This document shows, piece after piece, positions 1 through 64,000 of a stretch of DNA of 64,000 nt. How positions within the stretch are numbered: the stretch's first letter is position 1; every line of letters begins with the position of its first letter. This DNA comes from Macrostomum lignano (Eukaryota): contig NIVC01002123.1 in the NCBI GenBank assembly GCA_002269645.1, forward strand, positions 1 through 64,000, written 5' to 3'. The translations under genes were made by a program, and so were the position numbers. Below the pieces are notes generated by a model that was not told the DNA's origin, ran no database searches, and saw nothing but the letters and a program-made list of their open reading frames with translations.

Positions 1-1175
1 CCATGGTTTATAAAACTGGACGGGTGGTTAAGCTGGACGACTACAGCTAAAATTACTGTTGAGTCAGTTATGCTAGACCACAGCAGCCAAATCACAGTTG
101 AGGTAAAGCTGACCATAGCTAATTCTCACTGTTGAGACGGGTGCTGCTGCTTGGCTCACAGCTAAATAACTGGACAGTTAAGCTAATCGGACTACAGCTA
201 AATCCCTGTTGAGACAGTTGCCTGGACCACAGCTAAAATCACTGTTGAGGCAGTTAAGTCTGGACAACAGCTAAAATTACTGTTGAGACAGTTAAGCCTT
301 GACTATAGCTAAATCATCGTTGAGGTAGTTAAGCCTGGACTATAGCTAAATCACTGTTGATGCAGTTTTAAGCTGGACCACAGCTAAATCATACTGCTGA
401 GGCAAAAGCTGGACCACAGCTAAATCATACTGCTGAGGCAAAAAAGCCGGACCACGGCTAAAAACTGTTGAGGCAAAAGCTGGACCACAGCTAAATCATA
501 CTGTTGAGGCAAAAGCTGGACCACAGCTAAATCATACTGTTGAGGCAAAAGCTGGACCACAGCTAAATCATACTGTTGAGGCAAAAGCTGGACCACAGCT
601 AAATCATACTGTTGAGGCAAAAGCTGGACCACAGCTAAATCATACTGTTGAGGCAAAAGCTGGACCACAGCTAAATCATACTGTTGAGGCAAAAGCTGGA
701 CCACAGCTAAATCATACTGTTGAGGCAAAAGCTGGACCACAGCTAAATCATACTGTTGAGGCAAAAGCTGGACCACAGCTAAATCATACTGTTGAGGCAA
801 AAGCTGGACCACAGCTAAATCATACTGTTGAGGCAAAAGCTGGACCACAGCTAAATCATACTGTTGAGGCAAAAGCTGGACCACAGCTAAATCATACTGT
901 TGAGGCAAAAGCTGGACCACAGCTAAATCATACTGTTGAGGCAAAAGCTGGACCACAGCTAAATCATACTGTTGAGGCAAAAGCTGGACCACAGCTAAAT
1001 CATACTGTTGAGGCAAAAGCTGGACCACAGCTAAATCATACTGTTGAGGCAAAAGCTGGACCACAGCTAAATCATACTGTTGAGGCAAAAGCTGGACCAC
1101 AGCTAAATCATACTGTTGAGGCAAAAGCTGGACCACAGCTAAATCATACTGTTGAGGCAAAAGCCAGACCATGGC
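1..1175. repeat. 36-bp tandem minisatellite (GCTAAATCATACTGTTGAGGCAAAAGCTGGACCACA), near-perfect from ~480, degenerate to the left
   Basis: Unit read directly; no unique spacers; explains ORF 420..1208 (LAVVQLLPQQYD)n. Confidence 0.97.
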
Positions 1176-1429
1176 TAAAGAAACGTATGAAAAAAAAATT
1201 ATTTGCATGGATTAATAATTTTTGTTTAATGATGACTGTACAAGATATTGACTTTATATTGAATTAAATAATTTCAATGAATGGTGAATAAAATTGAAAG
1301 AATTTTTTAGAATAATGAATTTATAGAGATTATATTATTGATTACAGACTTGTTTGATATATACTAAAAGAGCAATTACTTGGACACATTGCTGGCAAAA
1401 TTTTATGAAGAGTTAGAAAAAATGTCTTT

Positions 1430-1981
1430 TTAAGATAGGTCCCAATATTCAAATACTTGAGTTGTATTACAGGTCTTTGCTAATTCTACTTGGTAGAAGC
1501 CTGTGCTCATTTGAGAGACTTTTACAGACTTGATGTCCTTCTGTACAATAATTGGCGAGTTTAGCAGCGGTTGAACTTGGGTAGAAATAGCAATTGATGA
1601 TGATGGTGTTTCAGTTGCTGTCGTTGGTTTGGTACTTGTAGGCTTACTGCAAGTTTGCTTTGTTGGGTCATTGTAGCTGGTTGGTGATGGTGGTGGTGGT
1701 GCATACTGCAGTTGGTCAGTTGGTCGTGGGTTCGATTGCTGCCTAATTGACTGAATAACATCAGTTCTTGTGTAAATGCGATCTAACTCAGTTGTCTGTC
1801 TCTCGACATGAATCGAGGTTACTCTGGCGAGAGATGTAGAATATGATGCTCTTGCAGCAGAATTGGATGTGGTGGTGTCGTGGCAAATGCGTTTGCACTG
1901 ATCTGGAGGTGGCCGCGTGAAGAAACCATTCTTGAATGCTATAATAATGGATAAGATGAGGGAAATTTGGTATAGGTGCAT
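1430..1981 (-). CDS. Possible secreted S/T/P-rich protein with 4 Cys
   Basis: ATG-initiated 183-aa non-repeat ORF, hydrophobic N-terminus (MHLYQISLILSIIIAF), mucin-like middle; no family recognised. Confidence 0.35.
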   Translation of the reverse strand: MHLYQISLILSIIIAFKNGFFTRPPPDQCKRICHDTTTSNSAARASYSTSLARVTSIHVERQTTELDRIYTRTDVIQSIRQQSNPRPTDQLQYAPPPPSPTSYNDPTKQTCSKPTSTKPTTATETPSSSIAISTQVQPLLNSPIIVQKDIKSVKVSQMSTGFYQVELAKTCNTTQVFEYWDLS

Positions 1982-3577
1982 GTATACAATGTATATAGAA
2001 ACTGAACTAGCAGAGAATCAGTCTAAACAGAAACCGAACTAGCAGACAATCAATCTAGAAATTCTGAACTAGCAGAGTATTAGTCTAAACAGAAACCGAA
2101 CTAGCAGACAATCAATCTAGAGACTGAACAAACAGAGGATCGGTCTAAACAGAAACCGAACTAACAATCAATCTAGAAACTAAACTATAGCGAACAGTCA
2201 ATCTAAAAAAGAAAACTGAACTAGAGTAGGTGATTAGCTATCTTACCTTGTTTAACATAGCGCTCGGCCAATTCCTGCTGACGTGATCGCTTCATTTCAC
2301 TTAAGATGTAAGTATAGTTGAACAAGTAGTATAATGTAAACTTGGTTTAAATTATTTAATATTTTCTGTGTCAGTGTGTTCGTATATATATATAGTATAA
2401 AGAAGAAGCATGTTGACGCAGTTGTTGACATAGTATCTGTAAACCATCTGCTCAAGTTGGTGCAAAAATTCTATAGGCACTCAAGAATAGATCATTTACT
2501 ATCTTTCTTCAAAAGGGTGATAATATTCACAAGTTTTCAATATTTCAATAACACTTGAAATGTGTGAATAGCTTTGGAGTAAATTTGTCTTGAATGGAAT
2601 CCTTTGAAGTGTGTTTGTGTCACCATTGCTAGAATCGGTTACTTGTATTTTGGACAGGTGGATATGCAATTCGTCTGAATAATCACGTTGCGTAAAATAT
2701 ATTTAGCGTGCACTTGGAATTTCAGACTGCGTGCACATGGAATTTCAGACTGCGTGCACATGAAATTTCGGACTCTGCCATTTTTTTGGGCCTGCACTTA
2801 CTATGTATTTCGCCATAAGGAAATCGGCTTTGTGTCAAAAAAACGTATACTACTGACCGCTGCCATTCTAAAGAACCAGGATTCATGTGAATCCTAATTG
2901 TACGATGAGGTTAGAGATTCAGATCTGACAGTCTTTAACTGGCCCATCCGTAACCGTCCCTGACAGTTCCTAACTGACTGTCCAGGGAAGAGGGATGATT
3001 TTCACATAGACCAAACCCACTGACAAGGCTTGTGATTGTCAAACGATGGAGCACTTATTTTACTATGGACTAACGTATATTTTTTTCTTCTGTATGAAAT
3101 TCATTCGGTTGGCGCTTAAAAGCCAAAGCGAAAACGAAACCTTACCCAACAGTGGAAAATAAACTAATGCTAAAAAAGGTAGTTAATATATGTGTATCTC
3201 TAGCTAAGCCAGTGAGCTATCAAAGCTATCTGAATCCGTGGATGAATTGGTATTTATAGGTATCAAAATATTGAATCCATCATCCAGTTAAATAAAAGGT
3301 CACCTTATTTTACAGGCGTCAAACATTCACATTTGCCTACCTGCTGTGAAGCATTTCCTTCAATTATCGGTGGAGTCGTGCCGCTGAAACCGGAGTCATT
3401 GTTCAATAACTGCGAGCACGTGTACTACGAGTATAATAACTATTATGGATGGGCCTCGTAGGCATTTTGGCTTGTTTTATCAGTTTCTCTACTTTTAGTT
3501 CAGTAGCAAGGAAGAATGCGCAAGCTATTTGATGAAAAGAAATTCACATAGAATGACTTGCTATTAGAGTGACACTG

Positions 3578-3788
3578 AGAATTGTACAAATCAGCTTTGA
3601 GAATTGTACAAATCAGCTTTGAGAATTGTACAAATCAGCTTTGAGAATTGTACAAATCAGCTTTGAGAATTGTACAAATCAGCTTTGAGAATTGTACAAA
3701 TCAGCTTTGAGAATTGTACAAATCAGCTTTGAGAATTGTACAAATCAGCTTTGAGAATTGTACAAATCAGCTTTGAGAATTGTACAAG
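3578..3788. repeat. 22-bp tandem repeat (GAATTGTACAAATCAGCTTTGA), ~9 copies
   Basis: Read directly. Confidence 0.95.
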
Positions 3789-5429
3789 TCAACTCGGCTG
3801 GATCATGGAAAAAGATCGATGGATAGATAGATAGATAAATAATAGTACATTATACACATGTACCAACAAATTGCCAATAATTTAAAGGCCCACTTGATGC
3901 AGCTAGCGGCATATTGCCATCTATAAGTCGCAGTTACCTCGGGAGAAATGTGCTGTTTTTCACCTCTCTGTGAAGTATTTGAGCAATCGTTTCTCAAAAG
4001 ATTTTTGTATTTCATATCGTATTTGAAGTTTTGGAGTTGCAGTCTTTAGCTGATCTCATCAGACAGAGTGGGTGCACAGAATATACAGAATATATTCTAT
4101 GACATGCGTGTCTTTTTAAATTTACTCTGTCTCTTTTTCTTATCATATATCATATATACTCACCAACATTGACTTTTCAATGTTTGGTGAGTAGTAAGGG
4201 TTACAAGCCCAGTGTTAGGCTTTCTGTTCTCCGGGGTCTTTATTTATCCGGGGACACCGCAAAGCAAAATTATTGTCGCTTTGCGATAACCTACCCCTGA
4301 CTGACCCCTCTCTTTCAACCTACAGTCGGATGTCCTAAGACAACTTCCCCTTCTTGTGATCTCCGGGCCGGATAGCAGAGTCAGGGCCGTAGGATGTCCG
4401 GGAGAGACATCTCAAAGTGCCTGGACAATGCAAAGCAGCTCAAGATATCCGGGTAGGAGAAAACAAAGCAGGTTTTTTGCTTGGCAGTATCCGGGCGGAT
4501 ATCGTAAGTACGTTCGGATATCCGGGCCAGACAAAAAACCCCGGATAGTCTAAAGTGTAACACCGGGATTCACAGGGTCGGGATTCAATCCCGGAAAGTT
4601 AATGCTATGTTTTTTAATGTCTGATATAATAGCAATTAGCAAGACAGTTAGGTAAAATATGGAACATACATGCATCCATGTCCACTCTCTGTTGCCCACT
4701 TTGTAAAATCTTTGATGTTTGATTTCAGTCTTGTTTAAATAATTTAACGTTTGACTTTAAATTTTGAACTCATCGTGCATGTCGTGACAACCTTGACAGC
4801 GTGAATGCCCACTGCCCAGACAGTAGTAGGTTGTGATTGTGAATGTAATATATACATTCATATTGCTTTGCAGTGATACATGTATATTACATAATCTAAT
4901 ATATTTTATACATAATATATATATATGCATGTTACAATATTGATACTACGAGTAGTAATATACTACTATAATATTTAATATACGACGAGTATAATAACAT
5001 TGTTGCAATGTTATATATTACATTACCAGCCTAGCGTTACCCCTTTAGCTCCTACCATAACTGTAAGCGTTATAAAAATGTCATTCGCAGCATTTTTATG
5101 GGTTTATAACAATGTTATGACAAGGATGGTACTGGAAAATATCAATCCCGGGATTGACAGAATACGGGATTTTGTGACCCATAGTGAGTAGTCAAGAAAG
5201 TCAAGAAAACTGATTGGGGCAGCTTTAATCCGTCCAACCCTCGCACACCGCTCTCCCACTTCATTCCTCAACTCAAGTCTACCGCGGCGTAGCTAAGTTG
5301 CGTTACTCGCAAAGATTGAGAGGCTTTACCTGCACTCTCAAAAGTGGCGACCACAGACGGAATCTTCTGTGATGGCGACTTTTCGATGTTGTTGTGTATA
5401 AGATGCTGTATCAAAGGAGCACTTTGCAG

Positions 5430-6660
5430 GATTTAAGGTGGATGTTGTGATGTTGTGCAAAGTTGCCGTCACCGCTAGCTACTTGTCGTGCTCATCGACG
5501 GTGCTCTATCATCATTTACCCAGCGGATCCTGAAAGCCCGTCGAGCACGCTGGTCAGGACTCGTTGTAGAATCTGTGACACTGGCGTAAAACCCATGTAC
5601 AGACACGTTAGACTCTTCGGTGTCGAGAATGTCAGCAGGTCGCGATGATGGAACGCCTTGCTAATGCCCAAACTTTGGCAAGGGCTGTTTCTCGGGCATT
5701 ACGAACTTGTTCACATCTCTCATATCGTTTGTGATGCGCACTTGATGCGACTTGGCGGATGGCAGATCGGCACGGCTCCGTCTTGCAGGTGGATGCTAGC
5801 ATCAACGACCTTGACGTACCCGATTCCTGCAAAACGCTGTCTAAAGGTCTTGATGATTTTGCTTTGGCGCTTCTGTTGTGGCATTGTCTGATCGTCTGCC
5901 CGTCGCCGCAGCCGCCAATGCAGCGCTGAGTGGCTCCTGGAGCTCTTTTAGATGCCAGACGCAGGGATTGCGTGGTCCGATGCATAGGATTCCCAGCTCC
6001 TCGCTGGTCTCGCAGCCAACGATCGTGCACCCGTCTCCTTGACAATGTTGTAGTTGAGACTGGCGCTGACGTCATAAACGGGGGTCCGAAGGGTGGCTTT
6101 GCCAAGAGTGGCGAGGGGTTTGCTGGAGCCGAACGGGAAGACCCGCTGCTTTGACTCGCGAAGGTTGTCGGCCGTGCCTCTGATGACCTTGAATTATTTA
6201 GTCCATCAGGTTGCAGCTGGCGCCGCTGTCGACTAGCAGGTCTGTGGCGTGGCCGTTGATGTCCATTTTCACGAGCGGCAGTCGCTTACGTTGTGGCGTA
6301 AGGCAGCACACCTCGCAGCTGCTGTCGCTGTCTCTCTGTTGCTGATAAACCGGCTGCTTTTCGGCGATAGCGTGCACCTTTCTGAAGCTCACAGACTTTG
6401 ACAAGCACGCCTTCGCTAGGTGACCAACCGTGTTGCAGTTCCGACACGTCCTTCCTCTAGCCGCCTCGCCGTTCGATGGCCTGACTCTCCACGGCGGATT
6501 CACTTTGTTCTGGCTTGCTCCGGTCGGTCTCGCTTGGCGATACGCCGCATTGCGTTCACAGACTCAGATTGCAGATCGACCGCCGCGAATGCCCTGGCCT
6601 GCTTCAGTGCTTCTTTGAGCTGGATATCTGGTGTCTGCAGCAACAACCTACACCCGGTCA
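5430..6660 (-). mobile_element. Degenerate Ty3/Gypsy gag(CCHC)-protease-RT remnant
   Basis: CRNCNTVGHLAKAC zinc knuckle, LLVDSGASCNLMD protease, LGCETSEELGIL, FAGIGYVKVVDASIHLQDGAVPICHPP, DMRDVNKFVMPEKQPLP, HRDLLTFSTP...WVNDD across frameshifts and stops. Confidence 0.9.
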
Positions 6661-7030
6661 CGGATGATATGGCCTGCCAGCTGGAGTCGCCGACGGCGCA
6701 ACGGTTCGCTGGGACAGGCCGGTGCGGCGATAGAGCCAATCTTGCGCCGCATCGACCTGTTGTTCGAGCGATTCCGTCAGCATTCAGGTCTCGGCGTTGT
6801 ACAATAGGGACGGTCTCGATCATCGCCTGGAACAACGCCGCCCTCTGGCGGTCAGGCAGGGCCTCGGATTACAGGACAGCCCTCACGGAACGGCAGGCAA
6901 CCCAGGCAAGTCCACGGCGAAGTCGCAGATCCTCGCGAACGTCAGGCATCAGACCGCCGAGGTAGACGAACTGCTGATAGCGCGGAAGCTTCTTCACCTG
7001 CCCGTCAGCGCCTCGGCAGAAAATAGTACC
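6660..7030 (-). mobile_element. 3' fragment of RTE-like non-LTR retrotransposon RT
   Basis: Across frameshifts: FVYLGG..DVREDLRLRRGLAW...MIETVLLYNAET*MLTESLEQQVDAA...LRRRRLQLAGHIIR, the typical C-terminal RT/thumb of RTE LINEs. Confidence 0.85.
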
Positions 7031-7317
7031 CAATCTGCCCACCGTGCCAAAAGGTGGGGGCAGTTGTAGAGGCACAGACATTACTGCTAGCGATGCCAAT
7101 GTAGGCTGACTTTGGAGATAACAAACAATAACAACAACAAAAAACCACGTTGTCAGACAGTCACTCGAGTCATGAGAGGTAAAAGACAAAGTCACTGGAT
7201 GTAGGAGAAGGCTTGGCCACTTCACGGCTTTGATTGTCAATGCATTTTAATTAATCGATATTTGGGTGGAGTGGAGTTGCGCCTGATAAAAGAGAAAGGT
7301 CCAAGCTGATTGGCTAC

Positions 7318-7560
7318 AAGGACAACTTACTCGTAAGTAGAAGGACGCTACACTCGAAATCTATGGTAAATGTTTTGACGGCAAATTTTCGCCGAAAAAT
7401 ACATTACAGAGATAGGAGGTTTTAATTTTTTCAGCACAAAAATTGTTATTGCTTTTGATAGGAGGCAGATCCAGTGTTCATCTTTTGATATGTTGTGCCT
7501 TTCTTATTGCTCTATTTATCATTCATAAAGCTTTTCCTTCAGAAATAGTTTTAAAGGCAG
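7318..7560. mobile_element. Partial copy of the MITE arm found at 31928-32597
   Basis: GGACAACTT..GTAGAAGGACGC.ACACTCGAAATCTATGGTAAATGTTTTGA... matches 31928-32150. Confidence 0.8.
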
Positions 7561-7740
7561 GTTTCACCGGAAAAATACACTATGGAGATAGGAAATTTCA
7601 CGATTTTCAACACTAAGACAATGATTGGGTCTCTTAACAGTGTAATCACACTATTTTGTGCCTCACATGCTGCTCTAACGATTAAATCATGGCGAAAAAA
7701 TATTAGGCTCGTTTAAACGCATTGTTCTGCGGCCAATCGT

Positions 7741-7945
7741 TATAGAAGCTTTATACTCGTATATTAGATTTTGAGCTGCAAAACTCAAACTGTAAGTAGC
7801 ATTACTAAATGCCGAAATGTTTCCATAAAAGTTAACTGATTTTTTTTCTGCAGTTCGCAGCTCAATACGCACTCTGCCAACGGAGTGAGAGGGTGTGCGG
7901 CAACCGCTGCTACATCCCCATCGGCAAAGGTGCACAGGTAAATAA
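7741..7945 (+). pseudogene. Broken paralog of the Cys-rich peptide gene
   Basis: Intron 7792-7853 (GTAAGT..TTTCTGCAG); exon 2 FAAQYALCQRSERVCGNRCYIPIGK-(1-nt deletion)-CTGK*; in-frame TAG at 7765 and no ATG in the signal exon. Confidence 0.7.
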
Positions 7946-8238
7946 TTAACCCACCATCTCATTTACTGTTCAGACTATGCATATAAAATTATTTATGCAA
8001 AGCCCAATGACAGAAGCTTCTTTTCCCCAAGTCTTAGTCTAGTTCCCTCTAGTGCCCTCCCAAACTCGAAATTTCACATGTTCGGAATCGCAGTTATTCA
8101 ATATCCGTGAGACTTCAAGACTTCATTATCACAATAGTCCTAAGTAAACGTGTTAGCCTGTTATTATTACTAGGTAAAATTTCATCGTCACTCAAAGATA
8201 ACAACCTCTTCCAGCTATATTTGAGCACTTGAGGAGCA

Positions 8239-8472
8239 ATGAGACTCGCTATTACACTGGGACTTGCCTCTCTGGCTGTCATGTTGTGCGGCCAAACCCA
8301 CACTGTAAGTAGCATTGCTAAATATGTTTACATAAAATTTTATACATACATGTAGTCTAGTGAACAGAATCTTTTGCTGCAGATCGCATCTCACTACGTC
8401 TGCCAACGAGGGGAGGCGCTGTGTGGCAACCGCTGCTACAAGCCTTTTTATCGCATCTGCATAGGCAAATAA
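8239..8472 (+). CDS. Small secreted Cys-rich peptide, 51 aa (exons 8239-8304, 8383-8472)
   Basis: MRLAITLGLASLAVMLCGQTHT | IASHYVCQRGEALCGNRCYKPFYRICIGK*; canonical phase-0 GTAAGT..GCTGCAG intron; paralog 0.5 kb upstream has the same structure. Confidence 0.8.
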
Positions 8473-8879
8473 CCAACCGATGATTTTTTCCCGTTCAAAG
8501 ACGATGCGAAAAAAATTATTGCATGCAAAGCTCAATGACTGATGCTTCGTTTTACTAGGGTTGTATTTCACAAGTTTGCAATCACAGTTATTCAATAACT
8601 GCAACAATTCATGACTTCATTATCACAATTGGTCAAAGCGTGTTTACTTTTATACGCTCGTAACTGGATAATATGGGTCTAATTTTATTCTTGAGCAAAG
8701 AATTGAACACTTCAGTTATTGTCGCGTCAAGACCGGGGGACAGGGGGGGGGGACATGTCCAGCAGTAAAAGTTATGGGAGACATTCCAAGGCTTTGTCCT
8801 CCCACCTTTGTTGACCTCTTATGGAAATCAAAAATTTTGCTTCAGGGCGATAAAACAGCGCCTACGGCACGGCACCAAA

Positions 8880-9175
8880 ATGGTGCCTGCGGCGCCAAAA
8901 TGAGTGCCTGCGGCGCCAAAATGAGTGCCTGCGGCGCCAAAATGAGAGCCTGCGGCGCCAAAATGAGAGCCTACGGCGCCAAAATGAGAGCCTGCGGCGC
9001 CAAAATGAGAGCCTGCGGCGCCAAAATGAGAGCCTGCGGCGGCAAAATGAGTGCCTGCGGCGCGAAAATGAGAGCCTGCGGCGGCAAAATGAGAGCCTGC
9101 GGCGGCAAAATGAGAGCCTGCGGCGCCAAAATGAGAGCCTGCGGCGCCAAAATGAGAGCCTGCGGCGCCAAAATG
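8880..9175. repeat. 21-bp tandem repeat (GCCTGCGGCGCCAAAATGAGA), ~14 copies
   Basis: Read directly; explains four overlapping spurious ORFs. Confidence 0.95.
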
Positions 9176-9532
9176 ATCGCTGAAAACACGGATTCTGAAA
9201 ATAATGTACATGTAGGAATTTAAGTACAAAAGGAAAAATTGCAACAAAAGTGCAATTCAGCATAAGCTTCTTACAACTCGAGAAACAAGCAAAAACCACA
9301 GCGAAATTTTGCGTGTTAGATTGCAATTCTTGATCATTCTGCGCAACTTTGGTCGTCTAGTGCAGGAAACAAGCGCTGCGCAAAGTCACGCAACGATAAG
9401 GACAAAGTCTAAGCGATGTGTTCGCATAAACAAAGTGAAAATTGCATCCTGGCTTCAAATCAGGGTTAAAAGCACATTCGGCAACTTCTTTCACAATAAG
9501 GAATTTCACGAGCCGCTTGTCATATAGCTTCA

Positions 9533-13257
<3,725 letters not shown>

Positions 13258-13272
<15 letters not shown>

Positions 13273-13450
13273 AAGTCCTACCTTTGTTTGTCTGTTTGTG
13301 AATGACGCATTTAATACTGAATGCCTCAACCAAATTTGATCGCGTTTTTTTCTAAACCTGCAAATTTTTTCAAGGATTGTACCTAAAAATTTTCAAATAT
13401 TTGCTTCTGTGCTAAGTGGATTAAATATTCGAAAAACGAGTTTTCCTTAT
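13258..13450 (+). mobile_element. Helitron-like non-autonomous element 5' head (copies at ~15750-15895 and, more diverged, ~17150-17330)
   Basis: TCTAATATACTAAAAGTCCTACCTTTGTTTGTCTGTTTGTG...CTCAACCAAATTT is near-identical at 13258 and 15750; the TC start plus GTCTGT and AACC(G/A)ATTT pattern resembles Helitron-N heads; 3' CTRR end not identified. Confidence 0.5.
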
Positions 13451-13764
13451 GCTTTTAATGGGAGGCTAGAAAAGGTCAAAATCTCGACTGACTGAATTGA
13501 AACTCCAATTGAGATTGCGCCATAACCTTTTTCTCCAAGTTTCAATACTGGCTACAGTGTGCAAGGGAGAGAAAAAATGCTCAGTGGCTGTGTGTACATT
13601 CCTCTGACCCTAGCTGAATGGCGGACTGCATAGACAATTGCTATTTATAGATTTCACTCAACTGTGCATTGGCTCTGCCTGCGCACTGAGCAGCCTATCA
13701 CTGCTATGTATTTGACTGCAGTGTCGAAGCTTATATGGCTGATTTTCTCGCCTTTCCATCAACC

Positions 13765-13850
13765 GGCGGAGTAGCCGCATGTAGGCACTAGGTTTAGGCT
13801 GGGCGTAAGGTCCCAGGTTCGAATCCACCTCGCTGCGAACAAATAAATTT
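13765..13850 (+). mobile_element. tRNA-derived SINE-like head
   Basis: B-box GGTTCGAATCC near 13817; no full cloverleaf. Confidence 0.4.
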
Positions 13851-14423
13851 GAACTAATTTATATTTATTTGTAACTTATGCATGGACTAATTAGAACATC
13901 TTTCGATTAATATTGATTTATTAATAGCGATGGAAATTTTTTTATTAAGTAAAGCAATGAATTATTTTTGCTAATCGGCACAAGCCACTAAGCAAATTTG
14001 ATTTGTAAAACTGCTTCAAGTCTGGCTGATCTCATCAATGGGTGTTGCCTAGCTCCATTTAAAGTATGAAAGCGCTAAAATGCAGACAATGCTGCTAAAC
14101 TGCTGAAGGCATAGGCACAGCTAAATCCTGAGTTGTGCAAAAGTCCGCCGATATGTATCGAACACTGATTAATGAGTCGTACTAAATGCTGAGAAATGTT
14201 TTAAATTGTTGAAAGGATCATTGCAAGTTTGCTGAGACTGAGGAGCCAGCCGAGAGAACTGCAGAATGCTTGGGGATGAATGAAAATTCTTGAGGGAATA
14301 GTATAGGCTTCTCTTCGAAAATAGCCGCGTTGTAGAGGCAAAGCAGATGGTCGGCAATTGGAGTCTGCATTGAAGCTGAAAAGTATACCTATAACTTTGA
14401 AATTTTGAAATTTTCATTGAATG

Positions 14424-15127
14424 ATATAGCTTTTTGCAGCCCATTTGGGCTTACGTGCATTTAATTTAATCCAAATTGATTTGCTTAAGTAAATGAGCTT
14501 ATTGTCTATGGTAGAAAGGCTGCCACAGCGGCACTTAATTTAGTCCAACAAGCATCAATTTGGTCCATAGCTTCATTTGCAGCTGTTGCGGAGGAGCAAG
14601 ATCAGCTCCATAATTGTGAACCATGCTAGGTCGTCGAACGAATGCCACTGGCTTGTGGTCAAAGCAATCAACAGAGGTGAACACCCAAAGGACATTGCAA
14701 GGTTGCTGAATATATTGTAGAAGAAAGATGGTTTACAGCATCCATCAGCGTGTTGAAACCACTTCTGGCATAGGTCGCCTGTGAAAGGTGGCAATCGCCA
14801 AGGCAAGTTGCTAGAGACTCAGTTCCAACTGCTACTTAATGCAATTGAGACGAACCCTTTGAGACGAATTGAGACGAAAAGCGACTGAAAATTGCTGGTA
14901 CAGACGCTGACATTCCAGCGGTGCGCAACAAACCTTAGGCGGTTGCGAGAAGGCAAGAGTTTGCCATTGGCTCACAAGCATTTGGACCAAATTGATGCTT
15001 GTTGGACTAAATTAAATGCCGCTGTGGCAGCCTTGCTACCATAGACAATAAGCTCTGTTACATTGGCAAATGTATCTTGGATTAAATTAAATGCGCGTAA
15101 GCCCAAATAAACTGCAAAAAGCTATAT
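14424..15127. mobile_element. Foldback/MITE with ~145-bp imperfect terminal inverted repeats
   Basis: 14424-14567 is the reverse complement of ~14982-15127 (ATATAGCTTTTTGCAG...AAGCATCAATTTGGTCCA). Confidence 0.85.
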
Positions 15128-15199
15128 TATTCTGGGACTGCATTAATCTTTTAGATCAGTGCCAATCTATTGTATGTGCTAATTTGCAGAGAGCATTAC

Positions 15200-16990
15200 T
15201 AATATGGAAGAGTGGTGCTAATCTGGAGGAGTAGTGCTAATCTTGGCAAAGTGTTGCTAATCTGGGCGGAGTGCTAATTATTAGGGGTAGTGGTGCTAAT
15301 CTGGGGGGGGGGAGTCTGGGGGCTCAGTAATGCTAATCTGAGGAGCGGTGCTAATCTGGGGGAGCGGTGTTAATTTTGTATAAAACTGTGCTAATTTTTG
15401 GGAAGTTCTGCTAATTTTTGGGGAGTGGTGCTAATCTGGGGGAGTGGTACTAATCTGGGGAGCGGTGCTAATCCGGGGAAGTGGTGGTAATTTTTGGGGA
15501 GTGGTGCTAATAGTGCTAATCTGGGGGAGTGGTGCTAATCTGGGGGAGTGGTGCTAATCTGGGGGAAGAAGCACAGAACTTACAGTGATGTAAGTTCTGT
15601 GGGAAGAAGTGCTAATCTGGAGGAAGTAGTGCTAATCTGGGGGAAGTAGTGCTAATCTAAGGAAGTGGTGCTACTTTTGGGGGAATGGTGCTAATCCGGG
15701 GAGTGGTGCTAATCTGGGGAAATAGTGCTAATATATAATTTTCTTCTTCTTCTAATATACTAAAAGTCCTACCTTTGTTTGTCTGTTTGTGAATGACGCA
15801 TTTAATACTGAATGCCTCAACCAAATTTGATCGCGTTTTTTTCTAAACTTGCAAAATTCTTCAAGGATTTTACCTTTAAAAATTTAAAATATTTGCTTGG
15901 AGAACTGCAGAATGCTGGGGGGATGAATGAGAATTCTCAAGGGAGCAGTAAAGGCTTCTCTTCGAAAATAGCCGCGTTGTAGAGGCAAAGCAGATGGTGG
16001 GCAATTCGAGTCTGCATTGAAGTAGAAAATTTATCCCCATAACTTGTGACAACATTGATGTCACCTCCAATGCAGATTGACGCAGATTTTTCGAAATGTT
16101 CATTTAATTATTCTGGGACTGCATTAATCTTCTACAGCAGTGCAAGTCTATTGTATGCGCTAATTTTCAGAGACCATTACTGACAAAGTCTTGGCAAAGT
16201 GTTGCAAATCTGAGTGGAGTGCTAATTTAGGGGTAGGGGTGCTAATCTGGGCGGGAGTAGCGCTAATCTGAGGAGCGATGCTAATCTGGGGGGAGAAGTG
16301 CAAATCTGAGGGGGGGGGGAAGTAGTGCTAATCTTGGGGGAAGTAGTGCTAATCTGAGGAGCGTTGCTAATCTGGAGTGCTAATTTAGGGGTAGGGGTGC
16401 TAATCTAGGGGAAGTAAAAAAGTAGTGCTAATCTGAGGAGCGTTGCTAATCTGAGGAGCGTTGCTAATCTGGGGGGAAGTAGTGCTAATCTGAGGAGTAG
16501 TGCTAATCTGGGGGGAAGTAGTGCTAATCTAAGGAGCGTTGCTAATCTGGGGGGAAGTAGTGCTAATCTGAGGAGCGTTGCTAATCTGAGGAGCGTTGCT
16601 AATCTGGAGTGCTAATTTAGGGGTAGGGGTGCTAATCTAGAGGGAAGTAGTGCTAATCTGAGGAGCGGTGCTAATCTGGGGGGAAGTAGTGCTAATCTGA
16701 GGAGCGTTGCTAATCTGAGAAGCGGTGCTAATCTGGGAGGAAGTAGTGCTAATCTGAGGAGCATTGCTAATCTGAGGAGCGGTGCTAAGCTGGGGGGAAG
16801 TAGTGCTAATCTGAGGAGCGGTGCTAATCTGGGGGGAATAGTGCTAATCTGAGGAGCGTTGCTAATCTGAGGAGCGGTGCTAATCTGGGGGGAAGTAGTG
16901 CTAATCTGAGGAGCGGTGCTAATCTGGGGGGGGGTAAATAGTGCTAATCTGAGGAGCGTTGCTAATCTGAGCAGCGGTGCTAATCTTGGA
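15200..16990. repeat. Two degenerate GTGCTAATCTG(GG/AG)G arrays (15200-15730, 16200-16990) within a local duplication
   Basis: Read directly; flanking blocks 14255-14390 and 15898-16030, and 15130-15200 and 16110-16180, are paralogous. Confidence 0.9.
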
Positions 16991-17714
16991 AAAGTGTTGT
17001 TAAGGTGAGTGGTGCTGAGTTTGTTTTTGCAAAAATGAGAAAAAGTAATTTTTGATTAATGGAAATGGTAATTATGGTTACCATTGGACCAAAATAAAAA
17101 CCAATTGGTGTCATTTCTCAGGCCCCCAGCGGGGGGGCTAATGGCTAGTCCTATATACTAAAAATGAAATGTCTGTGTGTATGTGTGAGATAGATTTCAG
17201 AAAAAACGGCTCAACCGATTTTCTTCAAACTTGCACCATTCGATCAGAAATTTTTCTGGGACGGTACATGCATCTTGGCTAAGAAATTGCTCAATGTTAA
17301 AGGGATTAAATATTCGAAAAACATGCTTTTTTGCAAAGGTCAAGCAAAATTTTCGCTTTAAATGCATTGTAAGAATGCTAGAGAAAAAACTGACTGGTTG
17401 AATTCTGATTCTGAAATAGATTGCATCACAGCAAGGTGAAAACAGTGCCGAATAAATGCACACAAGACTTGATTGAAATTGCGTAAACAATATTGCTAAC
17501 TTAAATTGAGACTGATACTGGCTGACTGAGAAATTGATTATGTCATTGATTATGCCACAATTCATGTTCTCCAATTGAAAAGAGATAGCCTAGATGCAAA
17601 CAGACTGGACTGCTAATGTAGCGGACTGGGTTTGAATCTTAGTAGTGCAAAATAATTTTTTTTAAACACTTTAAAACACAAAATGCTAAACATAAAAGAA
17701 GCGCAATGTCAAAT

Positions 17715-18780
17715 ATAAAAGAGCCACCATGCCAAACATAAAAGTGTCACCATGTAAATCATAAAAGAGCCACCATTTCAAACATTAAAGAGCCACCATG
17801 TCAAACATTAAGAGCCACATTGTCAAACACTAAAGAGCCATTATGTCGAACCTAAAAGAGCCACCATGTCAAACCTACAAGAGCCACCATGTTGAACATA
17901 AATGAGCTACCATGTCAAACATTAAAGAGCCACCATGTCCAACATTAAAGAGCCACCATGTAAATCATAAAAGAGCCACCATTTCAAACATTAAAGAGCC
18001 ACCATGTCAAACATTAAGAGCCACATTGTCAAACACTAAAGAGCCATTATGTCGAACCTAAAAGAGCCACCATGTCAAACCTAAAAGAGCCACCATGTTG
18101 AACATAAATGAGCTACCATGTCAAACATTAAAGAGCCACCATGTCAAACATTAAAGAGCCAACATGTCAAAACATAAAAGTGCGACAATGTCAAACATTA
18201 AAGAGCCACCATATCGCACATTAAAGAGCCACCATGTTGAACATAAAAGAGCCAGCATGTCAAACATAAAGGAGCCACAATGTAGAATATTAAACAACCA
18301 CCATGTCAAACATATAAGTGACTTTATGTCAAACATATAAGTGACTTTATGTCAAACAATAAAGAGCCACCATGTCAAACATTAAAGAGCCACCATGTCA
18401 AACATTTAAGAGCCACCGTTTTGAACATTAAAGAGCCACCATTTTGAACATAAAAGAGCCACCATGCCAAACAAAAAAGAGCCATCATGTCAAACATTAA
18501 AGAGCCACCATGTCAAACATTAAAGAGCCACCATGTCAAACAATAAAGAGCCAACATGTCAAAACATAAAAGTGCGACCATGTCAAACCTAAAAGAGCCA
18601 CCATGTCAAACATTAAAGAGCCACCATGTCAAACATAGAAGAGCCACCATGTCAGACATTGGAAGCCACCGTATCAAACATAAAAGAGTTACCATGTAGA
18701 ACAAAAAAGAGCCACAATGTAGAACAAAAAAGAGCCACAATGTAGAACATAAAAGAGCCACCCTGTTAAACATAAAATAT
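17715..18780. repeat. 23-bp degenerate minisatellite (AAAGAGCCACCATGTCAAACATT)
   Basis: Read directly. Confidence 0.93.
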
Positions 18781-18864
18781 ACACAATTTCAAACGTAAAA
18801 GTAAGCGAATTTTAAAGGAGCCGCTATAATGCTAAAGAAATTGTCGCACTAACTACTTATTGTC

Positions 18865-19930
18865 TGGTGGATGCTTGCTATTTGGGGATGCTATCTATCT
18901 TGGGGATGCTTGCTATCTGGGGGATACTTGCTATCTGGGCTATGCTTGCTATCTGGGGGATGCTTGCTATCTGGGGTCTGGGGGATGCTTGCTATCTTGG
19001 GGATGCTTGCTATCTGGGGTTGCTTGCTATCGGGGGTCTGGGGGATGCTTGCTATCTGGGGTTGCTTGCTATCGGGGGTCTGGGGGATGCTTGCTATCTG
19101 GGGTTGCTTGCTATCGGGGGTCTGGGGGATGCTTGCTATCTGGGGGATGCTTGCTATTGGGTGGATGCTTGCTATCTGGGCGATGCTTGCTATCTGGGGG
19201 ATGCTTGCTATCTGGGGTCTGGGGGATGCTTGCTATCTTGGAGATGCTTGCTATCTGGGGTTGCTTGCTATCGGGGGTCTGGGGGATGCTTGCTATCTGG
19301 GGTTGCTTGCTATCGGGGGTCTGGGGGATGCTTGCTATCTGGGGTTGCTTGCTATCGGGGGTCTGGGGGATGCTGGCTATCTGGGGGATGCTTGCTATCT
19401 GGGGTTGCTTGCTATCGGGGGTCTGGGGGATGCTGGCTATCTGGGGGATGCTTGCTATCTGGGGTTGCTTGCTATCGGGTGGATGCTTGCTAACTGGGGG
19501 ATGCTTGTCATCTAGGTTGCTTGCTATCGGGTGGATGCTTGCTATCTGGGGGATGCTTGCTATCTGGGGGATGCTTGCTATCTGGGGATGCTTGCTATCT
19601 GGGGGATGCTTGCTATCTGGGGGATGCTTGCTATCTGGGGGATGCTTGCTATCTGGGGTCTGGGGGATGCTTGCTATCTGGGGGATGCTTGCTATCTAGG
19701 GATGCTTGCTATCTGGGGATGCTTGCTATCTGGGGGATGCTTGCTATCTGGGGGATGCTTGCTATCTGGGGGATGCTTGCTATCTGGGGGATGCTTGCTA
19801 TCTGGGGGATGCTTGCTATCTGGGGGATGCTTGCTATCTGGGGATGCTTGCTATCTGGGGGATGCTTGCTATCTGGGGGATGCTTGCTATCTGGGGGATG
19901 CTTGCTATCTGGGGGATGCTTGCTGTCTTG
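18865..19930. repeat. 17-18-bp G-rich minisatellite (GGGGGATGCTTGCTATCT)
   Basis: Read directly; ends ~95 bp before the otopetrin acceptor; explains GDACYL/WGMLAI ORFs. Confidence 0.95.
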
Positions 19931-20025
19931 GGATGATTTCTTTTTGCATTGCACTTCATTTGAGTATTTTGTCTGTTTTCTTTGTGAAGGCTTTATTTCG
20001 CTATTTTTTTGTTACTTACTTGTAG

Positions 20026-21511
20026 AGAACAGAGATTCTATATAGATGTCCCCCAACGGGGGGCGAAGATTGCTAGTTCTATTCTAAACCTCGTTTTAAA
20101 GGTGCTGGGAATCGTCTGCGGTGCAATGGAAATCCGATTCGTGGATTCGTCAGGACTGGACTACACTCCACACGGCATTGTCATGGTCATTAGACACGCG
20201 TTTTTATTCGTCTTTACTGTGCTGCAAACGCGCTTCTCTCTAAAGTACTGCAAAGCGTCCATTCAGCTCAGGCTTGGCAGGTCCTGGCTGCTTCTCTCTA
20301 TTGTGATGGCAGTGAATATTGGCGTGTGGTTCACCACAGTGGGCTTTGAGCTGCAGGATATCGGCAGACCGGACAAAGCAATCGCTAATGGCACCTATTG
20401 CTACGATAAAAATATAGACAAAATCATGAATTTCTTGTACCCCTTCGAAATAGAATACTGCGTCATGTCATCTATAATGGCCTACATGCTGATGTCCAAC
20501 ATGGGCAGGCTGGGGGAATTCCTGCACAGTCAGGTCCGCTCGGGGCTCCTTGACTCGCAAGAAATCGTTCGCAGAGTCAGGCGCATCATGCTGCGGAGTG
20601 GAGGCGCGCAAGGCGGCAGTCACGAAGATCAGGCGCAGTCGCTGTCCGAATTCGGTTCGATCAGAAAGCACTCATGGGTGATCTTGTTTGGCGTTCTGAC
20701 TGTGGTGGCTTCTCTAGCCGTCGTTGCATTCGTCCACTTCGACGAAAATAATCCAGTCCTCAGAATTCTGTTCTTCTCGCTGCAAATGGTGTTGCAATCA
20801 GTTTCTATGCTGGTTCTCGCCGTGCTTTTCTGCTATTTTCGAGTCGATAAGAACCGACGCATCGGCTCCGACAATCTGGTCGACCGGCTGCTTCTGTGGC
20901 TTGGCGTCATCGCTATTGTAGGCAACAACGCTCATAATATTTGGAAAAATGTTAATCAAATTGAAAATGAACTGCCAGTTGATTTTGCGTCAAATCACAC
21001 GGAGGTGAGGATTGAGCTCTCTGAAAACTTTTTCGGCGCCTTTCAGTCAGTTTTGCAAGCGGTGTTCCTGGAGCTGATGCTCGTTGGCTCGTTCACGCTG
21101 GACAACAAACTGCACGAGGCGTTGAAAAGGTTTTTAGGCCGATGCTTTTCAAGCGGGACCCAACCTGAAGAAGCGCAACGCCACCGTCTACGGAATTTTG
21201 TCATTGCCATGCTGAACTTTCTGATTCTGCTCAACTTTTCCGAGTGGGTCCTAAGCGCCCTCTGCTTTCTGTTATTTTTTCAAAGAGAAGAAGACAAACA
21301 CGACAGTTTGTCTCTAATGCTCATGCCGCTGAAGGTTTTCTACAGGTTTCACTCGATCATGAGCATTCAGGACTTTAAGAAGCATCATCTGAGAGTGGAG
21401 ACTGCACGGAACTGTATAGCCGGAGGTGAGTCGGACGGTGAAGCGGGACCTGACGCCGTGCTGATCCATTTCACTGATATTGAAAATGGCGAACTTGAAA
21501 CCAATGGGTAA
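20026..21511 (+). CDS. OTOP: Otopetrin-family proton channel, large exon covering roughly TM3-TM12
   Basis: Motifs LQTRF, AVNIGVW, FLYPFEIEY, LLNFSEW, MPLKVFYRFHS; pyrimidine-rich phase-2 acceptor TTACTTGTAG at 20025; no ATG or TM1-2 in this exon. Confidence 0.88.
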
Positions 21512-22785
21512 ATTAATTTTTAGACTGATTTTTAAGCCATTGCGAGAGGATGGCAATAAGACTATTGTCTGTCCTTTTATCTTTGTTTGCATGCTGGTAG
21601 GCTTTACGTCGCTGACCCTGCATATCCGCCTGTGCAATGCAAAAGCAGCAGCCCAGGGGTCGGGCAAGGAGTTGGAACAAAGGGTTCGGGCAGAAGCATT
21701 GAGGCATCTCATCCAGGTCCATTCCAGGGCTCCCACAGCCTCCCAGGGGATAAAATGACGATGAGATCGGGATTTTATGGTTGACTTATCGATTTCAGTC
21801 GGTCCCAAGCTGAACTTCGGGGCTCCATTCAAGTGTTTAGGCTGAGATAAATTAAGTACATTCACTAAAGTGCATGGCCACATACTGTACTTAAGTAGTC
21901 TAAAGTAAAAATTAGTGATGGAGTTAAGGGTGCTTTCGTTAGTTTGCGATATTGGAAACCTATTTAACTTTGCACTAAACAGATTTACATGCACCGCAAG
22001 TTGAGTTTTTCCGAATCAGCGTCTTTTTTTTTTTTTAGTCATAAAATATAACTTTGATAGCTGTCTCTAATTAATCCAATAAATATATATTAATCAAGCT
22101 TTATACAATACTCGTATTCAGTGGTTAGAAAATAAGCAACAGATTTTTTTGCGGATCGCAGCTTGTCTTTTAATTACCTGCATGATTATTTTGATTTTTG
22201 CAAAGCTTCATTTGGTTCCTTCTCGTACCACTTTGAATCCATAATACCCCCATTTATTATTGTACACCAAAGCGCGTGTTTAGAGGCTTTCTTAGAAATT
22301 TTTTAATATTTTTAAAGTAATAACAAATTATACAATTTTGTCGAGCACACAGTTTCTTGTGCGTTCATTTATTCCAGAATGTTCAAAGTGATATTTTTTA
22401 AAAAATTCATTCGTACTGATTATACTGCTCCCACAAATAAATAAATTTAACAGAAATAGGTCGGTCACATTCGGCTGAGGACTTCCGTTTCATCTCTTCA
22501 AAATAAAAAATGATCGCAAAATTTTTTTATGTTGCAAAAATTCATGTACTTAGGTAAAGTATACTTAGTTGGAATAGACTTGCTAATCTACAGAGGCTGA
22601 CCGTACAGTCACAGGTCGAAAGCTCTGACTGACCAATCATCTATCAGGTGAAACAGCGGGTCAATTGTTACAATTAAGTTTAACATTCTCTTCTTATTAC
22701 GTAAGTTCTTATTTTCGAACTGCATTGCATTGTGTTGAAGTTGGGCCCGTCGGCAGCTGACGAACTTGGGTGGGACCCGCCGCTG

Positions 22786-23982
22786 CTATGCAGGACTGGC
22801 GCTGCTGGCCTCCCACATTAGCGTTCTTGGAGTGTCCATTACAGTAGCGCCCTGCAGCTCGCTATTGGCTAGTAGAGCAGAGTCAGTCCGGTCTGTCCTG
22901 GTGCCGACCAGCTGCAAGTTGCCGCGCTTCAAGCAGGACGCGAGTCCAGAGCATCTGGGGCAGAAGTTGCAGCAGCAGGTGCCAGCAATCGCAGCCGAAG
23001 CGAGCAGGACGCAGAGCAGTGGCATCAACCAGTAGTTTCTATCAGTCAGCTTGACTTCCAGCATTTGAGCATCGTTGTTGCGATCTGCAGTCTTCTCTGG
23101 CGCTCTGTCAGTTCTGTTGTTGTCCAAAAAAGCGTCTGCAGAACTCAGCCGGGTCCGGTCTGCATCGGTCGTTGCGAATCTTCGTGGCCACTGATTTCGC
23201 TCAGCTGATTTGGTATCACCTTGCCATCAGGTTGGTCTGTCAAAAAATGAATAAAAGACAGCTTTCTAGATGGAAGTTAGTTAGGCTGCACTTTGAATTT
23301 CTTTTTGTTTCTATAAATAGCTCGTGCAGGTGCGGGTAATTTCCACGGGTTTTCCTTAGAAATATGGAACTATTTTTTAAATCTGAATTTTAATTGGAAT
23401 TCTCTTATTATAATGATTTAGGCTACTTTAAACTTCGCTAAATCAGATCTAGTACGCTGACGATTAAACAGAATTGGGCCTTGCGGCTAAGGGACACAAC
23501 TCTTTCACGGAAATTCCATGGAATTTTCATGCCAACATGGAACCGTGAGCTAGAAATGCTTTATCTCTGATGCACGGAAATTAATCAAGATAATCAGAAA
23601 AGTCTTCTTAGAATTGTCTGGATCTGGGCCTCTTAAATTTTAGAGTGGTTGTTCTTGCTTTCAGAAGAGGGACTTTAATATCTGCTTTCGGCTTTGCACT
23701 ACTCCTGACATCTAATCAAGTTTATACAGAAAATTCGTCATTAAAGAATGGCGACCTCACCCGAGACGGTAGTCGCGCGGCCTGACGGGTTCGCACATTC
23801 TGGGTGCGCCAGAGAAAACGACTTTAAGAACGCGACAGAGCGGACGTGGGACCTGGACAGGCAAGGCAAAGCCCTGAGTTGGTGTCAGGGTATTCTCCAG
23901 GCTGGCAGTCGCTGACGGGAGTGCAGTCCGCGGCAAGGAGGACCGTCAGAGCCACAGCCAAGTGCAGCACGAAGTGCTTCAT
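22786..23982 (-). pseudogene. Cluster gene A: single-CRD TNFR-like type I membrane protein (frameshifted as assembled)
   Basis: Exon 1 23761-23982: MKHFVLHLAVALTVLLAA..DCQPGEYPDTNSGLCLACPGP-(+1 nt)-HVRSVAFLKSFSLAHPEC..TTVSG|GTGAG; exon 2 starts at 23219 or 23236 (ambiguous), TM YWLMPLLCVLLASAAIAGTCCC. Confidence 0.7.
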
Positions 23983-24606
23983 ATTGTCTTGCGCATTGCT
24001 TTCAGACAGGTTTATCAAAAATGCGCTGCGACATTGGGCCTTTTCATATTACCAATTCCATAACCAGAATCGGTTCGGAATTCCAAGAAAAACAGCAGTA
24101 TAACTATTAAACTCTGTTAATATTTGACTGCCTTAACAACCTAACTTAGCACGATTTTTCACTTTCTTCTTGGCGATTGTCATTCAATAATAAAAACTTT
24201 ATAGCACGTATCTCCCTCTAGTTATGGAGACAAAAAGTTATACTTCACAAATTGGTTCTGGTTCTGGAACCAGAACAAGCAATATGAAAAGGCCCATAGA
24301 GCTGGGCGGGGTACAGATACAGAAGAATGAATAAGGGGAATCTACGGAAAAACCATGGAATGAACGGACGGAATCTAAAAATAGACATTAGCAATCTTGC
24401 TATTTTTAGATTTTGTACACTTGGACAATTCAGAACTTACAATAAATAATTTTTCTAGAGGTGAAAGACCGTGCAAATCAGAAAGGGAATGCTGGCCTTA
24501 TATACACCAGTAACATAATTCGGGATTTTGGAAAGCGAGCTCATTAATTTGACATTCCAGCTATGGAGAGCCCAGCATGGAGATCAAACCCTCCACAGCA
24601 ATGTTT

Positions 24607-25871
24607 TTATACGACAGAAACGCGGGGCTGAGTCTCGACTATCGGCATCTGGGGGCTGGTGGTGCTCTTCAGCCCCACCAGCAGCGCCCGAGCTTCCGGC
24701 TCACTGGCGGGCGCCACTGCAGCCTCCGAAGTGTCGGCTTTGCTGTCGCATGCGAGCATCTTGCGACACACCGCAGGGCGCAGTGCAGATGCGATGCCGC
24801 ATCCAGCCAGCAGCAGCAGCAGTAGGGACAATGCCACCAATACTACAGCAGCCCATGATGGCAGTGTCTGTGCCGGGTTCTCGGTGGACGAGCTCACAGT
24901 CGACAGTTTTGAGTCTGCTGGGCTCGAGGCTGCAGACAATTGTATTCAGACTTTTCGATTAGTTTAGTTGTATTGTAAATAAAGTCAAGTCAGAACTTTA
25001 TTGTGACACAGTAAAGCACAACCAACATTGCAGGCTAAAATGCCTGTTTTATAGAGAAACTGTTTATTTTCGATCGTCTGGCTCACCCATCCCCACCCCG
25101 CGCTAGCAAAGTACATTCAGCGAGAGAGTGAGGGCATCAAAACAACTTAACCCAGCACCCGCCCCCGGCGCGCACGCAGGCAAATTTACCACTGCACATA
25201 TTGCATGTGTACTCAGCAACACCGAAAAGTCGCCACCACAGAAGATTCCATCTGTGGGTCGCCACTTTTGAGAATGCAAGTAAAGAGTCTCTTAATCTTT
25301 GCGAGAGACGCAGCTCAGCTACGCCGCGGCAGACTTGAGTTGAGGAATGATGAAGTGGGGGGAGCGGTGTGCGAGGGTTGGACGGATTAAAGCTACCCCG
25401 ATCAGTTTTCTCGTATCGATTATTCCAGAATAGTCCATGAGAAATTGCTCACTGGCGCATAGAGTGGCGACTGTTCAATGTTGCTGAGTATAAATACAGC
25501 AATATGATTATTGCTGTGCACGCATGCAGTTTCTACTCACCGTCAGACCTTACGGTGCTTGCAATCCAGTCTTTAAGAGAGGCTGTGAAACCAGCTGTAC
25601 CCGTTGAGTCACTGAATGACGGCGACGGCGTGAATGCAGTTGACGTGATTGACGCAGAAGTTGCTGCTGATTTGTCCTTACATCCGGGATGCAACTCCAA
25701 GAAATCAGTTTTGAAGTCCGAAGCGGGGAGCTCAGGGCAGGTGGCGCAGCCAATGCCAGCCAACTCGTACTGGCCTGCGGGGCAGTTCAGCTTGCTGGCT
25801 AGGGCTGCTCCCACCGCCGGCCACAGCGTCAGCAGGACAATCAAAGTGGACGGAGCGATAGCAGAACGCAT
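24607..25871 (-). CDS. Cluster gene B: single-CRD TNFR-like receptor, 217 aa (exons 25541-25871, 24607-24929)
   Basis: Signal peptide, CPAGQYELAGIGCATCP..FKTDFLELHPGC, S/T stalk, TM WAAVVLVALSLLLLLLAGCGIA, ends RVSVV; phase-1 GTGAG..TCTGCAG intron is in frame. Confidence 0.85.
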
Positions 25872-25987
25872 GTTAGTGCAATACTAGCGGCTTCCGCTGC
25901 AAAAGATACCCATCAATCTACACGCAAGCAATCCATTTGGAAGAAGTTATTGCTATAAAACTTTAGGGTCAGTCCACGTTTTATCCA

Positions 25988-25997
25988 GGGAATTCCC
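25988..25997. promoter_or_regulatory. Perfect palindromic kappaB-type site GGGAATTCCC ~120 bp upstream of gene B
   Basis: Matches the GGGRNNYYCC consensus; function inferred. Confidence 0.4.
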
Positions 25998-27434
25998 AAG
26001 GACCGCCCACAGAAGTTCCGAGATAAAAAATAAATGTACATCTGGTCTACGATATTACAAGCGTACATAGTCCAGCTGTGTACATTGGGTGTACACTGGG
26101 TGAACCAGTTCAGAAAACAGCCCGAAAGCCTCTTCAGACGAAAGCTCATGAAAGCAACAATAAGATTGTTTATTATGACAACCAATGGAAACAGAAATTA
26201 AGCAAATATCTTAATTTGAAACTGCAGCGAAATCGGAAAATCGCCAACGAGGCAGAACGCAGCCCTTAAAACACTGCGGCTGGGTGAGGCCTACGATCTC
26301 AAACCAGCTCTAACCCCCACAGAGCATGAGCACCAAGCAAGCGTGCGAGGCGGAGTAATCACTAAAGCCGGTTTGCAAAGTTGTAAACCAAGTCATTAGT
26401 GAATCAGTCCAGGGGACAACGAGCAATTGGCTGAGCAATGACAGCACGCAAAAGCCTCGAAACCAGGGGTCTGCAAATTCCGTCCATCGGGCCACCTGCA
26501 GCCCGGAAGTTTCCCTATCCGGTCCTGGGGTCCTTTGAAACTTCAAAATAGCAATTCGGCCCGCTCAAGGTTTGTGTTTCTTCTCGGCTCTCTGTTTGGT
26601 TCTTTCCGCTCTCCCTTCTCCTCTCATCTCTCCCCTCACCTCGTCTCCTCTCTTCTGTCATCTCTTCTTCGTCCTCTCCCTCCCCTCTCCTTTACTCACT
26701 CATCTGGCTCGCAGCAGATTTAGATTATTTTTCTGGTCCTTGAGATAAAAATTTTTCCGATCTTTGCTCCAAGTCCAAACCGAAGCAAACAAAGAGAGGG
26801 AGTCAACAGCAGCGTCTTTCACTTTAAATACAACTCTACCTGATCGGTCAACTGACTGGGTAACGCCTGCGTCTTGCTGCTTCTGCTTCAGCTCGGGCAC
26901 CACAGCGGGCTCCTGCAGCACAGCCTTCTCTGACCAAAACTGACCACAGGTAAATGAGCATTTTAATTTATAAAACTTTTCTGAAGCAAGTCATGTATGA
27001 TTTTGGCGAAGTGACTTTTCTAAAAAACGGCCTGTATTTTACACAATTTTACACACTTCATAGGGTAATATGTGCGATGCCAGACAATTGTAAAACGGTA
27101 TTTTACAGCGTAACAGGGGCAAAGTTCGGAGCATACAGGCGATTAAAGTGCTTGTGTTCGCATATTTTTTTGCTATCCATAGCTGATTGGATCACTGGAT
27201 CATCTCTGTAGAAAGTTCCATTTTCAGATAGATCGTATTTTCGCTTCATCACAGGGTGAAACTCGAATCCGCTCGCGCTTCGTCAACTCCCCGATGTCGC
27301 GTCAGAAACTCTGAATCGTCTGGCACTGGACTTCCGGTTGGATTTTCAAAAAGCAGCAGTCAGGTGGAGCCGTAACGAGTGTGAAGTATCTGGAAGTTTC
27401 GTCTATAGACGGTATCTATCTAGTTAGCCACTGC

Positions 27435-29300
27435 TTACACTGTAGCAAACTCTTCCTTTTGTTCGAACCTGTAGAGCCTGGGATTTTCTATCATACTGGG
27501 TTCAGTGCGAGCAGCCTGGCCTAAGTCTTGGTCCTGGTCCTGGTCCTGGTAATGGTGCTGGTCTTGGTCCTGATCCTGGTCCTGGTCCTGGTAATGGTGC
27601 TGGTCTTGGTCCTGATCCTGGTCGTCTTCCTGGTCCTGCTCCTGGTCTTGGTCCTGTTCCTGGTCTTGGTCCTGGTCTTGTTCCTGGTCTTGGTCCTTGT
27701 CTTGTTCCTGGTCTTGATCCTGGTCTTGGTCCTTGTCTTGTTCCTGGTCTTGTTCCTGGTCTTGTTCCTGGTCTTGGTCCTTGTCTTGTTCCTGGTCTTG
27801 GTCCTGGTCTTGGTCCTTGTCTTGTTCCTGGTCTTGTTCCTGGTCTTGTTCCTGGTCTTGGTCCTGGTCTTGTTCCTGGTCTTGGTCCTGGTCTTGGTTC
27901 TTGTCTTGTTCCTGGTCTTGTTCCTGGTCTTGACTGTCTTGGTTTCGGTTCTCCCGATTGAGAGGCATCATCTCACTTGTCGGCGTGCTACTCTTGTTTT
28001 CGTGCCTAAAACAAGCAGTCAGCCTTTGGTGCACAAGACCAATGAGACAGACGGCAACGATGACCAGGATTAATGACAGTGGCATCAAGACTGGCCAGGG
28101 AAGTTGGTTAGCCGAACCTTCGCCATAGCTAGCTGCTGTAAGAACTGAACTCGACTCCGGAGCATTAGTTGTATGCGCGTCTGTATTGGTTGAAGCACCG
28201 ATAGGATTAGGTTTAGGATTAGCATTAGCACCAGCGCTAATTGGTGTTTTTGGCGGCACCTTGTCTTCGGTGTTGTGAAGCTCCGTTGAACTAACTGCAA
28301 GGGCATTTAAAGTTATATTTATATTGTAACTAAAAATAGTTATTGTATTTGTTCACGGGGGACACCCGTGGATTTTCCTTACAAACATGGATCCAAAAGA
28401 CAATGAAACCAAAATTGTACACTTGTACACTTCCAGTGACCTTGAATTGTATAGTGCTGCATTTGATATGACCAAATTAAGTTTCGGGTAACGAAAAACC
28501 AGATGATAGAAACGATTTTACTAAATTTAACTTGACTGCTCGCTTCTGTTTAACTCCGGTTTCTACCAACATGGAACCAAAATTTACCCACTGTAGTAAC
28601 TGCAGAATGCCCACAGAATTTACATACTGCCAGCATGGAACCAAAATCTTCAAGTTTTACCTGCACTATAGTAACTGCAGAATGACCACAGAATTTCCAT
28701 ACTGCCAACATGGAACCAAATTCTTCAAGGTTTACCCACTATAGCAACTGCAGAATGCCCACAGAATTTACATACTGCCAACATGGAACCAAATTCTTCA
28801 AGGTTTACCCACTATAGCAACTGCAGAATGCCCACAGAATTTACATACTGCCAACATGGAACCAAAATCTTCAGGGTTTACCCACTGTAGCAACTGCAGA
28901 ATGCCCACAGAATTTACATACTGCCAACATGGAACCAAATTCTTCAAGGTTTACCCACTATAGCAACTGCAGAATGCCCACAGAATTTACATACTGCCAA
29001 CATGGAACCAAAATCTTTGAATCAAAAATGGAACCAAGGGAGCAAATACAACAAAGAAAGCTCACCCTCGGTAGTGGCAGTCCAGGTGGCCGGAGGCGGA
29101 TACGGGCACTCCTTGTGCTGGTTCGCGAATGTCTTCAGATAGTCTTCCGTATTTCCCTCCAGGCTGGGGCAGGGCAGGCAGTCAACCAAAGCATCTGGAT
29201 ATTCGCCAAGCTCGCATTTCGGCCTGACGACCGGTGCGCCGAGTGTTTGAATGGCTGAGCAGGCCACTAACATAAAAAGCAGCAGTTTGCTCAGCTGCAT
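27435..29300 (-). CDS. Cluster gene C: single-CRD TNFR-like receptor, 364 aa (exons 29066-29300, 27435-28294) with D/Q/E repeat tail
   Basis: MQLSKLLLFMLVACSA..CELGEYPDALVDCLPCP..YLKTFANQHKEC; TM WPVLMPLSLILVIVAVCLIGLV; tail (QDQDQE)n..MIENPRLY..FATV; phase-1 intron is in frame. Confidence 0.85.
28560..29020. repeat. 73-bp tandem repeat (~6 copies) in the intron of gene C
   Basis: CCAACATGGAACC recurs at 28705, 28778, 28851, 28924, 28997. Confidence 0.93.
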
Positions 29301-30270
29301 ACTTCAATTCAGTTCAGTTCAGGTAGATAGCTCGTATATAGTTAGGCAGAGAGGAGAGAAGATAATATTCGAAAGTTTTAATTGGAGCGCACCTATTCAA
29401 CCTAGTTATTATAGTCTACAATACAGAAGCAGAAATTCCTTCGAATTTCCGTGGAATAGCGGTGGAATTGCCGAGATTTTTTAGTGTACGCTCGTGCGCT
29501 CGTATATTGTGGAAAATAGCCCATGTGCGTGCTGAAAGCTAGTTTCTAAAAAAAGGCTCAACGTATTAATTGCTTACTAAGAAACCATCCATTCAATCTA
29601 GAGCAGCAAAGATATGCCCACGCTCGTGCATGTCGAAGTTTTGCCCCCCCGCCCCCCACGAACTTCTGAGGACTGCTCACTAAATAGTTGAAATAAAATA
29701 AAAATTGTATTTCGCTGTAGGACAGAAAATTATTTTTTTAAAACTGAGAATGATTAGAAATTTAAGCATTTTGTATTTTGTGGTTAATCAACAAAATTAA
29801 TGATTGATAGTACATCTGCTTCTAGAAAATATATGAGTAGCTACGAGCTATTTACAAGGAAAGATTTGGAATGAAGTTAATGTTTGAATCTTCATAAATA
29901 ATGACGCATTCGAATATTTATTAGAATTATTATAAACACATGACGAGCGCAATCCTGTTACTAATGGTATGAAACATTTTTGTTTATTTGGATGAATGCT
30001 CGCTGTTAGAAAGTTGATGAGCACGATTCACATTTTTTTGTAGGAGAAACTCGAACTCCAACCACCCAACCGGCTATGCAGACTGTCGTTAAAGCCAGGC
30101 TTCGATTTCAGAGTCTTGGCAGAAGGGGATTTGGTGTTACAAACTCTGAATCGCCTTCGCATTGACCTTCCGCCACAGCACGACCACTCGCGGAGCCGCA
30201 ATGAGTCAATTTTTTCAAATTATTCCTCTGTGAACGCAGTCGAATGAGCACTACTTGTAACTCGAAAAGT

Positions 30271-33199
30271 TTAATCCCTTTCAGACTCGAAAAGCTTGGG
30301 ATTTTCTGTCATGTTGGGATTCTTGCGATGAGGCTGTGGGTCTTGATTCCGTCTGTGGCTTCGGTCCGGGTCTTGGTCGTTGCTTGGGTCTTGGTTGTTG
30401 CTTGGGTCTTGGTCGTTGCTTGGGTCTTGGTCGTTGCTTGGGTCTTTGTTGTTGCTTGGGTCTTGGTCGCGACTGTGGCTTAGGACTTGATTTAGGCTTT
30501 GACTCTGTTCTCTGTCCAGCTGATTGGGGGGAGCATTCTCACATTTCAGGCGTCTGCTCAGCCGTTTTAAACAAGCCCGCAGATATCGGCGACAGATGTA
30601 GCGCACAATGGCGAGGAAAAAAGCCAATATGACGACAACTGAAGCAATGAGCAAGTGTCTTTCCACGACTCCACCATTTCTAACAGTTGTATCAACTGGG
30701 CTCGATGCTGGAGGTTGAGTCGTAGACGCTTCGGTTTTGGTTGAAGCACCAACAGTAGGAAAGCTGCTGCCGCCTGCTGGCGTTGTTGGCGGCACTTGGC
30801 TTGTTTTCGAAACTGTAAGGCAGTTGAAGTCATATGTTCTTGTTTCTAAAAATAGACTTTGTGCACCCGTGGGATACCCATGGATTTCCCTTCGCCAACG
30901 GGGTTCTAATGACTAATTAAAATGAATCGATATGTTTAACTCTAATTTAATCAACTTTGCCTGTTCGCCTTGCCTATGTCCCTAGTGTTAAGCTCGCGGA
31001 GATTATTGGTAGCGTCAACTCCGCTACCATAGACAAACTGTCGGATTAGACATTCCGAAACGTCCCTCTGCACATAGTTGCACTTCTTCGTCTAGGCCGA
31101 TTACCCTCGCTCGCTTTGGTGTTAGATGAAAACCTGATTTGGCACTCAATTTCATGGCGGCGTCGATGCACTGCCTGGTTAGGACAAACTCGTTGTCCTT
31201 GAAGATGGACCAATCATGCAGAAACTTTGTTTGTAGGTGGAACTGGATACTGGCGACAAAACCTTTGATCGTGGCAGGCGGGTACATATATCTCCGTTGT
31301 CCTTGCGCAGTTCAAGCAGAAAGCACTGCAGCACGTAGTCCCATTCCTTCTTGCTCCACTCGAACATATCCTTCACAACTTTCAACTGAGCAGTTTGGCG
31401 CACTCGCCAGTCAGTATACCAAGCGCACAGTTTATTCCAATTGCTACGAACCTTTGTGGCCGTTGTTTTTGGAATTCGCGACTCTAAATTCGGCAAGCCG
31501 GACGTCAACGTTGGTGCTAGTGCTTTGCACTGTAGACGCTTCTTCATTGGTAATCGTTCGCATCACTTTCATTACAATCGTCAGCGGTTAGCTCCTCCAT
31601 TTTGGTAAAATTTGTGGCTTGTTTATTTCACAGCTTGCTTCTCTCTTCCCAAACCATCAGTCCTCTTTGATTTAGACTTAGTATTTTACCATAGACAATA
31701 CAGGGAGCGGAGATTTAAATCTCCGCCGGAGATTAACTCGTGCTAAATATAGATTGCCTGGAGGCTCACAGGCTGTTGATTAAATTAAAATAACCCACTG
31801 AAACTCTGAGATACTACTCTATGGCAAAATCTCCTCGGCTTCGCCTCGGAGATTCTGCATAGAGTATCTCCTCGTTTCAGTGGTTTATTACACGTATCAT
31901 ACTAAGTTCCGGGGATACAGTTTACAAGGACAACTTAAGTAGAAGGACGCAACACTCGAAATCTATGGTAAATGTTTTGAAGGCAACTTTTCTACACTAC
32001 AGAGATAGGAGGTTTTAATTTTTTCAGCACAAAAATTGTTATTGCTTTCGATAGGAGGCAGACACAATGTTCATCTTTTGATATGCTGTGCCTTCCGTAT
32101 AGCTCTATTGGGATTCACAAAGCATTTTTTCAGAAATTAGGATTCTATGTTCAATTATTATTCTACGTACATTTGCATGTCTAAAATGTCTAAAATGACA
32201 CGGCTCAGCTCATTGGTTTTATGAATCCATTTTATAATTCTTAGCTGACTGTGTAACAATATGTGTAACCGAGATGATAAAATAAATTCACAAAACCAAA
32301 AATTCGAGCTGTGTCATGCATTTTTATGATATTTAGGTACAGGAAATATACGTAGAATAAAAAATTAGCATAGAATCCTAATTTTCTGAACAAGAAGCTT
32401 TATGAATATCAATAGAGCTATAAGAAATGCACAACATATCAAAAGATGAGCATTGGATCTGCCTCCTATCGAAAGCAATAACAGTTTTTGCGCTGAAAAA
32501 AATTAAAACCTTCTGTCTTTGTGTATTTTTTCAGAAATGACTGCCTTAAAATTTTTTCCAAGAAACGAGGTTTCCGGTCCTTCTACTTAAGTCGTCCTCG
32601 GCTCTTGTATCTAAAAATAGACTTGTACACCCGTGGGATACCCATGGATTTCCCTTCGCAAACATGGATCTAATGACTAATTAAAATTGATCAATATGCT
32701 CAACTCTAATATCATACTTTCCGGGGGAAACAGTTTATCGAAAGAGTGACCCCTAAGATATTAGAGTTGTTCAGGTAAAGAATTTCAATTAACTTGTGAC
32801 GTAAATATAGAATATGACCAACAATAACTACACAATGTCTACAGGGCTCCCATACCAGCCACATGGAACCAACAGCTCAGAGTGTAGCCAAAAATACGTA
32901 CACAATGTTCACATGGTTTCCCATGGCATGAACTCACCTCTGACAGTCGTAGTCCTGGTGCTCTCGACCGGAGTAGGCGGCGGCGCATACGGACACTCGG
33001 GGTGTACTGATGCGAACGACTTCAGATAGGACTCCGGGTTTTCAAGAAGGCGGGGGCAGGGCAGACAGCCAGCCAGGTCCTCATCGAAATACTTACCCGG
33101 CTTGCATCTGTGCTGCTTAATCGGATTGGCCGGTAACGGACTGGCTGAGGAGACCAACAAAACTAGCAACAGAAAGCTGCGTTTGTCTTTTAATCGCAT
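30271..33199 (-). CDS. Cluster gene D: single-CRD TNFR-like receptor, 267 aa (exons 32938-33199, 30271-30812)
   Basis: MRLKDKRSFLLLVLLVSSASP..CKPGKYFDEDLAGCLPCP..YLKSFASVHPEC; TM LLIASVVVILAFFLAIV; tail (DQDPSN)n..MTENPKLF; phase-1 intron is in frame. Confidence 0.8.
31024..31560 (-). mobile_element. Crypton-type (DUF3504/ZMYM-QRICH1-like tyrosine recombinase) DNA transposon fragment in the gene D intron
   Basis: IPKTT..W..W..R..EWDYVLQCFLLELRKDNG-(frameshift)-YPPATIKGFVASIQFHL..IFKDNEF..CIDAAMK..G. Confidence 0.75.
31789..31889. repeat. ~100-bp imperfect palindrome around a CGGCTTCGCC loop
   Basis: AATAACCCACTGAAAC/GTTTCAGTGGTTTATT and GAGATACT..AATCTCC/GGAGATT..AGTATCTC arms. Confidence 0.8.
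31928..32597. mobile_element. MITE with ~220-bp imperfect terminal inverted repeats
   Basis: Left end GGACAACTTAAGTAGAAGGAC and right end GTCCTTCTACTTAAGTCGTCC; inverted similarity continues ~200 bp; another arm copy at 7318. Confidence 0.85.
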
Positions 33200-33888
33200 T
33201 GTCTTCAATTTGTAGTGAGTGAGCTAGCGCAGAAGAGGGCGTGGGCGTTGCAAATCGTGGGCGAATCGTTTTATGCTCATGCGTAGACTTTCCGTGGAAA
33301 GACTATGGAATTGCAGCGGGAAGGCTTTCAAGGCTAAGTGTACATTTTTAGTTTCTAAAATAAGCAACTACGAGTATTCGTTTTCGTACGTAAAATGCAT
33401 TCCCTTAGCAGACAAAATTCAAAACTGGCATCGTCTTTGTACTATATTGCTAATCTGAAGACAGCACTTATCTACAGACTTTCAATAATATAGGAATAAG
33501 TTTTAAGACCAATATCAATATTGATGAGGTAAAATTTTGCTAAAACAAACTGTAAAATCGATCAAGTTTTCGGATTTTTTTATCATTGTTGAATTCAGCT
33601 GAAATTTGATACCCATTATTAGGAACCTAAGCAGCAGGTTTCTCAGAGCATACAGTCATTTTCATCTAGTTATCCTGACATTTGGCATTCTCTGGAACCA
33701 CGAGTTGAAGCAAACCCTTAGATCGGCTTCCTGAAACGGGTCCAGGACATCTAGGAGCTCCTCCCTAGAGTCAAGTCGCCTTACCTTCAAGTTCTTCTCC
33801 ATTTTGGGAAAGTCGAGCGACTAAGTTAGATGCGGCAGCTGCTGAAGCTGCGTTGTCGTGGTGAAGGAAGATGCGCCTTCTCCCTCGA

Positions 33889-34381
33889 CCATGCTCACTG
33901 TGGCACCATGCTCACTGTGGCACTATGCTCACTGTAGCACCATGCTCACTGTGGCACCATGCTCACTGTGGCACCATGCTCACTGTGGCACCATGCTCAC
34001 TGTGGCACTATGCTCACTGTAGCACCATGCTCACTGTGGCACCATGCTCACTGTGGCACTATGCTCACTGTAGCACCATGCTCACTGTGGCACTATGCTC
34101 ACTGTGGCACCATGCTCACTGTGGCACCATGCTCACTGTGGCACCATGCTCACTGTGGCACCATGCTCACTGTGGCACCATGCTCACTGTGGCACCATGC
34201 TCATTGTAGCACCATGCTCACTGTGGCACCATGCTCACTGTAGCACCATGCTCACTGTGGCACCATGCTCACTGTGGCACCATGCTCACTGTGGCACCAT
34301 GCTCACTGTAGCACCATGCTCACTGTAGCACCATGCTCACTGTGGCACCATGCTCACTGTGGCACCATGCTCACTGTGGCA
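33889..34381. repeat. 17-bp tandem repeat (CCATGCTCACTGTGGCA) x29
   Basis: 493 bp = 29 x 17. Confidence 0.95.
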
Positions 34382-35289
34382 CCATGCTCGAGCAACACTG
34401 GCTGCAAGATGCCGCAGGCCTCGCGACGAAGCTTCAGCAGCGCATCCTCGTCACTGGTGACCCACTGACGGCTCTGCTCTCCAATCTCCGGGTTGTAGAA
34501 GTAGACCCGGTTTTCATTATCCGTGGGGCTGTGAGGTTATCGTCCACCAGTTCTACAGCGCATTTTGGTGGCCAATGGAAGCAGAAATGTTGCACGCAAG
34601 CAGAGAGCATTCGTCTGAGAAAATTAGTGTAAAATTTCGCTGCCTTGCTTCATTTTTAATTGCATATTTCTAAAAAATTAATACTCGCAAGCACCCCTCA
34701 TATGATGAAAAATAATTTTAAATACAAACTAGAAAGAATATTAATAACTTGAGACTTGAGCTTAGATACAATGTAATGAGTAATTTTAGCACTGGCCATC
34801 CAGCTTCAATGATGACGCACAAAAAATTGTGAGCACACGAGCCAGCACAAATCCTAGCCAATAAAACACAATTAAAAGCTTTAATATGTAACTCACCTGC
34901 CGCACTACAACTGTTCATTGAGTTAAACAAAACGAAGTTATACAGAGCCTTTAATTCAAACAACAAAATCTCTTTTCTTTCCATTGGCATAGCTCGCAGT
35001 CTGCCTGAGCTACTGCCATTTTGCTTCTTTTTCTGTCTGAGCATTTATCTGAAACTGCAGAGCTGCCCGCGGGAAAATGTACACAATTTTCCAGGAAAAA
35101 AACAAAAAGCAAAGCTATAGACAATGTGAGTATGAGTTGCCGTGAGCAATGTGAGCAAGACTCCGTTTTTAGCTAGCAAAAACTACATGACTATTTTCGG
35201 GTGCTCGCTGAGCAATGGCTATTTTTAGATTTTGGAAATGCCATGGAATTTCTGGGAATTTTGAGCTGCTGTGGAATTGACTGAGCCCG

Positions 35290-38215
35290 GCTGTTAACTT
35301 GCCTATTCAGTCTATCAAATAGTCTATCCCATTTATCAACTAATCTATATCTATCAACTAGTCTATCCCATCCATCAACTAATCTATCCCATATATCAAC
35401 TAGTCTATATCTATCAACTAGTCTATCCCATCTATCAACTAATCTATATCTATCAACTAGTCTATCCCATCTATCAACTAATCTATCCCATATATCAACT
35501 AGTCTATATCTATCAACTAGTCTATCCCATTTATCAACTAATCTATATCTATCAACTAGTCTATCCCATCCATCAACTAATCTATCCCATATATCAACTA
35601 GTCTATATCTATCAACTAGTCTATCCCATCTATCAACTAATCTATATCTATCAACTAGTCTATCCCATCTATCAACTAATCTATCCCATATATCAACTAG
35701 TCTATATCTATCAACTAGTCTATCCCATTTATCAACTAATCTATATCTATCAACTAGTCTATCCCATCCATCAACTAATCTATCCCATATATCAACTAGT
35801 CTATATCTATCAACTAGTCTATCCCATCTATCAACTAATCTATATCTATCAACTAGTCTATCCCATCTATCAACTAATCTATATCTATCAACTAGTCTAT
35901 TCCATCTATCAACTAGTCTATTCCATCTATCAACTAGTCTATTCCATCTATCAAATAGTCTATCCCATCCATCAACTAATCTATCCCATATATCAACTAG
36001 TCTATATCTATCAACTAGTCTATCCCATCTATCAACTAATCTATATCTATCAACTAGTCTATCCCATCTATCAACTAATCTATATCTATCAACTAGTCTA
36101 TTCCATCTATCAACTAGTCTATCCCATCTATCAACTAATCTATATCTATCAACTAATCTATCCCATATATCAACTAGTCTATATCTATCAACTAGTCTAT
36201 TCCATCTATCAACTAATCTATATCTATCAACTAGTCTATCCCATCTATCAACTAATCTATATCTATCAACTAGTCTATCCCATCTATCAACTAATCTATA
36301 TCTATCAACTAGTCTATTCCATCTATCAACTAGTCTATTCCATCTATCAACTAGTCTATTCCATATATCAACTAATCTATATCTATCAACTAGTCTATCC
36401 CATCTATCAACTAATCTATATCTATCAACTAGTCTATTCCATCTGTCAACTAGTCTATTCCATCTATCAACTAGTCTATCCCATCTATCAACTAGTCTAT
36501 CCATCTATCAACTAGTCTATCCCATATATCAACTAGTCTATCCCATATATCAACTAGTCTATCCCATCTATCAACTAATCTATATATATCAACTAGTCTA
36601 TCCCATCCATCAACTAATCTATCCCATCTATCAACTAGTCTATTCCATCTATCAACTAATCTATATCTATCAACTAGTCTATCCCATCTATCAACTAGTC
36701 TATCCCATCTATCAACTAATCTATATCTATCAACTAGTCTATCCCATCTATCAACTAATCTATCCCATCTATCAACTAGTCTATTCCATCTATCAACTAG
36801 TCTATTCCATCTATCAACTAATCTATATCTATCAACTAGTCTATCCCATCTATCAACTAATCTATATCTATCAACTAGTCTATCCCATCTATCAACTAAT
36901 CTATATCTATCAACTAGTCTATCCCATCTATCAACTAATCTATATCTATCAACTAGTCTATTCCATCTATCAACTAGTCTATTCCATCTATCAACTAGTC
37001 TATTCCATCTATCAACTAGTCTATTCCATATATCAACTAGTCTATCCCATCTATCAACTAGTCTATCCCATCTATTAACTAGTCTATCCCATATATCAAC
37101 TAGTCTATCCCATATATCAACTAGTCTATACCATATATCAACTAGTCTATCCCATCTATCAACTAGTCTATCCCATCTATTAACTAGTCTATCCCATATA
37201 TCAACTAGTCTATCCCATATATCAACTAGTCTATCGCATCTATCAACTAGTCTATCCCATCTATTAACTAGTCTATCCCATATATCAACTAGTCTATCCC
37301 ATATATCAACTAGTCTATCGCATCTATCAACTAGTCTATCCCATCTATCAACTAGTCTATCCCATATATCAACTAGTCTATCCCATATATCAACTAGTCT
37401 ATCCATCTATCAACTAGTCTATCCCATCTATCAACTAGTCTATCCCATATATCAACTAGTCTATCCATCTATCAACTAGTCTATCCCATCTATTAACTAG
37501 TCAGTCCCGTCTATTTATCAACTAGTCTATCCCATATATCAACTAGTCTATCCCATATATCAACTAGTCTATCCCATATATCAACTAGTCTATCCCATAT
37601 ATCAACTAGTCTATCCCATATATCAACTAGTCTATCCCATCTATTAACTAGTCTATCCATCTATCAACTAGTCTATCCAATCTATCAACTAGTCTATCCC
37701 GTCTATCAACTAGTCTATTCCATCTATTAACTAGTCTATCCATCTATCAACTAGTCTATCCAATCTATCAACTAGTCTATCCCGTCTATCAACTAGTCTA
37801 TCCCATCTATCAACTAGTCTATCCCATCTATCAACTAGTCTATTCCATCTATTAACTAGTCTATCCATCTATCAACTAGTCTATCCAATCTATCAACTAG
37901 TCTATCCAATCTATCAACTAGTCTATCCCATCTATCAACTAGTCTATCCCATCTATCAACTAGTCTATCCCGTCTATCAACTAGTCTATCCCATCTATCA
38001 ACTAGTCTATCCAATCTATCAACTAGTCTATCCCATCTATCAACTAGTCTATCCCATCTATCAACTAGTCTATCCAATCTATCAACTAGTCTATCCCGTC
38101 TAACAAATAGTCTGTCCCGTCTAACAAATAGTCTGTCCCGTCTAACAAATAGTCTGTCCCGTCTAACAAATAGTCTGTCCCGTCTAACAAATAGTTTATT
38201 CCGTCTATTTATCAA
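35290..38215. repeat. ~2.9-kb 18/21-bp minisatellite with CTAT-rich units (CTATCAACTAGTCTATCCCAT)
   Basis: Read directly; explains the DRWDRLV/DRYRLV ORFs. Confidence 0.95.
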
Positions 38216-38659
38216 TTAGTCAGCACCTGCCTCATTAATCTATCAATCATGGAATACCAGTCGAAAAAAAGTTATTCTAATTGAATAAATTTACTAAGAA
38301 GAAACTAAAAACTTGTTTGTCATAAAGTTAAACGTTGCTGAGCTGATTGGCACAAATAGTAGACATGTTAATAAAGCAAGTATATTAATAGCATGGAAAC
38401 ATCATCATTATAGAAACAAAAGAAATGCATATTTACTAAATAAATTGACAATTAAAAAGTACACCGCGGACATTTAAAAATGCAGGCAGCAATACGGGTA
38501 AGTGGAAAATGCTTTAAAACATTTCTGAACAGTTGCATCAGTTCATCAGCACAGAATGAGCCAGCTTGGGATTCCGTTGCAAAAATAAATCGATTATGGG
38601 CCCCGAGTGGGTCAATCGCAATAAAATAAACGCATTTGAGTCAATGTACGAGTCGGGAC

Positions 38660-38845
38660 ATGGGTCAGTCAATAGATGGGTCAGCAATACAGCAAGTGGG
38701 TCAGCACACACAGATGGGTCAGTACACACAGCAGGTGGGTCAGCACACAGGTGGGTCAGCATACACAGCAGATGGGTCAGCACACACACAGCAGGTGGGT
38801 CAGCACACAGGTGGGTCAGCACACAAACAGCAGGTGGGTCAGCAC
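38660..38845. repeat. Short GGGTCAGCACACA repeats just after the LRR1 stop
   Basis: Read directly. Confidence 0.8.
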
Positions 38846-40414
38846 GAGAAGTAGCGGCACAGCTCGAGCCGCCGCTCGAAGCACGCAGCGGAGCAGAAGT
38901 GCAGCATGACGGGCACCGTAGCGACGCCGCCGTTACCGTCGGAGTCGGCTGGTGCGGGCAGCTCGTAGCAGGCGGCCAGGTGCCGCGGGTGCACGGGCAG
39001 CGGGCAGGGGGCCACCCGCGGGTCGCAGTGACGCCTGCAGGCGGCGCAGGCAGGCATTGCGGCCAGGTCGTCCAGGAGGTGCCACGGCAGTGGCGGCGGC
39101 GACTTTGAACGAAAATCGACAACCAGCCGACGAACGACGGCCAGACAGAGCGAGGCGAGGTCGGGCACGGGCAGGCGGACGGGGAGGCGGCCGGAGTCGC
39201 GGCAGCTGAACGGCTGGCCGGAGCCAATGGACAGCCGGTCGAGTCGGACAGCCGGCCGAGGCAAAAGGCGAAGGCGGTTGCCGTCGAGGGCGATGGAGCG
39301 CAGCAGCGGCACGGCAGGCAGGCAGTCGGGCAGGCGGGTCAACCGGTTGCCGCAGAGGTCGAGGCTTCGCAAGGCGGCGAGGCGGCCGAGCTCAGAGCCG
39401 AGCCAGGCCAAGCAGTTGTCGCGGAGGTCTAGAACCGCCAGACTGCTGGCAAGGGGGCCGGCGGCACGGAGTTCGAATCCTGGAAATGTCACCAGGCGAT
39501 TGCCAGGCAGGCTGAGCTCCGTTAGCGGCAGACGATTGATTGCGTCCGGCAGAGACTCGAGCTGGTTGCCATGGATACGTAGGACGCTGAGCTGGCCTAG
39601 CCGGCAGAGGCGGGCGTCGAAGCGACGCAGGCCGATCGGGCCCAGGCTGAGCTGCACCAGGTGGGGCGGGAAGTCACCGGCGGAAGGGTAGGCCTCCCGG
39701 CTGGACACCTGGCGGGGCGGGCGATGAAATGATTCGCTGGATTGGCTCGCGAGCTTCGGTTGGGGTCACCCGAGGGGGGCCAGAAGTGCTAGTCCGCATA
39801 TACTAAATCTTCAGTTCGGAGGGGGTCGCTTTAGCCGAGTGCGTTAGTGCTACAGAGTTAAGCATAATTGGCCGTGGTTAGTATGCAGCTAATTAGGCCT
39901 GCCGAGATCACCTCCTAAGGCAACAATGCAAAATTAGGCGGAGCTCCAATTCTGCCCACAGGGCAGCAGCTCCGACCTGTCCTGAACTCACCGTCAGCTG
40001 AGTCTGCGTACGCGCCCGCACCCGTCGCTTGTCCAACGGCGTCAGCGAGGAGTAATCCAAGCCGGAGCCTAGCAGTAGGCGTCGGTCAACGCCACGACCT
40101 CCGGCTACGTCGCCGAGAAGGCGAGCCAAGCCGGCCAGCTGGCGAGGCTCGGCGCCGCTAATGAGCAGCTGCACGTGCGGCCCGGTCAGGCACAGGGTGA
40201 GCCGGCCCTCGGACAGGAAGCGGGTGTGCAGCCGCTCGATGTTGGCGGCGGACACCGGCCAGGCCTGGCAGCCGCTGCCGCCCCACTGGCAGGCGAGCCG
40301 ATAGCGACCGTCGCGGCCGCACAGGCTCAGCAGCGCCCGGCGGGCTCGCGGAGGCGGGCCGCTACTGCCGGTGCCGCCGGTGAGCAGCACGGCCAGCTGA
40401 CAGTCGATTCGCAT
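38839..40414 (-). CDS. LRR1: Leucine-rich repeat protein 1 (PPIL5), CRL2 substrate receptor, 430 aa (exons 39992-40414, 38839-39708)
   Basis: N-terminal PH-like MRIDCQLAV..NIERLHTRFLSEGRLTLCL, TQLT|VSSREAYP..FP, LRRs, BC-box-like VPDLASLC and Cys-rich end, colinear with known LRR1. Confidence 0.9.
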
Positions 40415-40489
40415 TGCGCCGTCCGCCCCCAGTCGTTGCGCTGAATGAATCAAAGCCAAGGAGTTTTAAGTCATCAAAGCCATGGGGTG

Positions 40490-41100
40490 GCAGCTACAAG
40501 ACGCAACAGCTACAAAGGGGGTGACAGCTACAGATGTTGTGACAGCTACAAGACGCAACAGCTACAGATGGGATGACAGCTACAGATGGGGTGACAGCTA
40601 CAGATGGGGTGACAGCTACAAGACGCAACAGCTACAGATGGGGTGACAGCTACAGATGGGGTGACAGCTACAAGACGCAACAGCTACAGATGGGGTGACA
40701 GCTACAGATGGGGTGACAGCTACAGATTGGGTGACAGCTACAAGACGCAACAGCTACAGATGGGGTGACAGCTACAGATGGGGTGACAGCTACAGATGGG
40801 GTGACAGCTACAGATTGGGTGACAGCTACAAGACGCAACAGCTACAGATGGGGTGACAGCTACAAGACGCAACAGCTACAAGACGCAACAGCTACAGATG
40901 GGGCGACAGCTACAGATGGGGTGACAGCTACAGATGTTGTGACAGCTACAGATGGGGCGACAGCTACAAAGGGGGTGATAGCTACAGATTGGGTGACAGC
41001 TACAGGAGCGACAGATACAGATGTTGTGACAGCTCCAGATGAAGCGAAAGCTACAGGAGCGATAGCTACAGATGAGGTGACAGATACAGATGGGCACCGG
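40490..41100. repeat. 18-bp tandem repeat (GTGACAGCTACAGATGGG) directly upstream of LRR1
   Basis: Read directly. Confidence 0.93.
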
Positions 41101-42399
41101 CTACAGAAAGCCTTATTCGAAGGTACTATGAATGTCCTGATGTCACCAACATAGCAACAAAAACAAACAAAAAAGCAGCCAAGTCTCGACATTTCTTTAT
41201 ATAAAACAAAAGCCAATGAAGGATTGATCGATTTTATTTAGCAGCGGGACAAGATATGGAATATGGATATGGAATATATAGATTTATACAAATAAATTGT
41301 AATTTTAATTTTAAACTACAACGCGTCGGGGGTGTGTCGCGGTCCCGGGTTCGAATCCCGTGGCGACAGTCGATCCGCAGCCAGTGAGTACACACGCTCA
41401 CGCAGGGTGTACAGCATGTACACTTCCTGTGCCTTTGCGGGCTGGCCCTCAAAGGCGGGAATCGCGGGGAGTTCTAATTCCCGGGCAACATCAATAAATA
41501 TTTCAACAAAACAAAGAACACAGATTATAAAGAAACAAAATCAACTGAATTGAGTGAAAATGGAGACATTAAAAAGCTACTGACATATCTACAGTTATTT
41601 TAAATACTAAGTAAGTGGCATAAAAAGCAACATTAAGTGAGGGAAAAATAGCACACGAATTTGATCAGCCAAGGTAATCAGCAAGAACAGTGTAAATTCA
41701 AGACAGGTTTAGTGTTATAAATAGAGATACGGTACACAGGGGTGACCTAACCAATTCTGGAATATAGAAGAGGCTGCATTCCGCATGTACAGGTGATGTA
41801 CATGTCTCAATACATACGGAATAATTCCCATGTCGAAAGGAGCAAGCGAGGCCATGACAACTGCATAAATGTAATAATTTATATTATTGTGATCTATTAT
41901 TGTCTAACAGAAAGTCAATTAAGATTGCAATGTCCGTTTCCGCCTACTGCGAGTAGAGAACATTGAGAATATTGATTAAATTTTGAATCATAATTTGGTA
42001 GATCATAAAAATCTAATTTAAAAAGAACAAAATATAATTTCTAGATAAAGCGATTTTGATAACAATACTGGGTACGAGCTCTCATTTCTGAGAGATAAGA
42101 GCTAAGAACAGACTGTACATAGGATCTGGATTCGCTATAAAACTTTAACAAATAAAACTGCTTTTCACGGAAGTCTGCAGACCGGTGATATAGTATAAAT
42201 ACACAATATCAGTAATTAGTAAATTTAGCACTCCAGTAGCGCTGCCGCATATTGAACCGGGTGTTCGGGGCTTGAAAGAGAGACGTGGAAATTCGTTTGG
42301 CAAACACGCTGCCAGCAATTCATAAATCATAATTCATTAACAATTATCAGGTCACACTAGCGACACACAACAATAGAGATACCGGTTATACCTTTTACT

Positions 42400-42760
42400 A
42401 CAATCCCACAAGAGATCCCGGTTATACCTGTTCCTACAATCCCACAAGAGATCCCGGTTATACCTGTTCCTACAATTCTAGAAGAGATACCTGGTCCTAC
42501 AGTCCCAAAAAGATACCTGTTCCTACAATCCTAGAAGAGATACCTGCTCCTACAATCCCAAAAAGATACCTGTTCCTACAATCCCATAAAAAGATACCTG
42601 TTCCTACAATCCCAGAAGAGATACCTGTTCTTACAATCCCATAAAAAGATACCTGTTCCTACAATCCCAGAAGAGATACCTGTTCCTACAATCCCATAAA
42701 AAGATACCTGCTCCTACAATACCCTAAGAGATACCGGTTATACCTGTTCCAGCAATCCAA
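42400..42760. repeat. ~27-bp degenerate repeat (GATACCTGTTCCTACAATCCC...) after the RhoGAP stop
   Basis: Read directly. Confidence 0.85.
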
Positions 42761-42800
42761 AATCAGAATAAATGGCATATTTAAACTAGAGTTAAACAAA

Positions 42801-45800
42801 TCAGTCAGTAAACAGAAACTCGGTCTCCAGCAGGATGTACTCAACCACCTGATTTTGGAACATCAGGTTGGAGGTCAGGCAGAGGCCGCCATCCGCATCG
42901 CCACTGGCCGGCCAGACCAGATTCGGGCCCATCATCAGGGCGACATTCTGGGAGCTCATCTGGTTGCGCTCGCTGCACTGCACAACCCGGGTGAGATGGT
43001 GGAACAGCAGGCGCAGGGTGTTGTAGTGCGCCGGTGGCAGCGTGCGCAGCACCTGCCGGATTGACTCGCGTTTGGCGCTGGGCTTGGCGCTGGACTGGTA
43101 GTGCTCGGTGATCAGCTGCGGGTGGACAGGTGTCTACTCCCGATGGACAGGTGTCTACTCCCGATGGACAGGTGTCTACTCCCGATGGACAGGTGTCTAT
43201 TTCCGATGGACAGGTGTCTATTCCCGATGGACAAGTGTCTATTCCCGATGGACAGGTGTCTATTCCCGATGGACAGGTGTCTATTCCCGATGGACAGGTG
43301 TCTATTCCCGATGGACAAGTGTCTATTCGCGATGGACAAGTGTCTTAATGGTGCACAGTGAACAGGTGTGTTTTCACAGTGAGCAGGTGTGTTTTCACAG
43401 TGAGCAGGTGTGTTTTCACAGTGAACAGGTGTGTTTTCCACAGTGAACAGGTGTGTTTTCACAGTGAACAGGTGTGTTTTCCACAGTGAGCAGGTGTGTT
43501 TTCCACAGTGAGCAGGTGTGTTTTCACAGTGAGCAGGTGTGTTTTCACAGTGAACAGGTGTGTTTTCCACAGTGAACAGGTGTGTTTTCACAGTGAGCAG
43601 GTGTGTTTTCACAGTGAACAGGTGTGTTTTCACAGTGAGCAGGTGTGTTTTCACAGTGAGCAGGTGTGTTTTCACAGTGAGCAGGTGTGTTTTCACAGTG
43701 AGCAGGTGTGTTTTCACAGTGAACAGGTGTGTTTTCCACAGTGAACAGGTGTGTTTTCCACAGTGAACAGGTGCCTTTATAAGGATGGGCGTGTCTATTC
43801 AGGGTGGACAGGTGTCTATGGTGGAATGTGTTTGCTCAGTAAAATTAGCTGTTTAAATAAACTGTAGACAGGTGTGACAGTGGACATGTTTGTTGACCTC
43901 AGAAAACCTTAGCCTTGTAACAACGAACCTGAAAAGTCGCTGACGGAATCAGTGGCTCTCTCAGCTCTCTTAGAAAAGTTTTCAACGCCGAGGTGAGCAC
44001 GAAGATGTCCCAGCCGGTGGTCAGGTCGTAGTCCTCAGTCTGGTCAACCAGCAGCCGCAGCTTCTGCACGGTGGCCGCGTTGCCGCCCAGCCGGTAGATG
44101 CCCTCAGTCTCCAGGCCGTGGCCCTCGATAGCTTCAATGCAGCGGCTTAGAAAGCGAGGCGCGTCCGAGCGCTCGTGCGCGCAGATCTGGCGCAGGGTGG
44201 AGCCGAACACGGGCTCGTTCCGCACGATGCCTTTCTTCTCCAGCTCGTCCAGCGCCGGCCTACGCCTGAAAAAATCGTTCAGCCTCTGGGCTATGGACAC
44301 TCGCTGCTTGCTGTCGCGGGGCTGCGGCTGCGGCGGAGTCTGCGACTGCTGCTGCTGCTGCTGCTTGCCCCAGCCAGAGTGCGATGAGGCCGACTGCTGC
44401 GGAGTCTGCTGCTGCTGCGAGCTAGGCTGGTACATGCGCTTAGTTGCCAAGTCCTTGGCGTACCTGTGTATGCGGAATTGAAACACACTCGTGAGTGCTC
44501 TGTGTGCTGCCTTACAGAATTGGATCTCCAACTACACTACAGGATCTACCCTAACCTACAGGATCTACCTATCCTACAGGATCTACCCTACCCTACAGGA
44601 TCTACCCTACACTACAGGATCTACCCTACACTACAGGATCTACCCTAACCTACAGGATCTACCCTAACCTACAGGATCTACCCTACCCTACAGGATCTAC
44701 CCTACCCTACAGGATCTACCCTACACTACAGGATCTACCCTACACTACAGGATCTACCCTACACTACAGGATCTACCCTACACTACAGGATCTACCCTAA
44801 CCTACAGGATCTACCCTAACCTACAGGATCTACCCTACCCTACAGGATCTACCCTACCCTACAGGATCTACCCTACACTACAGGATCTACCCTACACTAC
44901 AGGATCTACCCTACACTACAGGATCTACCCTACACTACAGGATCTACCCTACACTACAGGATCTACCCTACACTACAGGATCTACCCTACACTACAGGAT
45001 CTACCCTACACTACAGGATCTACCCTACACTACAGGATCTACCCTACACTACAGGATCTACCCTACACTACAGGATCTACCCTACACTACAGGATCTACC
45101 CTACACTACAGGATCTACCCTACACTACAGGATCTACCCTACACTACAGGATCTACCCTACACTACAGGATCTACCCTACACTACAGGATCTACCCTACA
45201 CTACAGGATCTACCCTAGTCTACCCTGCCATACACGAACTACCGTGATCTAGAGAATCCATTCTACGATTTCATTTCAATCTCCAGAAACACCAAGAGCT
45301 ACTCACTCCAGCGCCAAGCTCCACTGCTTGCGGGCCCCTGGTTCATCCCAGTAGAGCAGCATGTCGCAGTCGGCGCTAGGATACAGATCCGCGTGCCGCC
45401 CAAGCGACGAAGAGTCGTAGCCGGCACTGTCGCCACCGACGCCGCCACCGCCAGCGACGTAGCGAAGCCTTAGCGGTCCCGTCGAAGGATCGTCCGATGG
45501 AAGCGGCGGAGGCGCTGGCGGGCCGCCAGACGGGTCCACCTCGACGGCGGCCACGGCCAGGGCCAGTTCCGGCCGCTTGTCCGAGCGGGACCGGTAGAAC
45601 AGCAGGTCCGGGCCAGTCAGCACCAGGTGGTAGGCCTGCCGCTTGCCGCTGGGTGACTTGGCCGAGGACTTCTTAGACTCCTATGGGATGGCGGAAAGAG
45701 AGTTCAGATTGAGGGGTTCAGGAAGGAGGGAAAAGGATGGGATCAGGAGGGACGGGAATGGGGAAGGAGGGAATAGGATGGGATCAGGAGGGACGGGAAT

Positions 45801-48800
45801 AGGGATGGAGGGAATAGGATGGGATCAGGAGGGACGGGAATGGGGAAGGAGGGAATAGGATGGGATCAGGAGGGACGGGAATGGGGATGGAGGGAATAGG
45901 ATGGGATCAGGAGGGACGGGAATGGGGAAGGAGGGAATAGGATGGGATCAGGAGGGACGGGAATGGGGAAGGAGGGAATAGGATGGGATCAGGAGGGACG
46001 GGAATAGGGGAAGGAGGGAATAAGATGGGATCAGGAGGAACAGGGAATAGGGAAGGAGGGAATAAGATCATATTAAGATGGGATCAGGAGGAACAGGGAA
46101 TAGGGAAGGAGGTAATAAGATCATATTAAGATGGGATCAGGAGGAATAGGGGAATGGAGAAGGAGACAATACGATGGGATCAGGAGGGACAGTGGGATAG
46201 GGAATAAGCTGGGATCAATATGAGAACAAAATGGGATTTAAGAGCGACATCTATTAGGATCAGACAGGGAAAGAGTCTCGAATAAGAAGGCATTGCTAGG
46301 AGCTTTAAGAAGGAAATCGCATTCAAGCAATACCATTAGAAAATGGAAACACAGCGGCCCTCACCTTGCCACCAGCCCCTGCCGTCGGCAGCCGAAGGGC
46401 CTTCACGGGGCTCTCCTTGCGCGTCTCCTGCAGCCGGCCACCCACCGGCAGGGAGATCTCCAGCTTGGGCCGCTGTGGCTGCTGCGACTCCGGCGTCTGC
46501 GCTGGAGCAGCCGGCTCCGCCGACCTCTCCAACTCGGCGATGACCGCGGCCGATTTAGCCGACGAAGAAGGCTGCTGAGATAGCAGAGCCTGAGACTGCT
46601 GGCCCTGCGCCAGGAAGCCCATGTTCATTGAGGGCTCGCCGAATAGGAATTTCCTGGGCTCGCCGGACCCGCCCTCCTCAACCCGCCAGCCGGGCAGGCC
46701 GGGCGGCAGCGTCGCTGATGAGGTGGCCGGAATCTGGGGAGAAGCGGTATAAAAGTACAATAGGTACTTCTCTCGGATTTACAGTACAAGAAGTACTTTT
46801 ATGACATTTAAAAGTGCACGAAGTACTCTTTTAATGAGCTAACTACAAGATCATTTTTCGAGGAAAAATGCGCACTAAACTACTTATAATAGCACTGTTT
46901 GATTGTAATGAAACCAATTTAAATACGACGTTAATTTCATTAAGAAAAATCTGCACTTCAGTCAACATGCGACAACATTAAATGCTAGCGCAGCTATATA
47001 CGATTTCACATGACCAACAGACTGCTAATGGCATTTAAGATCGTAAAATAACAGAAACATTGCTACTGCGCAGCTGCCAGCTCCCAGGCCTGGCACTGGC
47101 CAGAGTCAACCAGTCACCAAAAGCCTTTATAAACGAATTACTAGAATTATGTAGTGAGCCGCTAGTTTATGGCTAGGCGTCACCCTTGTCAGCCGTTCCC
47201 TCGCCCTCCCTTTGGGTTGCTGTCTGCCGCTGGTCAGCTTCCCGCCCTCCTTTCGCTTGCCTGTTGCCCCCGTGTCCTTTCCGCCCTGTTGCGTTTCCGT
47301 TCTCAGCCCTCAGTCTCTCGACTGTGGGCTGTCTCTGTTTCGCTCCCGTCCCGTTTTCCCTGTCTTGTGAGCAAGTCACATGACAGTTCTTGCGTTCTTT
47401 GAGTCTTAAAGTGCAGTAAACATGTTTACTGCACTCGTTGGCCCTGTTTACCGGGTGAGTCACGTGCTTTCGGACCCTTCCCTTCTCTAAGGAGAGGAGT
47501 GACTCATGTTGCTAAAAATAGCAACTGAGTCACAGCCGCGTGTACTCTGGCCGGGGACCTCAAGTGACGTCAGTTCTAAAAATAGAACAAGTCACGAGGT
47601 CTTCCGCGCGCTTGTACCCTGCCCAAGACTCTCGAGTGACGTCAGTTCTAAAAATAGAACAAGTCACGAGGTCTGGAGCGTGGGAATTTCCCGGCTATAA
47701 ATAGGAGCCCTCTCCCCTTGTTTCCGTCAAGGAGTCTTCCTTCTGTTCAACCTCGAGTTCTACGTCCGCGTGTGACTAAGTCCCGAGTGTCCGAGTCTTT
47801 GCGCACATTGATTCTGTTCCTGTTGCTCCGACTGAGACCCGACCAAACCAATCCAAGTCTACGAGAGGCTAACTCAGCCCTCCCTCTACCATCCTAGCCC
47901 GGCAGGTACTGCTGACGAGACGCCTTATACGTTGAGCTGCAAATCTGCACGTCGTGCTGTGTTCGTTGACTTCATTATTTCGTTCCGACGGGAAGCTCAC
48001 CTCACCGAAGGCCGAGACCTGAAGGAACTGGTGGCAGCACTACCTACGCTACTGAGAGAGTTGAGAGAACTTCCCACTGAAGAGGCCCGAGTCTGAAGGT
48101 AATCCGCAAGGGCCTAAACCGGGAAGAAACCCCACTGTACTTCACTGGTGGCAGCGGTGGGATTCAAAGACCTACCAGGCCACCCCGAGAAAACCCAATG
48201 TACTTCAATTAGCTACATGCGGAATATACACTTTGAATATTATTAATAGTTCCCTGAATAAACTGCAACTGTACGCATGCAAGCCAGCGACAGGTAGGCG
48301 GTAAGGTGAATTATGAAGGCTAGCAACACCAATACACACACGGATATCAACCACTCAGCGCACCTAAATCACTGTAAATCTTTCTACAACCCTAATACTG
48401 AAAACATAATTAAAGTAAACAGAGAACTCTGTAAACCTAATTAAAGTACACAGAGAACTCTGTAAACCTAATTAAAGTACACAGAGAACTCTGTAAGCCT
48501 AATTAAAGTACACAAGAGAACTCTGTAAACCTGATTAAAGTACACAGAGAACTCTGTAACCCTGATTTAAGTACACAGATAACATTTTAACCTTAATTAA
48601 AGTACACGGGAAACTCTGAGTCTCTGCAACTCAGTTTAAAGTGCTTGGGGAACTCTTTAGTTCTGAAAAGTACACTAGAAACTGCTTTCACACTAAGACA
48701 TTTCTAATCATGCAGTGTGGATGATTTTTTCTAGCACAACAAAAACAAATTTATGAAAAATTGAAATACATTCGGCAATCCAGGTAACAGTGCTGATAAT

Positions 48801-51216
48801 AGCAATTGTGCAAGGTGCTAAAAAATTAATAATAAATTTACCGCGCATCTCAAAGTCGGTCGCCAGTTAAGATCAGACTTTACCAACTGAGGCTTTCTAT
48901 TATTGGTCTGCAAAGTGGGAGATAATTTAATGTAGATTGGGGATTGTTAAAATTTGGGAAGAGAACCGATGAAGGATGAGGAAACTGATGAGGAATTCGG
49001 GAAGAGACACCTGATGGAACTGGTGAGGGGTCTGGGAATTCGGGGAGACACCTGATGGAACTGGTGAGGGGTCTGGGAATTCGGGGAGACACCTGATGGA
49101 ACTGGTGAGGGGTCTGGGAATTCGGAGAGACACCTGATGGAACTGGTGAGGGGTCTGGGAATTCGGAGAGACACCTGATGGAACTGGTGAGGGGTCTGGG
49201 AATTCGGAGAGACACCTGGTGGAACTGGTGAGGGATCTGGGAATTCGGGAAGACACCTGATGGAACTGGTGAGGGATCTGGGAATTCGGGAAGACACCTG
49301 ATGGAACTGGTGAATGATCGGGGAATTCGGGAAGACACCTGATGGAACTGGTGAGGGATCTGGGAATTCGGGAAGACACCTGATGGAACTGGTGAGGGAT
49401 CTGGGAGATCGGGGAGACACCTGATGGAACTGGTGAGGGATCTGGGAGATCGGGGAGACACCTGATGGAACTGGTGAGGGATCTGGGAGATCGGGGAGAC
49501 ACCTGATGGAACTGGTGAGGGATCTGGGAGATCGGGGAGACACCTGATGGAACTGGTGAGGGATCTGGGAATTCGGGAAGACACCTGATGGAACTGGTGA
49601 GGGATCTGGGAGATCGGGGAGACACCTGATGGAACTGGTGAGGGATCTGGGAGATCGGGGAGACACCTGATGGAACTGGTGAGGGATCTGGGAATTCGGA
49701 GAGACACCTGATGGAACTGGTGAGGGGTCTGGGAATTCGGGGAGACACCTGATGGAACTGGTGAGGGGTCTGGGAATTCGGGGAGACACCTGATGGAACT
49801 GGTGAGGGGTCTGGGAATTCGGAGAGACACCTGATGGAACTGGTGAGGGGTCTGGGAATTCGGGAAGACACCTGATGGAACTGGTGAGGGATCTGGGAAT
49901 TCGGGAAGACACCTGATGGAACTGGTGAATGATCGGGGAATTCGGGAAGACACCTGATGGAACTGGTGAGGGATCTGGGAATTCGGGAAGACACCTGATG
50001 GAACTGGTGAGGGATCTGGGAGATCGGGGAGACACCTGATGGAACTGGTGAGGGATCTGGGAATTCGGGAAGACACCTGATGGAACTGGTGAGGGATCGG
50101 GGAATTCGGGGAGACACCTGATGGAACTGGTGAGGGATCTGGGAGATCGGGGAGACACCTGATGGAACTGGTGAGGGATCTGGGAATTCGGGAAGACACC
50201 TGATGGAACTGGTGAGGGATCTGGGAATTCGGGAAGACACCTGATGGAACTGGTGAATGATCGGGGAATTCGGGAAGACACCTGATGGAACTGGTGAGGG
50301 ATCTGGGAATTCGGGAAGACACCTGATGGAACTGGTGAGGGATCTGGGAGATCGGGGAGACACCTGATGGAACTGGTGAGGGATCTGGGAATTCGGGAAG
50401 ACACCTGATGGAACTGGTGAGGGATCGGGGAATTCGGGGAGACACCTGATGGAACTGGTGAGGGATCTGGGAGATCGGGGAGACACCTGATGGAACTGGT
50501 GAGGGATCTGGGAATTCGGGAAGACACCTGATGGAACTGGTGAGGGGTCTGGGAGGGATCTGGGAATTCGGGGAGACACCTGATGGAACTGGTGAGGGGT
50601 CTGGGAGGGATCTGGGAATTCGGGGAGACACCTGATGGAACTGGTGAGGGGTCTGGGAATTCGGGAAGAGACACCTGATGGAACTGGTGAGGGATCTGGG
50701 AATTCGGGAAAAACTTGAAGCACTTTGACTAAAGCTAAGAATTAAAAGATACTTAAAATGCTTTCCAAAACGCAAGGCCATTCTAAACAATAGTGAGTAT
50801 AACATAAAAAGCAGTAATTATCTTAATAATTAGACCCTAAGCTTAGCCTTTCTCACCTCAGGCCCTCGTTGAGTTTTAATGGAATTCTCCAACTGCCGCA
50901 GGAAGCCGCTGTCCATTGAGGAGCCGCCCGCCACAGTGTGGTGCAGACTGGTATGCTTTGAGCCCTGCTGCTGCTTGGCGCCCTCCGATTGCTGCTTCCG
51001 CGGCGCTGGCCGAGGCTTAGCCGGCGTTGGCGATCCGCCGGCGTCGGGCGATTCGCCGCCTTGTCCGGCTTCGTCCAGCTCGATGATGGCGGACGCTCCG
51101 CCGGCCCGAGTCTCCAGCAGCTGAGTCATCCGGCTGACTGCCGAGCCGCTGCCGGCAGCTGCCTGAGGCCGGGTGCGGGGAGTCGGCGCCGACTTCTCAG
51201 TTGTTGGCGTTGACAT
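42801..51216 (-). CDS. ARHGAP12/15/9/27-family PH-RhoGAP, ~650 aa (exons 50857-51216, 46365-46733, 45307-45680, 43929-44463, 42801-43115)
   Basis: FFRRRPALDELEKKGIV..VFG, EGIYRLGG, LKTFLRELREPL, LTRVVQCSERNQMSSQNVALMMGPNL; PH-like YHLVLTGPDLLFY; intron phases 0,0,2,0 are consistent; the 5'-most exon is less certain. Confidence 0.88.
43120..43800. repeat. Two adjacent 21-bp arrays sharing a CAGGTGT core (RhoGAP intron 4)
   Basis: CGATGGACAGGTGTCTATTCC then CAGTGAGCAGGTGTGTTTTCA. Confidence 0.93.
44520..45215. repeat. 19-bp array (CTACAGGATCTACCCTACA), RhoGAP intron 3
   Basis: Read directly. Confidence 0.95.
45720..46200. repeat. 41-bp purine-rich array, RhoGAP intron 2
   Basis: GATGGGATCAGGAGGGACGGGAATGGGGAAGGAGGGAATAG. 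Confidence 0.93.
47150..48207 (+). mobile_element. Internally deleted LTR retroelement: LTR 47150-48144, tRNA-Leu PBS 48146-48164, 3'-LTR tip, ATTA TSD
   Basis: TG...CA termini; TGGTGGCAGCGGTGGGATT is complementary to the tRNA-Leu 3' end; ATTA at 47146-47149 and 48208-48211; TATAAATA near 47696. Confidence 0.85.
48400..48610. repeat. ~31-bp tandem repeat (AATTAAAGTACACAGAGAACTCTGTAAACCT)
   Basis: Read directly. Confidence 0.85.
48990..50710. repeat. 41-bp minisatellite, ~40 copies, RhoGAP intron 1
   Basis: GACACCTGATGGAACTGGTGAGGGATCTGGGAATTCGGGAA; stop-free in all three minus frames, giving three spurious long ORFs. Confidence 0.95.
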
Positions 51217-54200
51217 GGCCGCTAAGTGTAGCTCGCTGAACTCTGTGATAGTCAGTCACTCAGTCGGGGCCGGCATGTGTTCAATGGGGAAGACAGAAAG
51301 CATTGACAGATGTCTCATGCACTACTCTTAGCAACAGTTTTGTAAGTAGTACAAAATTAAAAAAAATTGAATAATTTTTACAATTAATTTAATTCTATTG
51401 TTTCTTTTAATTTTAGAAAATGATGATGGTTAAATTTTCAGTGCCACAACTAAAGACAATGATTAGTTTTCAATCTGTGCAGTATACACTGGCAAATGTT
51501 CTAATATTCTATAAATGCATACAGCATTTGAATGTGGCACACTTAGTGGTAGGAGTAAGAAGTAGCCTTTTTTCAGGCCGCACTATTTTAAAGGGACTTG
51601 AAAATTATCAGACACAGATTCTTTAATTTTTTTGCAAATTGAGGTGTAGCATCTTGCTAGTTAGTGTTATTCCAATGTCCCTAAATTCTAAAAACTTTTG
51701 TTACCTTTGCACATCCCATATTAGTTTAAATTTTCAAATTTCATGATATTTCTTCATTTTTTCTGAAAATTTCTATAACAAAATGTTTCTATGCTTAAAC
51801 TTTACATACTTTATAGTTTAATTATTAGCCATAAAGGCATTTACTCATAATAGTTACAAAACATATTATACTATATCTTTGTTATAATCCAAGAGAAATT
51901 CCTAGAACACTATTATTGTCTATAAATATACACCAGGCAAACCCAGCTAATAAGCAACTTTTTCTGATTTCTTGGCATTCAATAGCAAAGCTAAAATGAA
52001 CTACCACCTTCAAGCCTCAGTTATTTTGTTTACAGAGAAACTATATAGAAAATTTATTTTTTTGTAGGCTTAAAACAAAATATTTATGAGTAATAAACAA
52101 ATATTAGCATAAATATTTACTAAACAATGTCTATAAAAATCTATTGTTGCATTCTCTTATCACTTCTCTTATATATTTCACTGAAAGCAAGGGTAGGCAA
52201 ACTCTGGCCTATAGGCAATATGCAGCCTACAAAGCCTTTTTATCTGGCCCTTGGGTCCTTTAAAACTTTACAACTTTACAATCTAATCCACTCAAATTTT
52301 GTTTGCTTTCTAATATCCTCTCTAATCCATTTTCTTTTTTCTCCCTTTTTTTCTCTTCTTGTCTCCTTTCTTTTCTTATTTCCTTACCTTGTCTTTCTCC
52401 TAGCTATTTCCTTTCTTTACTACCTCTCCTTTCCATGTCCTTTGCATAGCTTATAGTCATGCATCAGGTCTGCTATCTGGCCCAAGAGGCAAAAACATTT
52501 GCCAACATGTGGCCTAAAGTAATAAAATTTAGCAAATCTAACACAAAAAATTAAAAAGACAAAAAAGTGAGAATGAGACATGCTTTTAAAAGTCAATATC
52601 AGTACTAAAGATGAATGGTCAAATAATAATAAAAAGGCATCTGTGAAGATATCTTAGTTAATAAAGAATACCAATTGGCAAAGAAAATCTGGGCAATTAG
52701 ATATACAGAAATTTAGGCCACCTTTGGCATTTGGGCCTGGCCTGAACTTGGGCCTCATTCTTATCATTAGGCATATCATGATTAAAGTTGGCAATTATAT
52801 TTTATTATATCTATAACCAACTATATTCTAACTACAATGGTTCTGATAGACATAGAAAGAACAAAAGAAAGATAGAAAGACTCAACTGTCAAGACCCTAG
52901 CAAAAATTGAGATTATTGCTTATGTTTGTGTTTATCTAGGCCTAATTGAGGAAGACATCAATATCATAAGGTTCTAGTCCATGACTTGTAGCTCAAGCAT
53001 GTTTTAGCTAGGTGGCCATGAGTATCTTACTTGCTCATAGAAGAAAACTGCAAGGACTGCATATGCTATGCTTAGGAGTAGGACTAGGACTTCTTTTGCA
53101 TAATACAAAGTGAGTTAGGCTTTCTAAAGGGAATAATCACTGCTGATATTTAGTGATAAAATATGGCTTTACTATGTAAATATAGAAACCAAGAACCAAT
53201 CCAAGCAGTGTGTGCCAATGGTTGTTAATGCCCGAACAAAAAAAGTGTTCAGGTGTTTGTTTAAAATATATAGGGCCCAGCACCTATCCTATATTTTGCT
53301 AGATATCCTTTGTATACACTTTTAGAAATAGAGACTTTTACTAAACTATAAAGCATTCATTTTTATAGAAAGTTTTTTATTTACTTTACTTTCATTTTCT
53401 TTGTAAATTGCATACTGTTTTCATTTTGAGTTTCTATTGATTGTTAAAATAGCTTTCTTTGATCAAAATTTAGTTACAGTTGGAATTAAGACATAAAGAT
53501 CGAGATCTTTTAGACTAGGCCTATCTAGTCATAATGAGTGGATCTGGAACAGGCTAGGCCTAGGCCTAATAATGTAGTACTGTTGTTGAATGTTGGACGC
53601 ATGATACAGCAAACAATACAGCTAACATATTTAGTAATTAGTAGAGTTATTAAAATCACATTAATAATGATAATTTTTCCATACAAAAAAACTGAACTTA
53701 AACAATGATGCACAAGCCGTACAAAAATAAAAACAACATTTCAACTAAAATAAAAAATTTACAGACAAATACTTCATTTCAAAAATACGAGTACCTATAA
53801 TCAAAAAATACTTTGATAAAACTCGTAGTTCTTAAACTTTTATGTCTTTAAAATCGCAAGGCGAACAAGTGTGCCGGTGTTTGTATGTACTAAGTTCTCA
53901 ACCATGCAAATTTAGACAAAACAAACAAGAGACGTGAAACAAGAGCGCCGGTACTAAGGACTACTAATATAATAATGGTAATAAACGATGCTGACCTTGC
54001 GACCTTGCGACGACATCATCGAGCGACCTCCATGACTACTATATTGTACGCTATACATGTATGTATGTACATTAAATTGCTAAAGCCAATAATAAATAAT
54101 AACTACTGATTACACCTGCCCCAATGGGCAGACATGCAATCGACAGCTATTGCTGGTGGTGCCAATTTTACAGATGAATTTTACAGGTGAACCAAGGACA

Positions 54201-54289
54201 ACAAAAACACTCAAACCGATTTTTAGTGCGGTTTTAGTTGACCCTGGGTGAACTGCAAAAGAAATGTAGAGTTTGTCTTGCTCACCGCA

Positions 54290-54372
54290 ACTGTTCCGAG
54301 TGGGTCGAGAATCGATAGAACCCCGGTCAGACCTTCCTAATCGTGAGTCCGATGCTCTAACAATGCACTATA
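54290..54372 (-). mobile_element. Degenerate tRNA-derived SINE-like sequence
   Basis: Minus strand TAGTGCATTGTTAGAGCATCGGACTCACGAT...GGTTCTATCGATTCTCG resembles A/B boxes; not a clean tRNA. Confidence 0.3.
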
Positions 54373-55120
54373 CATGTACACGTACATTTTTCTATAGGCA
54401 GTAACCTCCATGCAACCTCCACATGTAAACACGAACTTGCATCAAACTACCTTTGTGTTTACCATTCTTCTGATGTAAAATTTGGAACCCGATAGAAAAC
54501 TGTTATTATGGCGCCCAGATTTCAGGAAAAAAGTCGCACAATTACAGAACTGAATCACAAAATTTGTCTTTAATATCGAGCACAGGCGAAATTAATCTTT
54601 GCTGGTCACAATATCCAGAGTGCATCGATGAAAATTTATTTAATCAAGCAGTTATTCACGCCAGTCAAGATGCGCAACCACAAAAGTAACGAGTATTAAT
54701 AATAATAACAGAAGCAATTATTGAGAAAGCTACACAGCCCGAAGGCCAATTGCAAGTCGGCTGAGTAAACAGTTTAAAACACCGTTGAAAACAAAAGCGC
54801 GCATTCTGTGCTGCCTACGCTAATAAGCAAATTTAAGCGACGCAACACCTGGTTTGATAGTTAAATAGGAAATATTGATGCGCATGAGATATAAGGGACA
54901 ACTAGTGTTTTAAGCAGCTGGAATGACACTGTCTGACAGGACCGCAAGATGTGAATAATGGTTTTGTTTTCAAGGTTTGTTTGTTTTGTTTTGACTAAAA
55001 TACCAACTAAACATTAATAATTATCAAAGCGCACTTGAACGCGTAAAAAAAACTATTTTATGATTTATTGAGTGTCACGATTGAGGCTCCGAATTCGAGC
55101 TGAAGAGATCAACCTGAAGC

Positions 55121-56882
<1,762 letters not shown>

Positions 56883-58537
56883 TTCGTTTTGATATGCTGT
56901 AAGTAGAGTTTACAAAAAGATATGCAGATTGGCGCTTAGAGCAATACACAAGCCGGCGTGCTAACTGTGTAGGAGAAAGCAAGTAAGACAATTTTATTTA
57001 AGCAAAAGCGCACACGTATATATAGGGAGAAAAATAGGTCAATCAACAAGAAGTTCGTAGCAAATTCTCAATATTAAAAAGATATAAAGCAAATAAAATA
57101 ACTTTTTCCTTAGCAATTTCTGCAATAAGATACTTGTATTTAGCTAAGTACTAATGCTTAGCGTAAATTTTCTTATAACCTTTAAAAACAGGTACACAAA
57201 ATCCGGCGTATTTTTGCATAATAAAAACTCCCATAAAATTATATGCTTTCTAAGCAATAAAATTTTATATTTTTCTTGAGCATTGTTTTGAGTTTTGTCG
57301 ATAAACGCATGTAGTTATGTGCACATTTCATTTTTCGATAAATCAGTAAGTAGTTCGTATCCAGTTGGTTTTATTTCGTGCTGCGGTAACTTTTCAAATT
57401 GAGCAATTTACGAGAAAATTTAAAGAGACACTCTGAAGAAATAGATATTTTTATGTAGTACTACAAGGTTAAAGAATCGATTCCTTGTAATAGTTTGTCT
57501 ACCTATTCACCTATACTAAATATCTAATTTCCAATAACTGTATCATTTATTTTGTTATCAAATTTAATACAATCATTGTGTTGCAACTGTAGTATGCTAC
57601 TAGCATGCCTACTGCCCCTTGCCCCATGGCCATGGCCCATGTCATGGCGAATGCTAACAATATTGCAAGAGAAAGAACTTCACTAACATTTATGCAATGT
57701 ATTTAGTATTATTGTAAATATTTTTAGATGCAATGCAATAATATAAATGATTCAAGTATTGCGCATACTATTAAAATAGCCATTCAAATAATACTAAAAC
57801 TAAAAGCCTTTTTTTAGAGTTATTATATGCTACTATGTAGATTCTTGGTTTAAAAAATTGCTACTTTAAGTTTTGGTATAAAATTAATTCCCATTAATGT
57901 ATATACAAGTTAAATTTAGTTATATAGATTGTTAAATATAATGAATTAAGTATATTTTTATATATACTTATTATATTGTTTTATATTGCCTAGATATTTT
58001 TGTGAATTTATGTATTTAACTATAGGCAATGGCCTATGCTGTTTAGTTTTATATGGCATCAAAAAACAATTAATAAATAGTTTTGTATTACCATTATTAA
58101 TAAAAGGCTAATATAATCTTAATGTTGATAAGAACTAAAGTAAATATAAACTAGAATTCTAATTAGTTTAGCTTATTTAGTTTTTTAAATTAATTTTATG
58201 TTAATTTCTTGTTTTTGAATTCAAAATAGCAAATTATAAATAAAATCTACTGTATATTGTATAGTATAATAAACTATATTTGTTATGAGTACTGTCACTA
58301 TTATTGTTACAATGTTTATTATATACTTTTTTCACAGAATAATAGTTTATTATTTTGTTTTTATTGGTTTTATTATATCTAACCTTACATTTCTAGGCTG
58401 CTTAAACTATCAATTTGCTTATATCAGCTTATTGATTAAAGTCTTCAAGTCTGTAATAAACCACACACATTTTCTGCAATGGATGTGATTGGGCATTACC
58501 TGTCTAGACTTGAGAATGAGTAACCCCCTCCCCACAG

Positions 58538-59059
58538 TCACCAAGCCCAACCAACTGCACAGGAGCTGGCAAGCCAAGCAGTCCTCAAACTTCCAGCCCA
58601 GCTCCATCTGCCTCAGTCAAGGATGCTTTAGAATTGTCGCAGACGCAGGTCTTTGTTGTGGTGCTGTGCGTTGGGCTGCTGGTGCTGTTCCTGCTGGTGC
58701 TGGACACCGTGCTGCGGCGGCGTCGGCAACCCCGGTGCTGCTGTCGGTGCCGCTACCGCCTCTGCTGCCAGTCGCCCGTTGCCTCATCGCCGAGCTCCTG
58801 CCGTCTGGTGCCGTCACAGGCGGCTGTCGCAGCAGCAGCGGCGGCCGCTGACGAAGACTTCGAGCAGCGGGAGGTGGCGAGCTCCCCCCGCCAGTCCGGC
58901 CCGTCCGTTTCCACGTGCTCGGCGGCTGCGGCTGCGGCGGCTGCGCTGGCGCCGACAGGTAGCGGCGGCGACTCCACGCCGCCCTTGATGGAGGAGAACT
59001 CAACCACCTCGCCGCCTTCGTACGCCTCCTGCATGCAGCCTGAGCGGACTGCGTTGTGA
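58538..59059 (+). CDS. Terminal exon of a single-pass membrane protein with Cys-rich juxtamembrane region and PPSY motif
   Basis: Acceptor CCCTCCCCACAG at 58537; SPSPTNCTG..S/P stalk, TM VFVVVLCVGLLVLFLLVLDTVL, RRRR, CCCRC, PPSY; upstream exon not found. Confidence 0.6.
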   Translation, partial: SPSPTNCTGAGKPSSPQTSSPAPSASVKDALELSQTQVFVVVLCVGLLVLFLLVLDTVLRRRRQPRCCCRCRYRLCCQSPVASSPSSCRLVPSQAAVAAAAAAADEDFEQREVASSPRQSGPSVSTCSAAAAAAAALAPTGSGGDSTPPLMEENSTTSPPSYASCMQPERTAL

Positions 59060-59189
59060 CTGCCGGCTGACACGCCCTGGCATTTGCATGGGGATTTTTA
59101 TCCTAATGGGAATTCTGGAGTCCTGACAGAAAATAGCTCCCTCATGCGTTCTGAAACTCTGGAATCTCTAATTGACAATCCGGGAGTCC

Positions 59190-59600
59190 CTAAATGAGAA
59201 TTCTGGAATCCCTAATTGAGAATTCTGGAGTCCCTAATTGAGAATCTGGGAATCCCTAATTGAGAATCTGGGAATCCCTAATTGAGAATCCGGGAATCTC
59301 TAATTGAGAATCAGGAAATCTCTAATCGATAATTCTGGAATCCCTAATTGAGAATCCGGAAATCTCTAATCGATAATTCTGGAATCCCTAATTGAGAATC
59401 CTGGAATCTCTAATCGATAATTCTGGAATCCCTAATTGAGAATCCGGGAATCTCTAATTGAGAATCCGGAAATCTCTAATTGAGAATCCGGAAATCTCTA
59501 ATTGAGAATTCTGGAATCCCTATTTGAGAAGTCTGTAATCCCTATTTGAGAAGTCTGTAATCCCTATTTGAGAAGTCTGGAATCCCTAATTGAAAATTGT
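59190..59600. repeat. 22-bp degenerate array (CTAATTGAGAATCTGGGAATCC)
   Basis: Read directly. Confidence 0.9.
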
Positions 59601-60199
59601 TGAGTCCTGATCCCATACTACGAAATATCTCTTTGCTGACTCTAAGGGCCCCAAATCAGAAAATTTTTAATAAACAGCTAATCAAGTGTATCTCTGGTCG
59701 ACTTCTTGTGCATTTCTCGATAGTTGAAGTTTCAGCATGTTAGTGCAGTTGTCTTCATAAATTATCACGCGTCGTTTATCAATAATCAGTCGTGGCTTAT
59801 TTCGTATTGCTCAATATATTAAAGCCTTGTAGTTCGGTGTTTATATAATTTATACTTATTAACTTGACTGCAATACTTCAAACCTTGGCAGTTGAACAAT
59901 TTCTGTATATTTTTGTTATAGCTACATAGCTAGCGCATGCTTCTTTTGCCAGAGTGTTGCCTGCACTAATATCCGCTTCTAGTCTGTTTGCCGCAGTTCC
60001 GTCTAGTCAAGTTTTCGCTTTCATTTATGATTTTTCCCACTTGCATATTTAATATAGATAAATACAAAGAAATATTGAGCTTTGTTTATTAGCAAATGCT
60101 ACTTCGCAGGATGAGCAAAGAAAACTACAACTAATCAGTTTATGGTTTTATGGTGTTCGGTTATTTTGCCTACTTGTGTGACTGTTAGACTGGATCAAT

Positions 60200-61270
60200 T
60201 GGATTGCTAATCTAGCCAATGGGATTTAAGGTATAGAATGGATTGCTAATCTAGCCAATGGGGATTTAAAGTAATAGAGTGGATTGCTAATCTAGCCAAC
60301 AGGGATTTACCAGTAATGTACATGTTTAGAATGGATTGCTAATCTATGCGCAGGCATTGGATTAAGGAGTAGAATGGATTGCTAATCTGTGTGCAGGCAT
60401 TGGATTAAGGAATAGAATGGATTGCTAATCTGTGTGCAGGCATTGGATTAAGGAATAGAATGGATTGCTAATCTGTGCGCAGGCATTGGATTAAGGAATA
60501 GAATGGATTGCTAATCTGTGTGCAGGCATTGGATTAAGGAATAGAATGGATTGCTAATCTGTGCGCAGGCATTGGATTAAGGAATAGAATGGATTGCTAA
60601 TATGTGTGCAGTTATTGGAGTAAGGAATAGAATGGATTGCTAATCTGTGCGCAGTCATTGGATTAAGGTATAGAATGGATTGCTAATCTGTGCGCAGTCA
60701 TTGGATTAAGGAATAGAATGGATTGCTAATCTGTGTGCAGTCATTGGATTAAGGAATAGAATGGATTGCTAATCTGTGCGCAGGCATTGGATTAAGGAAT
60801 AGAATGGATTGCTAATCTCGCCAATGGGGATTTACCGTTATTGTAAAAGTATAGAATGGATTGCTAATCTGTGCGCAGTCATTGGATTAAGGTATAGAAT
60901 GGATTGCTAATCTGTGCGCAGGCATTGGATTAAGGAATAGAATGGATTGCTAATCTGTGCGCAGTCATTGGATTAAGGAATAGAATGGATTGCTAATCTC
61001 GCCAATGGGGATTTACCGTTGATGTAAAAGTATAGAATGGATTGCTAATCTGTGCGCAGTCATTGGATTAAGGAATAGAATGGATTGCTAATCTGTGCGC
61101 AGGCATTGGATTAAGGAATAGAATGGATTGCTAATCTGTGCGCAGTCATTGGATTAAGGAATAGAATGAATTGCTAATCTGTGCGCAGGCATTGGATTAA
61201 GGAATAGAATGGATTGCTAATCTATGCGCAGTTATTGGATTAAGGAATAGAATGGATTGCTAATCTAGCC
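60200..61270. repeat. 43-bp array (GGATTGCTAATCTGTGCGCAGGCATTGGATTAAGGAATAGAAT)
   Basis: Read directly. Confidence 0.95.
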
Positions 61271-62104
61271 TTCTAGCATTTCATTCACAATATTTCCGCG
61301 GCCCTGGCGCAAGGCCACTGGTGACGCAGGACTTGCGCCGGCCCCCAAAGCATTGAGAAATTTGCAGCCAGTCCTGCTAACTTCGCGCAGCAATGCCGCA
61401 CTGCACTACTGCGCGTGCGAGCGCGGCGGAAACTTCCAAGTCTTCTGCTGCCGGCCCACCTGGCTTGGGCTGCTCTCTTCCCTTGCCGCTATCTCGTTTG
61501 GCCTTGACAGCTTTACACGGCCTGCTCCGGTCTTATCCGTTATCAGCGGCATGTACAGCACTGGCTGCGTATTCAATAGAAACACGAGGAGATAAGCTGG
61601 ACTGGGCATTGCGACTGACTTTAACCCGATTATGCATTATAGGGGGTCATTGTAGCTGCCTAGTTATACGAGTAATTCCCAGTTTTGAGTAACTTTAATT
61701 GAATTTGTCATGAGACAATTTTGTTCGAGGATTGTTAATATTGATGTCGTCTTTGTTTAAATTATATCATTCATTCTGGTTAATGAAAAACATTGTACAA
61801 GTTTTGATAGTTTCAGTGTGTTAAACAATTTTTATTACATTTGTTTATCATGATCGGCTGTGAGAAGTACGAGTAGCAGAGTCGGGTAAACACGGCTGAT
61901 TCACAAAAATTGAACGTAGCTGCTATAAACAAAACAAATTGCCAGAAACCGGTTATAAAGTGGCCAAAACCGGTTTGTTGTATAGTGACCAATGACCTAA
62001 GTTTTCAAGGTTCTTAACTAAACTCATGTTGGCGTTGTCTCAGGTACATTATTAGCAACTTTCCTGATTTTAAAAGTAGTTCAAATGAGTTTGAAAGAAA
62101 CTAA

Positions 62105-63440
62105 ATTCTGTCACTCTCCACTCCTCAGTTCTGTCACTCTCCACTCCTCATTTCTGTCACTCTCCACTCCTCATTTCTGTCACTCTCCACTCCTCATTTC
62201 TGTCACTCTCCACTCCTCATTTCTGTCACTCTCCACTGACTTCTGTCACCCTCCACTCCTCACTTCTGTCACTCTCCACTCCTCATTTCTGTCACTCTCC
62301 ACTCCTCAGTTCTGTCACTCTCCACTCCTCACTTCTGTCACCCTCCACTGACTTCTGTCACCCTCCACTCCTCACTTCTGTCACTCTCCACTCCTCACTT
62401 CTGTCACTCTCCACTCCTCAGTTCTGTCCCCCTCCTCACTTCTGTCACCCTCCACTCCTCACTTCTGTCACCCTCCACTCCTCATTTCTGTCCCCCTCCT
62501 CACTTCTGTCACTCTCCACTCCTCACTTCTGTCACCCTCCACTCCTTACTTCTGTCACCCTCAACTCCTCAGTTCTGTCACTCTTCACTCCTCACTTCTG
62601 TAACTCTCCACTCCTCACCTCTGTCACTCTACACTCCACAGTTCTGTCACCCTCCACTCCTCACTTCTGTCACCCTCCACTCCTCAGTTCTGTCACTGTC
62701 CACTCCTCAGTTCTGTCACCCTCCACTCTTCACTTCTGTCACCCTCCACTCCTCAGTTCTGTCACCCTCCACTCTTCACTTCTGTCACCCTCCACTCCTC
62801 ATTTCTGTCCCCCTCTTCACTTCTGTCACTCTCCACTCCTCACTTCTGTCACTCTCCACTCCTCATTTCTGTCCCCCTCCTCACTTCTGTCACTCTCCAC
62901 TCCTCACTTCTGTCACCCTCCACTCCTCACTTCTGTCACTCTCCACTCCTCAGTTCTGTCACCCTCCACTCTTCACTTCTGTCACCCTCCACTCCTCATT
63001 TCTGTCCCCCTCTTCACTTCTGTCACTCTCCACTCCTCACTTCTGTCACTCTCCACTCCTCATTTCTGTCCCCCTCCTCACTTCTGTCACTCTCCACTCC
63101 TCACTTCTGTCACCCTCCACTCCTCACTTCTGTCACCCTCCACTCCTCACTTCTGTCACCCTCCACTCCTCACTTCTGTCACCCTCCACTCCTCACTTCT
63201 GTCACCCTCCACTCCTCATTTCTGTCCCCCTCCTCACTTCTGTCACTCTCCACTCATCACTTCTGTCACTCTCCACTCCTCACTTCTGTCACCCTCCACT
63301 CCTCACTTCTGTCACCCTCCACTCCTCACTTCTGTCACCCTCCACTCCTCACTTCTGTCACCCTCCACTCCTCACTTCTGTCACTCTTCACTCTTCATTT
63401 CTGTCACCCTGCAATCCTCATTTCTGTCACCCGGCACTCA
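62105..63440. repeat. 23-bp pyrimidine-rich array (CTCCACTCCTCACTTCTGTCACT)
   Basis: Read directly. Confidence 0.95.
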
Positions 63441-64000
63441 TTTCTGTCACCTTACACTTTCCTTTAATCACCCTCCACTCCATACTTTGTCATCCTCTAC
63501 TCTTGCTGAGATGAGAAATTGCAGAAATTTCAAAGCGCATAAGTGTAATTGCTGAGATTTCATGGCTCATGGGGAAATTGCTGAGATTTCATGGCTCATG
63601 GGGAAATTGCTGAGATGCTGTTTCTCAAGGGGATGCTGATATCTTAGACTAGACTAATCTGGCTTTTAGGGCTGATGATTTTTTGCAGTAAAAATCATTT
63701 TCCTTTAGAGATCAACAATGGTGACTATGCAAGGTCAGAAACTAAATGTATCGTTTATTTAAAAAATTGCAGATTACTAGACTGCCAGTAGTATTTCCAT
63801 ATTTTGATTAAAAGTTCAAAGTTTTTTCTAACAAGAAAAATAATTCAAGGATTCCCCCTTTCCGACCGTCATCGCTCGTTCTTAGCGATGGAATTTTCCT
63901 CGTTCAACTGCCGCAAGGCGGCAGCCTTCGCTGGCCCGGCCGGTGGAGATTCCCCCAGCTTGGGGTCTGGGAAAGCCCCGCCCCGAGTGTGTCTAAAAAT

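Follow-up and report, generated by a model that had tools for sequence, protein, structure and literature searches.

The 64 kb stretch of Macrostomum lignano DNA analyzed here (the window) contains four adjacent copies of a small surface-protein gene, all on the minus strand, of which three are intact (B, C and D) and one is broken (A). From the highest coordinates downwards, the exons and the features lying in their introns are the following.

32938..33199, minus strand: gene D exon 1, with signal peptide, 4-Cys domain (C32-C69, 33106..32993) and start of the stalk; donor G/GTGAGT, phase 1
30947..31894, no strand assigned: 948-bp insertion in the gene D intron, with broken ORFs and a faint QRICH1-like match; not in the other assembly
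30271..30812, minus strand: gene D exon 2, with S/T/P-rich stalk, TM helix (~30604..30654) and tail with DPSN[DN]Q repeats (~30355..30471)
29066..29300, minus strand: gene B exon 1, with signal peptide and 4-Cys domain (C29-C65, 29216..29106); donor G/GTGAGC, phase 1
28583..29017, no strand assigned: minisatellite in the gene B intron, 73-bp unit, 5.9 copies
27435..28294, minus strand: gene B exon 2, with stalk, TM helix and ~190 aa tail including a DQ/EQ coding microsatellite (~27500..27941)
25541..25871, minus strand: gene C exon 1, with signal peptide, 4-Cys domain (C30-C64, 25784..25680) and S/T-rich stalk; donor G/GTGAGT, phase 1
24607..24929, minus strand: gene C exon 2, with stalk, TM helix and ~55 aa tail ending in SVV before the stop
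23761..23982, minus strand: gene A exon 1, with signal peptide, 4-Cys domain (23907..23795) and a frameshift at ~23837-23841
22786..23135, minus strand: gene A exon 2, with short non-mucin linker, Cys-rich TM and juxtamembrane segment and ~60 aa tail; acceptor ttctgcag/AC, phase 1

All four copies encode a signal-like hydrophobic N-terminal segment, the 4-Cys motif reported in a preliminary description of this DNA, and a single strong TM segment. The motif has no further copies in the window, and chance is a poor explanation of these four: the expected number per window is 0.005 for the N-terminal and 0.43 for the C-terminal part of the motif, against four observed in each case. Genes B, C and D can be spliced into uninterrupted two-exon ORFs, each intron being of phase 1 and having GT/AG ends. 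In other words, the preliminary description of four same-strand two-exon genes was right about layout and intron phase, but only three of the four are intact, the frameshift of A falling within the domain itself. Similarly, the S/T stalk it attributed to every gene is found in B, C and D, where S, T and P make up 41-47% of the residues, but not in A, whose stalk is short and has an S+T+P content of 20%. As to the short tail without a death domain, a Pfam search of the full-length proteins at E ≤ 1 found neither a death domain nor any other relevant domain (matches to Ctr and MGC-24 were dismissed as composition-driven), but the tails of B and D, at ~190 and ~110 aa, are hardly short. No TRAF-binding motif of the form (P/S/A/T)x(Q/E)E or PxExx(Ar/Ac) was seen in the tails, which were read by eye only. 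The B tail, which consists mostly of DQ/EQ repeats, ends in ...MIENPRLYRFEQKEEFATV and the D tail in ...MTENPKLFESERD, each followed by the stop codon, and the two have a C-terminal M-[IT]-E-N-P-[RK]-L-[YF] in common beyond their divergent repeats.

The lesion in gene A is a shift of one nucleotide between C-L-A-C-P and F-L-K-S-F, such that frame 0 stops at ...CPGPTSALSRS, the remainder of the motif lies in frame 2, and one extra base restores read-through. Since this frameshift lies within the domain and recurs without a single base of difference in an independent assembly, gene A is probably a pseudogene. A word-indexed protein search found no public protein for it. We considered a 31-nt mini-intron (G/GT...AG) bypassing the frameshift and rejected it, as it deletes the conserved FLKSF and leads into another frame. 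As a separate observation, a weak upstream donor (CAG/GTCCCA, phase 1) could join the A hairpin directly to A exon 2, which is unsupported speculation.

The word-indexed protein searches returned proteins of M. lignano only and, since these are the sole close proteins, the earlier guess of a flatworm origin was correct. Public gene models for D, for B and for a hybrid of B exon 1 with C exon 2 are spliced at the junctions predicted here. Namely, the D junction TVR/VSKTSQ is identical in UniRef entry A0A1I8I8D5, and the donor of B exon 1 is used both by the public B gene model and by the hybrid PAA55265.1, whose 3' exon is ~90% identical to C exon 2. For C exon 1, no public protein containing the exon was found by the same type of search. 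The Mlig_3_7 gene models were built from RNA-seq (PMC5730564). One haplotype is without B exon 2 and C exon 1, and one carries the hybrid of B head and C tail in frame, annotated from RNA-seq. Other differences between the assemblies concern repeats and insertions: in the second assembly the copy of D exon 2 is intact with two repeat units fewer and the minisatellite in the B intron has 12.8 copies, and the 948 bp inserted into the D intron are probably a piece of a mobile element. A0A1I8I8D5 and the public B gene model have frame-shifted C-termini. A literature search found no mention of the locus tag. Both A0A1I8I8D5 and PAA55265.1 are named "TNFR-Cys domain-containing protein" in UniRef, presumably on the basis of a match to the PROSITE TNFR-Cys profile, given UniProt naming practice. 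The novelty asserted for the domain is weakened by this existing label.

How far does the family reach, and how is it changing? When 1.84 billion proteins were searched with an HMM, relatives spanning the full domain came from M. lignano only. Matches to the family profile in other organisms cover only the N-terminal C-x2-G-x-Y...C-x2-CP hairpin, none of them extending beyond position 34 of the 52 in the profile and all but one ending by position 26, and they occur in proteins with Ephrin_rec_like, TNFR_ELAPOR1 (ELAPOR-type), NCD3G or CBM_14 repeats. At the DNA level, similarity between the paralogues is nearly gone, B and D having only ~73% identity over 100 nt of exon 1. What has been kept in register in all copies are the four Cys and the G, Y, P, F and H of the motif, together with the signal peptide, the TM helix and the intron phase. 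Between the two haplotypes, the Cys domain differs by 2 synonymous changes and no nonsynonymous one, and stalk and tail by 15 nonsynonymous and 5 synonymous changes, in both cases too few for a formal dN/dS; in stalk and tail the pattern appears close to neutral. The notion of a lineage-specific, fast-diverging family is borne out by the confinement of the HMM relatives to M. lignano and by the haplotype changes in stalk and tail.

These observations bear directly on one alternative, namely that the cluster is decaying or non-functional, a set of young orphan ORFs drifting neutrally and annotated through fortuitous transcription. We consider this quite improbable: the frameshift of A in two assemblies, the loss of B exon 2 and C exon 1 from one haplotype, the frame-shifted public C-termini, the 15 to 5 ratio in stalk and tail and the lack of HMM relatives outside the species all fit it, but paralogues old enough to have diverged as far as B and D still hold the motif residues in register, all copies keep signal peptide, TM helix and intron phase, the Cys domain has no nonsynonymous change between haplotypes, and the C-terminal motif of B and D has outlasted the repeats before it.

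The resemblance of the 4-Cys domain to TNF receptors is more delicate. The A1 module, C-x2-G-x-[YF]-x(4-9)-C, is present in all four copies, but direct reading gives four cysteines per domain in every copy, and not the six cysteines and three disulfides of the canonical CRD. Pfam TNFR_c6 (PF00020) aligned to D over model positions 1-18 of 39 with E = 0.027 and 15.3 bits, against a cut-off of 29.4, and to A below significance (E = 0.13), with no match on the B and C domains; BCMA-Tall_bind (PF09257) reached E = 0.058 and 13.9 bits, against a cut-off of 27, over positions 1-17 of 37. Since these matches stop at the hairpin, so does the similarity. What is more, CBM_14 scores about as well on D as TNFR_c6. 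Profile and single-sequence searches of PDB sequences found no TNFR, and a match to IL-15 at E = 0.55 was dismissed as chance. Nor did Pfam point to the known GCC2/GCC3 module: Ephrin_rec_like (PF07699) gave no match to the four domains at E ≤ 10 or to the full-length proteins at E ≤ 1, and each protein has a single domain.

The AlphaFold model of D (pLDDT 70) consists of a beta-hairpin and one helix, as does that of B (pLDDT 80). In a Foldseek search of 350,542 PDB chains, BCMA ectodomains came top for both models, followed in the case of D by Fn14, BAFF-R, TACI and Grindelwald, with none of the matches significant (E ≥ 0.7); Cys-rich domains of mGlu receptors were also in the list, and a search of viral structures gave nothing. 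The hairpins of D and B superpose on that of BCMA at 0.5-1.3 Å over 18 residues (0.5 Å and 44% identity for D), while alignments of the whole CRD comprise 37-41 columns at rmsd 4-6 Å and TM 0.3-0.4 (E ≥ 0.7). The predicted hairpin tip carries Asp-Ala-Leu in B and Asp-Glu-Asp-Leu in D, and it is at this tip that BCMA, TACI and Fn14 have their ligand-binding motif, Asp-x-Leu or Ser-x-Asp-Leu (PMC8024323). The second module, with one predicted disulfide and one predicted helix, is unlike the B2, C2 and D2 modules, and the earlier claim that it fits no recognised TNFR B/C/D module is upheld: this half resembles no known module, with no match outside M. lignano past profile position 34. The claimed A1 likeness, for its part, is backed by the hairpin motif, by the sub-threshold Pfam matches and by single-CRD TNFRs heading the Foldseek list, but none of these matches is significant and they concern only ~18 residues. 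The TNFR interpretation was overstated to this extent, and the hairpin is also seen in repeat proteins of the Ephrin_rec_like, ELAPOR and CBM_14 types. A kinship of the 4-Cys head with the smallest TNF receptors is in this sense suggested rather than proven.

Comparison with named systems makes this more concrete. BCMA (TNFRSF17) and TACI CRD2 (A1 + D2 modules) likewise belong to type I proteins with one small N-terminal CRD and no death domain, and share with the M. lignano proteins a helical second module after the hairpin and, in B and D, tip residues of the Asp-x-Leu type. D and BCMA have the hairpin spacing C-x4-Y-[FP]-D-x5/6-C-[LI]-P-C in common, and 8 of 18 residues are identical between them. 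BCMA, however, has 6 Cys and a D2 helix-loop-helix with two disulfides, whereas the M. lignano domain has 4 Cys with, in the models, one helix and one disulfide in its second module, which together with 13.9 bits against 27 places it outside PF09257. Superposition of the full domains is poor (rmsd 5-6 Å, TM 0.33-0.37), and the mucin stalk is absent from BCMA. Moreover, BCMA is a vertebrate protein, and so are its ligands, BAFF and APRIL. Among invertebrates, Grindelwald is a one-CRD TNFR missed by standard TNFR HMMs (preprint 10.1101/2024.07.27.603686). Grindelwald (Drosophila) and Fn14 (TNFRSF12A) combine a hairpin with a C2 helix-loop-helix in one CRD. The outer C2 disulfide (Cys57...Cys77) spans ~20 residues, as compared with 19-21 between C3 and C4 here, and no entry in the list has a higher query TM-score than Grindelwald (0.41, 6zsy), but neither protein is a significant match (Foldseek E 6-7). 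Grindelwald has 8 Cys (X2 + C2) and Fn14 has 6, while the M. lignano domain is without the inner disulfides and has one predicted helix; its proteins show no detected counterpart of the Veli- and Traf2-binding regions of Grindelwald. BAFF-R (TNFRSF13C; Foldseek 8zuj, 2hfg, 1osx) also has only four Cys in a very small, hairpin-centred ligand-binding domain, but there both disulfides interlock inside the hairpin in an X2 module (PMC8024323), whereas Cys spacing and model here imply sequential modules, with C1-C2 in the hairpin and C3-C4 around the helix. Finally, Ephrin_rec_like (GCC2_GCC3), ELAPOR TNFR-like and NCD3G repeats have the C-x2-G-x-Y-x(5-8)-C-x2-CP hairpin in common with the family, but form multi-repeat arrays with extra Cys pairs, and their matches to the profile never include its helix half. 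Pfam at E ≤ 10 assigned none of the four proteins to these families.

The reading we tentatively favour is that of an M. lignano-specific tandem cluster of small type I membrane glycoproteins with a minimal TNFR-clan CRD, a lineage-specific, fast-evolving family whose binding of TNF ligands is plausible by analogy. In the predicted structure, the first module of the CRD would be an A1-type beta-hairpin held by one disulfide (C1-C2), and the second, starting two residues later, an amphipathic alpha-helix (Y/F-x3-F-x3-H) tied back by C3-C4. A mucin-like S/T/P stalk of ~80 aa would lift this Cys cap off the membrane, and beyond the single TM helix lies a tail of low complexity that evolves fast and has no death domain. 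By analogy with BCMA, TACI, Fn14 and Grindelwald, hairpin tip and helix may bind a protein ligand. The best candidates would be the endogenous Eiger-like TNF trimers of M. lignano, which parasitic flatworms do not possess; TNF ligands have been described in M. lignano (PMC7519573) and are also listed in a preprint table. The proteins might then act as receptors, co-receptors or decoys. As both exons lie on phase-1 boundaries, heads and tails of the genes could be swapped. The immune or cytokine role put forward earlier is pure inference. The strongest version, that of genuine ultra-minimal TNF receptors whose 4-Cys CRD binds expanded Eiger-like Macrostomum ligands through a BCMA/Fn14-type Asp-x-Leu tip, strikes us as unlikely.

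A possible alternative, and one to be taken seriously, is that these are lineage-specific mucin-like surface glycoproteins that share just a generic Cys hairpin, are unrelated to TNF ligands, and possibly serve in the glycocalyx, in adhesion or in a fast-evolving reproductive or epidermal function. The hairpin-only matches outside M. lignano, the CBM_14 score on D, the S/T/P-rich stalks with their weak match to sialomucin MGC-24, and tails that are coding microsatellites with no signalling domain found all agree with it, as does a published survey listing a single, NGFR-like TNFR in M. lignano (PMC7519573). It accounts less well for the fact that the best PDB matches of both AlphaFold models are single-CRD TNFRs and not Ephrin_rec_like or chitin-binding folds, for the absence of Pfam Ephrin_rec_like matches at E ≤ 10, for the one membrane-distal domain of a type I protein, the arrangement of BCMA, Fn14 and Grindelwald, in place of a repeat array, and for the DxL-type residues at the hairpin tip, which favour the TNFR-like reading.

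The TNF-ligand question is directly testable, since M. lignano is amenable to transgenesis and RNAi. If the proteins do not bind TNF ligands, they would simply add to the fast-evolving surface-mucin families that are restricted to a single species, and be of limited general interest; even so, they would caution that the UniProt "TNFR-Cys" label stands on ~18 residues. According to the published survey of TNF signalling in flatworms, each species has a single NGFR-like receptor, and endogenous TNF ligands are confined to the free-living ones, M. lignano among them (PMC7519573). Binding of these ligands would make the TNF system of Macrostomum richer than has been described, and the family a third independent case of a pared-down TNFR ligand-binding domain, after BAFF-R/BCMA/Fn14 and Grindelwald. 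Should they be ultra-minimal TNF receptors in the full sense, the single-CRD design of hairpin plus helix would predate vertebrates and arthropods, free-living flatworms would have TNFRs beyond the one NGFR-like receptor described so far, and new receptors would be created as phase-1 exons exchange heads and tails.

The minus strand of the window between 22786 and 33199 carries four genes, with D upstream; three of them (B, C and D) give clean ORFs of two exons separated by a phase-1 GT/AG intron, as listed here with the repeats found in two of the tails:

33199..32938 and 30812..30271, minus strand: gene D, two-exon ORF of 267 aa
29300..29066 and 28294..27435, minus strand: gene B, two-exon ORF of 364 aa
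25871..25541 and 24929..24607, minus strand: gene C, two-exon ORF of 217 aa
23982..23761, minus strand: gene A, exon 1, frameshifted
27500..27941: coding microsatellite of the B cytoplasmic tail, ~70 DQ/EQ dipeptide units
30355..30471: coding microsatellite of the D cytoplasmic tail, six DPSN[DN]Q units, two fewer in the other haplotype

In B, C and D, a hydrophobic, signal-like N-terminal segment is followed by the 4-Cys motif C-x2-G-[KEQ]-Y-x6/7-C-x2-C-P-x6/8-[YF]-x3-F-x3-H-x2-C, a stalk of ~80 aa (S+T+P 41-47%), one strong transmembrane (TM) segment and a cytoplasmic tail. A six-frame regular-expression search of the 64 kb window returns exactly four copies of the motif, those of A-D, the expectation from shuffled sequence being 0.005 for its N-terminal and 0.43 for its C-terminal part, as against four observed of each. 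The preliminary description of four such genes is for the most part right, although it missed the frameshift in exon 1 of A. It was right that death domains are absent, the Pfam scan of proteins A-D finding neither a death domain nor any other domain, but not that the tails are short: that of B measures ~190 aa, chiefly the DQ/EQ coding microsatellite, and that of D ~110 aa, with the DPSN[DN]Q repeats. By eye, the tails show no TRAF motif. Past the divergent repeats, B (27435..27490) and D (30271..30320) have M-[IT]-E-N-P-[RK]-L-[YF] in common near the C-terminus, while the C-termini of B (-ATV) and C (-SVV) resemble class I PDZ ligands.

Protein searches returned entries from Macrostomum lignano exclusively, in keeping with the flatworm origin that had been guessed. 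Three of these belong to the family: P0001 (UniRef A0A1I8I8D5) is 98% identical to D; P0002 (PAA55265.1, BOX15_Mlig029935g1) has B exon 1 spliced to a C-type exon 2; and P0003 (A0A1I8IT47) combines B exon 1 with the first part of B exon 2 (...VSSTELHNTEDK) and ends in a shifted frame. The donor sites in all three are exactly those derived here. Moreover, P0002 belongs to the Mlig_3_7 gene set, which was built from RNA-seq data with StringTie/TACO and TransDecoder (PMC5730564), and consequently at least the junction between B exon 1 and C exon 2 has transcript support. C exon 1 and all parts of A are absent from the public proteins searched with genes A and C. UniRef names P0001 and P0002 'TNFR-Cys domain-containing protein', and P0003 (121 aa, B-type) 'Laminin N-terminal domain-containing protein', a name without sequence support, the C-terminus of this entry being the B stalk read in a shifted frame.

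How far does the family reach? In the HMM check that had been proposed, a HMMER search of the ectodomain profile A2 against 1.84 billion representative proteins, whole-domain matches were confined to P0003 and P0001, that is, to M. lignano. The other eight matches at E<=0.001 cover the hairpin region only (the N-terminal half of the domain), with many repeats per protein; seven of the eight end by profile position 26 of 52 and one (P0005) reaches position 34, and the Pfam families of the eight are Ephrin_rec_like, TNFR_ELAPOR1_6th, NCD3G or CBM_14. The hairpin half is a widespread motif, and the helix half (Y-L-K-S-F...H-P-E-C) has no detectable relative outside the family in the same 1.84 billion proteins. 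As far as public proteins show, the family is restricted to M. lignano. A check for a GCC2/GCC3-type module led only to a likeness of the hairpin to Ephrin_rec_like proteins, the helix half matching none.

The isolated D domain gives sub-threshold Pfam matches to TNFR_c6 (E=0.027), CBM_14 (0.054) and BCMA-Tall_bind (0.058), and the isolated A domain to TNFR_c6 (E=0.13), with the TNFR_c6 and BCMA-Tall_bind matches spanning the first 17-18 model positions only. The earlier formula of a TNF receptor (TNFR) A1 module plus an unfamiliar second half holds. Profile and single-sequence searches of PDB sequences found no TNFR. AlphaFold2, given a five-row alignment, models D (pLDDT 70) and B (pLDDT 80) alike, with a beta-hairpin and, after it, a single alpha-helix of 10 residues. 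Within this domain of roughly 45 aa, disulfides C1-C2 and C3-C4 would be expected. When the D model was compared with 350,542 PDB chains in Foldseek, BCMA ectodomains came first, with 18 hairpin residues superposed at 0.5 A (44% identity), and Fn14, BAFF-R, TACI and Grindelwald followed, with Cys-rich domains of mGlu receptors among them; for the B model, the top three were BCMA. The Foldseek check thus put BCMA at the head for both models, but with all E >= 0.7 and a whole-domain rmsd of 4-6 A, and we regard these matches to single-CRD (cysteine-rich domain) TNFRs as consistent pointers, not proof. In human BCMA, C-x4-Y-F-D-x5-C-[LI]-P-C stands in the same register as in D, with 8 of 18 residues identical, which the Foldseek identity corroborates.

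BCMA, TACI CRD2, Fn14 and Grindelwald combine a beta-hairpin with a helical module, and the human receptors carry a ligand-contacting Asp-x-Leu or Ser-x-Asp-Leu at the hairpin tip (Palmerini et al., PMC8024323); at the predicted tip, B has D-A-L and D has D-E-D-L, and no other part varies as much between the paralogues (PDALVD, FDEDLAG, ELAGIG, PDTNSGL). In the second module, the two Cys enclose a span of 19-21 residues, close to that of the outer disulfide in Grindelwald C2 (Cys57...Cys77); the inner Cys pair is missing and a single helix is predicted. This module corresponds to no named TNFR module, but can be taken for a helical one in reduced form. The alternative, an unrelated, mucin-like surface protein with only the hairpin in common, is somewhat less probable than a ligand-binding protein of the TNFR clan, with a probability well short of even.

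Gene A is a separate matter. Namely, frame 0 of its exon 1 reads ...C-L-A-C-P-G-P-T-S-A-L-S-R-S-stop and the conserved ...V-A-F-L-K-S-F-S-L-A-H-P-E-C lies in frame 2, so that one base is missing at about 23837-23841. Since this region is identical base for base in L001 (NIVC01002778.1, GCA_002269645.1), a second genomic copy of the locus treated as the other haplotype and as an independent assembly, the frameshift is genuine, which makes A a probable pseudogene. Exon 2 still has an open ORF (acceptor at 23135), and the stalk is short and non-mucin-like, contrary to the S/T stalk once attributed to A.

L001 is colinear with the window (LRR1, D, B, A, otopetrin-like gene; identity 91-99%), but lacks window 28583..25510, a stretch with the B intron's 3' part, B exon 2, the spacer and C exon 1. 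With both introns in phase 1, the deletion has left an in-frame gene with a B head and a C tail, annotated in NIVC01002778.1 as PAA55265.1; TAA(T) microhomology marks the junction (L001 11229), and 13.6 kb of satellites with periods of 23 and 18 bp (L001 12388-24844) have accumulated in the hybrid intron. In the window itself, AAACATAAAAGAGCCACCATGTC and TCTGGGGGATGCTTGCTA arrays lie downstream of A at 17688-19932, adjoining the otopetrin-like gene. The D intron of the window contains an insertion of 948 bp (30947..31894), absent from L001, with broken ORFs and a faint QRICH1-domain match, probably a mobile-element fragment; the same intron holds a 121-bp direct repeat (30838-30958 and 32603-32720). 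Between window and L001 copies, the Cys domain shows 0 nonsynonymous and 2 synonymous substitutions, and stalks and tails 15 and 5. These counts are too small for a formal test, and agree with a head under constraint and a stalk and tail almost free of it. The paralogues are old: B and D can still be aligned only over ~100 nt in exon 1 and 77 nt in exon 2, at 73%. That the whole is a decaying orphan cluster, a reading to be weighed with the probable pseudogene A on one side and the apparently constrained head on the other, we consider improbable.

The surroundings of the cluster are as follows:

20009..21511, plus strand: uninterrupted 500-aa ORF directly downstream of A, matching Otopetrin (PF03189, E=7e-11), apparently an otopetrin-like gene without introns
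38839..40459, minus strand: LRR1-like protein (LRR_8 here, PH_LRR1 in the L001 gene call)
43899..44531, minus strand: RhoGAP-domain exon
55121..56071, minus strand: large exon of S-adenosylhomocysteine hydrolase
11120..12442: long overlapping Ala-rich ORFs on both strands, no Pfam match, coding status of either doubtful
189-1179, 33888-34389, 35311-38208, 40482-41094, 43354-43773, 44532-45217, 48992-50708, 60327-61266 and 62106-63502: minisatellite arrays

Minisatellite arrays (periods 17-73 bp) are unusually dense in the window, and many of them account for spurious long entries in the ORF list; a 21-mer array of 2.9 kb shows an extreme GC skew (-0.74).

What might these proteins do? A single NGFR-like TNFR was reported in each of 30 flatworms, M. 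lignano included, and TNF ligands in free-living flatworms only, M. lignano having at least 10 such sequences (Bertevello et al. 2020, PMC7519573), while a 2026 preprint using custom HMMs lists 6 Eiger, 16 Wengen-type and 1 Grindelwald-type proteins in this species (10.1101/2024.07.27.603686). We tentatively read the family as ligand-binding proteins of the TNFR clan, with a probability not far short of even. The 4-Cys head would be displayed on an O-glycosylated stalk and, by analogy with minimal TNFRs, may bind a protein ligand through hairpin tip and helix, endogenous TNF trimers being the most plausible putative partners. Signalling is obscure, given the lack of a death domain and of a TRAF motif recognizable by eye, and the proteins are as likely to act as decoys or co-receptors as to signal; the preliminary description overstated both the novelty and the function of the family. 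The modular phase-1 design of the genes is demonstrated by a natural swap of head and tail, and the family is best filed, as a variant, among the single-CRD, hairpin-plus-helix domains of the TNFR clan, with functional TNFR membership putative.
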